The notes beneath the pieces were generated by a model. That model was not told where the DNA came from. It saw only the letters and a list, made by a program, of their open reading frames with translations, and did no database searches. Shown one piece after another: positions 1 through 54,913 of a stretch of DNA of 54,913 bases. Numbering within the stretch: the stretch's first letter is position 1; each line of letters starts with the position of its first letter. Source of the stretch: a virus (taxonomy: Duplodnaviria; Caudoviricetes); the IMG/VR virus record IMGVR_UViG_3300044695_005573, positions 1 to 54,913 of that record, one strand, 5' to 3'. Made by a program: the position numbers and the translations under genes.

Positions 1-194
1 GTCTGTGCCGAGTTGGTGTCCGTGTAGGTCAACGTCAGATTGGCATCCGAAAGGTAGTTCGGGTTGCCATAGCCGATGATGGCCTGCTCGAGCGCGGTGC
101 CGAGATTGGTGTTGGTGATCGTACCCCAAGTGCCGGAGTTCTCGCCGGTCGCTTGAAGCTCGATCTTCAGGTTTGTTGAATACGAACTAGGCAT
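1..194 (-). CDS. Tail fibre / tail-associated protein, N-terminal fragment (runs off window)
   Basis: Not in ORF track. ATG at 194 preceded by AAGGGA reads MPSSYSTNLKIELQATGENSGTWGTITNTNLGTALEQAIIG..., an N-terminus typical of podovirus tail-fibre anchors. No stop before position 1. Confidence 0.75.
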   Translation of the reverse strand, partial: MPSSYSTNLKIELQATGENSGTWGTITNTNLGTALEQAIIGYGNPNYLSDANLTLTYTDTNSAQ

Positions 195-206
195 GTGAGT
201 GTCCCT

Positions 207-1112
207 TTACGTCGAAATCTGAGTCCAAACCACCGTGTTTCCGTCGTTGACTATGACCCAATTCTGTGTCTGTGCGTCATCGACATTCTGCCAGTTAGGC
301 GTCTGATTGTCATTAATCACGCCCCAGACAAGTACAGATCCCACCTGGGCCGTCCCAGAGACGCCCACCAGGGTGACATTGGCGTCGGAGGTGGTTGTAA
401 CCGACCCAACTTGGCCTGTGGCAGAGACGCCCGAGACGGGCACGTTTTGCTCGGTAACAACCGTTACATCGCCAAGCGCCGTGGTTCCCTGAACCCCCGT
501 AAGCGTTACGCTTCCCGTGCCAGTAATGCTAACGGAGCCGACGGCCCCCGTGGCAAAGACGCCCGTGACAAGGACATCAGTGCCGGCGGTGACCGTAACA
601 GAACCCACGGCCCCCGTGGCTTCCAGCCCCGTAACCGATACGTTGGCGTCGCCCGCGATCTGTGCCGTGCCGATCGCACCCGTGGCCTGAAGGCCCGTGA
701 CAAGGACACCTGCTCCCCCGGTGACTGTGACAGAGCCAACCTGGCCAGTGGCTTGAAGCCCCGTAACCGAGACATTCGCCCCGGCATTTATCGTAACGGA
801 GCCAACCTGGCCGATGCCCTCAACGCCCGTAAGGCTGACTTCGGCTGTGCCCGTGACCTGGACCGAGCCCACAGAACCCGTGGCTTGAAGCCCCGTGACG
901 GGGACATCCGCCCCCGCCGTAACGGTGACGGTACCAACCTGCCCTGTCGCAAAAACGCCCGTAAGGCTGACATTAGCGTCAGCCGCAATAGTGACGGAGC
1001 CAACCTGGCCCGTCCCCGTCGGAAGTGCCGCGAGGCTTTCACCCCAAGGATCGTCGCCCCAGCCTACGCCAGAAGCATTCCACCCTTGGAAGGCAACGAC
1101 GGCATCGGTCAC
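207..1112 (-). CDS. Repetitive beta-rich virion structural protein (fibre/spike-like)
   Basis: About 11 copies of a 22-aa V/T/G-rich repeat (VTGLQATGQVGSVTVTAGADV.), W-rich termini, located in the structural operon. Confidence 0.75.
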   Translation of the reverse strand: MTDAVVAFQGWNASGVGWGDDPWGESLAALPTGTGQVGSVTIAADANVSLTGVFATGQVGTVTVTAGADVPVTGLQATGSVGSVQVTGTAEVSLTGVEGIGQVGSVTINAGANVSVTGLQATGQVGSVTVTGGAGVLVTGLQATGAIGTAQIAGDANVSVTGLEATGAVGSVTVTAGTDVLVTGVFATGAVGSVSITGTGSVTLTGVQGTTALGDVTVVTEQNVPVSGVSATGQVGSVTTTSDANVTLVGVSGTAQVGSVLVWGVINDNQTPNWQNVDDAQTQNWVIVNDGNTVVWTQIST

Positions 1113-1125
1113 TTCCGCCTCTTAC

Positions 1126-1563
1126 TTAGGCGATGCGGATGATCGCGTTGGTCGCGTCTGCCGTCGGGAAGATGATCGTGAAGGTGCCGTTCGTCGAGGT
1201 CTTGGCCCCACCGAAGTCCAGAATACAGACCGAAGGGTCGCCCGCCGCCGAGTCGTTGTAGATCATCGCCCCAAAGGCCGTGATCGTCGCGCTCGTGAAC
1301 GAAAGATCCGCAAAGTCCGTAAAGGCCGTGGTGCCGCTCGAGGTCGGGGTGACATTGGTCAGCGTACCGCCGCCCGCCGAGTAGGTACCGGAGTTCGCTA
1401 CTTCGTTGGTGGCCGTATATGCCGTAGTCGCCGCGGTAAACGAGGCACTGTTGTCGTACAGCGCAAGCTTAAAGGTATTGCCCGTGCTAGCCGTGAAGTC
1501 GTGCACCGCCCTCATCAGCTCCACCTTGAAGCTGGTGCACATGAAGTTGCCTGAAAATGCCAT
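1126..1563 (-). CDS. Conserved virion structural protein
   Basis: MAFSGNFMCTSFKVELM...FKLALY...DFGGAKTSTNGTFTIIFP; T/S/A-rich; structural operon context. Confidence 0.7.
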   Translation of the reverse strand: MAFSGNFMCTSFKVELMRAVHDFTASTGNTFKLALYDNSASFTAATTAYTATNEVANSGTYSAGGGTLTNVTPTSSGTTAFTDFADLSFTSATITAFGAMIYNDSAAGDPSVCILDFGGAKTSTNGTFTIIFPTADATNAIIRIA

Positions 1564-1565
1564 TT

Positions 1566-1853
1566 CTACTCTCCTAACAGATGAACCAGCTCTGGATGCC
1601 CCGCTTCACGAAGGCGCTGGGCGATCGTGGCACGGTCCTGCTCGACGGCCTCCTTCAGATAGAAGGCGACCACATGCTTGACGCGGTCCTTGAAGACCCG
1701 CGCCTGCGCCTGAATGACCGGATGTGACTGGTCACCGACGAAAATGATCTTGTCCGCGGCCCGTTGAGCGAGCTCGTCGGCCGCCCAACCACGGGAGTCC
1801 GTGGTCACGACCTGTACGGCGTTCGTTAGTCCGGGCATTTCTACAGTGATCAT
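1566..1853 (-). CDS. Hypothetical phage protein
   Basis: ATGA coupling with upstream gene; ends just before the GGAG SD of the next gene. Confidence 0.65.
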   Translation of the reverse strand: MITVEMPGLTNAVQVVTTDSRGWAADELAQRAADKIIFVGDQSHPVIQAQARVFKDRVKHVVAFYLKEAVEQDRATIAQRLREAGHPELVHLLGE

Positions 1854-2506
1854 GGGCCGGGCGACTCCGATTTAACCGGGATGCGGATCATACCATCACG
1901 GTACTCGTCGCGGCGGCGGCGTCCCTGCTGCTCGATGCCGAGACCCTGGATCGCCTGACGGTACGAGTTCTGGAAGTACTGCATCATCTCCGGCGGCCCC
2001 TTAGTGTAGCTGTACGCCTGAATCATGCAGGCATAAAACAGGGCTTCCGGGGCGTTATTGCTGATCCAAGTCGTCGTATTGGTCGACGAAAGCTGCGCAG
2101 GGCGGTAGATGTAGCCAAGTTCGACCACAAAGTTCGCATTCGGGGTGGGCGCAATGTAGAACGTGTTCTGGTCCCACACCGAATAGTACTTGGGGACGTC
2201 CGTGCTGGCCCCGTTGGGCCAGTATTCCTTCATGAAGGAAGTGTCACGGAAGTCCAAAAAGATCTGATCGCTGCCCGAGGTGATCATCATGTAACGATGA
2301 GTGAGGATGTCACTCGGGGCGGTCAGAAATTTGTTGCCGGAAGTCATGTTTCCACTGACTTCGAGCTTAAAAACGTCCAAATCGATCTCGCGGAGGATCT
2401 GATTCTCCGCGAAAGTGATGAAGTTGTTGATTACGGCATCCGTAAAGACGTTACTACCCACTTCGGAGTAGTTTCTGATGTTCGTAACGAGCTCGCTGTA
2501 GTTCAT
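1850..2506 (-). CDS. Head-tail adaptor / tail tubular A-like protein
   Basis: MNYSELVTNIRNY...FITFAENQILRE...PKYY...IAPTP...TWISNNAPEALFYAC pattern typical of podovirus adaptor proteins. Confidence 0.65.
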   Translation of the reverse strand: MNYSELVTNIRNYSEVGSNVFTDAVINNFITFAENQILREIDLDVFKLEVSGNMTSGNKFLTAPSDILTHRYMMITSGSDQIFLDFRDTSFMKEYWPNGASTDVPKYYSVWDQNTFYIAPTPNANFVVELGYIYRPAQLSSTNTTTWISNNAPEALFYACMIQAYSYTKGPPEMMQYFQNSYRQAIQGLGIEQQGRRRRDEYRDGMIRIPVKSESPGP

Positions 2507-2853
2507 GTGACCGTCACCGTGACCGATCCGACCGTACCCAAGGCAATCAGCGCCTGTCCTAGCACATACGGACGCATATCAGCCGTGTTAAGGACCGATC
2601 CATAGCTCTGAAAAGCCGTAAAACCAGGCGCTCCAACGAACACCGAGACGGGTTCAATGCGGTCTGGTCGCGGATCGCGCAGCGCAATGGCGTCTCCGCG
2701 GTACCGCAAAGGCTCCAACTGGGGCTCTTTCGGCTCGTAATCGTCCGGGCAGACCATGAACCCCTGCCATTGCTTGCGCAAGACGTTGTAGGGGTACCGT
2801 TGGCCGCAGAAATCGCACAGCCCATACGAGAATTTGCCAGTTGCGTAGGCCAT
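2503..2853 (-). CDS. Zinc-binding phage protein (true start 2853)
   Basis: MAYATGKFSYGLCDFCGQRY...VCPDDYEPKEPQ; CxxC...C motif; TAATG overlap with upstream stop. The longer ORF-track start overlaps the adaptor gene. Confidence 0.7.
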   Translation of the reverse strand: MAYATGKFSYGLCDFCGQRYPYNVLRKQWQGFMVCPDDYEPKEPQLEPLRYRGDAIALRDPRPDRIEPVSVFVGAPGFTAFQSYGSVLNTADMRPYVLGQALIALGTVGSVTVTVT

Positions 2854-3518
2854 TAAACGCCCATATCGGGCACAAACTGCACGCTGGCAGTGTCCCGATC
2901 CTCCATCGCAGCTCTCAGGAAGTCTTCCTCGTAGATGGCCTTCAGCGCAGCCGTCCGATCCGGGGCAAACTTGAGCGAAAGCTGGTACGCAAGCCCCGAA
3001 GCCAAGCATGGCAAGAAGCGGAAGTTAATGTCCGCCGTGTTGGTGTACCCACCAGCATCCTGAATGCGCCGAATGCGGTAGTACACGAAGGTATACGTCT
3101 GATCCGCCGCCGGATAGAAGAAAACCTTGGTCGGATTGGCGCGCTGTACGTAAAACTGCGCCGGCCGAGCCTCAGAGGTCTTGTTCGGGACGTTCAGGTA
3201 GTCCTCGCGGCTGATACGCTCGATGTAAACATCACTGTTGATGCCCTGGCTATTCTGGCGAATGATCGCCTCGAGCACATTGACCGTATCAGTAGGCAAT
3301 GTGATCTCTTTGACACCCTGCGTCAGCGTATAAGTCGCCTGTTCAATGGTCCAAAGGTTCAAGCCACGGTTGGCCCAGTCCAGAAACAGCAAATTGAGCG
3401 AGCGGCGTGCGGAGTTGAGCTGATAACCGCTCGTCGCCCGCATGCCGCAACGCTCAAATGCCTCTTCAACCAGATCGTCAATCGACAGGTTGAAGTCTGT
3501 AGTGCCTGACGTAGCCAT
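2853..3518 (-). CDS. Head-tail connector / adaptor protein
   Basis: MATSGTTDFNLSIDDLVEEAFERCG...ARRSLNLLFLDWANRGLNLWT...RPAQFY...RFLPCLASGLAY. Confidence 0.7.
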   Translation of the reverse strand: MATSGTTDFNLSIDDLVEEAFERCGMRATSGYQLNSARRSLNLLFLDWANRGLNLWTIEQATYTLTQGVKEITLPTDTVNVLEAIIRQNSQGINSDVYIERISREDYLNVPNKTSEARPAQFYVQRANPTKVFFYPAADQTYTFVYYRIRRIQDAGGYTNTADINFRFLPCLASGLAYQLSLKFAPDRTAALKAIYEEDFLRAAMEDRDTASVQFVPDMGV

Positions 3519-3521
3519 CGA

Positions 3522-3779
3522 TTAGCCGCAGGATCCGCCCATGCGCATCTTCTTGACCTTCATCTTCTTCTTAGCCGCACCGCCCTTCTTGTAGCCGCCA
3601 GGCATCCCGCCGCCCATCATGCCCATGGCCATGCGCTTGTGCTGATTGACATCGCCCCCCACGGCCATCATCAAGACCTTGCCGGTCTTCTTGCTGGGCT
3701 CGGAGAGCATCTTGTTCTTCGGGCCACTGCCCACGGCACCGCCACCACGGACGGCACAACCCATTCCACGACCTGCCAT
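3522..3779 (-). CDS. Small basic M/G/K-rich protein with multiple xxxGG motifs
   Basis: Contains MAVGG, MMGGG, YKKGG and MRMGG; tightly packed in operon. Confidence 0.65.
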   Translation of the reverse strand: MAGRGMGCAVRGGGAVGSGPKNKMLSEPSKKTGKVLMMAVGGDVNQHKRMAMGMMGGGMPGGYKKGGAAKKKMKVKKMRMGGSCG

Positions 3780-3780
3780 T

Positions 3781-3945
3781 TTAGTACCCTCGCATCGCGC
3801 GACCGCGCGAATCCTTGCTCTTGCTCTTCATGGCACGGCCTTTCTTATCGGCCATACCACCCTTTTTCATCTTGCCGACGCCGTCGGCAGCAAAGGCCGG
3901 AACCTTCTTCCCGCCCTTCATCACCATCTTCAACTTACCAGGCAT
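3781..3945 (-). CDS. Small basic protein (54 aa, not in ORF track)
   Basis: MPGKLKMVMKGGKKVPAFAADGVGKMKKGGMADKKGRAMKSKSKDSRGRAMRGY; GGGAG SD; exactly fills the gap between neighbours. Confidence 0.7.
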   Translation of the reverse strand: MPGKLKMVMKGGKKVPAFAADGVGKMKKGGMADKKGRAMKSKSKDSRGRAMRGY

Positions 3946-3948
3946 AAC

Positions 3949-4197
3949 TTACTCCCTCGCGCTGCGAATTTCGTCCAGTTTAGCTTCAAGACGATTGAAC
4001 CGTTGGTCGACATGTGCGACAAACTTCTCGATCCGATCGTCCACCTCTTTGCGAGTGATGTGATCTCTCGCAATCTCCTCGCGGGTCCGGTTAAGCAAAA
4101 TGCTCAACCGAGCCAGCTCGTCAAACTTACCCTTTAGCATGAACCCCATCCCGGTCACTATCGCGGACAGGATGATGTTCCAGATCATGATCTCCAT
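3949..4197 (-). CDS. Small protein with N-terminal hydrophobic helix and coiled coil
   Basis: MEIMIWNIILSAIVTGMGFML followed by a heptad-like charged helix. Confidence 0.65.
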   Translation of the reverse strand: MEIMIWNIILSAIVTGMGFMLKGKFDELARLSILLNRTREEIARDHITRKEVDDRIEKFVAHVDQRFNRLEAKLDEIRSARE

Positions 4198-4200
4198 CGG

Positions 4201-4524
4201 CTAACACTTCCATCGCCGGCGAGCCTGCCTGATCCTGCTGTTTGGATCCTTGGCAGCCTCTGGGTACATTTTCATCTGGCCGGCGGAACGCGCGCAAAAC
4301 GACTTGCGTCGTTTGGCCCGGGCAGCACTCGGATTGCTTTCCGTCACGGCCGTCTGGAGCTTACTTCCGGGGTTGGCACGGCGATACGCAGCCACGCCCT
4401 GTCGGGTCATGCCTGCGCCCTGCTTCGTAGGGCGAAAGTTGCCGCTTTTAACGGAGGTCTTGATGCCCATGCCCTTGCGCACGGCACCGCCTCCACGCAG
4501 CGCAATGCCCATGAAGCCAGGCAT
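4201..4524 (-). CDS. Basic phage protein (resembles DUF6321 family)
   Basis: GAGMTRQGVAAYRRANPGSKLQTAVT...RRKSFCARSAGQ...DPNSRIRQARRRWKC; family name from memory. Confidence 0.7.
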   Translation of the reverse strand: MPGFMGIALRGGGAVRKGMGIKTSVKSGNFRPTKQGAGMTRQGVAAYRRANPGSKLQTAVTESNPSAARAKRRKSFCARSAGQMKMYPEAAKDPNSRIRQARRRWKC

Positions 4525-4826
4525 TACGCCGGGGCCCCACCCACGTACAGCACGGTAACACTCTTGACCTCGGCATCCGCGATGGTGACATACACGCCAT
4601 CCGTCGCCAGAATTCCGTCATCGGGAATGATGAGATCGTAGGCTCCAGCAGCCGCCGGAGTCTTGATGTCAAGAATCGTGGTGCCCGAAACGCCGCCCGT
4701 CTTGAGGGTAAAACTCGAGGCAGTCGTTGAATTGGTAAAATACACGCCCTGAACACGCGTGCGACCATTCACCGCGTCGCCCGAAGCGACCACGGTTTTG
4801 GCTTTGACGTCACTTGCAAAACTCAT
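4524..4826 (-). CDS. Small virion structural protein
   Basis: Beta-rich 100 aa; AAGGAAG SD; TAATG coupling to the next gene. Confidence 0.65.
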   Translation of the reverse strand: MSFASDVKAKTVVASGDAVNGRTRVQGVYFTNSTTASSFTLKTGGVSGTTILDIKTPAAAGAYDLIIPDDGILATDGVYVTIADAEVKSVTVLYVGGAPA

Positions 4827-4859
4827 TGTTCTGCTTCCTTTGTCTAGGTGAAGCCGGAT

Positions 4860-4887
4860 CGCCCCGGGTCATTGTTGACCCGGGGCG
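4860..4887. other. Perfect 12-bp intergenic hairpin (terminator or processing/stability element)
   Basis: CGCCCCGGGTCA-TTGT-TGACCCGGGGCG. A T-tract follows only on the + strand (4894-4899). Confidence 0.55.
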
Positions 4888-4897
4888 CTTCCGTTTT

Positions 4898-5611
4898 TTA
4901 GCGCGTCGCCGAGGCGAAGAGGTAGTCGAGCTTCGTCGAACGGGTGCCCGTAGCACTGCCCGACAAAGACATCGCCGCCAACGCCAACTCCGTGGTCGGA
5001 ATGTTGGTCGTGTGCGTCGCAACAAGCTTGCGGTTCACGAAAAACTCCACCAACCCCGTGCCGCTCACGCGGAAACCAAGGGTGATGTCGGTGTCGTCAA
5101 CAAGATCAACGCCCGAGTCCGTCGAGGTCTCGGTGCCGCCAGACTCCGTCTTGCAGAGGATCGAGGCATTGCCGTCGTCCACCTGGAACACGATGCGATC
5201 GGCAGCCGTCAACATGGCTTCCGGGTTGGTCGCAAAGTTAACGGTGAGCCCGACGCAAATGTCGGTCTGATCGGCGTCGTTGCACTGGAGGCGGGTCTCA
5301 AACCACACCACCTTATCGGCAGCGGCCTTGTAGACCTCGTTGCCTTGAATTGACGCGCCGTCGTCGTCCGTCGTAGCAGCCGAGGTCAGCGCAAGGAGCC
5401 CATTGACCGTGTCGGCAACAATGCCGGCAGAGGCTCCCGAATCCTTGACCACGGTCCAGTCGTTGGTGCTGTCAAGCGCAACGCCGAGAAAGTCGTCCAA
5501 GTACGAGACGACGGCCGGGTTTGCGGAAATGGTGAGATCGGTGCCCCAGGCGCCCGTGACGGTGCCCTTGCCCGAGTACTGAAGCGGGCCAGAAAAATGC
5601 GTAACAGCCAT
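4898..5611 (-). CDS. Putative capsid decoration / minor virion protein
   Basis: MAVTHFSGP... beta-sandwich-like composition; directly downstream of MCP; GAGGA SD. Confidence 0.6.
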   Translation of the reverse strand: MAVTHFSGPLQYSGKGTVTGAWGTDLTISANPAVVSYLDDFLGVALDSTNDWTVVKDSGASAGIVADTVNGLLALTSAATTDDDGASIQGNEVYKAAADKVVWFETRLQCNDADQTDICVGLTVNFATNPEAMLTAADRIVFQVDDGNASILCKTESGGTETSTDSGVDLVDDTDITLGFRVSGTGLVEFFVNRKLVATHTTNIPTTELALAAMSLSGSATGTRSTKLDYLFASATR

Positions 5612-5720
5612 GTTGTCCTCACATGCGAGTTAGGTACGGCTGTCTGCATGTCGTCAGCCGGGTCTGTCAGACGTACCTGGATTGCCCCGGAACAGCTCAA
5701 CTATACGTCAGGAAATCCAA

Positions 5721-5750
5721 TAAAAGAAGGGGGTCTTTCGACCCCCTCCT
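5721..5750 (-). terminator. Intrinsic terminator after MCP
   Basis: Minus strand AGGGGGTC-GAAA-GACCCCCT followed by TCTTTT. Confidence 0.75.
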
Positions 5751-5761
5751 GTTTGCCGCTA

Positions 5762-6670
5762 TTAGGCAGCGCCGGGCGAGCCGAAGATGCCCCGCGGGTC
5801 GCTGAAGCCGAAGCTATAGCGCTCGCGAGCCTTGTACCGCACGTTGCCGGTGTCGAAGTCGCCCTCGAAACCAGTCTTGATGGCAACACGCTGGAACATC
5901 TTCATGCCGTTCGGGGCGTCGGTTTTGATAAACCAGGCGTCCGGGTCGGTCAGGAAGTGGTTCACGGTGTAGCCCTGCGGCACCATGCCCATGTTCTTCA
6001 CGGCGTTGATGTCGTTATCCGCAGTGCCGACACGGAGGGTCGACTTGAGGATACGGTCAGCCGTAAACATGAGTTCCTTCGGGATGATGAGCTTGAGGCC
6101 CTGAACAGCGATCTTCAGGCCACGCTCATCGGTGAACTTGGCGATGTCGATCAGAGCCTGCTCAAGGGAGGTCTCGCTTAGGTCAGCCGAAACGGCCAGC
6201 TCGTTGGCGAGGTCCGGGCCCGACAGGGTCGGGTGGTCCGTCGCGCAAAGCGGCTTGCCGTCACCACCAGTCGAGGTCGTGAACGCGCCGTTAAGCACGT
6301 CAGCGGCCTTGATCTGCTTGGTCTGCGCCATCGAACGGGCGAGCGCCTTGGTGTAACGCGCAGCGAGTCGGTCGTAGAGGTTGTCCTCAACGGCTTCTTC
6401 GGTGAGCGAGAACGCCAGAGCGATCGTCTCGTGGGTGTAGCGAGCGGTGTAGACTTCCTGCGCCTGGTCGTACGCGACGCCAGCGCCTTCAGACTTCACC
6501 GGAGCCTCGGCAAAGCCGGACTCCATCACCTCTTCCTCGAACGCACGATCAGAGCTCTCGACCGAGTAGATCTCGGCGTGCTCGTTCTCGTAGTTCTTGT
6601 ACTCGAGGCCGAACAGGGCGTTCAAACCCGGCTCGAGCTCCTTAACAAGTTGTGCACGTGAAATTGCCAT
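5762..6670 (-). CDS. Major capsid protein
   Basis: MAISRAQLVKELEPGLNALFGLEY...ARYTHETIALAFSLTEEAVEDNLY...GDFDTGNVRYKARERYSFGFSDPRG, a widespread aquatic podovirus MCP type. Confidence 0.9.
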   Translation of the reverse strand: MAISRAQLVKELEPGLNALFGLEYKNYENEHAEIYSVESSDRAFEEEVMESGFAEAPVKSEGAGVAYDQAQEVYTARYTHETIALAFSLTEEAVEDNLYDRLAARYTKALARSMAQTKQIKAADVLNGAFTTSTGGDGKPLCATDHPTLSGPDLANELAVSADLSETSLEQALIDIAKFTDERGLKIAVQGLKLIIPKELMFTADRILKSTLRVGTADNDINAVKNMGMVPQGYTVNHFLTDPDAWFIKTDAPNGMKMFQRVAIKTGFEGDFDTGNVRYKARERYSFGFSDPRGIFGSPGAA

Positions 6671-6688
6671 GTCTTTATGCCCCTATAA

Positions 6689-7267
6689 TCAGGTTACGGC
6701 CTTGACGCCGCTGCTGCCATACAGGTGCTCGTTGATTTTCACAACGACCACAGCAAAGTCCCCAAGAGCGTTGCCCGGAACATTCCAGAGGCCAACGATC
6801 TTCAGGTTCAGTGCCGCTGTATCCGCGATGGTGGACGAATCCAGTTCCATCGAAGAAACACCCGTGGTGGAGCTTCCGCCCGTCCCAACGACATCGGCGT
6901 TCTTGCCGATATCAGCCTGCTCAATGTCCTCATCCGCCTGGATGATGAACAACTGGCTCGGATCGTCGATCACGTCGGCAACAATCTTGCCCGAGGTGAC
7001 GTTGACGCTGCCCGGATAGAAGTTCTTCCAGGTCGGCTTGCCGGTCGTCGGATCGATATAGAAGCAGCCGTTAAACACTCCGAGAGCCGCAGCATGCGTC
7101 CCCGGGAGAAACTTAACGACATAGCCATTGACGATCGTCACCAGGTCGCCCTGGTAGATCGCCCCACTCTGGTTGTCCACAATCTCGTATCCGTACTGCT
7201 TCTGAGCACCAGTCGCAGACAGATTGCCGAGAGGACGGAGACCAAAGGCTTTGTCTACATTTGCCAT
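6689..7267 (-). CDS. Minor head / capsid-stabilising protein
   Basis: MANVDKAFGLRP...IYQGDLV...GVFNGCFY; immediately upstream of MCP. Confidence 0.65.
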   Translation of the reverse strand: MANVDKAFGLRPLGNLSATGAQKQYGYEIVDNQSGAIYQGDLVTIVNGYVVKFLPGTHAAALGVFNGCFYIDPTTGKPTWKNFYPGSVNVTSGKIVADVIDDPSQLFIIQADEDIEQADIGKNADVVGTGGSSTTGVSSMELDSSTIADTAALNLKIVGLWNVPGNALGDFAVVVVKINEHLYGSSGVKAVT

Positions 7268-7287
7268 TTGATTATCCTCAAAAAAAG

Positions 7288-7773
7288 TTATTCACTGGCT
7301 TTTTTAGAGCCGCCGAATGAAACGCGAGACCTACGGGTCGGTCGCTCAATCTGCATGCTTCCATGAGCATTGCTCTTCATGAGCTCGTTGTCCGCAGCCT
7401 GCATTTGGTTGTTCGCTCGTTCGCGGTAATACTTGTTGCGCTCTTCAACCGTCTCTTCCGGGATACGTGCCAGAAGCAGACCTCCCACGCTGATCACACC
7501 AGCGTGTCGGCCATCATCCGTCGTTGAGACCGGAAAGTCAGGGTACTCGTCTCCACGAACCAGCTCGTACCCCTCACGGAGACGACCTGCAATGTTCGTG
7601 CGGTCTTCCACCCCGCCTGCCGAAGCCCGAATCCAACGATGCTTGTATCCCATAGGAGCTGGTGGCGCATCAAGCCGAGAAGGAGGTGCCCACGGACGGC
7701 GTCGCGCGGTCTTCGTACGAGATTCGGTCTCGCGCGAAGCGCGGTTCAGAGAAGGCAATTTGACGTCCGACAT
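7288..7773 (-). CDS. Conserved head-module protein
   Basis: WAPPSRLDAPPAPMGYKHRWIR...LREGYELVR...GGLLLARIPEE; lies between scaffold and MCP. Confidence 0.65.
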   Translation of the reverse strand: MSDVKLPSLNRASRETESRTKTARRRPWAPPSRLDAPPAPMGYKHRWIRASAGGVEDRTNIAGRLREGYELVRGDEYPDFPVSTTDDGRHAGVISVGGLLLARIPEETVEERNKYYRERANNQMQAADNELMKSNAHGSMQIERPTRRSRVSFGGSKKASE

Positions 7774-7776
7774 GTG

Positions 7777-8682
7777 TTACTCCTTCACGTACTTGGCGTA
7801 TTCCTCGAGAGGAACACCCAGCTTTTTAGCAATTGCCACTTGACTTGGGGTCAATTTGACAGTGCGGCGTGCTGTGTTGTTGATCCCGGAGGATCGGGAG
7901 GCAGGCGCAACCGGTTGCACGTTACGGGCCCTGCTCTGCGTGCTCGCCCCGCCGTCCCCAAACTTCTGGGGAAAGGCGTCTCGAATACGTTTGTCAAGTT
8001 CATCATAGTACTCATCCGAGCTAGGGTCAAATCCCTCAACTTGGATCAACTGGCGGTGAATACCCCAGGCGGCATGGGTCATGACGTTGTCCCGGCCATA
8101 CCACTTGTTCTTTTCCGCCCACTCCTCCACTCGCGGGTCCACCTGCTGCTGCTGGGCGGGCTGCTGGGCCTGATAAGCCGCCTGCTGGGCGGCATACTGC
8201 TGCTGTTGCAAGTAGGCCTGGCGCTGGGCCGTGGCAGAGTCTAGCTGCCCCTGCTCCATCGTCAGGGCGGTCAACCGCTGCTGGGCCTCGGTTTCGGTGT
8301 CAATGTCACCTTCCTCACGGGCCTTGCGGATGATCTGCTTGAGGGCCACCGCCTGCGTCTCAACCCGGCTCTTGGCCTCAACCAGCCGCTCCTCGTCCGT
8401 ACGGACATACTGCTGCTCGAGCTCCTGAGCCCGGGCCTGCACCTGCTTGGCATACTCCAAGGCCGCCTGCTCACGGCGCTGGGTCTCGCGAAGCCGGGCC
8501 GTCAGCTTGTTGATGCGCTTCTGCACCCCCTCGCTGTACTGGTCCAGCTCCTCTTCCTTACGAGCCTGCCGCGGCTCCTCTTCCGTCACCAGAGGCAGCC
8601 TTGGGGCCTCCTCCTCAACGGGCACCTGTACGGTCGCGGGCTGCTCGCCCTCGCCGACGTTAAATTCCAACTGTTCGTTCAT
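7777..8682 (-). CDS. Capsid scaffolding protein (putative)
   Basis: Acidic N-terminus, long coiled coil and C-terminal VKLTPSQVAIAKKLGVPLEEYAKY helix; AGGAG SD before ATG at 8682. Confidence 0.7.
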   Translation of the reverse strand: MNEQLEFNVGEGEQPATVQVPVEEEAPRLPLVTEEEPRQARKEEELDQYSEGVQKRINKLTARLRETQRREQAALEYAKQVQARAQELEQQYVRTDEERLVEAKSRVETQAVALKQIIRKAREEGDIDTETEAQQRLTALTMEQGQLDSATAQRQAYLQQQQYAAQQAAYQAQQPAQQQQVDPRVEEWAEKNKWYGRDNVMTHAAWGIHRQLIQVEGFDPSSDEYYDELDKRIRDAFPQKFGDGGASTQSRARNVQPVAPASRSSGINNTARRTVKLTPSQVAIAKKLGVPLEEYAKYVKE

Positions 8683-8693
8683 CTCGGATCTCC

Positions 8694-9161
8694 TTACCAC
8701 ATGTGAAGGACGTCTTCAGGATCGGCAACGATCCCCAAGACCTCATCGTCGTTAATCAAACGAATCTCCCCGCCATCGATCGGGATCCGCGCGCCGGCAT
8801 AGCGGCCGAAGATGATCCAATCCCCCTCCTTGCACCACGGGCCGGTCGGGAACTTGACCTCATCGCCATAGGCGATAGGCCCAACCTTGAGGACATAGCC
8901 ACACACCGTCGAAACCTGCTGCTTGCGCTGGGTCTCTTCGGCCAAGGCAATGCCACCCTTGGTCTTCTCCGCACCCCGGTAGGGCAGGATCGCAATGCGC
9001 CACCCGGTCGGAGTGGGGATGCGGTTGAGTACCGCCGCATGGAGCTTGTCGGGCTTGAGCCCTTCGGCCGTGTAGGCATCTTCCAGGGATGGAACATGCG
9101 CTGCGGCCTCTTCCGCCCACTTTTTCTCTAAAGCCGTGGGCTCTTTAACTATCGCATTCAC
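8694..9161 (-). CDS. groES: Co-chaperonin GroES (Cpn10) homolog
   Basis: PTGWRIAILP...EKTKGGIAL...VLKVGP...GDWIIFGRYAG...RLINDDEVLGIV matches Cpn10 motifs. Confidence 0.9.
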   Translation of the reverse strand: MNAIVKEPTALEKKWAEEAAAHVPSLEDAYTAEGLKPDKLHAAVLNRIPTPTGWRIAILPYRGAEKTKGGIALAEETQRKQQVSTVCGYVLKVGPIAYGDEVKFPTGPWCKEGDWIIFGRYAGARIPIDGGEIRLINDDEVLGIVADPEDVLHMW

Positions 9162-9173
9162 GTTGGTTCTCCT

Positions 9174-9374
9174 TTAGATCAAAAAGCCGTCGTCATCCGT
9201 TCGAGACTTCAGTAGTCGCTTTACGGAATCCTCAACCAGCTTCAATCCTTCAAGGCGACCCATCATGAAGCGATACCGCTCCATGTCGGCGATCGTTCCA
9301 TTTAGGACGATTTGTTCCGAGCTTTCTCTAAGAGATCTGATCTCACGAAGCACTGCTTCTGCAAATTCAAGCAT
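9174..9374 (-). CDS. Hypothetical head-module protein
   Basis: 66 aa, ...ADMERYRFMMGRLEGL...; lies between the portal region and GroES. Confidence 0.65.
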   Translation of the reverse strand: MLEFAEAVLREIRSLRESSEQIVLNGTIADMERYRFMMGRLEGLKLVEDSVKRLLKSRTDDDGFLI

Positions 9375-9431
9375 GGTTGGTTTCCATGAAAAAGCAGCCA
9401 GTTTTGCGCACCGGCCGAGGCGCTTATCGAC

Positions 9432-9680
9432 TTAGTAAATCTTGACTGGGCGGTTGCCATCCTTCTTCTTGACCGTGCGCACAGCACCCATGACGCCGCC
9501 GTCCTTCATGCCGCGCGACTTGCCGGCCTTCGCATACGCGATCGCTGCCGCCTGTTTCACCGCAGCGGACTTGCTCTTCGGCTTGCTCGTGCCAATGCGG
9601 CCCTTTTCCTTGTAGGTGCCGACAAGCTCGCCGATGTTGCGGCTGATCGTCTTCTGGCTCGATCCCTTTTTAAGCGGCAT
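9432..9680 (-). CDS. Small basic protein (DUF6496-like) with MKDGG motif; true start 9680
   Basis: MPLKKGSSQKTISRNIGEL...KQAAAIAYAKAG...MKDGG; GAGGAGGG SD; overlaps the portal stop. Confidence 0.7.
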   Translation of the reverse strand: MPLKKGSSQKTISRNIGELVGTYKEKGRIGTSKPKSKSAAVKQAAAIAYAKAGKSRGMKDGGVMGAVRTVKKKDGNRPVKIY

Positions 9681-12003
9681 TTCGCCCTCCTCGTTGTAAC
9701 TGAAGTTGTAACTTCGCCTGGTCAATCTGCATCGACTGCTGAGCCTTTTGCGACTCAAGCTGCAACTTCGCCTGATCCAACTGCATCTTGGCCTGGTCGG
9801 CCGCGGCGCGCTGATCGAGCTCCTGCTTCTTGAGCGCCACCAACGGGTCCTCCCCGCCGCCAGCCGCCTCGCCAGAAAGTTGCCCTTGCAGGTTCTTGAG
9901 CTCCTGCAAGTAGGTGGCGATCTTGATCGCGACCATGCCTTCCTTCTGGATCGGCGACACCAGTCGATCGGGGTCGGTGCCGTACGCCTTGAAGATGTCC
10001 GCCTCAACGTCCTCTTCAGCCTTGATGCGCACGTGCTCGAAAATGTGCTGCTGAAGCTCCATAGCCGACATTGGAGCCGACTGAAGGATCGGTGACATGC
10101 CCATGATCAAGTGAGCGACGATGTGCGCGTCATGCTGCTGGCCCGGGAAGGCCTTGAGCTTCATCCCGTTCAACACAGAAGAGTTCTCGGACGCCGGATC
10201 ACGGGGCATCTGGTTGTTCTGCGGGATCAAGATGCCGTCGATGTCGCGGATGTTCAGCGCGGAATACACACGGTAGTACGCTTCGTACATGTTGTGCATC
10301 TGCGGGGCGCCCTGCGCCATCTGCAACTGCATCTGTGCAAGCTGGATGCGCTGCGCGGAGCTGAAAATGTTCGGGTCAGCAACCGGCAGCACCGAAACGA
10401 TCTTGTCGAAGTCCGTGCGCTTGACCTTGCGGCTCGCCCCCGGCACATCGTACGGGTACTCATCCTCAAGATACTGTCCAAAGCCCTCAAAGAGCAGCCG
10501 GAACTCAAGCGACTGGGCGTAATGCAGGCGCTTGTGGATCGCCGACATCACCATGGAGCCACGCTCGAGCAATGCGAGCGTCGTGCCGACCTGCGCGTAC
10601 TGATTTCCGTCGCCGACCTGCATGTCGGCCGTGCTCGAGAGGCGCTTGCCGGCGTCTACGAGGAATCCAAGCAGCGCAAACAGCACTTGGCTCGGCTCCT
10701 TGTACGGAAGCGGCAGCAAAGACGACTGCAACTCCGCGCCACCGGCGTCAATGTCGCGCCACTCGCCCGGTTGGATCGGATCCGAGTCGTCCGCGATGCG
10801 CGCGCCCTTGGCCTTGAAGCCCGCAGGCAGGTTGGCAAGCGTTCCGGCGTCGATCAACTGCCGCAACGCGCTCGTCGCCGACTTGGAAAGGCCGCCGATG
10901 AGGTGCACAAAGCCCAAACCGTACGCGCCGGGGCCTTCCACCAGCACGTAATGGACAAAATAGTTGCGCCGACGCTTCAGTTCATCGTCTTCGCGCCAGT
11001 TTCGGCGGATTCCGATGACCTTGAGCGAGTCTTCGGCGAGCGTAACGACGTACGGAAGCTTGATTCCCGTCGGTTCGCCGTCTTCGCCAATCTCTTCAAA
11101 GCCCGGCAGGTCCAAATCGACCAGCATTTCGAGCAAAAATACCTCGCCAGCCTGGTCCGTCGGCTGCACACCCGTCACTTTGTCGATTGCCGCCTGGATT
11201 TTGCTCGGGTCCGCGGGCGTCGGCTCAAGGTCAACGGCAATATCGAGGTATTCGCCGATCAAAACGCGCTTGCGGAACTCGTTTGAGTCCATCGCAATGC
11301 GGTGCGTCAGCCGCGAACACTGCGAAACAACGCTCGAACCGTTGTACGGGATGTACACATCGTCCGCCAGACACAGGCGGGAGACCATCCGACCGAGCTG
11401 AAAGTCGTAATAGACCTTCTTGAAGGTCGATCCGCCGTATCCGGTGTAGTACAGGAGCTGGTCGAACTCCGGGGTGTACTCCTCCATCACCGTCGTGAGC
11501 TGGTAATTCATGAAGTCCTGCACGCGCGCGGCTTGCTGGAACTTGTCGACGGTCTCTTTGCCTAGTACTTGCGTGCGAACCGGGCCACCCGCGGGCAGCA
11601 ATTCTTTAAACGCCTGCGACTGGAACTGGATGATCGCCTCTTGCAGCATCGGATGCGTCGCGCCAGAGGCGCCACGGAAGGGCTTGGTGCGCTCTTCCAT
11701 GCGCAGGCCCAGCAATTCCAGGCCCTTGGCGTACATCTGCTCCCAATCCGACCGCGATCCCTTGTCCGCCTCGAACATCGCCGAGACATCGATGGCAATC
11801 CGACCAAGGTCATCCGGGTCTACGACCTCCGCAAGGTTCGCGTAGAAGTCGACCTCTTTCGCCTCATCCTCGCCAATCTCGATGACCGCCCCGCCATCCG
11901 GCTCCAGGACGATCTCGATCTCCGGGGCCTCCTCTGGCGGACCCCCGGCAATGACCAGGACGCCTGCGTCAGGGGCTTGGTTGATCGCTTTATCAATTGG
12001 CAT
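9670..12003 (-). CDS. Portal protein
   Basis: 777 aa; FYANLAE...SRSDWEQMY...PFRGASG.THPML...ELLPAGGPV...GSTFKKVYYD...GLGFVHLIGGL; C-terminal coiled coil; position between TerL and head genes. Confidence 0.85.
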   Translation of the reverse strand: MPIDKAINQAPDAGVLVIAGGPPEEAPEIEIVLEPDGGAVIEIGEDEAKEVDFYANLAEVVDPDDLGRIAIDVSAMFEADKGSRSDWEQMYAKGLELLGLRMEERTKPFRGASGATHPMLQEAIIQFQSQAFKELLPAGGPVRTQVLGKETVDKFQQAARVQDFMNYQLTTVMEEYTPEFDQLLYYTGYGGSTFKKVYYDFQLGRMVSRLCLADDVYIPYNGSSVVSQCSRLTHRIAMDSNEFRKRVLIGEYLDIAVDLEPTPADPSKIQAAIDKVTGVQPTDQAGEVFLLEMLVDLDLPGFEEIGEDGEPTGIKLPYVVTLAEDSLKVIGIRRNWREDDELKRRRNYFVHYVLVEGPGAYGLGFVHLIGGLSKSATSALRQLIDAGTLANLPAGFKAKGARIADDSDPIQPGEWRDIDAGGAELQSSLLPLPYKEPSQVLFALLGFLVDAGKRLSSTADMQVGDGNQYAQVGTTLALLERGSMVMSAIHKRLHYAQSLEFRLLFEGFGQYLEDEYPYDVPGASRKVKRTDFDKIVSVLPVADPNIFSSAQRIQLAQMQLQMAQGAPQMHNMYEAYYRVYSALNIRDIDGILIPQNNQMPRDPASENSSVLNGMKLKAFPGQQHDAHIVAHLIMGMSPILQSAPMSAMELQQHIFEHVRIKAEEDVEADIFKAYGTDPDRLVSPIQKEGMVAIKIATYLQELKNLQGQLSGEAAGGGEDPLVALKKQELDQRAAADQAKMQLDQAKLQLESQKAQQSMQIDQAKLQLQLQRGGRNAA

Positions 12004-12041
12004 GTTGATATCCTAATACATTTAATGCAAAAAGGCCACGA

Positions 12042-15000
12042 CTAATCTTCGTTCATGCCCAGGCGCTGACGAATGGCTTGGATAGATCCTTCGTCAGGAA
12101 GGTTCTGCGGAGCATTTGGTAGTTGATTAAGGCGCACGTTGACGGGTCTCCCCTGCCCAGGCGGCAGCACTTTTCCGGCATACAAACGAATAGCTTTATA
12201 TAGCGGATCGCCGCCACCTTCGGAAGCGCCTGCAAGATGCCCTTCGGTGCTACCTTTGTACCCTGGGGGCAAAGGGTTAAAATCGTAGTTTTCTTGAAAC
12301 ACCAACTGCTTTGTTTTTGGATCAACGGTGTAACCAATACGGCCAAACGTGCGGTTTAGGGCTACTGGGGTGTGACTACCAAAAACACTAAGGCCACTAG
12401 GGTCACTAGGGTTTTTTAATGCGTCAATTAGGTAATCTTCATATCCCAAATTTGGGCCAATGCTAAATATATTGGCTACGTCGGCTACGCCGGCAGACCT
12501 TAGTCCCACCTCGCGCTCGTAAGTCTGTGAGTCGCCCGAAGCCAAATCAATAAAATCTTGTGTAATTACCCCTTTTTTATATTGTTTAATAGCGTCTAAA
12601 TCTTTTTTATATTGTGCAAAAAATTCTGGATACAGGATCTTGCCTTTGTTTTTCGCAGCAACAGCTTTTTGATGGCTAGCTAATGATTTAACTAAATATT
12701 TTTCGTACGTAGTTAAATCCGGCTCAATAGATTTGTATTTGCTGCGAACGACAGACATAAGCGCTTGGCGCTCTGGTTCCTTCATGGAGGCTTCGGTAAT
12801 CGGGTCTTTACGAGCATCGACAACAGACTCAAGGAAGATGCGCTTGTGTAGTGGCAAATCTTCGCGATTGACGTTTCTGCCATATAGCCCAAGTCCTGCG
12901 CCAACTAGTTTGTCGGCAAAGGTCAGATCGGGATTAAACCCTACCCCTTCCTCGCGAAGATCAGGCTGCTTAATCGGCGCGCCGCTCGGGGGACTCGTCG
13001 GGATTGAACGCGACAAATCGGAGCGCTCTAGTAACGAACGATACAAATCCGCGCTCGTCTCTCCCGTGCTCGGGCTACCCTTCGCACGCCTCTTGGGTTC
13101 TGTTTTCTTGTTCTTGTCCCCCGTACGCTCTTTTAACGCAGGTACCACAATCTGCACCGGACGACTAACTCCGGCCTGCTTTGCCTTCCGAATAAAAAAG
13201 TTGTCTTTTTCATTAACGTCACCCGTGAAGTCATACGTGTCTTTGACCACATACGATCCGTCAGGCATCTCCTTAAACGAGAACGTACCTAGGGTGTTAC
13301 GCAAGTTTGCCGTGGAAAAAAGCGAGCGGTCTGTGTCAGGCCCCGGCAAACCACCAAGGCGCTCATAGCGGTCTTTGTACGCGTCATGATGCGCGTATGT
13401 CACGGTGTTGGGCAGGGCCTTCCCTGTTTTTCTATCAGAAACCGGACGGGTCTTTGCCAACTCAATCAATCGGCGAAGTTTTGCCAATTCCGCTCCAGAC
13501 AAACTAGCCTCTGTAATTGGCTCCGTCCGCTTGGAAGATTCGCCCGACATCGACTCTAGGTACGTCCGAATGTGTAGCGGCACTATCCGCTCATCCGTTT
13601 CGTCAACCTCACCGCCCTCGTTAAACCGACGCGTCATCAGATCCCCGAGCCGCGATAACTGCTTCTTGGTCAGCCGGCCCTCGCCAAACGTATCACGCAT
13701 CAAATCCTTCGCCGACATCGCATCCCGCGAACGCACAGACTCGGACATCTTGAGAAGCTCCGCGAGCGTGTCAGGCGCGCGCCGTGGCTCTTGGGCCGTG
13801 GTCAACGACTCAAGCTCCATGGCCATGCCCTTCGCAGTGCCCCTGTCCGTCTCTTGACTGATCGGTTGCCGCGTCGCACGACGCACAGTCTGCGAGACCG
13901 GCGTCGCGTCAAACTCCACCTGCGTCTCACCAGGCGACTCCGACAAACTCTCCAACATGCCACGCGCAGAGTCGATGTTCTTCATCGACTCCGCATACGA
14001 GTCCTTGCTGTCACCCTTCAAGAGCGCAAGCAACTCAGCATCCGAAGACGGACCACCCTTCGCACGCCCCGTCGGACGCACCGCCCCAGGCGACAGGATG
14101 ATGTTGCCAAAACGGTCCGTGTAATACCCCGCGTTCTGCGCCCCACCCAACATCGTCGGCCCAAGGTTCGGGTTCGCAGCAAGCGCCTGCAACGGCAGAT
14201 TGCTCGTCTGCAAGCTCGGCAGCCGTGTGCTCGAGGGCAACGTGCCAGGGCTCAAGGCCCCAGGAGTCGGCGTGAAATACGGGGTCGATGTGCCTTGGCC
14301 CGGGGCAACGGGCAAGGGGTTCGCAATATACCCCGGCGTCGGAATGTTCGCGGTCGGGATGTACCCGCCACCAGGAATGCCCGTGGCCGGAGGCGACACA
14401 GGGATGTTGACCGGAGGCTGCGCAGGGGTGGGCGCAGGGGCGGGCCTGCCACCGCCCGTCTGCGGAGGAGGCGTTCTGCCACCACCAGGAGTCCCGCGTC
14501 CGGTCCGCGGCTCACGGCCGGCAGGGGGCTTTCCAATCCGACCAAGCAACCGGCCGACATCGCTGTTCGGGTCGATCGCGTTCCAGTTAAAGTTGAACCC
14601 GCCGCGCGCCGGCGTGCCGGTGTCCGGCTTCTCGTCGCGATCGTCGATGCCGTTCAGGTTCCTGTCGATGAAGTCGGCCGTACGGACAGGACCCATCTCG
14701 TCCTTCGGCGGCCGGGTGGTCGGAGGATTGACCGGCAACCTGCTGTCGATCAGCCCGGGGGGCGCCGTTCCGGTACCACCTCCGGTACCACCGCCCGGGG
14801 GCGGCTCCTCCCTCGGAGGAGGCCGGTTCCTCTGCTCTTCCTCCGCCCTGCGGCGAGCTTCCTCCGCTGCACGGCGGGCGGCCTCTTCAGCCGCCATCCG
14901 ACGAGCGTTCTCTTCCGCTAGGCGACGGGCTTCCTCAGCCGCTCGAGCAGCCGCCGCATCCTGCATCGCACGACGAGCAGCTTCCTCTTCAGCCGCTCGA

Positions 15001-16154
15001 CGAGCGGCCTCTTCAGCGGCTCTACGGGCGGCTTCATCGGCGACGCGCTTGGCGTCTTCCTCGGCCTTACGACGAGCTTCTTCTTCCGCGGCTTTGCGGG
15101 CGGCTTCTGCTTCTGCTGCACGACGGGCTTCCTCCTCTTGCGCTGCTTGGCGAAGTTGTTCATCCCGGAAACGGGCTATGTCTCCTTCCTCCGGTCGTGG
15201 GCCGGGGCCACCGGGCATGTAACTACCCCCCAAACCAATCCCTGAGAGATTGATGCCAGTCGTGAGCCCGCCAAACCCCGCGGCATTGATCCTGGCTAAC
15301 TCCGCCAACTGTTCCGGCGTCAGGGTCGTCGTGGGGGAGGTGCCCGTGAACTGAGCGAGATTGTCGGCTGCGCTGCCAGGGGCGGTAATCGGTTCGTCGT
15401 TTTCCGTACGAGGCACCCGATCACGCTCTTCTTGCTCGCGAATGAATGCCTCAACACTATCCTGTTTTTGCGGACGATTGCCAACGCCCCCGTCAAACGG
15501 GGGCCGTAAAAGATCCTCCTGCTCGCGCGTCTCTCGCCTCAGACGAGCACGCTCGGCCGCATCCGCACTCATGGCCATGCCAGAGGTTGTCGGCGGCGAG
15601 GCGGCGGGCTCGAAAACCGGAGCGGCTTCTGTCCGCGGTCTCGGGATGTAGTCCCGCTCTTCCTCCACAGGAGGCAGGAAGGACGGCCGGCCATACACCG
15701 GACTCGGCGGAGCGCCAGGGGACTCGTAAACCCTCGGCGGGGTGTACGCAGGGGGAGCAAACTGCTGAAGATCCGCCGCCGCAGAGCCAGGCTGCGCGGC
15801 CACCGGGGGCTCCGACTCAGGCTCTACCTGAGTGCGCATCGTGTCAGGGGCCACCGAAAACCCGGGGAACGGGGGAGCCACAACCTCCGATCGAGGCGCA
15901 GGCATCATCGGGTTATCCCCAAACAAGCCTAACGGCTCCTCCCCCTCACCAAGCGCCTCCATCCCAAACACAGGCTGATACTCGCGCAGCTTCGTCTTCG
16001 GGTTCTTGGTCCCCGCGCCACCGAGCTTCTTCAACAGCTCACGGGCCTTGGGGCTGAGGTAAGCCAACTCCGTGTCGCCCCCACGGCCTGCGGAAGCAAC
16101 CTTCTTGATAAACGACGCTGTGTCTTTCTTCGCGGACTTCTTGGCTTTGGCCAT
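12042..16154 (-). CDS. Large modular putative internal virion / cargo protein
   Basis: N-terminal domain paralogous to part of 46315..48660, Pro-rich linkers, EAARRAAEE coiled coil, then modules starting RAKGG / RFNEGG / RAKGS. Confidence 0.7.
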   Translation of the reverse strand: MAKAKKSAKKDTASFIKKVASAGRGGDTELAYLSPKARELLKKLGGAGTKNPKTKLREYQPVFGMEALGEGEEPLGLFGDNPMMPAPRSEVVAPPFPGFSVAPDTMRTQVEPESEPPVAAQPGSAAADLQQFAPPAYTPPRVYESPGAPPSPVYGRPSFLPPVEEERDYIPRPRTEAAPVFEPAASPPTTSGMAMSADAAERARLRRETREQEDLLRPPFDGGVGNRPQKQDSVEAFIREQEERDRVPRTENDEPITAPGSAADNLAQFTGTSPTTTLTPEQLAELARINAAGFGGLTTGINLSGIGLGGSYMPGGPGPRPEEGDIARFRDEQLRQAAQEEEARRAAEAEAARKAAEEEARRKAEEDAKRVADEAARRAAEEAARRAAEEEAARRAMQDAAAARAAEEARRLAEENARRMAAEEAARRAAEEARRRAEEEQRNRPPPREEPPPGGGTGGGTGTAPPGLIDSRLPVNPPTTRPPKDEMGPVRTADFIDRNLNGIDDRDEKPDTGTPARGGFNFNWNAIDPNSDVGRLLGRIGKPPAGREPRTGRGTPGGGRTPPPQTGGGRPAPAPTPAQPPVNIPVSPPATGIPGGGYIPTANIPTPGYIANPLPVAPGQGTSTPYFTPTPGALSPGTLPSSTRLPSLQTSNLPLQALAANPNLGPTMLGGAQNAGYYTDRFGNIILSPGAVRPTGRAKGGPSSDAELLALLKGDSKDSYAESMKNIDSARGMLESLSESPGETQVEFDATPVSQTVRRATRQPISQETDRGTAKGMAMELESLTTAQEPRRAPDTLAELLKMSESVRSRDAMSAKDLMRDTFGEGRLTKKQLSRLGDLMTRRFNEGGEVDETDERIVPLHIRTYLESMSGESSKRTEPITEASLSGAELAKLRRLIELAKTRPVSDRKTGKALPNTVTYAHHDAYKDRYERLGGLPGPDTDRSLFSTANLRNTLGTFSFKEMPDGSYVVKDTYDFTGDVNEKDNFFIRKAKQAGVSRPVQIVVPALKERTGDKNKKTEPKRRAKGSPSTGETSADLYRSLLERSDLSRSIPTSPPSGAPIKQPDLREEGVGFNPDLTFADKLVGAGLGLYGRNVNREDLPLHKRIFLESVVDARKDPITEASMKEPERQALMSVVRSKYKSIEPDLTTYEKYLVKSLASHQKAVAAKNKGKILYPEFFAQYKKDLDAIKQYKKGVITQDFIDLASGDSQTYEREVGLRSAGVADVANIFSIGPNLGYEDYLIDALKNPSDPSGLSVFGSHTPVALNRTFGRIGYTVDPKTKQLVFQENYDFNPLPPGYKGSTEGHLAGASEGGGDPLYKAIRLYAGKVLPPGQGRPVNVRLNQLPNAPQNLPDEGSIQAIRQRLGMNED

Positions 16155-16195
16155 GGCGCATCATCCTCAGAGGAGCGGCCTTGACATTCTAGGCC

Positions 16196-17659
16196 TCAGT
16201 AGTATTCAGGAGCAAGCGTGCGTCCAGACGGCTCCGGTTTCTCGTCCGTGTTCAGCGTCACGAAGTTGCCCTGACGGAACCGCATGATCGCCTGCGTCGT
16301 CGAGTCGACCATGTCGTCGTTATCGCCGTTCGGGAACGCAGCGCACTCCTCGACCAGCTCTTCCGCCCAATCAGTGTCCGGGGCCCAGACCATCCCCGAC
16401 TCAAACACAGGCGCCACCGCATGCGCCCGGCTGATCTTGTCCGTGCCCGAACGACGACCGCCAGGGGTGTACATGGTGACAGGGATGCCCAGCCGCCGCA
16501 GCTCCTGCTGGAGCGTGACACCCGTGGCCTTCGCCTCGATCAGCACATTATCAGGATTCCAGTGCTTGTACTCGTCCTTTGCAATGCGCTTGAGCTCCGG
16601 GAAGTCCCACCGGCCTCGTACAACATCCAACAGGATGATGTTCGGCCCCGAGTCCTGGTCCGGGTAAAACACTCCCCAGGTCGTGATCACCGAGAAGTCC
16701 GCCGTCTCCTTCTTGCTGTAGGCCGTGTCATAGCTCTGGATGATGTAGTTCACAAGCGGGGGATTCGGATCCGGCCAGACCCGCCACCACTCACGCTTGA
16801 GGATTGCACCCTCGTCGTTTGTCGGCTGCTGCTGGTACATCGCGTTCCACTTCTGGACCGATAGCGATGCCTTGACCGATTCCAACTCCTCGAGCTTCCA
16901 GAACTCCGGCCACAACGGCTTGCCACTCGGCAGGATCGCCGGGAACTCAATGACCTCCCACTTGTCCGCGCCACGGCTGGCCTGCGCCTTGAGCAGCCGG
17001 GCCGTCAGGTCCTTCGTTCCCCAGCGCGTCATCACGAGCACGATCGCACCGCCCGGCTGCAAACGGGTACGCGGACCGCCCTGGTACCAGTCCCAGGCGT
17101 TATCTAGCGCAAGCTCCGACAGCGCGTCCTGTTCCGAATGCGGGTCGTCGATGATCAAGATGTCCGCACCGCGGCCGGTCACGGCACCGCCCACGCCGAC
17201 TGCAAAGTAACTACCGCCCGCGTTCGTGTCCCACCGGCCGGCAGCCTTGCTGTCCTGCTTCAGGACCACCTCGGGGAACAGCTCCTTGTAGCGGTCACTG
17301 TCCATCAGGTCACGCACCTTGCGGCCGAACTTAACGGCAAGCTCCGCCGTGTGCGTCGCCTCAAGGGCCTGAAGGTTGGGGTTACGGCCCATCAGGTACG
17401 CGGGCAGCAGATACGACGCAAACTCCGACTTGGTGTGACGGGGCGGCATGTTCACGATCAGCCGCTTCAGCGTCCCGCTGGCAATGCGGTCAAACGCACT
17501 CGCCATGCGCCGGTGATGCTCGCCCAGGATTGCCGAGGGCCACACATAGCGCACGAAGTCGATGAAGTTCTTGCGCGCCTTGTCCTGCGTGTCGAGCAGC
17601 ATCAGCCGGTATTCCAACCGCAGACGCTCCTCCTCGATCTCCTTCGGAACGGCGCTCAT
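16196..17659 (-). CDS. terL: Terminase large subunit
   Basis: Walker A-like MPPRHTKSE, Walker B ILIIDD, VMTRW coupling motif, nuclease SYDTA and DDMVD. Start at 17659 (MSAVP) is my preferred choice. Confidence 0.93.
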   Translation of the reverse strand: MSAVPKEIEEERLRLEYRLMLLDTQDKARKNFIDFVRYVWPSAILGEHHRRMASAFDRIASGTLKRLIVNMPPRHTKSEFASYLLPAYLMGRNPNLQALEATHTAELAVKFGRKVRDLMDSDRYKELFPEVVLKQDSKAAGRWDTNAGGSYFAVGVGGAVTGRGADILIIDDPHSEQDALSELALDNAWDWYQGGPRTRLQPGGAIVLVMTRWGTKDLTARLLKAQASRGADKWEVIEFPAILPSGKPLWPEFWKLEELESVKASLSVQKWNAMYQQQPTNDEGAILKREWWRVWPDPNPPLVNYIIQSYDTAYSKKETADFSVITTWGVFYPDQDSGPNIILLDVVRGRWDFPELKRIAKDEYKHWNPDNVLIEAKATGVTLQQELRRLGIPVTMYTPGGRRSGTDKISRAHAVAPVFESGMVWAPDTDWAEELVEECAAFPNGDNDDMVDSTTQAIMRFRQGNFVTLNTDEKPEPSGRTLAPEYY

Positions 17660-17870
17660 GGGGTCGAATTGCTTTTCATATGCGCAAAATTTTTGCACAA
17701 GTTGACAAGTTGATCAACCGGGGTGGTTTTTTTCTACCCGGGTACCCCGTTCTCTTTAGCCGCACATTGACTGTCTGAAATCAGGCATACGCCCGCGAAG
17801 CCAACAAAGCGGCCTGTTTTTTGGGCCCCGGGGCGCGGAATTCCCCTAGGCCGTGGCGCCGTGCAGCTCG

Positions 17871-17903
17871 CTCAAAGATTGTTCAAAGAATTGCTCAAAG
17901 ATT
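17871..17903 (+). repeat. Three tandem (C/T)TCAAAGA(A)TT(G) repeats
   Basis: CTCAAAGATTG TTCAAAGAATTG CTCAAAGATT directly left of the heptamer array. Confidence 0.7.
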
Positions 17904-18213
17904 ACGGCCCACGGCCCACGGCCCACGACCAGCGGGCGGCGGACCACGGACCACGGCCCACGACCAGCGGACGGCGGCCCACGACCAGCGGGCGGCGGAC
18001 GGCGGGCGGCGGACGGCGGGCGGCGGGCGGCGGACGGCGGACGGCGGGCGGCGGGCGGCGGGCGGCGGGCGGCGGACGGCGGGCGGCGGGCGGCGGGCGG
18101 CGGGCGGCGGGCGGCGGGCGGCGGGCGGCGGACCACGGACCAGCGGGCGGCGGACCACGGACCAGCGGGCGGCGGGCGGGCGACCACGGCCCACGACCCA
18201 CGACCCACGGCCA
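17904..18213 (+). repeat. Heptamer tandem array (about 44 units; GGCGGGC / GGCGGAC / CCACGGC / CCACGAC)
   Basis: 7-bp periodicity; no T on the + strand for 310 bp; non-coding, between the early island terminator and terL. Confidence 0.92.
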
Positions 18214-18372
18214 TCGATACCACGAACACCATTTCACGGCGCACGGGCCAAGGGCCAGGAACCTGGCAGGGAAAGCATCGGGGCGGCCCCCCAGGACGGG
18301 CGGGCATGGCCGACGGGAGGCGGCGCGATAGGCCGGGAAGGGTGCCGGATTAGATACCGGCGCCTAAGAGGC

Positions 18373-18399
18373 AAAAAAAGGGCCGCACATGGCGGCCCC
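18373..18399 (-). terminator. Intrinsic terminator ending the early island
   Basis: Minus strand GGGCCGC-CATGT-GCGGCCC followed by TTTTTTT. Confidence 0.85.
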
Positions 18400-18421
18400 T
18401 CAGTTAGCGCACGGGCGGGGA

Positions 18422-19078
18422 CTAGGCGGCTTCAGCGGCTTCAGCGGCTTCAGCGGCTTCAGCGGGTTCGGTGACTTCAGCGACTGCGATCGCGGACGGT
18501 GTGACCAGCCATGAGGGGTTATCCAACGGTTGCGGGTCGCCGCGCATGGGCATGATTACGCCCACGGCGTCGCCCGTCAGTACAACACGCGCAGCGGCGT
18601 CGCCGTTATGCCGGATGCTGGGCGAGTAGGCTCCCCCTAGCAGCTTGTGAACCTTGCCGAACGCGCCGATATAGTCCGCGTTGAATTGCGACACCTCGCC
18701 GGACACGGTGAGCGGTACAACCCTGCGCCAGTCGGGATACTTATCGTCCATCAGCGGGGAGGATGACACGGTGCTACCGTTGTCAATCGTCGCCGTGCGC
18801 GTGGTCGGGTCAATCGTTACGGTGATAGGACGCTTCAATACAGCCTTGACGCCTTCCAACGCCTCGCGCCGGATGATGTACTGACCAGGTACGAGCGCGG
18901 GCGCGTCATCGGTCGCGGTGAGTGCCACGGCTAGCAGCTTATGGCCGTCCGTTGCAACGGCTACAGCATCTGATGCGCGAACATCAATGCACACGGAATT
19001 CAAATAGTGGCGGATGTCGTTCTTGCCCGCGATAACGAGCAACGCTTTAATGGTGTCGGCGGGGGTATGAAATTGCAT
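18422..19078 (-). CDS. DNA polymerase III beta-clamp-like protein (two-domain, truncated)
   Basis: IRHYLNSV...AVATDGHKL...KYPDWRRVVP...FNADY...VIMPMR parallels the DnaN middle and C-terminal domain motifs (RYYLNG, VATDGHRL, FPDYRRVLP, VVMPMR). C-terminal 9-bp tandem repeat encodes AEA x4. Confidence 0.75.
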   Translation of the reverse strand: MQFHTPADTIKALLVIAGKNDIRHYLNSVCIDVRASDAVAVATDGHKLLAVALTATDDAPALVPGQYIIRREALEGVKAVLKRPITVTIDPTTRTATIDNGSTVSSSPLMDDKYPDWRRVVPLTVSGEVSQFNADYIGAFGKVHKLLGGAYSPSIRHNGDAAARVVLTGDAVGVIMPMRGDPQPLDNPSWLVTPSAIAVAEVTEPAEAAEAAEAAEAA

Positions 19079-19084
19079 GGTAGT

Positions 19085-19200
19085 GTCCTCTTTCTAACTT
19101 TCTATGGCGGGGCGGGATGCCCCGACGCGAATAGTAGCCGAAATCAAAAAAGGAATGCAAGCGAAAAAAAGGCCGCCGGAAAACAGCGGCACGGGCGGCC
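19085..19200 (-). promoter_or_regulatory. Early cassette module copy 1: terminator + sigma70-like promoter + hairpin + tandem AGAAAG/SD
   Basis: GGCCGCC..GGCGGCC-T7, then TTGCAT-N18-TACTAT, GGGGC-ATCCC-GCCCC and TAGAAAGTTAGAAAGAGGA. Confidence 0.8.
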
Positions 19201-19213
19201 CTTCATAAAGGGT

Positions 19214-19441
19214 CTACGCTGCTATCGTCGCGACATGGGGCGCGATGCGGAACGCGTCGCGGGTTGGCATATAGTCAAGGTGCCCGGCGGCTACCGCCCA
19301 TTGGCACTCCCGCAGGTGTTCAGCCAATGCAGCGTCAGCGTCGCCGTAGCTGTCGAAAGTTTCGGGGTCACCGTCTAGGCTCCACACATTCTCCCAATGG
19401 TTGCCGGTAAGGGTGAGCACTACCCATTGCTGCGCGGTCAT
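19214..19441 (-). CDS. Hypothetical early protein
   Basis: GGAGG SD, ATGA coupling; WENVW...PETFDSY..A motif. Confidence 0.7.
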   Translation of the reverse strand: MTAQQWVVLTLTGNHWENVWSLDGDPETFDSYGDADAALAEHLRECQWAVAAGHLDYMPTRDAFRIAPHVATIAA

Positions 19442-19728
19442 GCCTTATCCTCCGCCTTAATATCGTCGAGCATATGCGTGGCGATCTCGTACCAGTTGAC
19501 ATCCTTCAGGAAGGCACGGGCGTAGTCCCCGGCGAGACATTCTAACGAGCCATCCTGCGTAACAACGCTATCGGCGTATTCTTCCAACAGTTGGCCAAGG
19601 CCGTAGGCGTCATCGTCGGCGACTTCGGTCGGGTACAAATCGCGGATGTCCAGACAGTCGAATATCTCTAGCGCAACGCGCCAAGTGGCGTAGTTAGTCC
19701 AGCCGTTGTACTTGGTGTCGGTCGTCAT
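19438..19728 (-). CDS. Early protein of the YNGWTNY.TW family (true start 19728)
   Basis: MTTDTKYNGWTNYATWRVALE...DVNWYEIA; directly follows cassette module copy 2. Confidence 0.75.
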   Translation of the reverse strand: MTTDTKYNGWTNYATWRVALEIFDCLDIRDLYPTEVADDDAYGLGQLLEEYADSVVTQDGSLECLAGDYARAFLKDVNWYEIATHMLDDIKAEDKA

Positions 19729-19736
19729 GGTGGATT

Positions 19737-19850
19737 GTCCTCTTTCTAACTTTCTAGGGGGGCGGGATGCCCCGACGCGAATAGTAATACGAAACAAAAA
19801 CGGGATGCAAGCGAAAAAAAGGCCGCCGCTGTATGGGGCGTCCGGCGGGC
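19737..19850 (-). promoter_or_regulatory. Early cassette module copy 2
   Basis: Near-identical to 19085..19168: CCGCCG..CGGCGG-CC-T7, TTGCAT-N18-TACTAT, same hairpin, TAGAAAGTTAGAAAGAGGA. Confidence 0.8.
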
Positions 19851-19852
19851 AG

Positions 19853-20056
19853 TTACAAGGAAGGGGGCGCACCTTTAGCGATAGCGTTAAAGGCTAGCCA
19901 GTAATTCAGGGCGGCGCGATAGTCATCGCACCGAATCCGGTCATGCAGCTCGCCGCGTGCGTCGCGCACGAGCACGGTATAAGGCGCGTCATGGCTGGCG
20001 GTTTTCTCCAACATGGCTAGCCAGCCGTTACGGTGGATTTTAAGTTTAGTCTTCAT
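19853..20056 (-). CDS. Hypothetical early protein (true start 20056)
   Basis: MKTKLKIHRNGWLAMLEK...; GGAG SD. Confidence 0.65.
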   Translation of the reverse strand: MKTKLKIHRNGWLAMLEKTASHDAPYTVLVRDARGELHDRIRCDDYRAALNYWLAFNAIAKGAPPSL

Positions 20057-20075
20057 GCCTTGGGTGTCTCCGTAG

Positions 20076-20303
20076 TTACTGGGCGGTGATCTGGCAATAA
20101 TCGGCACAGTCATAGCGGCGGCCGACGGACATATAAAGAGACTTGCCGGACACCTTGAAAAACGGACGGCCAGCCGCAGCAAATTGTGCGGCGGTTTTCG
20201 GGGTTACTTTAGTAACACGCAACGCAGTAGCGACATAAATAGTTTTGCCAGACGCTAACGCATCGGTAATCCATGACAGGGTTTCGGCGGCGGGGTTTTT
20301 CAT
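20076..20303 (-). CDS. Hypothetical early protein (true start 20303)
   Basis: MKNPAAETLSWITDAL...; follows AGAAAGGAG of module copy 3. Confidence 0.7.
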   Translation of the reverse strand: MKNPAAETLSWITDALASGKTIYVATALRVTKVTPKTAAQFAAAGRPFFKVSGKSLYMSVGRRYDCADYCQITAQ

Positions 20304-20312
20304 GGTGTGTCG

Positions 20313-20366
20313 TCTCCTTTCTAACTTTCTATGGAGATAGTACTCGAAAACAAAAACGAAATGCAA
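20313..20366 (-). promoter_or_regulatory. Early cassette module copy 3 (no hairpin)
   Basis: TTGCAT-N18-TACTAT then TAGAAAGTTAGAAAGGAG. Confidence 0.75.
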
Positions 20367-20375
20367 GCCCCCTTC

Positions 20376-20549
20376 CTATGTCTCGTCCTCTTCGATGCTC
20401 AAAGTCTCCTCCTCGTACCGCTCATCCTCGCCGTCACACAAGACACTAAAGTCCTCATGCGCGGCGACATACGCATCGTCCTCGTTCTCTGCCTCGACCG
20501 TCACCGTCTTGGTCACAGTTGCACGAATCGTCACTCTGTAGGTCTTCAT
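20376..20549 (-). CDS. Small acidic protein (DpnD/PcfM-like pattern)
   Basis: MKTYRVTIRATVTKTVTVEAENEDDA; ATGA coupling; GAGG SD. Confidence 0.65.
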   Translation of the reverse strand: MKTYRVTIRATVTKTVTVEAENEDDAYVAAHEDFSVLCDGEDERYEEETLSIEEDET

Positions 20550-20746
20550 GCCTCGTCCGCCTCGTTTTCGTAGGTGTGCCACGGGTTGCCGCAGTTATCC
20601 AAAATCTCGTCGTCGGTCATCTCTTGCAGTCTGCACACGATGGCGTGACGCAGCTCTTGCCCCGTGACCTCGCCTTCCGGCGAGTCGTTCTCCAGCTCGA
20701 AACCGAAAGCGAACGCGTGGTTGAACCGCGCCATATGCTTGCTCAT
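20546..20746 (-). CDS. Small acidic early protein
   Basis: GGAGG SD; ATGA coupling at both ends. Confidence 0.65.
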   Translation of the reverse strand: MSKHMARFNHAFAFGFELENDSPEGEVTGQELRHAIVCRLQEMTDDEILDNCGNPWHTYENEADEA

Positions 20747-21108
20747 GCCTTGTCCTCCCCGCCAAAACTAGCCGCGTCACCATCTGCATAGGCCAACGCC
20801 TCAGCAATGTAGCCGTGCGCCTCGCTGCCCTCTTCGACTAACCCATACGCCGCACGCAAAGCGGTCGCAATGCGAGTCAGTTTTTCGCCATCGCTTATCT
20901 CGTCGTCGTCCTCGTCGTCGGCGTCCCACTCTGTATAGTAAGAATCGCCCTCGCAGTCATCGCACCAGTCCTCCCATTCCTCGAGAGTGAAGTGCTTATG
21001 CAAGCACTCGTCGCTGCAGTAGTAAGCCCTGCCACCGTCGAAACAGTAGCCCTCGTTCATGCCCTTACCGCACTCCGAACAGGTGCGAGCGTGCTTCTTG
21101 TAGGCCAT
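20743..21108 (-). CDS. Acidic zinc-finger early protein
   Basis: CSECGKGMNEGY...YYCSDEC (treble-clef-like) followed by a very acidic segment. Confidence 0.7.
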   Translation of the reverse strand: MAYKKHARTCSECGKGMNEGYCFDGGRAYYCSDECLHKHFTLEEWEDWCDDCEGDSYYTEWDADDEDDDEISDGEKLTRIATALRAAYGLVEEGSEAHGYIAEALAYADGDAASFGGEDKA

Positions 21109-21117
21109 GGTGACTTT

Positions 21118-21185
21118 CTCCTTTCTAACTTTCTAGGGGGCACGATGCCCGAGATGAATCCTATCAACTCGTCAACCGTTGTCAA
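21118..21185 (-). promoter_or_regulatory. Early cassette module copy 4
   Basis: TTGACA-N16-TAGGAT, GGGCA-TCG-TGCCC hairpin, TAGAAAGTTAGAAAGGAG. Confidence 0.75.
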
Positions 21186-21253
21186 CTACTTTCGATTCCT
21201 CTTCAACCTACCCTCCCCCGAACATCTGGCTTCTTTCTCCTTTCTGGTGAGAC

Positions 21254-21379
21254 CTAGCGGCCCCTTCGGTGCAGTATCGATTGCCAAAGCATGAAAAGTA
21301 CGAAACGCACAATGTTCTTTTTTGGTGGCGGTTCATCCGGTAGTTTCAACGGCCCCGGGGGGAACGGTTTCCTTTTCAT
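21254..21379 (-). CDS. Possible 41-aa protein
   Basis: MKRKPFPPGPLKLPDEPPPKKNIVRFVLFMLWQSILHRRGR fills the gap; weak SD. Confidence 0.35.
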   Translation of the reverse strand: MKRKPFPPGPLKLPDEPPPKKNIVRFVLFMLWQSILHRRGR

Positions 21380-21416
21380 TCGGGCGCCACCGGAAGTGCC
21401 CGGACAACATGAATGT

Positions 21417-21614
21417 TCATGTGTTGTCTCCCTCGCCGATAGTCTCCTCGTACTCAGTCCGCAACTCCTCCTCGTCCATGTTGCTGTAACCGATGAAGCC
21501 CGACTCTAGGTAGTCGCCAAGCAGCGCGGTGTCGCCGCGTGACATTGCTTCGCGGATGTAGTCAATCGCTTCGAGCGTCAACGCCTCAACCATTTCGGCG
21601 CGTGTCTTGTTCAT
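21417..21614 (-). CDS. Small acidic early protein
   Basis: GGAGG SD; ...GFIGYSNMDEEELRTEYEE. Confidence 0.7.
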   Translation of the reverse strand: MNKTRAEMVEALTLEAIDYIREAMSRGDTALLGDYLESGFIGYSNMDEEELRTEYEETIGEGDNT

Positions 21615-21751
21615 GCAGCCTCCGATTCGCTTTCGTATGGTGCGGTTTCAATTCCGCAGTGCGGACAGTCATCGCTGCACTCGCATTCCCAACTGTCCTG
21701 CCACAATAGATCGCAGGATTCGCAAAAGTAGTAACTAGTGAGGGTGTTCAT
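21611..21751 (-). CDS. 46-aa Cys-rich zinc-ribbon protein (not in ORF track)
   Basis: MNTLTSYYFCESCDLLWQDSWECECSDDCPHCGIETAPYESESEAA; ATGA overlaps at both ends. Confidence 0.7.
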   Translation of the reverse strand: MNTLTSYYFCESCDLLWQDSWECECSDDCPHCGIETAPYESESEAA

Positions 21752-22185
21752 GCTGTCACCTGCTTAGTGTTCAAAGCCTCTGAAACGCAAACGCCTAGTG
21801 CGCTTGCCCCGGCTTCTACTATGTCTTCTCCCGGATAGACGCTGAAAATCACGCTATCGTCGCGCGCGCCATCGATCCACGCTTCGTAGGTGTCCGCTAC
21901 GCCGCAGTCGTCCGCTACGCCGCAGTCATCGAAAGCGTCCTCTTCTCCCAAATGCTCGACTACTTGATACACCACACGCTCGCATGAGTGTCGCGTCGAT
22001 CTGCGCGACCATCGCTGCTCGTTGGAGCCGACGATCCAGACCCAGCCGCCGTGGACTTGGGTTGCGTAGCCGCTGTAGGTCTCCACGCGATCACGAATTT
22101 GCTGCTCGTAGTCGCGCTCCGTTTCCTGCGACTCGTGGCCCCAATCACCGAAACGCTCGTCGTTTCGCACAATTTCATTTTTCAT
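21748..22185 (-). CDS. Acidic early protein
   Basis: First gene after module copy 5; internal 18-bp tandem duplication (DDCGVA x2). Confidence 0.65.
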   Translation of the reverse strand: MKNEIVRNDERFGDWGHESQETERDYEQQIRDRVETYSGYATQVHGGWVWIVGSNEQRWSRRSTRHSCERVVYQVVEHLGEEDAFDDCGVADDCGVADTYEAWIDGARDDSVIFSVYPGEDIVEAGASALGVCVSEALNTKQVTA

Positions 22186-22192
22186 AGCCTAG

Positions 22193-22245
22193 CCTCTTTC
22201 TGACTTTCTACGCTGGAACATCCCAGCCCCGCGAATCTATACCAA
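22193..22245 (-). promoter_or_regulatory. Early cassette module copy 5 (divergent)
   Basis: TATAGAT -10-like element, GCTGG-GATGTT-CCAGC hairpin, TAGAAAGTCAGAAAGAGG. Confidence 0.6.
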
Positions 22246-22249
22246 CGGC

Positions 22250-22672
22250 TCACGCCTCCGCAAGGGTGTACATCAGCATGTTCCACGGGACCGCACCGTA
22301 GTGATAGCCCACAACGGGGTCCGTATCGATGCCGGACTTCGCGAGCTCGAACACTTGTCGACCCGCATACAGCAACAACCGCCCTTCCCTCGAGGCCACT
22401 TTGCCGGGCGGCACATACAGCACCAAAATGAAGGTACGCACCCCAAGCTCCGCGTGCCGGGCGTGAAAGGCAATCTGATGCGGCGACAAAGCCACCTTGC
22501 GCCCGCGTTTCACCACCTTCAGCTCGACCGGGACAAACTCCCCCGTCTGCTTCAACGCGATGAAGCAGTCCGGGATGCCCAGATTTACCCGCGACTCAAT
22601 CCGGGTAATAAGGCAGTTTGGGAGGTTTTCCTTTAGCCTTTGGTACAGGCTTGTTTCGGGCTTTGACGGCAT
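22250..22672 (-). CDS. PD-(D/E)XK nuclease, VRR-NUC / Holliday junction resolvase-like (true start 22672)
   Basis: PETSLYQRLK...TRIES...GIPD...VELK...LSPHQIAFH. Confidence 0.75.
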   Translation of the reverse strand: MPSKPETSLYQRLKENLPNCLITRIESRVNLGIPDCFIALKQTGEFVPVELKVVKRGRKVALSPHQIAFHARHAELGVRTFILVLYVPPGKVASREGRLLLYAGRQVFELAKSGIDTDPVVGYHYGAVPWNMLMYTLAEA

Positions 22673-23309
22673 CCACAGGCTCCTCGGAGGGCTCCGGTTC
22701 GGGGGGTTCCAACTGGATCGGCTCCTCGAGGCTTTCCTCCACCTGCTGCGGCGTGACATCGATGATGGGGCTGCCGTTGCCGTAGAGCTTCTTGATTTCC
22801 TCGAGCTTGCGCATGACCTCCTCCTTACTCATGGAGTCAATCGTGCCGTGCCGAATCTCCTTGCGGTCGATGTAAATCGTCCCAAGGGCCTGCCCTCGAC
22901 GATACTCGGCCTGTACGGCGGCCCCGTAGGCCCCCGCGGACAGCGCTTGGTCCCGGATGACCTGAAGGTCCCGCATGTGCCGCTCGTAGGTCGTGCCGTA
23001 CTTCTCGGCCATCTCCGCCCGGACCTTCTGGATGGCCGCGACGATGTGCGGGTTGACATCCGGGTTGGTCAGATCCTCCGCCCTACGCTTGGCGTTCTTC
23101 TCGGGCCACCCTGCACGAACCACGGCCTCCTGCAACGTCACATGGCCGTCCCCCGACACAAACTCGTGGACGAACTTCCATTCCTGCGTCGTGAGCTCGC
23201 GGCTCTTATGGGGCTTTACGGGCCGTGCCAGCTTCTCCAGCGTCTGGGGCTGGATACCCCTGCCCATCTTCTTGCTGAACTCCTTGTCGGCCTTGCTGCG
23301 CAGTTTCAC
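22596..23309 (-). CDS. terS: Terminase small subunit
   Basis: LTTQEWKFVHEFV...QEAVVRAGW...HIVAAIQ HTH-type N-terminus and ALSAGAYGAAVQAE oligomerisation helices. GTG at 23309 overlaps the upstream TGA; GGAGG SD. Confidence 0.7.
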   Translation of the reverse strand: MKLRSKADKEFSKKMGRGIQPQTLEKLARPVKPHKSRELTTQEWKFVHEFVSGDGHVTLQEAVVRAGWPEKNAKRRAEDLTNPDVNPHIVAAIQKVRAEMAEKYGTTYERHMRDLQVIRDQALSAGAYGAAVQAEYRRGQALGTIYIDRKEIRHGTIDSMSKEEVMRKLEEIKKLYGNGSPIIDVTPQQVEESLEEPIQLEPPEPEPSEEPVDAVKARNKPVPKAKGKPPKLPYYPD

Positions 23310-23521
23310 GCCACCCTCCAGACCCGCCAGCCGTCCTCGACCTTCCGGCACGAAAACTTCGTCCCGTGGCGCTTGGAGAACATCCACGCGGCACTACGGG
23401 CGTTCTTGGCCGACTCGGCATCGGCTAACAGGAAACTGTCCCCTACGGCCATGACAGGGAATGGGTACTTCTCCCGCTGGGCTTCGGCGGGGATGGGTAT
23501 GCCTGAGTCAACTCTTAACAT
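23306..23521 (-). CDS. Small conserved phage protein (possible DNA-binding)
   Basis: GIPIP...KYPF..M.VGDSF...RKVEDGWRVWRV; TAGACT 6 nt before ATG suggests a leaderless transcript. Confidence 0.7.
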   Translation of the reverse strand: MLRVDSGIPIPAEAQREKYPFPVMAVGDSFLLADAESAKNARSAAWMFSKRHGTKFSCRKVEDGWRVWRVA

Positions 23522-23571
23522 GCCACTAGTCTACTCCGAGCAATTCGGGATCGTCTAGGGGCTAGAGGCCG

Positions 23572-23788
23572 CGGTAGTAGAACCTCAGAGGGGTCTACTA
23601 GTTTTTCATTTCAGAAAAACGACCCGCGCGCGCACCCCAGAGAAATTACCCCTATTGAACCTCCGTAAGTCTCCGTGTAGCTCTAACACGTTGATCTACA
23701 AACCTTCTTACGCCTATTACGGCATTACGGTGAATTTTAAAAATTTTTGAAAAAAAATTCACTAGACCCCTCTGGGGTTCTACTGCCG
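23572..23788. other. Structured intergenic region, candidate replication origin
   Basis: 26-bp inverted repeat (24/26 match) enclosing internal hairpins, TTACG x3 and an A/T tract. Confidence 0.5.
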
Positions 23789-23868
23789 GCGTGTTTCGGG
23801 CACTTTTGTATACTTTTCATTGACCGGACTGGTATATTGCCCCGTGGTCCATGGTCCATGGTGAACAA

Positions 23869-24153
23869 ATGAAGCAAGTTGACCTTGAACATATTGACAG
23901 GTGGTACGCCTACGATCCGAACACGGGGGAGGTCTACCGTAAAACGACCTACGCCACCCTCTGCACCCCCGATGGTTATGGTGGGTACAAGGCCAGTATT
24001 CGCGGCAGGATGTGTTCGGTTCACAAGATCGCGTGGTTCTTGAGCCACGGCGAATGGCCCACGTTCCAGTTACGGCACCGGGATGGGGATCGCCGTAACA
24101 ACCGGATCGAGAACTTGGAGCCGGTGTCGCTGAAGCGGGCTAACGCAGCCTAG
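23869..24153 (+). CDS. HNH homing endonuclease (HNH_3-like)
   Basis: YDPNTG...GY...VHKIAWFLSHGEWP...HRDGDRRNNRIENL; antisense to neighbours. Confidence 0.8.
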   Translation: MKQVDLEHIDRWYAYDPNTGEVYRKTTYATLCTPDGYGGYKASIRGRMCSVHKIAWFLSHGEWPTFQLRHRDGDRRNNRIENLEPVSLKRANAA

Positions 24154-24183
24154 AAAAACCCCCGGGTCTTTCGACCCGGGGTC
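24154..24183 (-). terminator. Intrinsic terminator of the replication/middle operon
   Basis: Minus strand CCCCGGGTC-GAAA-GACCCGGGG then GTTTTT; same GTC-GAAA-GAC cap as the MCP terminator. Confidence 0.8.
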
Positions 24184-24235
24184 CGCGGCAGGTGATGGCT
24201 TGGGGTCTGGAGGAGCGCCGCGGGAAACCTGAGCT

Positions 24236-24484
24236 TTACTGGACGCCGGCGCCCATGGCCTTCTTGAAGTCCCCTTCGAGCATACGGGCGGCCGTGCGGC
24301 CGGTCATGATTTCGCCGAATTCGATTTCGGAGATATCGACCTCGAGGGGGCCTGGGACGAGTCCAGGAACAACGACCACGGGCCCGACGAGCCCGTAGCG
24401 TGTGCCGTTGATCGTGAGGGTGATCATCTGCACGAGTGGGGCGCGGTCCGGTTCCTCGAGGCTTAGGTCGTCCATGTCGTTCAT
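24236..24484 (-). CDS. Hypothetical protein
   Basis: ATGA coupling at 24484; start uncertain. Confidence 0.55.
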   Translation of the reverse strand: MNDMDDLSLEEPDRAPLVQMITLTINGTRYGLVGPVVVVPGLVPGPLEVDISEIEFGEIMTGRTAARMLEGDFKKAMGAGVQ

Positions 24485-24717
24485 TCCCTGATGTTGCGCT
24501 TGGCGTCGAGCCAATGCAAATCGAGCAGCAGTCGCTCGATGTGCGAGGACAGCCCGTCGCGTTCCTGTTTGAGCCCTTTGACTTCCTCTGCGAGGGACTC
24601 GAGGAGGACGTTTTGGACTTCGATGCGTCGGCGCAGCGCGAAGACATACTCCCGGAGCTGGAGGTCGTGGATCGGGATGGGCGGGTCGTCGGTCGAGTTG
24701 ATCGCGGGGACTAGCAT
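24481..24717 (-). CDS. Hypothetical coiled-coil protein
   Basis: GAGGGAG SD; overlaps upstream stop. Confidence 0.6.
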   Translation of the reverse strand: MLVPAINSTDDPPIPIHDLQLREYVFALRRRIEVQNVLLESLAEEVKGLKQERDGLSSHIERLLLDLHWLDAKRNIRE

Positions 24718-24917
24718 GTTGCGGTCTCCCTCTCGTAGTAGCCTTCTTGGTTCAGGATGGCGCGTACCATGCTCTCAGCGGCGAGGGCGTCCTCGACCAG
24801 CGGCCGGAGGGCCTTGGTCCGTGGCTCGTGGTTATAGCCTCCTGTGAGCTCGAGGGTGAGCCCTTGGAGGGCCATGTTGGCCTCGTGGAGGGCGAGGAGG
24901 GTGTCTTTGCGGTTCAT
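24711..24917 (-). CDS. Hypothetical protein (true start 24917)
   Basis: MNRKDTLLALHEANMALQG...; ATGA coupling; GGGGGA SD. Confidence 0.6.
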   Translation of the reverse strand: MNRKDTLLALHEANMALQGLTLELTGGYNHEPRTKALRPLVEDALAAESMVRAILNQEGYYERETATC

Positions 24918-25432
24918 CGTGGGGTCCCCCGCAGCCGGTCGGAGATGAGCTTGGCGTAGCCGGCGATATCGTCCCAGTTGTCGACCTTGTCGGGGTTGCC
25001 GTTGACGATACGGGACATCTTGCTGGCGATCATCTCGAGGGCTTCCCATTGGTCGTCGGCGAAGGTGCGGCCGTGGTCTGAGGCGTGGTCGGCCATGGCG
25101 CGTTTGAGGGCTTGGGCGAGGCGGGAGTTATCGGCGAAGGTGCCGTAGTCCGTGGCCCGTGAGTCGAGGATATCGTCGATGGGGTCTTTGTCCGTTGTCT
25201 TGAGGTCATCGAAGAGTGCTGTGGTCTCCTCGTTGCTGAGGAGGGCGGCGTTCCACTCGCGCGCGTCGGCCTCGGACTTCCCTGCGGCCTTCTCGCGAAG
25301 CTTGTAGGCGTAGGGGATGGAGATCCCGAAACGCTTGGCGACGGCGCTGACCTTGGCGCCGGGGCTGTCGTGGAACCAGTTGATGGCGCGTTGGGCGGCA
25401 TCGGACTTCTTCAGTTTCTTACCGGATTTCAT
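24914..25432 (-). CDS. HTH + DUF6378-like domain protein (true start 25432)
   Basis: KVSAVAKRFGISIPYAYKL (HTH), then ILDSRATDYG.F...KMSRIVNG.P...NWDDIAGYA; family name from memory. Confidence 0.7.
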   Translation of the reverse strand: MKSGKKLKKSDAAQRAINWFHDSPGAKVSAVAKRFGISIPYAYKLREKAAGKSEADAREWNAALLSNEETTALFDDLKTTDKDPIDDILDSRATDYGTFADNSRLAQALKRAMADHASDHGRTFADDQWEALEMIASKMSRIVNGNPDKVDNWDDIAGYAKLISDRLRGTPR

Positions 25433-25649
25433 TGGGCACTTCCTTCTGTTGGTAAAGATAGGCGACACAAGAGGGTGGGAAAGCCGCTTCGCCTGAGTCG
25501 TAGGCACAGGCCGCGGCGATCGGGTCGGAGGCGCTGTTGATGTACTCTGTTCTCAGATGCAAGTCGTACGCGCAGTACGCAAAAACACTGAGAAGAATAG
25601 AGCCAAGCACGCCGCAGACAGCAACAAAAAACTTTATATCACTTTCCAT
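25419..25649 (-). CDS. Small membrane protein (true start 25649)
   Basis: One TM helix; preceded by TAGAAAGCATAGAAAGGAG. Confidence 0.65.
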   Translation of the reverse strand: MESDIKFFVAVCGVLGSILLSVFAYCAYDLHLRTEYINSASDPIAAACAYDSGEAAFPPSCVAYLYQQKEVPNEIR

Positions 25650-25678
25650 TTCAATCTCCTTTCTATGCTTTCTAACGA

Positions 25679-25837
25679 TTAAAAATATTCTCTTCCGCCC
25701 CTCGAGCATCTCCAGTTTGGCTTAGGGAGATGCGGGTCGATGGGCCTGCGTTTATTGCGCAGGAACCAAGTTATACCCGCAAAGACGGATAAAAACAAGA
25801 ATAGACCCAGTCCAGACATGAGTATCTCCTTTGTCAT
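25679..25837 (-). CDS. Small membrane protein (true start 25837)
   Basis: MTKEILMSGLGLFLFLSVFAGITWFLRNK; ATGA coupling. Confidence 0.6.
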   Translation of the reverse strand: MTKEILMSGLGLFLFLSVFAGITWFLRNKRRPIDPHLPKPNWRCSRGGREYF

Positions 25838-26205
25838 TTCTTCTTTCTCGCAGCCTTTATACCTCGCCTTTCCTCGAAGTGCAAGATGCGGTGGCAGTTG
25901 GCGCAGAGGGGGATACATTTCTCCTCTGCCTCGCGGATAGCCTCCTTGATGTTGTGGTGTTTGACAATAAGCTCATTCACCGAGCGTTTGTTGTGGCGGA
26001 TCACGTGGTGAAAATCGATGACCGCGGGGTGGGAGAACCCGCAGTGGAAGCAGAATTGCTTGGAGCGGTAGTCGAGCCAGGCCTTCTTGACCGAGGCGCG
26101 GCGGGTGCCGCTTTGTTTGATGACGTGCTGGGTGTTCTTCAAATACCAGCGACGCGAGTACTCGCGTTGCCGTTCGCGTCGGACGTTGGCGTCCTTGAAC
26201 GGCAC
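25834..26205 (-). CDS. Zinc-binding HNH endonuclease
   Basis: CFHCG...IDFHH...EKCIPLCANCHRILH. Confidence 0.8.
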   Translation of the reverse strand: MPFKDANVRRERQREYSRRWYLKNTQHVIKQSGTRRASVKKAWLDYRSKQFCFHCGFSHPAVIDFHHVIRHNKRSVNELIVKHHNIKEAIREAEEKCIPLCANCHRILHFEERRGIKAARKKK

Positions 26206-26630
26206 TAGAGCCGTCGTTTCCAGTAGAGGGCTCGTGCAAAGGAGTAGGGGATGGCGGGCTCGTAGAGCCGAAAGCCACAGGTGATGAGATTGTTGGCGCT
26301 TGGTGCGTTATCCGTGGTGTCTGAAACCGCCCAGTTGTACCCCTGGCGCTTGGCCCAGAGCAGCCGCGCGCGGATGAGCCGGCGTTGGATGCCTCCGCCC
26401 CGGGCGAGCGGTGTGACACCGCAGCGGCCGAGGTAGACCCCGTCAGGGATTTGTTGGGAAGGAGACAGACACGCGAATGCGACCGGCGTGCGCCGGTGGT
26501 AAGCGATCCACCAGACCCCCTCTTCCGGGAAGTACAAAGCATCGTGCGGCAGACAAGCCCGTTGCAGCTCGATGAGTGTCTCTTCGACTTCCGGGTTGGA
26601 AGGATCGACCTTTTCACAGACGACCTTCAT
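26205..26630 (-). CDS. GNAT-family acetyltransferase
   Basis: YLGRCGVTPLARGGGIQRRLI (acetyl-CoA binding motif A) and NAPSANNLITCGF (motif B). Confidence 0.85.
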   Translation of the reverse strand: MKVVCEKVDPSNPEVEETLIELQRACLPHDALYFPEEGVWWIAYHRRTPVAFACLSPSQQIPDGVYLGRCGVTPLARGGGIQRRLIRARLLWAKRQGYNWAVSDTTDNAPSANNLITCGFRLYEPAIPYSFARALYWKRRL

Positions 26631-26638
26631 AGGGCGTC

Positions 26639-26666
26639 AGTGTACGGAAGATCCCTGTCATTTCAA
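26639..26666 (-). promoter_or_regulatory. Candidate promoter for leaderless GNAT transcript
   Basis: TTGAAA-N16-TACACT-N8-ATG; no SD. Confidence 0.5.
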
Positions 26667-26963
26667 TGTCGTGCCGTAGTATTTTAGGATTGTTTCAAGG
26701 CAGAACAGGTGGCCCTCGAGGGTCTTGATATCCAGGTCGCGATCGGTGTCGAAGATGGCGGAGCCTCTGCCGGCCTTGCGTGCCGCGAGGTCCGTGGTCA
26801 TTGAGCCGTAGGTCGCGGTCAGTTCCTGGACGACGAGCTGTTCGATGAGATCGAGGGGCAGATCGAGCGTCACGGACGCGGGCTTGGACTTAGTGGGTTT
26901 GGTCAGGAACTTCCTGGCGCCCTTGTTGCCGAGGGTGCGTTTTAGGACGGCGTTACGGGTCAT
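26658..26963 (-). CDS. Hypothetical protein
   Basis: AGGAG SD; ATGA coupling. Confidence 0.6.
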   Translation of the reverse strand: MTRNAVLKRTLGNKGARKFLTKPTKSKPASVTLDLPLDLIEQLVVQELTATYGSMTTDLAARKAGRGSAIFDTDRDLDIKTLEGHLFCLETILKYYGTTLK

Positions 26964-27202
26964 GGCTGCTCTCCTATGACGAACACTGGGGTGTAGTCCC
27001 CGACGTAAGAGCCGATGACGTTGTAGTGCATGTGTTCAACGGCGTCTTCTTCGGTCATCTCGTCGCGTGTTATCAGTATCTCTACGCACTTGTTGTAGTC
27101 GTACACGGCTAGCAGTTTGGTGTGCTGCCACCCAAGACCGATCAAGGCTTTCTCAAAGCCGTCAGCGTACAGCGTGTTCGGGTCAAGTGGTTCTTCGGTC
27201 AT
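26960..27202 (-). CDS. Conserved phage protein (ADGF..A.IG family), paralog of 32783..33082
   Basis: ADGFEKALIG...VYDY...EDAVE...YNVIGSYVGDYTPVFV. Confidence 0.75.
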   Translation of the reverse strand: MTEEPLDPNTLYADGFEKALIGLGWQHTKLLAVYDYNKCVEILITRDEMTEEDAVEHMHYNVIGSYVGDYTPVFVIGEQP

Positions 27203-27450
27203 TTGCTCCCCCTTGCCCGGATTGCGTTAACAATTTCCTGCGCGTTGTTATCGCTGACGCACAGCCCATAAACAATCTTCGCACACGCCTCCCGCTCGGC
27301 TGCTGCGACAAGGGCGGCGAAGCGTTGGTCACGAACTTCCAACCATATCTCGACCCGTGACTTTCCGGGGTGATATTCGCCTTTTTCGTAGATAGTGTCG
27401 GCGTAATCTTCGGCCTCCCGCGCCATCCGGGTGATGTCCTCGCGTGTCAT
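27199..27450 (-). CDS. MTREDI...AEREACAK family protein, tandem copy 2 (true start 27450)
   Basis: Paralog of 27447..27713; GGAG SD. Confidence 0.75.
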   Translation of the reverse strand: MTREDITRMAREAEDYADTIYEKGEYHPGKSRVEIWLEVRDQRFAALVAAAEREACAKIVYGLCVSDNNAQEIVNAIRARGSK

Positions 27451-27713
27451 GTCTTGCTCCCCCTCGCACGGATGGCGGCTGCAATCGTCCAAGCCGCGCC
27501 AGATTTTGGTGGATCTGTCAGCAACAGGGTCTGATTCTTTAACTGACCATCCGCAATTTTCGCACACGCCTCCCGCTCGGCTTCGGCAACGAGGGCGGCG
27601 AAGCGAACATTAAAGACTTCCAACCATCCGGGGTGATACTCGCCTTTAGCGTAGATGGTATCAACGTAATCCTCCGCCTCCTGCGCCCATCGGATAATGT
27701 CCTCGCGTGTCAT
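27447..27713 (-). CDS. MTREDI...AEREACAK family protein, tandem copy 1 (true start 27713)
   Basis: GGAGG SD; ends ...AIRARGSKT. Confidence 0.75.
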   Translation of the reverse strand: MTREDIIRWAQEAEDYVDTIYAKGEYHPGWLEVFNVRFAALVAEAEREACAKIADGQLKNQTLLLTDPPKSGAAWTIAAAIRARGSKT

Positions 27714-27892
27714 GTCTTGTCCTCCTTCAGCGCAGCGTCGAACACGGCTATCGCAGCCCGGATTGGTCGCAGCGGTTCGCACTCATCACAATCCGAATCG
27801 CCGCAATCGGTGTCGGCGAAACAGACAAGGAAGTACAACTCTGAGCGCATCCGCTTAATCACGGCGCGGGGCAGGGTAATTGTTTCGGTCAC
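27710..27892 (-). CDS. Small Cys-containing protein
   Basis: CFADTDCGDSDCDEC; coupled at both ends. Confidence 0.6.
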   Translation of the reverse strand: MTETITLPRAVIKRMRSELYFLVCFADTDCGDSDCDECEPLRPIRAAIAVFDAALKEDKT

Positions 27893-28137
27893 GGCTGCGC
27901 CCCCGCTGACAACTGGACTGCGTACAATGCAAAGACGATGCCCGTCAAGAGGATGATGCCTAGTGTGACGCTTAAAAAAGTATGCGTCTTATCTGCATCT
28001 GCTAACTCACGGCGCACTGCGTTCAGTTCAAGATCTTTGCGGAAGAGCGCGTCCTTGAGGTGTCCGTTCTCTCGCACAAGGTCACGTATCTGTTTGTTGA
28101 GCCGGTCCCTTGAGTACTCCATAGTTTTATCGTTCAT
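27889..28137 (-). CDS. Coiled-coil protein with C-terminal TM helix
   Basis: GGAGG/AGGA SD; heptads then a hydrophobic tail. Confidence 0.65.
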   Translation of the reverse strand: MNDKTMEYSRDRLNKQIRDLVRENGHLKDALFRKDLELNAVRRELADADKTHTFLSVTLGIILLTGIVFALYAVQLSAGAQP

Positions 28138-28148
28138 GTCCTAACCTC

Positions 28149-28328
28149 CTATTTCTTCGAGGAAGGGGGCCTTGACTTCCAGCCCTGCGATGTTTGTTGA
28201 AACCCTACAGCAAGGAGTGCCTCGGGGGTGCGGCATGCCCCGTCGACACGCTTGTGGCTGCGGAAGCTCTCGGGCGTAGCGAAAACCTGTTTGCACTCCG
28301 TGCAGCGACGGATCTTTGCGACGCTCAT
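28149..28328 (-). CDS. 59-aa C2HC zinc-finger protein (not in ORF track)
   Basis: MSVAKIRRCTECKQVFATPESFRSHKRVDGAC...; ATGA overlap with the upstream stop; more plausible than track ORF 28141..28335. Confidence 0.65.
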   Translation of the reverse strand: MSVAKIRRCTECKQVFATPESFRSHKRVDGACRTPEALLAVGFQQTSQGWKSRPPSSKK

Positions 28329-28522
28329 TGATCACGCGTCTCGAGCATGATGTCCGCGAGCCGATAGGCTTTATGCACGGCAGAGTACACAGACTCCAGG
28401 TCGTCTCGTGTCACAAGCCCTGACAATGCGTGAGCGGCGAAGTAATCGCGCAGCGTGAGGCCACCTTGGATGCTGGCGTCCCCGTCGTCGTTGACTACCC
28501 GATCAGGAAAGATGTTGGTCAT
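28325..28522 (-). CDS. Conserved phage protein (G.TLRDYFAA family)
   Basis: GLTLRDYFAAHALSGL...AYRLADIMLETR. Confidence 0.75.
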   Translation of the reverse strand: MTNIFPDRVVNDDGDASIQGGLTLRDYFAAHALSGLVTRDDLESVYSAVHKAYRLADIMLETRDQ

Positions 28523-28773
28523 TCTAGGTCTCCGTCGTCGTATTCATTTTCAGCAAGTTCCTCGATGATCTGGTCTTCGAGCAGGATGCGTTGAGATTCA
28601 CTCAACACCTTGAGTATGTTTACTCGCGAGACCTTCCCATCGGGCTTCTCCAGTGAGGCATAAGCGGCCTGGATATCGATCATCGGGGGTAACATGACGC
28701 CCTTGACATCCATGGCCTCGAGCACCTCAAAAGTGAGTTCGACGCTTAGGCTTAACTGTGTCAGATGTTTCAC
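28519..28773 (-). CDS. Hypothetical protein (probable GTG start 28773)
   Basis: AGGAAGAAAG upstream; acidic C-terminus. Confidence 0.55.
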   Translation of the reverse strand: MKHLTQLSLSVELTFEVLEAMDVKGVMLPPMIDIQAAYASLEKPDGKVSRVNILKVLSESQRILLEDQIIEELAENEYDDGDLE

Positions 28774-29200
28774 TTTCTTTCTTCCTGTTAGCCTCAATGC
28801 GGGCGAGGAGCTCCGCTTCCTTATGCGTCTTGTCAAAGAGCTCGTCGATAAGCGGGCGTAGGATGGACCCCATGCCAGCCTTGTAGAACTTCTGGAGTTC
28901 CTTGATCTTCTGGTAGGTCTCCAGATGGATCATGATCGACTTGAACTTTGTGCCCTTGCGCTTTTCGGGCGAATAGCGGCCGGGGTAGCGGTACAGGCGC
29001 CTGCGCCGGTACTTCCAGACATAAGCTTTTAGCTTATCGAGCTTTTCTCTTGCCCCTTCGTCTCCGTTTTCCACGCGTTCAGTTAAGCGCTTAACCCCAA
29101 TGCGTGGAAAGCGCTTGTTGAAGTCGTCGTAACTCAGGTTGGTCCACTTCAGACCTTTCGGCAAAACACTGGTGTCGCCTTTTTTCTTGCGGCTAGGCAT
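28727..29200 (-). CDS. Basic protein with possible C-terminal ribbon-helix-helix (true start 29200)
   Basis: AGAAAGGAG SD; FKSIMIHLETYQKIKEL...MGSILRPLID fits an RHH pattern. Confidence 0.6.
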   Translation of the reverse strand: MPSRKKKGDTSVLPKGLKWTNLSYDDFNKRFPRIGVKRLTERVENGDEGAREKLDKLKAYVWKYRRRRLYRYPGRYSPEKRKGTKFKSIMIHLETYQKIKELQKFYKAGMGSILRPLIDELFDKTHKEAELLARIEANRKKESETSDTVKPKRRTHF

Positions 29201-29252
29201 ACGGTTCTCCTTTCTTGTCCTCGACTCTACGCGTTCGATACCCGAAACGCAA

Positions 29253-31121
29253 CTACTCTTTTGCCTCGCCCCATGAGGGCCCGATCTCCACATCCACCCG
29301 GGAGGGGACCTCGAGGGAGACGGCTTGGGCCATGATCCGTGCGGCTTCTTCCGCTTCGGACCGATCGTTCACGCTGACCGCTATTTCGTCGTGCACTTGC
29401 AGGAGGAGGCGGAACCCGGCCTTGTTGAGGGCGACCATGGCGGCCTTGGTCTGGTCGGCGGCGGACCCTTGGATGAGGCGGTTGAGGCCCTTGTAGGTCA
29501 TCGCACGTTTGATCCGTGGTCCGTATTCCACGACCGCTTGCTCGCGCGGGAGGGCCTTGTTGATGCCGTATTCGACGGGTTCCCAGAGGGGGAAGCGGCA
29601 CTTTCGGCCGAGGAGCGTACGGATCGAGCCCCCGGAGGCCGGGTGTTCGATGCGCTTCATGACGGAGTTTACGGTGCCCTTCAGGAACGGGACGTTCATG
29701 TGGAAGCTGTTGATGAGCTCTGCGGCCTCGTCGAGGGGCAGGTCGAGGGAGTTGGCGAGCTTTTGCTTGCCCATCCCGTACATCAGCCCGAGTCCGATTG
29801 TCTTGGCGGCCTTGCGCTGGATCCCCGCCATATCTGCCACCATTTGGTGGAAGTCGGTATCTGGGTTGTTGCGATATGCGTCTGCCATGCGTTCCGCTCC
29901 CGGGAGGTCGAGTAGGGTGGCATAGTGGACGAGAAGCCGAGGCTCCTGTGAGCTGAAGTCATTGGCCGCCCAGAGCTGTCCTTCTTCGGGGAGGAAAAGC
30001 GAGCGAACCATCGGACCGATGATTTCATGACGCGCGGGTACCTGTTGTAGGTTGGGGTTGTTCATGGAGAGGCGCCCGGTGACGGTTCCGCCGTCTTCGG
30101 AGCGCATCTGGTTGATATGCGGGTGGATGCGCCCGTCGGCGGCGCTGTGCTTGAGATAGGGCTCGAGGAAGGTGCCGTGGGTCTTGTTGAACTCACGGGC
30201 TTCGATGATGAGCTTGGCGATCTCGTGCTCATGGCCGTCGAGGAAGCTTTTTGTGAAGCTCGGCAGGCCGGTGGTGGTCTTGGGGTAGGGGATCCCGAGC
30301 TTGTCAAAGGCCTTGGCGATGCTGGCCGCGGCCCATATGTCAACTTTTTCGCCAGAAATTAACTTGATCTGCTTAATGTGTTCGTTTTCTTTACGCTTAA
30401 AGTCAGCGATGAGTTGCTCGCACTTGTCGCGGTTGAAACGGATGCCCTGAAAGGTGAGGTCGATCAGCACCGGCAGCAGCTCGGTTTCGAGGGTGAAGAT
30501 GGACTCGACTTCGTCCTTACGGAGAAGCGCCTTCAGGTGATGCCAGAGCTTGAGCGTGAGCGCCGCGTCCTGTTCGGCGTACTCGCCGACGTACATCGCC
30601 GGCAGTTTCCAGAGCTCCTTCTTGGCGTGCACGCCGAAGTCGGAGGCGGCGTCCTTCAGGCCCTGCTCGGACTTGACCTCCTTGAGGTAGTCAAAGCCGA
30701 GGCTGTTGAGGGCGTAGCTGAAGCGGTTCTCATCGATGAGGGGCGCCGCGAGCATGGTGTCGTAGACGGTGCCGTTGACCTTGAACCCGGATGCCCGCAG
30801 CCAGCCGAGATCGTAGGCGGCGTTGTGCATGACCTTGTCGCACGGCAGCTCGAGGACTTTCTTCATCCAGCGGTTGACGATGCGTTCGTCGAGGTTGCCC
30901 CCGCCCTGATGGGCGATCGGGAAGTAGCCCTTCCATCCGTCTACCGCGACCGCATAGCCGACGATGTAGCCGTCCTTGCGGGGCCATCCTGGCCCCATCG
31001 AATCCATGTGGGGGTCACACGTTTCAAGGTCGATCGCAATCTCCGTTGCGGAGGAGAGGTCTGGGAAACTGGCGGGCGGAACCCACTCGGAGGGTCGCTC
31101 GAACATAGGCATGGTCTTCAA
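29253..31121 (-). CDS. polA: Family A DNA polymerase with 3'-5' exonuclease
   Basis: Exo I IDLET, Exo II HNAAYD, Exo III YAEQD; TGRLS...PNLQQ; motif A DFSSQEPR; motif B KTIGLGLMYG; motif C VHDE. Confidence 0.95.
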   Translation of the reverse strand: MKTMPMFERPSEWVPPASFPDLSSATEIAIDLETCDPHMDSMGPGWPRKDGYIVGYAVAVDGWKGYFPIAHQGGGNLDERIVNRWMKKVLELPCDKVMHNAAYDLGWLRASGFKVNGTVYDTMLAAPLIDENRFSYALNSLGFDYLKEVKSEQGLKDAASDFGVHAKKELWKLPAMYVGEYAEQDAALTLKLWHHLKALLRKDEVESIFTLETELLPVLIDLTFQGIRFNRDKCEQLIADFKRKENEHIKQIKLISGEKVDIWAAASIAKAFDKLGIPYPKTTTGLPSFTKSFLDGHEHEIAKLIIEAREFNKTHGTFLEPYLKHSAADGRIHPHINQMRSEDGGTVTGRLSMNNPNLQQVPARHEIIGPMVRSLFLPEEGQLWAANDFSSQEPRLLVHYATLLDLPGAERMADAYRNNPDTDFHQMVADMAGIQRKAAKTIGLGLMYGMGKQKLANSLDLPLDEAAELINSFHMNVPFLKGTVNSVMKRIEHPASGGSIRTLLGRKCRFPLWEPVEYGINKALPREQAVVEYGPRIKRAMTYKGLNRLIQGSAADQTKAAMVALNKAGFRLLLQVHDEIAVSVNDRSEAEEAARIMAQAVSLEVPSRVDVEIGPSWGEAKE

Positions 31122-32617
31122 AGTCTGAACCCCTTGTAAGAATTCTTGGGTAGAACGAAGTGTAAGGATTGCTTGGCGCGAGTAATACCGACATAGAGCA
31201 GCCGGTTGATGTCGTCGGAGTTCTTGTCGTACTCCTGCGCGAACTTGGTAGAGAGGTCGCCGATGAGGAGGACATTGTCCGCCTCGCCGCCCTTCGCCCC
31301 GTGGATCGTGGAGAGCTTGATCGGCACCTTGCCCGTGATCTTCACGCCGCGGCGTAGGAGCGCGATGAGGTAGTTGCGCTTGTCCTCGGCGATCTTCGTC
31401 AGCGCCTCGTGCCAGATCGCATCGGTCAGTAGGCCGTGGTCCTTGGTCAGCGAGGCGTGTGTATAGGCTATATCTACGCTTGCCGTTTTCAGCCCCTTAT
31501 GTCCGCGTTTGACGGCGCTGGGGTCGAGGAACTTGTATATGGTTTTGACTGTCTCGAAAGGTATCTCCCCACCTTTTCGTAAGCGTTCCCAGCCGATGAC
31601 GGCGGAGAGGACGGACTCGGGGATGCTCCGTTGTCCGTGGCGCTCGAAGAGCAGGCCTTGGGATTTGATCCACTCGTGCATATCGGTGAGCATGTAGTTT
31701 GCGGCGGCGAGCACGAGCCATTCGCCCTTGGTGATATCGACGTGGTGGAAGTCGTTGTAATAGGCGATCGCGCCGCCTTCGGTGCGGGGCTTCCAGATTT
31801 TAGGCTGGCGCTTACGGATACGGTTTACGACCTGATCGGCGAGCGCGTGGATCTTGGAGGGGACGCGGTAGGATTGATCGAGGACTTTGACCTGGCCTTC
31901 CAGTGTCAGGAAGGAGTCGACATCGGCTCCAGCCCATGTGTAGACCGCTTGGTCGTCATCGCCGGCGATGTAGGTATGTTCGGCGCGTTCAATCAGCTCC
32001 TTGACGAGCCGCCACTGTAGCTGGGAGAGGTCCTGCGCTTCGTCGATGATGAGTGTTTTTAGCGACGGAAGTCTGTCAGGATCATCTAGGACTCTTTCCA
32101 GCAAGTCCGTAAAATCGAGAAGTCCGCGGGATGCCTTGTAATGTCTATACGCTCTGTCAACGTACTCGAAGTGGTGCCACTCGATCGCCATGCGGCTTTC
32201 GTTGTAGTGCTGGCGAAGATCCTTGCCCTTGATCCGCGCGATATTGACCTCGTTCAGGATGGGGTGGTCCGCCTTAATGGCAAACTCCTCTTCACCCTTC
32301 TCCACTCCCAACTCAATCCCCGCCTCTTTAGCGAACTCTGCGTAGTGTTCGGGGCCCATCATGTCCTTGCTGGTGATGCCGAGACAGCGATAAGCGAGCG
32401 AGTGCAGGGTACGGAACCACGGGAAGTCTAGGTCCGGGTTCAGCGCAGGGAACTTCTGGATCGCGCGGTCACGGGCCTCGGTCGCGGCCTTGCGGGTGAA
32501 CGCAAAGTAGCCGATCTGCGTCGGATGGATATCCTCCGCAAGTTCGTTTTGCACCACCGAGAGCAGGTAGGTCGTCTTGCCTGCACCGGGGGGACCGAAG
32601 ACCTTCTCGACGCTCAT
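31118..32617 (-). CDS. UvrD/Rep-like SF1 helicase
   Basis: GPPGAGKT, TLHS, IIDEAQD, GDDDQAVY, SYR, STIHGAKGGE, YVGITRAK. Confidence 0.92.
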   Translation of the reverse strand: MSVEKVFGPPGAGKTTYLLSVVQNELAEDIHPTQIGYFAFTRKAATEARDRAIQKFPALNPDLDFPWFRTLHSLAYRCLGITSKDMMGPEHYAEFAKEAGIELGVEKGEEEFAIKADHPILNEVNIARIKGKDLRQHYNESRMAIEWHHFEYVDRAYRHYKASRGLLDFTDLLERVLDDPDRLPSLKTLIIDEAQDLSQLQWRLVKELIERAEHTYIAGDDDQAVYTWAGADVDSFLTLEGQVKVLDQSYRVPSKIHALADQVVNRIRKRQPKIWKPRTEGGAIAYYNDFHHVDITKGEWLVLAAANYMLTDMHEWIKSQGLLFERHGQRSIPESVLSAVIGWERLRKGGEIPFETVKTIYKFLDPSAVKRGHKGLKTASVDIAYTHASLTKDHGLLTDAIWHEALTKIAEDKRNYLIALLRRGVKITGKVPIKLSTIHGAKGGEADNVLLIGDLSTKFAQEYDKNSDDINRLLYVGITRAKQSLHFVLPKNSYKGFRL

Positions 32618-32790
32618 GGCTCGATGGGCAATGTTGGGTAGTAAGGGGCAATTTGTATAGCGAACTGCTCGGGCTGTTCGGCCTGCTTGTCCTGTGCGTC
32701 TCGATAATCGTCGTATACGCCGACGATCGACACCGGGTGATCCGGTTTGATCCAGTACACGACGAACACCATGAGTTGATGGTTATGCAT
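32614..32790 (-). CDS. Small hypothetical protein (true start 32790)
   Basis: MHNHQLMVFVVYWIK...IVGVY; coupled to neighbours. Confidence 0.55.
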   Translation of the reverse strand: MHNHQLMVFVVYWIKPDHPVSIVGVYDDYRDAQDKQAEQPEQFAIQIAPYYPTLPIEP

Positions 32791-33082
32791 CGCCGTCTCT
32801 TGTAAGTTCTTCTTCCGCGGCAAGGATCTCTTCGACTCGATCCATCGCACACGGCCATACGATGATGGGAGTGGTTTCGCCGACATAGGCGCCCTCGATG
32901 TTGTAGCTGATGTACTCCTCTGCCTCGTCCAGGGAGAGCCCGGACTCGTGCATGAGGATGGTGACGATGGCATCGCCGTCGTAGATCAGCGTGTCGATGC
33001 GGCGTGCACCGCCGCCTTCTGCTCGCTGCCACACAGTTGCTATGCCGACTAGTGCACTGTCAAAGCCGTCTATCTTGAGCAT
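32783..33082 (-). CDS. Conserved phage protein (DGF..A.VG family)
   Basis: KIDGFDSALVG...IYD...EAEEYISYNIEGAYVGETTP; TGATG coupling to primase. Confidence 0.75.
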   Translation of the reverse strand: MLKIDGFDSALVGIATVWQRAEGGGARRIDTLIYDGDAIVTILMHESGLSLDEAEEYISYNIEGAYVGETTPIIVWPCAMDRVEEILAAEEELTRDGDA

Positions 33083-34614
33083 CAGAATGGACTCCTGCTT
33101 TTCTTCTGTTCAGGGGTGTCAAACGGGGAATCTTGCCGCTCGAAGCGGGGGATGCGCCAGCACCGCGTCGCGCGGTTCTTGAGGAAAAGACTGATTGGCT
33201 CGCCGCCGATGTCGCGCATGCGCTGTGCCATTTTTGGCAGAGTCATGCCCTTGAAGTTGTTGCGCGTGAGGTGTGCCTCGAGGTCCTTCATGCGGAAATA
33301 TGTGCGGCCTTCCTCGTCGTTGGTCCACGGCCGGCCGAGCAGAATCTCGTCCCGATCGAGGGCCTGCTGCAAGTGTGTGCAGAACTCCTCGAGGAGGTCG
33401 TTGAAGCGGCCCGTGACGGTGGTGTCTTCACTCGCGACCGTGATCTGCTCCGTCTCAACCATCTCGGTGAGCAGTGCGTTCAGGAGCTGTTCCCAGTCGG
33501 GCTTCTTCACCGCCGGGGGCAACAGGTTGAGCTTCTCGACGCAAGACTTCTGGAAGGCCATCTGGTTGAACAGGCTCTCAGTGTCAAGCTCGATGCGCTT
33601 GCCGTTGACGTCGAGAAACCAAAGTGGCGGTTCGCTCGCGTACTTCGAGAGCGCAGAGAGCTGCGGGGAGTCTGGCCCGTGGGCCCCGATCCCAAACTTG
33701 CGAGTCCTGCACAGGCCGCTATTGCAGAAGCTATTGAGCGGCGCGTCTTTGCACTTGTACCGATACTCCTTCTTATTGATCTGTTTGATCAACATCTGCA
33801 CTTCGTTGTTCGGAAGCGGAGGGCTCACGTACTTGTAGTTGTACTCGACGATCAGGTTGTCCCACGTCGCCGGGTGCGCGCGCTTGAGGTACAGGCCGAT
33901 GTTGAAAAGCGCGTTGTTCCGTGTGCCCTCGGGCACGCCTTGTGCGCAGATAGCCTGTAGGCATGGTGGGCCGTCCTTGATCGGTGATTCAGGGGCCTTG
34001 GGCTCCTCTGGAAACTTCAGGTCCGGGTCCTGTACGAACTGGTCGTACAGGGTGTAGAACTCTTCAAGGGAGGCGGCCTTCCCGTCGTCATTGAAGGCGT
34101 AACGCATGGTGTCGTCGCCGCCGAAATACGGGAGGTTCAGGAAGTTGCCTGTGTCCCCGCGCTCGACGAGGATTTCGGCCTGTTTCGGGAAGATCTCGCG
34201 ACCGGCCTCGCCAAGGAGCGCCGCGGAGGCCTTCAGGTAACGCTGCATCGAGGCAGCGGGGATCGGTTCCTTGACGAATAGGAACACGTGTGCCCCGCCT
34301 GACTTGCTGCGGCACACGACAAGGGGCAGCTCAAGGCTGCGTATCTTCTTGATCAGCCCTGCGTGATCGAGAGGGTACTGATCAATATCAATGCATCCCC
34401 AAATGCAGGAGTTATCTGCGCGGATGGGGATGATGCCCAGAGAAGGCTCCACGCCTTCAAGGTGCTTCTGCCAGAGATCATCAGTTGGCGGCTTACGAAC
34501 GACAACGGCTTTGCCGGCTTGCTTGCCATTACCCTTGTCGCCCTCGATCCTGTAAGTCCCATAGGCGATGTCTAAGCCCAGAAATATCGCCTTGAACCTT
34601 GTGATGTCGGTCAT
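33082..34614 (-). CDS. Archaeo-eukaryotic-type primase with PriCT-like domain
   Basis: CIDID (motif I), SKSGGAH (motif II), EGTRNNALF (PriCT-1-like). Confidence 0.85.
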   Translation of the reverse strand: MTDITRFKAIFLGLDIAYGTYRIEGDKGNGKQAGKAVVVRKPPTDDLWQKHLEGVEPSLGIIPIRADNSCIWGCIDIDQYPLDHAGLIKKIRSLELPLVVCRSKSGGAHVFLFVKEPIPAASMQRYLKASAALLGEAGREIFPKQAEILVERGDTGNFLNLPYFGGDDTMRYAFNDDGKAASLEEFYTLYDQFVQDPDLKFPEEPKAPESPIKDGPPCLQAICAQGVPEGTRNNALFNIGLYLKRAHPATWDNLIVEYNYKYVSPPLPNNEVQMLIKQINKKEYRYKCKDAPLNSFCNSGLCRTRKFGIGAHGPDSPQLSALSKYASEPPLWFLDVNGKRIELDTESLFNQMAFQKSCVEKLNLLPPAVKKPDWEQLLNALLTEMVETEQITVASEDTTVTGRFNDLLEEFCTHLQQALDRDEILLGRPWTNDEEGRTYFRMKDLEAHLTRNNFKGMTLPKMAQRMRDIGGEPISLFLKNRATRCWRIPRFERQDSPFDTPEQKKSRSPF

Positions 34615-34633
34615 TTCTGCTTTCTCGAAAGAA

Positions 34634-34681
34634 GGGGCCTACTCGCAGTGAGTGGGGGGAAATGGCACTGCTTTCGGCCCC
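34634..34681 (-). promoter_or_regulatory. RNA hairpin with loop-E/bulged-G internal loop upstream of primase
   Basis: GGGGCC-GAAA-GCAGTG...CACTGC-GAGTA-GGCCCC. Confidence 0.55.
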
Positions 34682-34689
34682 AGGAAACA

Positions 34690-35463
34690 TCAGAACGGTG
34701 CGGAACCCGAGGATGCCTCACCGTCGCTATCGTGCTTGGTCTTCACCGCACCGGAAGACACCGATGCCGCGAAGCTCTTACAAATAGCGTAAATGCTCTC
34801 GTCTTCGACAGTACCGATGCGCTCGACTTCCCAGCCGAACCACTTACCCTTGTCGTTCGACTCAGGCTGCGTGGACAGGCGGTACATCTGGCTGTACATC
34901 GGGGGCGTGAACAGACCGTTCTTGCCCTGAAGCTTAACCGCTTGCATCATGCTATTCCACTTGCGGCTCTTCTTGAGCTGCGTGGACTTCATGACCACAA
35001 GCGCCGGGGACGGGGTGCCATCCGCGTCAACGATCATGACGTAGTGGTTAGCCGTGTTCTCGATGTAGTTGCCGTTGTCGAGGTAGTCCTTGTTGTCACC
35101 GGGCTCCCGATGAGTCCTGGACAGGATGTCGCTGGTAGCCGGGTAAATATGGAGCGGCGCTCCAGATCCGCTACCCCGCGGAGCCCACTCGATGTACTGG
35201 CGCACATAGGCGCACGGCACAACTGTGATGCCCTTTTTGCCGTCATAAAGCTGATTCGTTACCGTATTCAGGATCATGCCGGGCAATGCGCCGTCGAGCT
35301 CGCCCACTTCCGGCGAGGTGTTCGTCAACAGTCGCAGGAAGGGCAGGGCGAAGTCGTCCTGATTCATCCCGGAGAAGCTGCTGCCGGCATCCTCCTCGAA
35401 AGCCGAGGCGATCGCCAAAGCGGTGGAGGATTGGGGCTTTTCTGCAAGTGCTGTTTTAGCCAT
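34690..35463 (-). CDS. Putative single-stranded DNA-binding protein (true start 35463)
   Basis: Replication-module position; aromatic-rich core (NDKGKWFGW); acidic tail ending APF; AAGGA SD. Confidence 0.65.
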   Translation of the reverse strand: MAKTALAEKPQSSTALAIASAFEEDAGSSFSGMNQDDFALPFLRLLTNTSPEVGELDGALPGMILNTVTNQLYDGKKGITVVPCAYVRQYIEWAPRGSGSGAPLHIYPATSDILSRTHREPGDNKDYLDNGNYIENTANHYVMIVDADGTPSPALVVMKSTQLKKSRKWNSMMQAVKLQGKNGLFTPPMYSQMYRLSTQPESNDKGKWFGWEVERIGTVEDESIYAICKSFAASVSSGAVKTKHDSDGEASSGSAPF

Positions 35464-35476
35464 GGTTCGTAGTCCT

Positions 35477-36028
35477 TTATGATTTGATCGAGGCCTTTTT
35501 ACCGATGTACGCGCCGAAGAGTTCCATGGGGAACTGCTCGCCACGTGTCACCCGCTCCTTGACCCAGGCCTTGAGGGTCGAGGGTTCGATTTTCTCGGAC
35601 TGCTCGACAGGGAAACCCTGCTGACCAAGCATCCCGAGGAGACGGTTGCACAGCTCGTCTTCGCCACGCCCAAAGCGCACGCTGACGGTGTTCTTAATGA
35701 TGTCGTCAAAGCCGTGGTCCCTGAGCCATTGGAAGGCTTCGGCACGCCGGGCTTCACTGATCGAGGCGCTGTAGAAGGGCTTTATGTCGATCGAGCTGCC
35801 GTCATCCATACGGAACGACGTCATGCCGAGCTCCGAAAGCGCTTCCGGGATCGTCTCCTCGGTCAGCTTGCGGTATTGCTCTTTGTGCCCTTTAAGGACG
35901 TCTTCCGCATCGCTGATCTGCTTTTCCAGCGACTTGGCGCGACGGGCCAATGCGGCAATGCCACTGATCTGGTCGTCTTCGACCTTCAGGGCGTCCGCTT
36001 CGTTTTCAAACAAGCTCGTAAGGTTCAT
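35477..36028 (-). CDS. Conserved replication-module protein (true start 36028)
   Basis: IPEAL.ELG...AFQWLRDHG.DDIIKN...IEPSTLKAWVKE; AGAAAGGAG SD. Confidence 0.7.
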   Translation of the reverse strand: MNLTSLFENEADALKVEDDQISGIAALARRAKSLEKQISDAEDVLKGHKEQYRKLTEETIPEALSELGMTSFRMDDGSSIDIKPFYSASISEARRAEAFQWLRDHGFDDIIKNTVSVRFGRGEDELCNRLLGMLGQQGFPVEQSEKIEPSTLKAWVKERVTRGEQFPMELFGAYIGKKASIKS

Positions 36029-36350
36029 CAGATTCTCCTTTCTTGAAAAGATCAACCTCGAGGGGGATGTAGCGGCGTTCCCGCTTGTCCCACTTGAGGC
36101 ACTTGAAGCGTCCATTGTTCTTGAACGCTGCCACCGCACAACAGATTCCTATTGCCGATGGATCGCCGATCAACAACAAATAGTCGTTGTCGGTGAATTT
36201 GTCCAGCTTACGCTGGATGCGACGTACCGTCGGTACGACAGAAAACGCAATCTGCGCGTTAGGCGGCAGGATTGTGTCGATTTGGCCGTAATCCTGAGCA
36301 CTTGCAATGTTGTGCTGCAAGGTCTCGGAAACGACGTACACTTTAGGCAC
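36006..36350 (-). CDS. Conserved hypothetical protein (GTG start 36350)
   Basis: KVYVV...DYLLLIGDP...LKWD; AGAAAGGAG upstream. Confidence 0.7.
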   Translation of the reverse strand: MPKVYVVSETLQHNIASAQDYGQIDTILPPNAQIAFSVVPTVRRIQRKLDKFTDNDYLLLIGDPSAIGICCAVAAFKNNGRFKCLKWDKRERRYIPLEVDLFKKGESDEPYELV

Positions 36351-36382
36351 GGGGCAGTTCTCCTTTCTCAAGTTCTGGGACT

Positions 36383-36411
36383 AGTGTAGACTCGCGCTTC
36401 AGGGATTGCAA
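36383..36411 (-). promoter_or_regulatory. Sigma70-like promoter of replication operon
   Basis: TTGCAA-N17-TACACT in the divergent intergenic gap. Confidence 0.7.
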
Positions 36412-36435
36412 GCCCTGTCAGAAAGCGAGATCAAC

Positions 36436-37887
36436 ATGAGCCAATTTTTACAGACTTATCGGTTTAAAAACAAGCCTTTCGCGCATCAGGCCGCGTATCT
36501 TCAGCGGTTCTGGGACCATCAGGTCGCCGCCCTGTTCGCGGACATGGGCACTGGCAAGAGCTTCATGCTCATCAATAACGTTGCCATGCTCTACGATCAA
36601 GGCCGCATTAATGCTGCGCTGATCGTCGCGCCGAAGGGCGTGTACCGCAACTGGGTCGACACCGAGATCCCGAAGCACATGCCGGACCATGTGGTCTACC
36701 GCATGGCGCTGTGGGCAGCAACGCCACGCAAGGCGGAGGAGCAGGCCCTTGATTCGTTGTTCGAGATCACTGAGGACTTGAAGATCCTCGTGATGAACAT
36801 CGAGGCATTCTCGACGCCAAAGGGCACGAAGTTCGCTCAAAGATTTCTGTTCGTCCACAACGCGATGATGGCGATCGATGAGTCGACGACGATCAAGACG
36901 CCAAACAGCAAACGCAGCAAAAACACTGAAAAAACAGGCAAAACGGCGAAGTATCGTCGCATCATGACGGGCTCGCCGGTGACCAAGTCGCCCCTTGATC
37001 TGTATCAACAGTGCGCGTTCCTGTCAGAGGCGTGCCTGGACTCACCGTCCTACTACGCGTTTCAGGCGCGCTATGCCGTGACCTTCGAGCGCCGCGTCGC
37101 GACACACAGCTTCAAGCAGATCATCGGCTATCGAAAGCTCGACGAGCTCAAAGAAAAGCTTGATCGCTTCAGCTTCCGTGTCAAGAAGGAGGAGTGCCTC
37201 GATCTGCCCGACAAGCTCTATGTCAAGCGCGAGGTCGACCTCACCGACGAGCAGGTCAAGGCGTACAACGAGATGAAGACGATGGCGCTGGCGCAGTTCA
37301 ACGAAGGGCTGATGTCCACGGTGAACGCGCTGACGCAGTTGATGCGGCTGCATCAGATCGTCTGTGGGCATGTCAAGCTCGACAGCGGGGCCGTGCTGTC
37401 GCTGCCCAACAAGCGGGTGGACGAGCTGATGTCCATCGTCGAAGAGACGGACGGAAAGATCATCATCTGGGCCACCTACCGGCATGACATCGAGGCCATC
37501 AAGAAGGCCCTTCAGGGCGAATACGGCATGGAAAGTGTCGGTACGTACTACGGGGACACGGAGTCGGACGAGCGCCAGCGGGTGGTCGCGGAGTTCCAGA
37601 ACCCCGAGAGCAAACTGCGCTTTTTCATCGGTAATCCGAGCACCGGCGGCTACGGCCTGACACTAACGGCGGCCAATGTGGTCGTCTACTACAGCAACAG
37701 CTTCGATCTCGAGAAGCGGTTGCAGTCCGAGGACCGCGCGCACCGCATCGGGCAGACCAAGAATGTGACCTATATCGACCTGATAACGCCCAAGACGGTG
37801 GACGAGAAGATCGTCAAGGCCCTGCGAGACAAGATCAACATCGCGACCCAGGTTATGGGCGAAGAGGTGATGAAATGGTTGATTTGA
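36436..37887 (+). CDS. SNF2-family (SF2) helicase/translocase
   Basis: DMGTGKS, IDES, MTGSP, GYGLTL, QSEDRAHRIGQ; AGAAAG before ATG 36436. Confidence 0.92.
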   Translation: MSQFLQTYRFKNKPFAHQAAYLQRFWDHQVAALFADMGTGKSFMLINNVAMLYDQGRINAALIVAPKGVYRNWVDTEIPKHMPDHVVYRMALWAATPRKAEEQALDSLFEITEDLKILVMNIEAFSTPKGTKFAQRFLFVHNAMMAIDESTTIKTPNSKRSKNTEKTGKTAKYRRIMTGSPVTKSPLDLYQQCAFLSEACLDSPSYYAFQARYAVTFERRVATHSFKQIIGYRKLDELKEKLDRFSFRVKKEECLDLPDKLYVKREVDLTDEQVKAYNEMKTMALAQFNEGLMSTVNALTQLMRLHQIVCGHVKLDSGAVLSLPNKRVDELMSIVEETDGKIIIWATYRHDIEAIKKALQGEYGMESVGTYYGDTESDERQRVVAEFQNPESKLRFFIGNPSTGGYGLTLTAANVVVYYSNSFDLEKRLQSEDRAHRIGQTKNVTYIDLITPKTVDEKIVKALRDKINIATQVMGEEVMKWLI

Positions 37888-38594
37888 TCCCGATCAAGCG
37901 CCTGTATCAGTACGAGAAGCTCAAGCGCATCGATTCGCCCGAGGGCCGGCGGTACGTCGACGGTAATGCAAACGCATTGCCTAGCGTCACCACGGTGCTG
38001 TCGGCGACCAAGGACAAAAAGGCCCTTGATGCGTGGGCCGCGAGGGTTGGTGAGGCAGAAGCGAACCGGATCAAAAACGAGGCGGCCACTGTCGGCACGC
38101 ACATGCATGCGGTGATCGAGCGGATGATCGCGTACCGGGACCTACCGCGCCCGACCAACTGGCTCATGGTCAAGGGCTATGAGATGGGCTATCGGCTCGT
38201 CAACGAGTACTTCATGAACCTCGGGGAGATCTGGGGCTCGGAAGTGCCGCTGTATTACCCTGGCAAGTACGCTGGAACGACTGATTTGGTGGGCGTGTAC
38301 CGTGGCAATCCTGCTATCGTCGACTTCAAGCAGTCGCTGAAGCCGAAGAAGCACGAGTGGATCGAGGACTACTTCCATCAACTCGCAGCCTACGCGCTCG
38401 CGCACGATGCGGTGCATGGCACCACGATCAAGCACGGCTACGTGCTGATCTCGCTACAGACGGGCGGCACGCAGGAATTCAGCACCAGTGGCGCTGAATT
38501 TGATCGCTACAAGGCGGCCTGGCTGGAGCGTGTTGAACGCTTCCTTAGCCAGGCATCGGCGGCACCCCCGCCTGCATCGCAGCCGCCCCCGTAA
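37875..38594 (+). CDS. PD-(D/E)XK exonuclease (MGME1/lambda-exo-like)
   Basis: LPSVTTVL, GTHMH, SE, AGTTD, VDFK, QLAAY. Confidence 0.85.
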   Translation: MVDLIPIKRLYQYEKLKRIDSPEGRRYVDGNANALPSVTTVLSATKDKKALDAWAARVGEAEANRIKNEAATVGTHMHAVIERMIAYRDLPRPTNWLMVKGYEMGYRLVNEYFMNLGEIWGSEVPLYYPGKYAGTTDLVGVYRGNPAIVDFKQSLKPKKHEWIEDYFHQLAAYALAHDAVHGTTIKHGYVLISLQTGGTQEFSTSGAEFDRYKAAWLERVERFLSQASAAPPPASQPPP

Positions 38595-41500
38595 TCGCAT
38601 CGTTCGGGAAGAGCTGCTGGAGCATCATCCGGCTCTGCGAAGACGGCGGGCCGCCACTTGTCGGCGGAGGGCCCGCGGGCGGCGGACCTCCCTGTCCGGC
38701 AGGCATGCCTGGCATACCACGAGTCGTGGGGGCCGGAGGCGCGGTACGGATGCGGCGAGCTTCCTCGCGACGACGAGCGGTATCTTCCCGTTGCTCTCTG
38801 GTGACGTTAAGCGCAGGAATCGTGGCGCGCTGGCCCGTCTGCATGAGGATGCCGGCAGCGCTGAAACGGTCGCGGACCTCGCGGAGGAACGCCAGATTTT
38901 CTTCATCTGTGCGTCCCTTGCGCAGCAAGGCAGCCATGATTTTCGGGTCCGCCGCCGCTTCCTTCAATGCGGCCAGGGCATTGAGCCGTGGCATTTGATT
39001 GAAGAGCTGCTGGGCCGTGCTCGACACGGCGCTGGCCGCGGCGAGCGAGCCCGGGCCGCTTGGGATCGCATTGGAGCCCAGATGCAGCGCAATAAAGCGC
39101 ACCGCAAAAGCATCCAATGGACTGCCACCTGCCAGGACGTTCTCGAGGAACGCACGGTTGCCCCTGGCCTCTTGGATGCGACGCATTGGGATGAGCAAAC
39201 GGCGAAGGTTCTTCACTTCGTCGGCAGTCATCAGGCCTTGCGTACGCAGGACGTTGATGATCGACGGCTGCCCCGGGGCAAGCGGCCTGAAGAGGTTGTC
39301 GTCAAAGGCCTTGACGCTGAACTGATTGCCCGTACCGCCGGCCTTGGTGTACGCCCACTCCAGGATGGAGGACTTCAGCCCATCCAAAGCGGACTGGCGA
39401 TTCGGGCCGGCCCTGTTGACCACCTCGATGAGCTGACGCACTCCGGCCACCGGCGTACGGCTTGCCAGGATGTCCGAAACTGCCGCGGTGGGCTTTTCCC
39501 CGCCCACAAGCACCGAGGCGAACGCTTCTTGGTTACGCAACTGCCGTGCCGCGGCGGAGTTGGGGTCTTTAAGTGCAGCAAATGCAGTCTCTGCATCCAG
39601 CGCATTCGTCAGATCGTTCTTCAACGAACCGAACTTGTCCAATGTGTTCTGATTACGCGCCATCCAGTTGGCAAGCGCCGCCTGATTGACACGGCCCGTC
39701 TGCGGATTGACGATCGTCGGGTCCGTCATCGCCATGCGCAGCACACGCTCCATGGCATCTGTGACGGATATCACGCGCTCCTTGGAAGCCTTCGCCAGCG
39801 GTTCCATGTCCTTGAGCTGCTGCCGGACGATAGCGATCTGCGACGAAGGCGCCTTGATGGAACGAAGCTGCGCGAGCTGCTGCGTCAGCGCGTCATACTG
39901 TCGCCCGAAGAGGCCAACGGCGTCCTCGATCTGCTCCATGCGCGCAAAGGTCAGGTCGCTGTCGCGACCGAACATGCGGCTGACGAGGATCTCCGGCGGG
40001 ATGCGCTCGGCACCGGCCTTGGTCACCGCCGTGACGTCCCGAGCGTAGCTACGAGTAAAGTTATCGTTCAGCGAACGCGAGAACTGACGCGCGCGATCGT
40101 ATGCCTTGGTGTTGAGCTGCGAGAAGTCATCGAGGATGGACTCGGCAAGCATGCCAAACATACGGGCATCACTCGGCGAGCGCTGCCCTGTGCTCGAGGC
40201 CGAATCGCGGGCCCAGCCAAGCAGGTCTCCACGGATGCGGATGAGCTCGTCCACCGGGGTCTTGTTGCCCAGCGGCTCGTAGATCGTCTTTCCGCCGCGA
40301 CCAGGTCGCAGGCCGCCGATGAGGAACTCCTCGGGCACCTTTCCGGTTTCAAGGTACTCAGGCGTACGCATGCCACGCTGGTACGAAGCGATCGCCGTCT
40401 CGTTGATGCCAAGACGGCCCATGATTGAGCGAAGCTCGGTAGGCAGTGACGAGTAACGCTCGGGCGTCATGTTTGACGCCATGTCGAGGAACGTCGTCAG
40501 CATCTTCTTAGGGACAAGCGTCTTAGGGACAATCTCGCCTTTCCGCACGCGCGTGCTCTGTTGGAACGCGGCGCGCCAGAGCGACTTTTCGTAATCACGG
40601 ACCTCGTCAAGCGCCTGGTTGACGCTGCGCTTGATGGTGTCGCCGATCAACAGGCGATTAGCCGCCGTGTCCGTTTGGATACGGGACACCGCGTTGGCGG
40701 CGTTACGCTCTGCGATACCGATTCGGCCAAGGATCATGCTGTCGTATGTCTGCGCCTGCATCTCTGCGGCAGCACGTAGCATGGCTGGACTGCCCACCTT
40801 CTGAAGGGCCTCGATCAGCGACTGCTGCGCGCGCATTGCAAGTAGCGACTGATTTTCAACGCGCGACTTGAACATCGGATCGCCGCGGGCGAGGCTCAAT
40901 TCAAGGATTGAGAGCCCCGGATCGCCTGTCGCTTGAGCCGCGGTTGGTCTTGCATCAGGCGGGAAGTCCTTCTCGAGCTGCTTGATGAGGTTCTTGTAGT
41001 AACGCTCGCGCAAGAAAGCCGCCCGTTGCAGGGCATCTGGCGTACCAAGTTGCTCGAGCTCACGGATCGGGGCAGATTCCTTGAGGACGCCATCCAGGAC
41101 CCCATACAGGCGATTTGCGCGCGCCTGGTCCACCACCCCTTCGTTGAACTGGCGGCTGACGACGTTTTTGAGCGTGTCGTACCCGGTCCCGATACCGTTC
41201 CAAAGCAGGCGGCCCGGCGTAAACACGCTCGCGCCAAACTCAGAGGCGAAACGCACCCCAGCCTGACCGGGGTAAAAGGCTTCCGCGGCACCGCCGGCTG
41301 CGCCTGCCGCACCCGCGGTCAGTGCCTCTGCCCCGAGATACGTCTTCGGGTTACGGCGCGCCATGCTGGAAGTGTAATCAATGAGCTTGTAGAGACGGGA
41401 CCCGACATTATTGCCCGTATAGACGGCTGCGGGCGTGCGGAGAAGGAATGCGGCCGGACTGGCGGCTAACATGCCGCCTGCGGTGATGGCCCCCTCACGA

Positions 41501-42216
41501 TACGGAACAAGGTCCTCCCGCGGCGGGGACGGAAAAAAGTCTGCGAGCGTATCGCTCAACAGGTACGTGCCGCCGTAAGCTCCAGCCGCAGCAATAAACG
41601 GAATGGCGGCGGCCAACGGAACAGGAAGCGCGGCAGCGGGGGCGGTTGCAGTGAATGTAGCCGCAGCGGCCACTGACGGCGCACCATACCGAACCGCGCC
41701 CTCTGCGAGGCCCAACCCCACCTGAGCGGTCTTTTGCCCGACTGTGGGGCCGGAAGGAACCGTTAACCTTTCTGCCCAGTCAGGTAAAGGCTCTTCCTTT
41801 AATGGCTCGATAATTACATTTGAAATGTTATCTAAAGCACTTGGTTCTGGGGCCAAATAAGGCGCCAGTTGCGCTTCTAGTTCCTCAGTAGACAATTGAG
41901 GCGGCGGCTGCGGGCTTACGACTCTGTCCATAGTCGGTGCAGCCTGATCCCCCTCTCGTCCATCAAAACGAAAAACTCGATTGCCAATCGTGACTTCAGA
42001 GATGCCCGATGACGCAGGAGGAGGTGCCGAAGTGGGCTGCATATTCGGCAACTGCGAAAACAACGCCTGTCGCTTGTCCACAGGGATGTTGTTGAACGTG
42101 TCCGGGTTCATAGCCAACTGTGGGTTTAGCCCAAGGTCCGCTATAGACGCGCGAACGGTAGCCACCTGTTCCGGTGTGAGGTTTTCAAACCGAAAACGAT
42201 CCGAAGGCGTTGCCAT
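38545..42216 (-). CDS. Large internal virion / DNA-ejection protein (putative)
   Basis: 1223 aa, helical, hydrophobic A/G-rich segments; last of four large genes after the tail genes; C-terminal QQLFPND motif. Confidence 0.65.
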   Translation of the reverse strand: MATPSDRFRFENLTPEQVATVRASIADLGLNPQLAMNPDTFNNIPVDKRQALFSQLPNMQPTSAPPPASSGISEVTIGNRVFRFDGREGDQAAPTMDRVVSPQPPPQLSTEELEAQLAPYLAPEPSALDNISNVIIEPLKEEPLPDWAERLTVPSGPTVGQKTAQVGLGLAEGAVRYGAPSVAAAATFTATAPAAALPVPLAAAIPFIAAAGAYGGTYLLSDTLADFFPSPPREDLVPYREGAITAGGMLAASPAAFLLRTPAAVYTGNNVGSRLYKLIDYTSSMARRNPKTYLGAEALTAGAAGAAGGAAEAFYPGQAGVRFASEFGASVFTPGRLLWNGIGTGYDTLKNVVSRQFNEGVVDQARANRLYGVLDGVLKESAPIRELEQLGTPDALQRAAFLRERYYKNLIKQLEKDFPPDARPTAAQATGDPGLSILELSLARGDPMFKSRVENQSLLAMRAQQSLIEALQKVGSPAMLRAAAEMQAQTYDSMILGRIGIAERNAANAVSRIQTDTAANRLLIGDTIKRSVNQALDEVRDYEKSLWRAAFQQSTRVRKGEIVPKTLVPKKMLTTFLDMASNMTPERYSSLPTELRSIMGRLGINETAIASYQRGMRTPEYLETGKVPEEFLIGGLRPGRGGKTIYEPLGNKTPVDELIRIRGDLLGWARDSASSTGQRSPSDARMFGMLAESILDDFSQLNTKAYDRARQFSRSLNDNFTRSYARDVTAVTKAGAERIPPEILVSRMFGRDSDLTFARMEQIEDAVGLFGRQYDALTQQLAQLRSIKAPSSQIAIVRQQLKDMEPLAKASKERVISVTDAMERVLRMAMTDPTIVNPQTGRVNQAALANWMARNQNTLDKFGSLKNDLTNALDAETAFAALKDPNSAAARQLRNQEAFASVLVGGEKPTAAVSDILASRTPVAGVRQLIEVVNRAGPNRQSALDGLKSSILEWAYTKAGGTGNQFSVKAFDDNLFRPLAPGQPSIINVLRTQGLMTADEVKNLRRLLIPMRRIQEARGNRAFLENVLAGGSPLDAFAVRFIALHLGSNAIPSGPGSLAAASAVSSTAQQLFNQMPRLNALAALKEAAADPKIMAALLRKGRTDEENLAFLREVRDRFSAAGILMQTGQRATIPALNVTREQREDTARRREEARRIRTAPPAPTTRGMPGMPAGQGGPPPAGPPPTSGGPPSSQSRMMLQQLFPNDAITGAAAMQAGVPPMPG

Positions 42217-42219
42217 GTG

Positions 42220-44364
42220 TTAACGCTTCCTCTTTTCTAGTTCCAACGCGGCGGAATTTACATCGCGTCGTATGGTCCCGTTAATCAAGACCTCTGTTGT
42301 TCCCGGAGGCAGGTTGAGCATGTCTGCTTCGCTATACACGGACGGCGGAAGATCAAAGTAACTGAGCAGACGCTCAAGCGTCGACACCTTGGCCCGTGCT
42401 TCGCCTACCTGCTCTGGACGCAGTGTTGCGCCCAATGATCCCGGACGAGTGTCGGACTTCTTGCGGTAGTCGTCCAGCACTTGATTAATAATCGTGGAAA
42501 GACCGATAAGATGCGTCCCGTAGGCTTCTGGATCCTTCCAAACCCCGGGTTTGATCTTCAACATACCCTGCAACATGCGCTGCTCTGTCACGCTGTTCTG
42601 CGCGCTCTTGAGGAAGGCCTCCGTGGCCTCCTCCGCAACAATTTCTGCCTGTGAACGCGCAAGTGTGATGTCCTTAAACGGATCGCCAAGCACCGGGGTC
42701 TGCGAAACGGCTGCATAAACGGCCGCGAAGGGGCCTGAAACTCTCGAGCGATTGCCCCACAACGATATCGGAGCTGTCATCGCCACTTCCCGCGACAAAC
42801 GTGCGGGCTCATCAGCAGGACGATCCGATGCACGCGCGGTGCCCGCCTCGGTTCGCTGTTCTCCGCCCGGAGAAAGCAACGGAGCAGGCGCTTCGACCAC
42901 CTCGCCAGGAGCCGCCTCGACGCGAGTGGTCTCGTCCGTAACCGGCTTGTGATCAAGCGTGACCTGCGTGCCAGGAGGAACACTACCGCTCTTGCGCATG
43001 TCCTGCGCCTGTATGACGAATGCGGGCAGTTGATTACCTGGGAGTTTCGTCGGCTCGCCCGTTGGTCTTCCAGATACCGGATCAATAGCTTGCGTATATC
43101 GCGGCTGCGTATAGTCTGTAATGGCCGAAGCGATAAGGTTGTTCTCCTCCAGCGTTGTCTGGCCCGTGGCATACCGTTCCATAAGCCCCGGGGCGTTGAA
43201 GATTTTAAACGCCCAGTTGCCCGTGAAACTGCCTGCCCCGCGCCGTTCTGCGGCCTTGAATCGCGCATCTGCCTGAAGAATTGTGTTGAGCACCGCTCGC
43301 TTCTCTGAAGCAAGCTTGGTGTTGATCTGCTGGATCTCATCACGATCCTTCTCGCCCGCCTGCAACGCCAAGAGCTTGAGCTGACGCTGCGTCGTCTCGA
43401 TGTCGTTGACGCGCTTTTGAATGGCAGCGGGAAGATTGCTGAACGCCCCGGCCAGCCGCGACACCGGCGAGCCGCGGAGGGCTTCGCCGCGCGGGCCGCG
43501 GTTCGAGGCGAAATTAAGCGCCGCCCCGGCAATGTCAAACAGCATGTTTGCCTTGGTGGCCTCACGGTCCGGGGCAAGCATCTGCTCGTACTGAGGAAGC
43601 CGTGCCGCCATCGCTTGTTCAAGCGTCGGAACTGCTTGCGGACGCTGGGACAACGAGCTCATCGCCGCCATTTGCGCCATTTCAGTCATCTCAGGAGAGT
43701 AAAGCATGCCCGCGGCAGTGCTTCTTTCATCGTACGGGGTCACGCCCTCCTCATCGGACCCGTCCTGAAAACGCTGGACAAGCCCGCCGTCCTTCATCTG
43801 GATCGGAGGCAGTCCTTCCGGCGGAATCGGCTGGCCATCCGGCCCCGTCATCGGTCCCGGAGGTGCCATGCCGCCCCCAGGGGGAGGGCCGGCAGCAGCG
43901 AGAAGAGCGGCCATGTCACCGCCGGCAGGCGGTGTGGCTCCGCCAGGAGGAGGAGGCGGAGCACCGGGAGGCATAGCTCCCATGGGTCCCCCCGGGGGCG
44001 GCGGCATTGGAGGTTGTGGCCCTTGGGCCATGGGCTCTGATTGGGGCAGCGCGCCGATCCCGCCGCCCTGCGCGAGCACCGGCTGGAGCATCGCAAGGAC
44101 AGAATCGGGAGTTTCGGTCGCGGCCTCGTATCCCACCAGATCGGCAAGCTCTTCGCGACGCGCATCGACCGAGCGCATGTCGCCGCGAAGGTTGTTCATA
44201 AGGATTTCAGGCGAATCGACGCGACGGTTGAGCATTTTTGCGGAAACTGCGTCGTCGGAGTTTTCCTCCTCTTCGCGTTCGTTCTCTTCCTCGCCAACAT
44301 CGTCGAGGAAGCCCTGCATAATGCCGACGTTTTCGTAGTCGTCCATCATCTTGTCTTTCATCAT
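42220..44364 (-). CDS. Internal virion / ejection protein (putative)
   Basis: LMNNLRGDMRSVDARREELADLVG domain, Pro/Gly linker, MKDGGLV..FQDGS motifs. Confidence 0.65.
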   Translation of the reverse strand: MMKDKMMDDYENVGIMQGFLDDVGEEENEREEEENSDDAVSAKMLNRRVDSPEILMNNLRGDMRSVDARREELADLVGYEAATETPDSVLAMLQPVLAQGGGIGALPQSEPMAQGPQPPMPPPPGGPMGAMPPGAPPPPPGGATPPAGGDMAALLAAAGPPPGGGMAPPGPMTGPDGQPIPPEGLPPIQMKDGGLVQRFQDGSDEEGVTPYDERSTAAGMLYSPEMTEMAQMAAMSSLSQRPQAVPTLEQAMAARLPQYEQMLAPDREATKANMLFDIAGAALNFASNRGPRGEALRGSPVSRLAGAFSNLPAAIQKRVNDIETTQRQLKLLALQAGEKDRDEIQQINTKLASEKRAVLNTILQADARFKAAERRGAGSFTGNWAFKIFNAPGLMERYATGQTTLEENNLIASAITDYTQPRYTQAIDPVSGRPTGEPTKLPGNQLPAFVIQAQDMRKSGSVPPGTQVTLDHKPVTDETTRVEAAPGEVVEAPAPLLSPGGEQRTEAGTARASDRPADEPARLSREVAMTAPISLWGNRSRVSGPFAAVYAAVSQTPVLGDPFKDITLARSQAEIVAEEATEAFLKSAQNSVTEQRMLQGMLKIKPGVWKDPEAYGTHLIGLSTIINQVLDDYRKKSDTRPGSLGATLRPEQVGEARAKVSTLERLLSYFDLPPSVYSEADMLNLPPGTTEVLINGTIRRDVNSAALELEKRKR

Positions 44365-44376
44365 TATCCTGGCCCC

Positions 44377-46314
44377 TTAAAAGAGTCCGGCTGCTTTTGC
44401 GCCCGCCGCGGCGGACAACCCCGCCAATCCGATGCCCGCCGCCTGCTGGAACGGGCTCGCCGAAGGCTGACTGACCGCGGATGTTGCCATCTGCGTGGAC
44501 GGCGCACCGCGATAGATGTCGGAGAGGAAGGCTGCCTGCTGGTACGGGGAGTATAGACGCTGCATCTGCGTTGCGCGCTGTGCATCGAGCGACTGCTGGT
44601 TGAACGCCTGCTGCGCCTGCCCGGTGTTGTACAGGAAGTTGATATCGGACTGCTGCATGCCCTGCGCCGCTTGACCGATGCCGAGCTGCTGAAGGCCCTG
44701 CTGCCCATACTGCGCGCCCAACTGACCAAGCCCCTGCGCCGTCTGCTGGCCGATGCCAAACTGCTGACCGGCAAGTGCGCCAATACCCTGTCCGATGTTC
44801 TGGAACTGCCCCGACTGCTGCCCGTAGATGCCGGCAAGCGCCTGCGCAGCGTTCGTGCGCCCCGCGCCTTGCTGCATGAGCAGGTTGGCAATGTTCTGCT
44901 GGATGTTCGATTCCTGACCGGCCAGCGCGCCCTGCTGCGAAGCAAGATTGCCGTAGCCCTGAGCAGCCTGCTGGTACAGGCCCGCGGCGGACTGGCCCAA
45001 ACGAGCCTGTTCCACGCCGAGCTGACCAAGGCCCTGGCCCGCAGCGATCTGCTGCTGCGAGAGGTTGCCGTAGAGGCCTGCGCCCGACTGTCCCAGTTGC
45101 GCCTGCTGCGCGGCCTGCTGGCCTACGGTCTGGCCGATGTTGGCGATCTGCCCCGCAGCCGCCTGTTCGGCCGCCGCGCGCTGCGCTTCGAGCGAGCCCA
45201 TGGCCTGCCCGGCCTGCACTCCGAGCTGCCCGATCGCCTGGCCGCCCTGCAATGCACGCTGCTGCTGCTGTTCAAAGGAGGCCATTGCATTGGCCTGCGC
45301 CTGTGAGTAGCCCTGAGAGAGGAGGTTGGCAATCGAACCCGCCTTCTGCTCCATAAGCCCGCGCTCGAGTTCGGCACGCTGCACGCCTTCGCGCTCGCCG
45401 CCAAAGGCCCCCGCACGCACCGCCTGAGAGGAAAGCCCCTGCTGGGCGATCGCACCCTGACGGCTGATCTGCCGCATCGTCTCGTCGATGACCTGCTGAC
45501 GATACGGGTCCATGAAGGCCTGCGCGCGCGAGGGGTCATAGCCCCCCATGCCGCCACCGATGCCGCCAAGGCCCCCCGCCAGCCCAAGCTGGACAGCGCC
45601 CTGCGCACCACCCATCTGCGGCACGCCACCGGCGCCCGCAGCACGCTGGGCAGCGTTTTGCAGAAGCTGCTGCGAGCCGGAGAAGTCCGCGCCCATGGCC
45701 CCGGCGGCCATGCGCTGTGCGTCGGTGACCCCGCGCATGCCCTGCCCGATCGCCGCCGTCGCCGGCGTAAGGTCCGCCTGCGAAGCGCGGGCGGCCATGT
45801 TCTGCGAGGTCGCAAGGGCATTGATGCCCGTGCCGATGTCCTGGTAGGCCGCGCCAAAGCGCCCCGTCGTATCCGACTGAAGCGCACGCTGGCCGGCAAG
45901 ATCCATGTAGCCAAGGCCGGTATTGATCTGGCCAATACCGCCGCCCATGCCCGCCGCAGCGGCTCCAGCCTGCCGCATCGCGGCCGCGGCGTCCCCAAAC
46001 TGTGCCCGGGTGTCGGCGCCACGGAGAACGTCCGCCGCCTCACGGGTCATGCCCATGCCACCGGCAATTCCTTGGTTTGCAGCGGTCACATAGGGGCTAA
46101 ACGCCCCCACCCCCTGCTGTTCGGCAGCGCGCATCGCGGCGATCTGCGCGGGGGAGAAGCCCGCAACCTGATATCCCGGAATCTGCTCGGCAAATCCGGG
46201 CTGGAAGGCCAACTTTTGCGCTTCCTCAAGCAGCCGAAGCTTGTATGCCTCGATTTCCGGGGCTTCTCGGACAATCTGCTGCGTGACTGAAGTATCGCCT
46301 GCTACGGATGCCAT
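44377..46314 (-). CDS. Gln/Gly/Ala-rich DNA-pilot / ejection protein (putative)
   Basis: FMDPYRQQVID...GAFGGER, long Q/G/A helical repeats, hydrophobic C-terminus. Confidence 0.65.
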   Translation of the reverse strand: MASVAGDTSVTQQIVREAPEIEAYKLRLLEEAQKLAFQPGFAEQIPGYQVAGFSPAQIAAMRAAEQQGVGAFSPYVTAANQGIAGGMGMTREAADVLRGADTRAQFGDAAAAMRQAGAAAAGMGGGIGQINTGLGYMDLAGQRALQSDTTGRFGAAYQDIGTGINALATSQNMAARASQADLTPATAAIGQGMRGVTDAQRMAAGAMGADFSGSQQLLQNAAQRAAGAGGVPQMGGAQGAVQLGLAGGLGGIGGGMGGYDPSRAQAFMDPYRQQVIDETMRQISRQGAIAQQGLSSQAVRAGAFGGEREGVQRAELERGLMEQKAGSIANLLSQGYSQAQANAMASFEQQQQRALQGGQAIGQLGVQAGQAMGSLEAQRAAAEQAAAGQIANIGQTVGQQAAQQAQLGQSGAGLYGNLSQQQIAAGQGLGQLGVEQARLGQSAAGLYQQAAQGYGNLASQQGALAGQESNIQQNIANLLMQQGAGRTNAAQALAGIYGQQSGQFQNIGQGIGALAGQQFGIGQQTAQGLGQLGAQYGQQGLQQLGIGQAAQGMQQSDINFLYNTGQAQQAFNQQSLDAQRATQMQRLYSPYQQAAFLSDIYRGAPSTQMATSAVSQPSASPFQQAAGIGLAGLSAAAGAKAAGLF

Positions 46315-48660
46315 TTATTTGCCCTCAACCTTGCCGCCTTCCAGCATTTTCATCAGTTTGTACATGCGCCGCGCGCCTTTGCGGCGACTTCCGCCGCCGG
46401 CGTTGCGAACAGCACGTGCCGTGAACACGAATTCCCCGTCCGAAAGCATCGCCGGGATCGAATCCGAGGTTCCCGTGCCGGGGCCGTCGATCGGGCCCGT
46501 TTTACGCGGGAAATGGGTCGGTTGACCACCGTCACGCAGCCCCTGGGCGGCCATAATCCCCTGGTTATTTTGCTTGTTTAGCGTTTGAACGGCCTGTCCC
46601 GCGGCCATTGCCGCCTCCGGGCCGCCGTACAACAGCCCTTCGGTCTGCGCCACCTGGAAAGGATCCTTCGCCGCCTGCTTGACCGCATTCGTCACGGCAC
46701 CGCCCTGCCGATACCCAGTGGGGCGCGCCGGCTGAACCGGGTTCCCGTACAGCAACGGCACGCCGTACGTCCCGGAGACGTTATACGGCTGCGGGATGCC
46801 TTCCGGCATGTTCGTCGGGGAGCCGCTCGGGGTGAAGTACCTCGGAACAGGGCTCACGGGCATCGTCGGATAAGGCCCGGGGGCCGTGGGGCTTGGGCCG
46901 CGGTTCGTGTTCAGTGCGTCAAGCCCATACGACGGGGTTTCCACCACCGGGTTGTAGGGCTTCAGCACCGTGGGCGTGAGGCCGCCGGCGAACTTTTCCG
47001 GGTTGTCGCGGATGTAGTCTTCGCCCGTGTAGTTACGATCGAAGAGCGGGTTCTCGTCCGACTTCCCTGCTTTAAATCCGCCGGCGAGGCCGGAGACGGT
47101 AAGCGCCGTTGCGACACCCGGCACGTATCGACCAAGCTTTGAGGTCGCCTCGGGGTTGACAAGAAACGCGTTCTTGAAGCCCTCGAACGTCGGCTTCTCG
47201 CCACCCGGGGCGAGGGTTCTGAGGTAACTCCCCATGCGCCCAAACATGCCCGAGCCCGGCGTGGTGGCGGGGGTTGCGGAGACGTCGGTGGCCCGGGCCA
47301 GCGCCTGCTCAAACCTAGCGCCCGAGACGCCGGAGGGCGTCACGTAGGGCACCGAAGAGCCAACGGGCTGTGTCTGCGGAGCGCCAGCGCCTGTCGTTTC
47401 ATATGGTCCGCTAACGACACCTCGCATCGCATCTGGATTAGGCGTATCAGACCCGCCTGCAACCATGTCGTAGGCTTGCCCAGCTTGCGTCCGCATGGGA
47501 ACTCTTTTCCCGGTGACACTGACCTCTTGAAGCTGGTCAGCTCCCGGGGGCTTATAGGACATGCCCGCCATGACGCCTGACTGAAGGCCCATGCCAAGGG
47601 CTTCCTGCGTGCCCATGCCCGCGAGTTTGCCGACCGTCGCGCTTGTGAGGCCCGCGCCAATGCCCTGCGCAAGCTTACCCCCCTCGGTAACCCCAGGAAT
47701 CTTGCCCGCATACTTTGCGATGCTCGAAACCGGGTTGACGCCGAACGCCGTGCCGCCCGCGCCGAAATAGCTCGTCGCGGCATTGATCAACAGGCTCTTA
47801 GCGTTGATCTTCTCACCGGCCATGGCAGAAACGCCCGCAGCCGCCGCGGTGGAGGCCAGGGCGGTAGAGGCCGCCGCAGCGGTCGTGGACAAGGCCACGC
47901 CTGCGGCAGTGCCCGTGGCAGCGCCTACGACGCTCGCCGCGGCCGGTCCGAGGACCGTGGCAAGTGCGACCGTGGCGATTACGCGAAAGATCGGGTTTTT
48001 AAGGACCTTCTTGACCGCCTTCTTGACGCTCTTAAAGAGCTTCTTCAGGAAGAATTCAGGCAGGCCGGTCTTGGGGTTGATCGTCCCGGAACCGCCCATG
48101 GCCTTGAGAAGCCGCGCTTCCCCCGGGGTGATATGGGCAAGGATCGAGTCGCCATTGCGACCCTGAGAGGCCAGATACTTAGCTACATCGGCCAGGCCAC
48201 CCTGGGCCATGGCCATCGGCTCAAGGCCTTCGACGGCCGGCGACATCTCCATCGGGGCCTGCGCGCCCTGAGCGCCGGAGGCCTGATACTCGTTAAGAGC
48301 CATGATGGCAACGCCGAGGAAGGCCGGGTCGTACTCTTCCGGCAGGTCATCGGCGTCCATCATCCCGGTGTCGATCAGGCGCTGGCGAAGCTGCGGATAC
48401 TCGTCCGGCTTCTGCGACATGTACTCGAGGACCTCGAGTAGCGCCGAAACCTCAGCCGGGCTGAGGTCCAGTTCGTCAATGCTTTCCCTGACCGCCTGGC
48501 GGACAGCCTCTGCTTGCGCAGGGTCGCCCGAAGACATGCCCAATGCCGTCAGAGCGGCGTCGTAACTGTCCGCGCTCGAGACGTAAAGCGGCTGGTCCGT
48601 GGGCCTTGGATCTTGCATGGCTTGCCCTGCGGGCAGGCCCATGATGCCTTCATTTTCCAT
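46315..48660 (-). CDS. Internal virion / ejection protein with membrane-active segment (putative)
   Basis: MAQGG, GRNGDSILAHITP..GGSGTINPKTGLPEF, amphipathic and hydrophobic helices, C-terminal GPGTGTSDSIPAMLSDGEFV. Confidence 0.7.
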   Translation of the reverse strand: MENEGIMGLPAGQAMQDPRPTDQPLYVSSADSYDAALTALGMSSGDPAQAEAVRQAVRESIDELDLSPAEVSALLEVLEYMSQKPDEYPQLRQRLIDTGMMDADDLPEEYDPAFLGVAIMALNEYQASGAQGAQAPMEMSPAVEGLEPMAMAQGGLADVAKYLASQGRNGDSILAHITPGEARLLKAMGGSGTINPKTGLPEFFLKKLFKSVKKAVKKVLKNPIFRVIATVALATVLGPAAASVVGAATGTAAGVALSTTAAAASTALASTAAAAGVSAMAGEKINAKSLLINAATSYFGAGGTAFGVNPVSSIAKYAGKIPGVTEGGKLAQGIGAGLTSATVGKLAGMGTQEALGMGLQSGVMAGMSYKPPGADQLQEVSVTGKRVPMRTQAGQAYDMVAGGSDTPNPDAMRGVVSGPYETTGAGAPQTQPVGSSVPYVTPSGVSGARFEQALARATDVSATPATTPGSGMFGRMGSYLRTLAPGGEKPTFEGFKNAFLVNPEATSKLGRYVPGVATALTVSGLAGGFKAGKSDENPLFDRNYTGEDYIRDNPEKFAGGLTPTVLKPYNPVVETPSYGLDALNTNRGPSPTAPGPYPTMPVSPVPRYFTPSGSPTNMPEGIPQPYNVSGTYGVPLLYGNPVQPARPTGYRQGGAVTNAVKQAAKDPFQVAQTEGLLYGGPEAAMAAGQAVQTLNKQNNQGIMAAQGLRDGGQPTHFPRKTGPIDGPGTGTSDSIPAMLSDGEFVFTARAVRNAGGGSRRKGARRMYKLMKMLEGGKVEGK

Positions 48661-48664
48661 AGGT

Positions 48665-48764
48665 GTCCTTTCCAGTTTGTGCCAATGACCCTACAGGGGG
48701 TCGCGCGCCGGGAAAGGACGCGAACATGGCTCTGATTATGGGGCAAGTTGTCAAGGGTTGTCCA
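48665..48764 (-). promoter_or_regulatory. Candidate promoter and SD-sequestering leader of ejection-protein operon
   Basis: TGGACA-N18-CATAAT; leader GTCCTTTCC is complementary to the SD region GGAAAGGAC. Confidence 0.5.
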
Positions 48765-48768
48765 CTTG

Positions 48769-49101
48769 TCACGAGCGGTCGATTTCCAGGTAGGAAAGGT
48801 AAAAATCGACATCCGCTACGCTTGCGGTCACTTTCAGCACGTCCCCCGCGACTAGCACACAAGGCACCCCCGAAAAGATGTCCATCGTCTGGCTCGTTGG
48901 CAGGGCATAGGTCTTTAGAAGCTTGTACGGCGTTCCGCCCCCGCCTGGGTAGATGGCGGCACTGATGTTGGCGACACTGGCGTTGTCGTTCGTGACCCGA
49001 AGCGACGAAAGAACGGCATTGTTGGCCGCAGGAGCCGTGTAGATAGTCGTCTCCGTAGCGGCGCTCGGGGTTAGATACAGGCGTAAGTATTTGTTTGCCA
49101 T
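48769..49101 (-). CDS. Small tail/virion structural protein
   Basis: MANKY...TTIYTAPA...LVAGDVLKV...SYLEI; beta-rich. Confidence 0.65.
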   Translation of the reverse strand: MANKYLRLYLTPSAATETTIYTAPAANNAVLSSLRVTNDNASVANISAAIYPGGGGTPYKLLKTYALPTSQTMDIFSGVPCVLVAGDVLKVTASVADVDFYLSYLEIDRS

Positions 49102-49102
49102 G

Positions 49103-49816
49103 TCACATCGCCGAGATGAAGTTAATGGTCAGGATGACCGACGAGATAACGGGGCGCGTTGGACTAGTATCTACCGGATACTGCTCAAGAAAAACATCCG
49201 TACTGCTCGCCCACCAAGCAAGTTGAAGGTAGTTAACCGAAGGATCGTTGACTGTGAATATGCCCGTGATTGTGGGCACTATATGCGACCACGTCGTGGC
49301 ATCTTTGCGTGCTGCGATGTCAAAACGGCTCCGACTGGCCGGGTAGTTAACACCCGTGTCCTTGGCCCAGATCTCAAACTCTTGTGCCGCATTGCTGCGG
49401 TTAGAAACCTGAATCCGGATTGTAACGAGGTAGTTCCCCGCACAAGGGACATAGATCTTGGTGTTGTCAACAACGCGAATCCCGTTAGCAACTGGGGTTG
49501 AGTTGTAGGTAATAAGTTCTTCGGTGGTGATGCTGGTTAAGTCTTGATCCTCGTCTGACATCAACATCGCATGCGGCAGGATGATGCCGTTGCTGAGTTG
49601 AAAGCCCCGGACACCGCCCGCAAAACCACCGCCCGCACCGGAACCTGCCGCGAACCACGAGCCCGCACCAGCCTTGTCGTCACTGACGGTCGGCGTGTAA
49701 GTGTTGTTAAGCTGGAAAACGACCTGCTCAAGCGAGCGCACGAGCTGGTCAAACTGCTCCTGACTGTAGCCCGCAGCCGCTGCGTTAGGCAGACGGACGT
49801 TGAAGATCTTACTCAT
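49103..49816 (-). CDS. Tail-associated protein
   Basis: N-terminal RLPNA...QLVRSLEQ..QLN helix then a beta domain; coupled to the nozzle-like gene. Confidence 0.6.
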   Translation of the reverse strand: MSKIFNVRLPNAAAAGYSQEQFDQLVRSLEQVVFQLNNTYTPTVSDDKAGAGSWFAAGSGAGGGFAGGVRGFQLSNGIILPHAMLMSDEDQDLTSITTEELITYNSTPVANGIRVVDNTKIYVPCAGNYLVTIRIQVSNRSNAAQEFEIWAKDTGVNYPASRSRFDIAARKDATTWSHIVPTITGIFTVNDPSVNYLQLAWWASSTDVFLEQYPVDTSPTRPVISSVILTINFISAM

Positions 49817-51666
49817 CTCAATCCATCAGGTTGGATGTCGACACGCATCGTGCCGAAGCGCCAGTTGGTGTTGAGCTCAGAACTTTCGATCTGCAACGAA
49901 ATCTGCCGCCCACGCGCGCGCGTGTCCACCTTGTCTGTACCCGGAGAAATGACGTACGGATCAAGCGAGCTTGGCGTCGCAGCAACCTGCGGATACAAAC
50001 GCAACAGCAGCCGCACCGTGAGATCGCCCTCTTGGTTCTTGAAGTCCGGGATGAACCGCTTCATGAACAACACCTGATCGCCATCGCCGATATCGAAGTA
50101 CCCCGACTTCACATACGCAAGGATCGGATCCCCGTTGCCGTTCTTACCAAACTCCTGGTTATAGACCACGGCCCGCCCAGGGGTGAGTCCATAAATCGTG
50201 CTGATCGTAGCCTCGGTACCGTCGCTATCGTACTGTGTCGCCATCGGAAAGGAATAAGTACCAAGGTCCACCCAAGCGGAACGCGCCATAGTGCCCACAG
50301 ACCATACCTGCTCGAGGTAGTTAAAGGTCACAAAGCGATCGATGTAGTCAGTGTCCGCCGTGCAGTACCACCAGGTCACTTCGTTGAACTGCGTGTTGAT
50401 CCCCACATGCACTTTCTGTGCTTGCGTAAAGTTCAGGTCCTTGAATACATAGTCCTGGACCGTGCAGGGGAGCTTCTTGACGACACCGTCGAACACGAAG
50501 AAGGCGTCCTTGCTCATCCAGTACGCCACGCCGTTCACATCCGCCGACGCATGCGGCCCGATAAGGCCACAGTTGGCCCCGAGCTGCTGGAAGCCAAAGG
50601 TATACGGCGGTCCAAGGTACTGCATGCCATGCAGTGCCGTGTCCGTCCAGATCAAGATCTGTCCGCGCGAGCGAAGCGCCGAGACGATGTAGTTTCCGTC
50701 CGTCAGGCGCTGGCCGCCAGCCGTATTGGTCGCCGTGGCGACGAATGTGTTGATGTCTTCTTGGTTTGAGAAGCGCACAAACATCGGATCCTGCGACGAA
50801 GGCGTCCCGATGGTCGATTCCGTACCAAAGCAGACCAGATGCCGGTCAGGCGTCGACACCAACGCGTATTTGCTCTTGGTCGGCGCGCCAGAAATGGCCG
50901 TTGCCCGCACGCCAATGCCCGTGCTCGGCAGCCACTCGTAGATGCCGCCGTCTACAACCTGCATGATGAGGTTTTCGCCGAAGCTATCGAACTGCCAGAC
51001 GCGGGAAAAGAGCGCAATCGAGGCAGACGGCGGGCGCGGGGTGCCCCAAGTGCTCAAGCCCCATGTCCCAGTGCCCCAGCCAAAGTCCGAGTAGCTTACC
51101 GCTGCCCCCGTGTTGATCTGATAGGCCGCCGTGGCCGTGCCTGCCGCCGTGGCGGTCGAGGTCGCGTTGGTCGGCGCCTGGATGGCGTACTCATTGGCGT
51201 TCAGAACCTCGATAACCTCAAACTCGTTGTTCAAACTCGCGTTCGGAATGCCACCAGGGTCGCCCGTTGTCGCAGAAAGCGTGACAAAATCCCCCGTAAT
51301 GGCCCCGTGGCCGCTGTCATTGACCACTACGCGGTTGGAACCGTTCGTCGTATCGAAGGTAACGCCCGTGTTCGTGTCACGGATGGGCGTAATGTCCGCC
51401 CAGGTGCCGCCGTAGTAGACGTAAACCTTCTTGTTGGTGCCGACGGCAACGTAGGGGGAGCCGTCAAGGTCCGTCCAAGTGAAGACTTCGCTCGGCATAC
51501 CCACCAAATAGGCGATGGTTTCGCCAAACGGGGCCCATCCGCCGACCTTTTCAGGCAGTCCATAGCGAAAACGGACGTAATCGGAGTCGATCCATCCGCC
51601 TTCTGCGCCATATTCGGTGTTTTGCTTGTCTACACCCGGCTTTAAGAACAGTCTGAGTAGTGCCAT
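49813..51666 (-). CDS. Tail nozzle / tail tubular B-like (P22 gp10-like) protein
   Basis: 617 aa, beta-propeller-like; KPGVDKQ.T.YGAEGGW.D.D.VRFR.GLPEKVGGW ... RARGRQ...WRFG..RVDIQPDG.R. Confidence 0.7.
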   Translation of the reverse strand: MALLRLFLKPGVDKQNTEYGAEGGWIDSDYVRFRYGLPEKVGGWAPFGETIAYLVGMPSEVFTWTDLDGSPYVAVGTNKKVYVYYGGTWADITPIRDTNTGVTFDTTNGSNRVVVNDSGHGAITGDFVTLSATTGDPGGIPNASLNNEFEVIEVLNANEYAIQAPTNATSTATAAGTATAAYQINTGAAVSYSDFGWGTGTWGLSTWGTPRPPSASIALFSRVWQFDSFGENLIMQVVDGGIYEWLPSTGIGVRATAISGAPTKSKYALVSTPDRHLVCFGTESTIGTPSSQDPMFVRFSNQEDINTFVATATNTAGGQRLTDGNYIVSALRSRGQILIWTDTALHGMQYLGPPYTFGFQQLGANCGLIGPHASADVNGVAYWMSKDAFFVFDGVVKKLPCTVQDYVFKDLNFTQAQKVHVGINTQFNEVTWWYCTADTDYIDRFVTFNYLEQVWSVGTMARSAWVDLGTYSFPMATQYDSDGTEATISTIYGLTPGRAVVYNQEFGKNGNGDPILAYVKSGYFDIGDGDQVLFMKRFIPDFKNQEGDLTVRLLLRLYPQVAATPSSLDPYVISPGTDKVDTRARGRQISLQIESSELNTNWRFGTMRVDIQPDGLR

Positions 51667-51675
51667 GGGCGCATC

Positions 51676-52119
51676 CTACTTGATTGGACCGCCGACGAGC
51701 CACGCATCGCAAGTACGATCGCCGGCACACTTGAAGTGGAACAGCTCACAGTACCCGAGATTGGCCGCCGCGACCACATCCGGGGCGTAATTCTCGTGTT
51801 CCATCTCCTCGTCGTAGTCATGGATGCCCTTCTCGATACAGGCAATCATCTCCGGGGTCTGGATGAACGCCGCGCAGTTGCCACAGCGGGCCTTCTTGGC
51901 CTCGCGCACCGTGGTCTGCCAAAGCTCGGCCTTCTTGTCCCAGAAAGCACGCGACTCGGACTCCGGGTTCAACGGCCCGTAGCCATACTCCTCAATCGCA
52001 TTGTTGCGATTCTTGAGGTTGACATGGATATCCATCGTCGCTTCCGGGCAGCCCTTCTGGCCGCGCTCGTACGACTTACGAATCTCCTGCCCGATCGCGT
52101 CCTTCTTGACACTCGCCAT
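51676..52119 (-). CDS. Cys-rich conserved phage protein (HiPIP-like Cys pattern)
   Basis: RCGNCAAF...GYCELFHFKCAGDRTCDAW. Confidence 0.65.
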   Translation of the reverse strand: MASVKKDAIGQEIRKSYERGQKGCPEATMDIHVNLKNRNNAIEEYGYGPLNPESESRAFWDKKAELWQTTVREAKKARCGNCAAFIQTPEMIACIEKGIHDYDEEMEHENYAPDVVAAANLGYCELFHFKCAGDRTCDAWLVGGPIK

Positions 52120-52147
52120 GCTTCACCCGTACGGTTACTTCTTTCCC

Positions 52148-52399
52148 TTACTTGCCTTTTTGGCGGAAGCTGCGCGTTTTAGCAGCAATGCCTTTGGGCT
52201 GCGCGACGAACTGCTTGCCTTGCGCTTTACCTTTTCGCTTGGCGGCAGAAGTTCGGGCGTACTCAGCAGGGCTGAGAGCTTTAATCGCAGCTTCTGGTAG
52301 ATATCTCTCACCCGTGTCAGAAGATCGTTTACCAGACCTTGTACGCCAACGCTGATCCCCCCAAGCCTTGAGCGATTGTTGACTTTTTCGTAGCGCCAT
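52148..52399 (-). CDS. Basic protein, C-half-like member of DUF5872-type pair (start 52399)
   Basis: KSQQSLKAWGDQRWRT.SGK.S..TGERYLP; AGGTGG SD. Confidence 0.7.
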   Translation of the reverse strand: MALRKSQQSLKAWGDQRWRTRSGKRSSDTGERYLPEAAIKALSPAEYARTSAAKRKGKAQGKQFVAQPKGIAAKTRSFRQKGK

Positions 52400-52413
52400 G
52401 ACATAGTCCACCT

Positions 52414-52938
52414 ATGGAGCACAAAACACAGGAAATTTGGAAACTGATACCTGACACGAATGAACGGTATTCGATAAGTGATTATGGCGTAGTCCGCTCA
52501 AACTGGGCAGATATTCCGCAACGAAATTTAACGCACCGTAAGCGTATTGAAAAAACTTCGTTACTAAAGGCTTGGCTGCACACAACTGGGTACATGCGAG
52601 TCGCTTTAGGTCGTGGAAAACAAAAATATATTCACCGGCTAGTAGCCCAAGCTTTCCTACCAAATCCCGACAATTTGCCTCAAGTTGACCATATGGACGG
52701 GAACCGTACGAATAACCATGTTTCAAACTTGCGTTGGGTAACGGTGCAGCAAAACGCAATAATGGGCGGAGATCGTCACAACTGGGATGCCCAGCGAATT
52801 GCAAGTGCAAAGCGTCGTATTTACGACGTAAAGAAAAAAGAGTTCCAAGCCTTGCTAGATCAAGGTTGTAGTTTGAGATACGTTGCAAAACTATTTGGTA
52901 CATCACATTCCGTAATTAGCCGTATCGTCAAAGGCTAG
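52414..52938 (+). CDS. NUMOD4-HNH homing endonuclease
   Basis: EIWKLIP...YSISDYGVVRS (NUMOD4); IHRLVAQAFLPNP..LPQVDHMDGNRTNNHVSNLRW (HNH); C-terminal HTH; AT-rich; antisense to neighbours. Confidence 0.9.
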   Translation: MEHKTQEIWKLIPDTNERYSISDYGVVRSNWADIPQRNLTHRKRIEKTSLLKAWLHTTGYMRVALGRGKQKYIHRLVAQAFLPNPDNLPQVDHMDGNRTNNHVSNLRWVTVQQNAIMGGDRHNWDAQRIASAKRRIYDVKKKEFQALLDQGCSLRYVAKLFGTSHSVISRIVKG

Positions 52939-53123
52939 TCTCTGTATCTCCCGCCTTTGGCTTTGTACTGCTTAGCCAATAGCTGACTTTTTCTCGCGCT
53001 CCACTGCCCCGCGGCAGTACCCTGCACCGCACGGGACTTGATTGACTTGAACAGGCTCTCACGCATGGCAGGCTTCGTGTAGTTACCCGCTGCGTTGACC
53101 TTACTCTTGGCTTTCTTCCTCAC
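52935..53123 (-). CDS. Basic protein, N-half-like member of DUF5872-type pair (GTG start 53123)
   Basis: SKVNAAGNYTKP..R..LF...GQWSARKSQLLAKQYKAKGG.Y; GTGA coupling. Confidence 0.7.
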   Translation of the reverse strand: MRKKAKSKVNAAGNYTKPAMRESLFKSIKSRAVQGTAAGQWSARKSQLLAKQYKAKGGRYRD

Positions 53124-53335
53124 GGCAAAGTTCCTCCGCTGGCTGCCGGCATGGTCGTCACCTGGATCGCAATGTGCTGCTTCAGGTTCAACAACTGCCC
53201 GCAGTCCGAACAAGTGTCCGCATCCAACTCCGCCTCGTCCAGATCGTAGCCACAGGCGTCGCAATAGACTTCGATCACATGCGCAGGCTCGACCAGACCC
53301 TGGTCCGTGGTCCGCGGTTCAAGCGCGAGCTTCAT
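53120..53335 (-). CDS. Zinc-ribbon protein (true start 53335)
   Basis: CDACGYD...CSDCG; GGGGG SD. Confidence 0.65.
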   Translation of the reverse strand: MKLALEPRTTDQGLVEPAHVIEVYCDACGYDLDEAELDADTCSDCGQLLNLKQHIAIQVTTMPAASGGTLP

Positions 53336-53375
53336 GTGACCCCCGCCCGAAGTTCCAGTTTTTGCAAAGGCATCG

Positions 53376-53714
53376 TTATACCTTGCGTTCAAAATGAGGA
53401 ACATCCTTGAACGACTTCCAGAACCCGCCCCATTGATTCTTCTCGTTGAGGCTCTCCCAATACTTGCCAACCGGCGTAAGAGCAGGGATGTCGTAGGTCA
53501 GTTTGCCGTCCTTGAAGAAGTTAAGGTCGATGGCACACCGCTTGAGGTGGATGCTGTTCATCGTCTTGCTACGCCCAGTCTTGACATAGATGGCTTGCTG
53601 TTCCGGGGTACGGGCAAGTTCACCGCCCGTCACCACAAAGCCCAACTCCGTCGCCTTGTTGATGAGTTTGGCAACATCCAGCAGGAACGCCGCTTGTTCT
53701 TTTACGAGGCTCAT
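53376..53714 (-). CDS. Endolysin, M15 family (L-Ala-D-Glu-type) peptidase
   Basis: RTPEQQ...SKTMNSIH...AID...WGG.W....D.PHFE zinc-peptidase motifs. Confidence 0.88.
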   Translation of the reverse strand: MSLVKEQAAFLLDVAKLINKATELGFVVTGGELARTPEQQAIYVKTGRSKTMNSIHLKRCAIDLNFFKDGKLTYDIPALTPVGKYWESLNEKNQWGGFWKSFKDVPHFERKV

Positions 53715-54253
53715 TTCATGGCCTCCTTCATAGCATCGGTCTTTTCCTTACTACCAACGCTGCTGCCGAAGTAGTACGAAACGACCTGCGTGGCGACCGC
53801 AGACAGCACGCCTAAAATGTAGATGAGGATGTCCTTGCGGCTGGGGTCAATCGGACTCGCTTGGAACAGCACAATGCCGAAGAGCGTGAAGGTGATGCCA
53901 AGCAAACCAAGCGCCAGAATCGGCGTGATGAGTTTGTTTAGCAGCGGTGCCTTGTCGGATGTGACAATCTGCGTCTCGCGCACCCGCGCATCGTTGGTAT
54001 CCTTCAAGAGCATCTCAAGTTCAGCGAGGTCAAGTTTGTCCTCTTCCAGACGCAACTTAAGCAGTTCCTCTTCATGCTCCATCTGGGCAATCTGCACCCG
54101 CGCCAAATCCTCGCTGGACATATCGGGCTTCAGTTCAACGCCCAACTTCTTTTCGACATAGTCCTTGCCCTTTGCCATGACGGCGTTGGCAACGAGGTTC
54201 AACCCGTTACCAAGGAGGGGTGTAAGGATGGCTTGGATTGCGGCAGGTATCAC
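53711..54253 (-). CDS. Holin-like membrane protein (3TM GTA-holin-like)
   Basis: DARVRE..., two C-terminal TM helices ending YYFGSS; directly upstream of the endolysin. Confidence 0.75.
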   Translation of the reverse strand: MIPAAIQAILTPLLGNGLNLVANAVMAKGKDYVEKKLGVELKPDMSSEDLARVQIAQMEHEEELLKLRLEEDKLDLAELEMLLKDTNDARVRETQIVTSDKAPLLNKLITPILALGLLGITFTLFGIVLFQASPIDPSRKDILIYILGVLSAVATQVVSYYFGSSVGSKEKTDAMKEAMK

Positions 54254-54441
54254 TTAATGGACTCCAGCCACATCATCGTCACCGTGCCAAACGCGGTCAG
54301 CAGGATGACGATAATTGCCCCGCCAACCTGCATAAGCAGGCTTTCCAGACGCTTTAGCCGCGCATGGATGGCTTCGTAGCGCACCGCGCAAACATCGATG
54401 TGAGAGGTCACAGTCACCTCAAGGTCTTGTACCGTGGTCAC
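54250..54441 (-). CDS. Small membrane protein of lysis module
   Basis: HIDVCAVRYEAIHARLKRLE followed by a TM helix. Confidence 0.7.
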   Translation of the reverse strand: MTTVQDLEVTVTSHIDVCAVRYEAIHARLKRLESLLMQVGGAIIVILLTAFGTVTMMWLESIK

Positions 54442-54584
54442 GGCTCCCCGTCCTTCACGACCTGCGGCTCTGCCTGCTCCTTAATTTTGACTACAAGGGG
54501 CCACGCACCCGAAGAGGTGGGCAGTTGACCCAGCACTTGCAGGATGGCGTTGACCTCTTCCGTGGTCAGCGTAAGGTTAATCAC
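54438..54584 (-). CDS. 48-aa tail-fibre-associated protein (not in ORF track)
   Basis: MINLTLTTEEVNAILQVLGQLPTSSGAWPLVVKIKEQAEPQ...; GTGA overlaps at both ends. Confidence 0.7.
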   Translation of the reverse strand: MINLTLTTEEVNAILQVLGQLPTSSGAWPLVVKIKEQAEPQVVKDGEP

Positions 54585-54904
54585 GGCGACACCCACGGCA
54601 GCGGCGGCGAGACGACGGGCGGGTTCTTCTGGGCCTCAATCTGGCCCTCCACCGCAGCCTCTGTAGCGTCCTTGTCCACGCCGTTAGCCCAGACCCAGCC
54701 AAGCACTTGGTCGAGCGTCAAATCGGCGTAGGGGGTGAAAGCACCCTCGACGACGGGAAACGAACAGGTCGAGTAGACGCTGCCGTTGTAGTCGCCGTCT
54801 ACGCCGTTGCATTGCCAATGAGCCGTGACTACATAGTCAGCGCCTTCAGCAGACTGCGGGAGGCAGTCGAGTTGCGAGATGTTCCAGTTAATTACGGTAG
54901 CCAT
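54581..54904 (-). CDS. Tail-fibre-associated protein
   Basis: WNISQLD...VVTAHW...FTPYADLTLDQVLGWV...PLPW; family usually found after podovirus tail fibres; TAATG overlap with an upstream gene cut by the window end. Confidence 0.7.
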   Translation of the reverse strand: MATVINWNISQLDCLPQSAEGADYVVTAHWQCNGVDGDYNGSVYSTCSFPVVEGAFTPYADLTLDQVLGWVWANGVDKDATEAAVEGQIEAQKNPPVVSPPLPWVSP

Positions 54905-54913
54905 TATTTGCTC

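Follow-up and report, generated by a model that had tools for sequence, protein, structure and literature searches.

What kind of protein is encoded by the 1370-residue open reading frame that separates terL from the portal gene in this phage, and why does its C-terminal half look like a row of exchangeable parts? The window, by which we mean the whole stretch of 54,913 nucleotides, derives from a lake-water phage lineage related to DSL-LC04 and HTVC023P-type podophages. The product of the reading frame (P0001) is encoded on the same strand as both of its neighbors, with intergenic gaps of 41 and 38 nt, and a PHROG search assigned these neighbors to phrog_38 (terL, E 3e-117) and phrog_1216 (portal, E 4e-36), confirming the setting proposed from the sequence-only reading. 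The fused form is also present on a contig from an independent run, covering 11500-14739 (X7 record 24). P0001 matched no Pfam family (E<=0.1) and no PHROG family, with no metallopeptidase, LPD domain of its own or known effector domain in either collection, and the whole protein gave no tblastn match among 50,697 isolated phage records.

The layout of the protein is given in Table 1. The sequence-only reading described a virion-type N-terminal domain; we find only a motif of about 48 residues in common with the tape-measure-like protein P0007 (50% identity to 48052-48195 on the minus strand, E 2e-8), which is the second protein of the phage to bear both this signal and a type-1 junction motif. 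The Pro-rich spacer varies in length among near-identical relatives, with an indel at aa 229-334 relative to loci L006 and L009, and the charged coil has an 8-aa periodicity, encoded by 24-nt repeats at 14830-15131, within which EAARRAAEE occurs twice (aa 374 and 424). The core is detected in most relatives, and a search found 40 homologues of 789-1730 aa. Downstream of module A, aa 1017-1068 correspond to residues 9-60, at the N-terminal end, of the protein that L009, L012 and L029 encode in a second gene of its own (85% identity), cassette B is 64-72% identical to stand-alone proteins of 284 aa, and the end of the protein (aa 1327/1342-1370) resembles the C-termini of otherwise unrelated second ORFs in L035 and L098.

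Table 1. Features of P0001, its neighbors and P0007 in the window.
Feature	Residues	Position	Strand	Remark
Portal gene		9670-12003	-	phrog_1216
P0001, whole ORF	1-1370	12042-16154	-	window's allele of the hypervariable terL-portal locus
N-terminal motif (GDTELAYLSP...NPKT)	12-59	15978-16121	-	common to P0007
Low-complexity spacers	60-334 (Pro-rich), ~335-445 (charged coil)	14820-15977	-	
Gly/Pro/Thr-rich region	446-696	14067-14819	-	last ~100 aa kept in relatives
Conserved core (~150 aa)	697-850	13605-14066	-	between degenerate RAKGGP and canonical RFNEGGEV type-1 motifs
RAKGGP	697-702	14049-14066	-	
RFNEGGEV	843-850	13605-13628	-	
Module A, short-form DxYDF domain	858-1006	13137-13583	-	
Segment with type-2 motif	1017-1068	12951-13106	-	RRAKGSPSTGE at 13059-13091
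RAKGSP	1023-1028	13071-13088	-	
Cassette B, long-form DxYDFN	1073-1351	12102-12938	-	domain proper aa ~1100-1345; low GC
C-terminal tail	1352-1370	12045-12101	-	missing from stand-alone homologue
terL gene		16196-17698	-	phrog_38
P0007, tape-measure-like protein		46315-48660	-	type-1 motif MAQGGLA, then GDSILAHITPGE motif

Comparison with 49 distinct related loci revealed that this interval is hypervariable. Its length ranges from 2725 to 6847 nt; 33 of the 49 loci have a single large ORF (739-1835 aa), and the other 16 are divided into two or more ORFs, each no shorter than 250 aa. Two loci, L009 and L012, are 99.8-100% identical to the window in terL and 99.7% in the portal gene, yet their cassettes differ. 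DNA identity to L009 stops at codon 850.0, which is the end of RFNEGGEV, returns at aa 1019.7-1065 (91%, the RRAKGSP segment), and returns again past the stop codon. The allele in the window joins, in frame, sequence that is divided between two genes in its closest relatives. Core HSPs terminate at aa 849-851 in 16 of the 49 loci, and an X20 contig from the lake runs diverges below 13607, which is again codon 850. The X1 loose end at 13098, also from the lake runs, matches the start of the second ORF of L009 and L012, indicating that alternative forms coexist. Among 59 variable segments scanned from allelic loci, the alternative cassettes carry DUF6973 (15 segments), LPD23 (4), PcfJ (4) and DUF6884 (2), with no peptidase among these four families. 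P0001 has no Pfam match to the PcfJ-like family PF14284, which does occur in the DSL-LC04 homologue and in the product of the second ORF at L009, L012 and L029; the name PcfJ comes from a conjugative-plasmid protein. We therefore have a polymorphic protein with interchangeable C-terminal modules that are swapped at conserved junction motifs, which supports this part of the sequence-only reading. Two of the outcomes that would have refuted that reading did not occur: the orthologues are not collinear, and the two repeated modules align significantly (see below).

All three junctions named in that reading (RAKGGP, RFNEGGEV and RAKGSP) are present at the places it gave, and they resolve into two motif classes, type 1 ([RK][FMY]xxGG[EP][VA]) and type 2 (R[AS]xGSPxxGE). 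The sequence-only reading had covered all three by one pattern, R[AF]xxG[GS]. The two RAKG junctions share the 14-mer ACCCTTCGCACGCC, found only at 13077 and 14055 (0 expected from 100 shuffles), and the two sites have 22 of 27 nt in common. RAKGGP is a degenerate member of the [FMY]xxGG class whereas RAKGSP belongs to the RAxGSPxxGE class. Type-1 motifs occur 118 times in 67 proteins versus 7.3 times in shuffled sequences (maximum 15 in 200; 16-fold enrichment), type-2 motifs occur 25 times versus 0.135 (maximum 2; about 185-fold), and 57 of 228 internal HSP ends fall within a motif versus 5.8 expected (maximum 16 in 500 randomisations), although the non-independence of related sequences means that these counts overstate the number of events. 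It is the peptides that are conserved, whereas their synonymous codons vary: FAEGGEV is encoded by as many as 10 different DNA strings. In type-1 motifs GG is followed by Glu in 82 of 117 cases and by P, A or L in 31, with V or A next in 107 of 117. A type-2 motif also stands at aa 14-20 of the separate second ORF in 7 of 24 loci, and the motifs recur in other large proteins of the same phage. We hypothesize that both motifs are functional peptide signals, such as docking or processing sites, that double as recombination joints.

The two modules behind the core were correctly recognized from the sequence as homologous and AT-rich. Direct BLASTP comparison of A and B gave E 3e-5 over the PLH..ITEAS stretch and a second collinear HSP that is not significant alone (E 2.7). 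A module-A profile built from 16 homologues, leaving out the window and its near-copies, matched module B over profile positions 1-71 with E 1.8e-9 and over positions 93-150 with E 1.5e-6. Because a profile without window-like sequences matches B in both halves, the modules are homologous, even at a pairwise identity of 23-24% and with an insertion of about 95 aa in B. Their GC contents are 0.517 (A) and 0.457 (B) against 0.591 for the record, whose lowest-GC 500-nt interval lies at 12301, in cassette B (0.418; mean 0.592, sd 0.049). AF2 models of module A (pLDDT 77.9, pTM 0.73) and cassette B (pLDDT 85.8, pTM 0.82) predict a helix-rich domain with conserved polar residues, and Foldseek returned no PDB fold match for either (best E 0.35 and 0.67).

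This DxYDFN domain belongs to a sizeable family, with 618 clusters matched at E<=1e-3 and 202 at E<=1e-10. A Pfam scan of P0001 and nine stand-alone members gave no model for it, and a canonical member had no tblastn match among the 50,697 isolated phage records. The domain is unnamed, but may already be one of the LPD1-40 domains (PMC5512222, available part). It occurs as stand-alone proteins of 166-300 aa, one of them encoded directly upstream of terL in another phage, or within large proteins. Of 50 such longer proteins, 11 begin with an SLT lytic transglycosylase domain, and type-1 and type-2 motifs are found in 38 and 32, respectively. Two residues, D118 and Y120, never vary across 38 sequences; R144 is likewise invariant, as is D121 among 18. 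Since the models lack a PDB fold match, the suggestion of an enzymatic role draws on these conserved polar residues, the association with SLT and a weak resemblance to colicin M.

Taken together, the terL-portal interval is probably a hypervariable locus for polyvalent ('cargo') proteins, of which this ORF is one allele. It consists of the 48-aa N-terminal motif, low-complexity spacers, the core of about 150 aa with its type-1 flanks, and exchangeable cassettes. Its first cassette is the short DxYDF form, followed by the RAxGSPxxGE motif that opens a separate second gene in the closest relatives, and its final cassette is a long-form DxYDFN domain drawn from a lower-GC source in which it forms a gene of its own. 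The data show directly the mosaicism, the exact fall of breakpoints on the motifs, the conservation of the motifs as peptides, and the domain family with its partners. We infer that the capsid would carry the protein and release it together with the DNA, and that the DxYDFN domains may be enzymes acting on the envelope as the phage enters the cell.

Polyvalent proteins of phages and conjugative elements were described by Iyer, Burroughs, Anand, de Souza and Aravind (2017; PMC5512222), and the available part of that paper has the phage proteins packaged in the capsids of portal-terminase phages, often with lysozyme-type domains. Like these, P0001 is a large multidomain protein encoded among the virion genes of a portal-terminase phage, with domains shuffled between alleles, allelic cassettes that carry LPD23 (named for the polyvalent class) and PcfJ, and solo versions of its domain encoded beside phage structural genes. 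Unlike them, the window's allele has no LPD domain, metallopeptidase or known effector and instead holds two copies of one unnamed domain; an embedded zincin-like metallopeptidase is frequent but not universal in the class (PMC5512222, same part). Two conserved short peptide motifs also mark the module boundaries here, and no such junction motif appears in the available text of PMC5512222. Membership in the class also calls for at least two distinct effector or LPD domains in one large polypeptide; P0001 has its conserved core plus two copies of a single domain, and DUF6973, LPD23, PcfJ and DUF6884 lie in other alleles of the locus. Because the allelic cassettes carry LPD23 and PcfJ, polyvalent proteins are a closer known category than MuF toxins.

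Junction motifs are familiar from bacterial polymorphic toxins, with VENN in CdiA and PxxxxDPxGL in Rhs proteins. In both settings a short conserved peptide is the exchange point of variable C-terminal domains, but P0001 and its relatives have two motif classes in several copies per protein, undergo internal as well as terminal swaps, and share their motifs with other large proteins of the same phage. The internal proteins of T4 are head-packaged and injected, and T4-type members have an N-terminal capsid-targeting sequence that a prohead protease removes. The P1 Dar proteins DdrB and DarB are likewise packaged in the head and injected (PMC5512222, available part). Across the two groups, some proteins are processed and some have short targeting sequences. 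P0001 has no sequence relationship to either group, and a targeting or cleavage role for its motifs is putative. The analogy to MuF toxins drawn in the sequence-only reading did not hold, and that reading as a whole is partly supported. We rejected MuF membership, as the Pfam scan at E<=0.1 gave no family at all for P0001 and hence no MuF (Phage_Mu_F) domain. Its gene precedes the portal instead of lying downstream of it, and no immunity gene follows it because the portal gene starts 38 nt past the stop codon. The MuF polymorphic toxins, reportedly treated by Jamet et al. in 2017, do resemble P0001 as head-module proteins with a conserved N-terminal part, variable C-terminal domains and presumed delivery with the DNA. 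MuF fusions are mentioned in the available part of PMC5512222.

Other readings of the protein deserve consideration. First, as the sequence-only reading suggested, P0001 could be a polyprotein, here one in which GG-E and GSPxxGE are maturation sites, so that a phage protease separates the modules in the capsid or after ejection. The position of the motifs at module boundaries, their conservation despite synonymous change, the prevalence of Glu and then V or A after GG, and the resemblance of the type-2 motif near the start of the second ORF to a short N-terminal propeptide all agree with this, and processing into units has been proposed for polyvalent proteins (PMC5512222, available part). Against it, neither P0001 nor the large structural genes of the window contain a protease family by Pfam or PHROGs, a prohead protease could not be recognised in any scanned gene (a set that leaves out many small ORFs), and the Glu is not universal. 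We regard processing of this kind as rather unlikely. Second, P0001 might be a non-virion intracellular protein, for example an assembly or anti-defence factor, merely located within the packaging operon, as the lack of a virion-targeting domain recognised by Pfam or PHROG would allow. This is very unlikely given the closely spaced, same-strand position between terL and portal, the N-terminal motif in common with P0007, the fusion of domain relatives to SLT, a hallmark of virion-borne wall-degrading proteins, and the polyvalent-protein domains in allelic cassettes. Finally, the least probable reading places P0001 on the outside of the particle as a structural protein (a fibre of the head or tail, or a receptor-binding protein) whose C-terminal swaps alter host recognition with no cargo delivery. 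In its favor, variability is greatest at this locus, which is set between two near-identical genes, and phage receptor-binding proteins also combine a conserved N-terminal region with C-terminal modules that are exchanged at conserved joints. Against it, the cassettes do not have fibre, beta-helix or lectin folds but consist of DUF6973, PcfJ, LPD23 and a helix-rich domain with conserved polar residues, DxYDFN also occurs alone and behind an N-terminal SLT, and the candidate tail genes lie elsewhere, at 38.5-51.7 kb.

Within the polyvalent-cargo explanation, and compatible with it, we tentatively consider a functional sub-hypothesis: that DxYDFN is distantly related to the catalytic domain of colicin M and would cleave, in the periplasm at phage entry, envelope precursors linked to undecaprenyl pyrophosphate (lipid II or similar). 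Bacteriocins of the colicin M type, a family that degrades lipid II, account for six of the ten best Foldseek rows with module A as query, and Colicin_M is the nearest Pfam-bearing ESM Atlas cluster to module B (score 0.90, 177 shared features). In an hmmsearch of the A2 profile against PDB, colicin M ranks 2nd-6th (E 0.34-0.49), with DDKYDFNASTHR opposite the D-x-Y-D-F-N of the phage domain family. Comparison with the colicin M family alignment by hhalign gave P values of 2.4e-4 (probability 43.5%) and 6e-4 (28%) over 42 columns (ColM 224-265); the real score of 34.1 was reached by 0 of 100 shuffles in either control set (column shuffles 13.0 +/- 2.3, maximum 21.9; 10-column block shuffles 18.3 +/- 4.1, maximum 29.7), although the hhalign probability stays below 50%. 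The colicin M signature is DxYD(x5)HR, in which D226, Y228, D229, H235 and R236 are essential (PMC8469651, available part). The DxYD half is present in the family, where D118, Y120 and D121 align with D226, Y228 and D229, and in both families D-x-Y-D-F-N is followed by a helix and then a strand that closes with basic-x-[VY]-x-I-x-[LI]-P. The fusions to SLT, which cleaves peptidoglycan, fit an envelope target.

Several observations make this kinship doubtful. The HR dyad is missing at the (x5) spacing, where a variable-length insert follows YDFN instead. Global fold similarity is poor (TM 0.19 to 3da4 for module A and 0.14 to 4g76 for module B; Foldseek probabilities 0.01-0.11), Pfam Colicin_M (PF14859) matches neither P0001 nor the nine stand-alone members, and the receptor and translocation domains of colicin M have no counterpart. 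The best HMM stretch lies at ColM residues 96-149, outside the catalytic domain. Finally, the choice of colicin M came out of searches across whole databases, and a single short motif may underlie the four signals together.

A still bolder proposal, and a quite unlikely one, is that DxYDFN is a phage-borne relative of colicin M-type lipid II phosphoesterases that travels in the virion, as a single copy, in tandem or beside an SLT transglycosylase, and is ejected into the periplasm to cut lipid-linked envelope precursors at the entry site, while [FMY]xxGG[EP][VA] and RAxGSPxxGE form a previously undescribed pair of capsid-docking or processing signals. If true, many lineages of uncultured aquatic phages would have plug-in slots for cargo domains marked out by this motif pair.

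Comparison of related viral genomes shows the locus within the packaging/head operon to be a motif-bounded site that, on sequence evidence, exchanges cassettes. In the window, a 54.9-kb virus record with an estimated completeness of 90%, it holds the cargo gene for P0001, which the sequence-only reading had described as a modular protein. All motifs quoted from P0001 were found where they had been placed. The 14-nt word reported at two of its junctions occurs twice in the record, where none is expected, and is embedded in a 27-nt stretch whose two sites are 81% identical. The charged coil of P0001 is an array with a 24-nt period. The AT-richness claimed for the two C-terminal modules is borne out: GC content is 0.517 in module A (aa 858-1006) and 0.457 in module B (aa 1073-1351), against 0.591 in the record, and the minimum of the whole record in 500-nt windows (0.418, about 3.5 sd under the mean) is at 12301. 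Pfam and PHROGs scans of whole P0001 and of aa 851-1370 returned no family, tblastn of P0001 against 50,697 phage records gave no match, an ESM Atlas search with the core (aa 690-852) gave no usable match, and BLASTP of P0001 against itself recovered the identity match only.

Features of the window around the cargo locus and further genes discussed in the text
Feature	Position	Strand	Remarks
Cargo ORF (P0001)	12042-16154	-	1370 aa, between terL and portal
terL	16196-17698		phrog_38, E 3e-117; Terminase_6C
portal	9670-12003		phrog_1216, E 4e-36
GroES-like gene (phrog_3188) and 307-aa protein	7777-8700, 8694-9161	-	between portal and major capsid gene
Non-coding array	17900-18210	-	~300 bp; between RusA-like gene and terL
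RusA-like gene	18422-19078
ORF 42220-44364	42220-44364	-	714 aa; type-1-like MKDGGLV at aa 190; no Pfam/PHROG family
P0007	46315-48660	-	tape-measure-like protein

From the 347 relatives that a terL search found in IMG/VR the best 80 were retained, and a P0001 search added 20 loci; together these gave 49 distinct readable terL-portal intervals of 2725-6847 nt. One large ORF (739-1835 aa) is present in 33 of these, while 16 have at least two ORFs of 250 aa or longer. The longest interval (L039, 6847 nt) has four extra small ORFs (117-162 aa; L039:7629-9365) between a 1667-aa cargo gene and portal. The interval differs even between phages with 99.8-100% identical terL and 99.7% identical portal: the related contigs L009 and L012 encode proteins of 921 + 657 and 897 + 663 aa, respectively, and the window a single one of 1370 aa. 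The flanks of the window and L009 are 99% identical in DNA. This identity stops exactly at the last base of codon 850 (V of RFNEGGEV), is back at aa 1019.7-1065 (91%), is lost again and resumes immediately past the stop codon, in agreement with the earlier proposal that C-terminal modules are exchanged at a conserved junction. Protein HSPs end at aa 849-851 in 16 of the 49 loci. Because residues 1017-1068 of P0001 are residues 9-60 of a separate second gene in L009, L012 and L029, the window allele is, as read from these alignments, an in-frame fusion of two genes of its closest relatives. An assembly artefact is ruled out by five contigs from other samples that have the fused form (L006, L007, L010, L011 and L086) and by an independent lake-run contig of 3465 nt that spans 11500-14739 in fused form. 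The last ~30-45 residues of P0001 (aa 1327-1370; window 12045-12143) resemble the C-termini of second genes in L035 (48%) and L098 (66%) that are otherwise unrelated to it, and are missing in the stand-alone homologue of module B, suggesting a conserved end-piece of the locus.

The window stretch was found in 19 lake-water runs (84-90% of sampled words), and contigs from four of these runs were aligned to it. A contig from run X1 tracks the window up to 13098 and then has 30 letters identical to the second-gene start of L009/L012, a contig from X20 tracks the core and diverges below 13607 (codon 850), and loose contig ends in X1 and X16 lie at 12004 and 11970, at the portal boundary. Differences in depth and uncovered stretches among these contigs were given no weight. 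Three lake runs also differ from the window by a compensating indel pair: one nucleotide is gained behind 13852 and one is lost at 13857 or 13858, which alters about two core residues.

Modules A and B had been read as homologous. In a direct BLASTP comparison, support is limited to the first 40 residues (E 3e-5), and a second collinear HSP is not significant alone. A module-A profile was built from 16 homologues of related contigs, excluding the window and its near-copies; since it matches both halves of module B (E 1.8e-9 and 1.5e-6; E 7.6e-15 for the whole sequence in a two-sequence search), the homology is real. The modules are 23-24% identical, and two insertions are found in module B, one helical and ~95 aa long, the other shorter.

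When the GG and GS motifs of the 66 locus proteins were all listed, two classes of junction peptide emerged. Type 1, [RK]-[RK]-[FMY]-x-x-G-G-[EPLA]-[VA], has F first in 83 of 117, E after GG in 82 and then V or A in 107; it was counted 118 times over 67 proteins, whereas shuffled sequences gave 7.3 (at most 15 in any of 200 shuffles), with ~10 of the 118 being the unrelated HSVGGY..GG core of a PcfJ-like region. Type 2, R-[AS]-x-G-S-P-x-x-G-E, was counted 25 times against 0.135 expected and occurs once per locus in 24 of the 49 loci, internally in 17 and at second-gene residues 14-20 in seven. The RAKGGP and RAKGSP junctions of the sequence-only reading are located correctly but belong to different classes, RAKGSP to type 2 and RAKGGP, which aligns to the FAKGG and FAEGG of relatives, to type 1 in degenerate form. 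Comparisons between close relatives (identity of 60% or more) gave 228 internal HSP ends, of which 57 fall inside a motif (5.8 expected; maximum 16 in 500 randomisations) and 86 lie within 10 aa of one (15.2 expected). FAEGGEV is encoded by 10 DNA versions, and a single peptide with so many versions indicates that the motifs are kept by protein-level selection, beyond mere DNA identity.

Type-1 motifs also occur in two further large proteins of the window phage, P0007 and the product of ORF 42220-44364, and proteins between terL and portal of DSL-LC04 and HTVC027P bear junction motifs as well. At aa ~150-205 of P0007, type-1 MAQGGLA is followed ~12 aa further by GDSILAHITPGE...NPKTGLPEF, and this composite recurs at aa 163-224 of the distant cargo alleles L068, L075 and L078. 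The GDxxLAH motif matches hypothetical proteins of other phages, such as Methylophilales phage Venkman.

A Pfam scan of 59 variable segments, with five near-duplicate loci and pieces below 60 aa excluded, found DUF6973 in 15, LPD23 in four, PcfJ in four and DUF6884 in two; in L009 a DUF6973 cassette follows RFNEGGE where the window has module A. Core homologues in a collection of 5.8 billion proteins number 40 (789-1730 aa), with DUF6973 in 13 and PcfJ in one; the other 26 have no known domain. The name LPD23 stands for a 'large polyvalent protein associated domain', of a class defined by Iyer et al. (2017; PMC5512222), in whose account about 35% of polyvalent proteins are phage-encoded, those of phages are held to be packaged in portal-terminase phage capsids, and lysozyme-type domains are frequent among them.

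The domain repeated in modules A and B, DxYDF(N), constitutes by sequence comparison a new family with enzyme-like conservation and SLT partners. It is present in 20 of the 49 loci, in two copies in window-like alleles only. When 1.84 billion cluster representatives were searched with its profile, 618 clusters matched at E<=1e-3, of which 202 reached E<=1e-10 and 25 reached E<=1e-30. Many are stand-alone proteins of 166-300 aa; in others the domain takes various places within proteins as long as 1934 aa. The domain has no matching Pfam model, and PHROGs gave only weak matches, at the C-terminal end of a profile of 2564 positions (phrog_7348, annotated as endolysin). The canonical member P0049 had no tblastn match in the 50,697 phage records, and a locus search with it alone found no viral contig. 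Five residues, Y66, G102, D118, Y120 and R144 in the numbering of module A, do not vary among 38 sequences. Both modules gave confident AlphaFold models (module A, pLDDT 77.9, pTM 0.73; module B, 85.8 and 0.82), and in both the predicted N-terminal half is helical and a small three-stranded sheet bears the conserved residues. Foldseek of both models against the PDB returned nothing at E<=0.001 (best E 0.35 and 0.67), hmmsearch of alignment A1 against the PDB gave no relevant match, and BFVD matches are uncharacterised uncultured-phage proteins only (E 2e-20, TM 0.83). Module B shares 64-65% identity with a stand-alone protein of 284 aa, whose gene in L102 sits immediately upstream of a terL belonging to a different type (phrog_2), and homologues at 72% exist. 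These stand-alone homologues, with the low GC, mark cassette B as a recent import of a free-standing gene. Among 50 longer DxYDF(N) proteins, 11 have an SLT lytic transglycosylase at their start (residues 9-105), type-1 motifs are present in 38 and type-2 motifs in 32, and the HSVGGY signature of the PcfJ-like kind is found in 14. Function is best indicated by the SLT partnership, which points to virion-borne proteins with a cell-wall action at entry.

Whether the domain works like colicin M deserves consideration, and we regard this as rather unlikely. Colicin M is among the top Foldseek rows of module A, is the nearest Pfam-bearing Atlas cluster to module B, and takes ranks 2-6 (E 0.34-0.49) in an hmmsearch of the family profile against the PDB. 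In an hhalign comparison with an alignment of the colicin M family, itself built from a tool-derived sequence, the probability was 28-43.5% (P 6e-4 to 2.4e-4) over 42 columns (ColM 224-265). The score of 34.1 was reached by none of 100 column shuffles (maximum 21.9) and by none of 100 shuffles in ten-column blocks (maximum 29.7). In this segment D118, Y120 and D121 of the domain align with D226, Y228 and D229, described as essential in ColM (PMC8469651). However, the HR half of the colicin M signature DxYD(x5)HR is absent, the modelled global folds do not superpose on colicin M, Pfam Colicin_M does not match, and a single short motif may underlie all four signals; the domain is therefore rejected as a colicin M member and not filed as such. 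A literature search linking colicin M, lipid II and phage virions returned antimicrobial-peptide reviews only. The best stretch of the family profile in colicin M (P0158) is residues 96-149 (VYDAYHF...ERSVNIA), in the central domain and outside the catalytic motif, which share a D-x-Y-x-F ... R-x-V-x-I pattern; this likeness may be an old internal duplication, or chance.

We favor a reading in which the cargo protein would be packaged in the capsid and then ejected, given the position of the gene, the motif common to P0001 and P0007, the SLT partners and the polyvalent-protein precedent. The cargo domains would target the cell envelope, and the junction motifs may act in docking or processing; no protease or metallopeptidase that would support processing, and no prohead protease, was recognised among the genes scanned. 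The 307-aa protein near the portal gene has a weak coiled-coil match and is probably a scaffold. The non-coding array between the RusA-like gene and terL consists of 7-nt units (CCGCCCG, CCGTCCG, GGTCGTG, as read on the - strand) with a GC of 0.82-0.84 and strong skew, and could be a packaging or protein-binding site.

Polyvalent or cargo proteins whose domains are shuffled form a category that is already known. New are the two junction peptides, the position of the locus between terL and portal in an abundant aquatic lineage, the occurrence of fused alongside split alleles within populations and the unnamed DxYDFN family, although the domain or orthogroup may already stand in the supplements of PMC5512222 or PMC9599517. 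Relatives of the window phage, of HTVC023P-type, are described as the marine viral group of highest known abundance (bioRxiv 10.1101/2019.12.14.876532), and their structural proteins are almost all without annotation. The analysis offers three testable objects: a widespread unnamed family of 618 clusters with a putative active site, two peptides marking cassette slots that could help find cargo proteins in metagenomes, and a possible connection of phage entry with lipid II hydrolases of the colicin M type. Because the locus varies between 99.7-100% identical flanks and its variants coexist in single lake samples, it suggests a front line of phage-host or phage-phage conflict.
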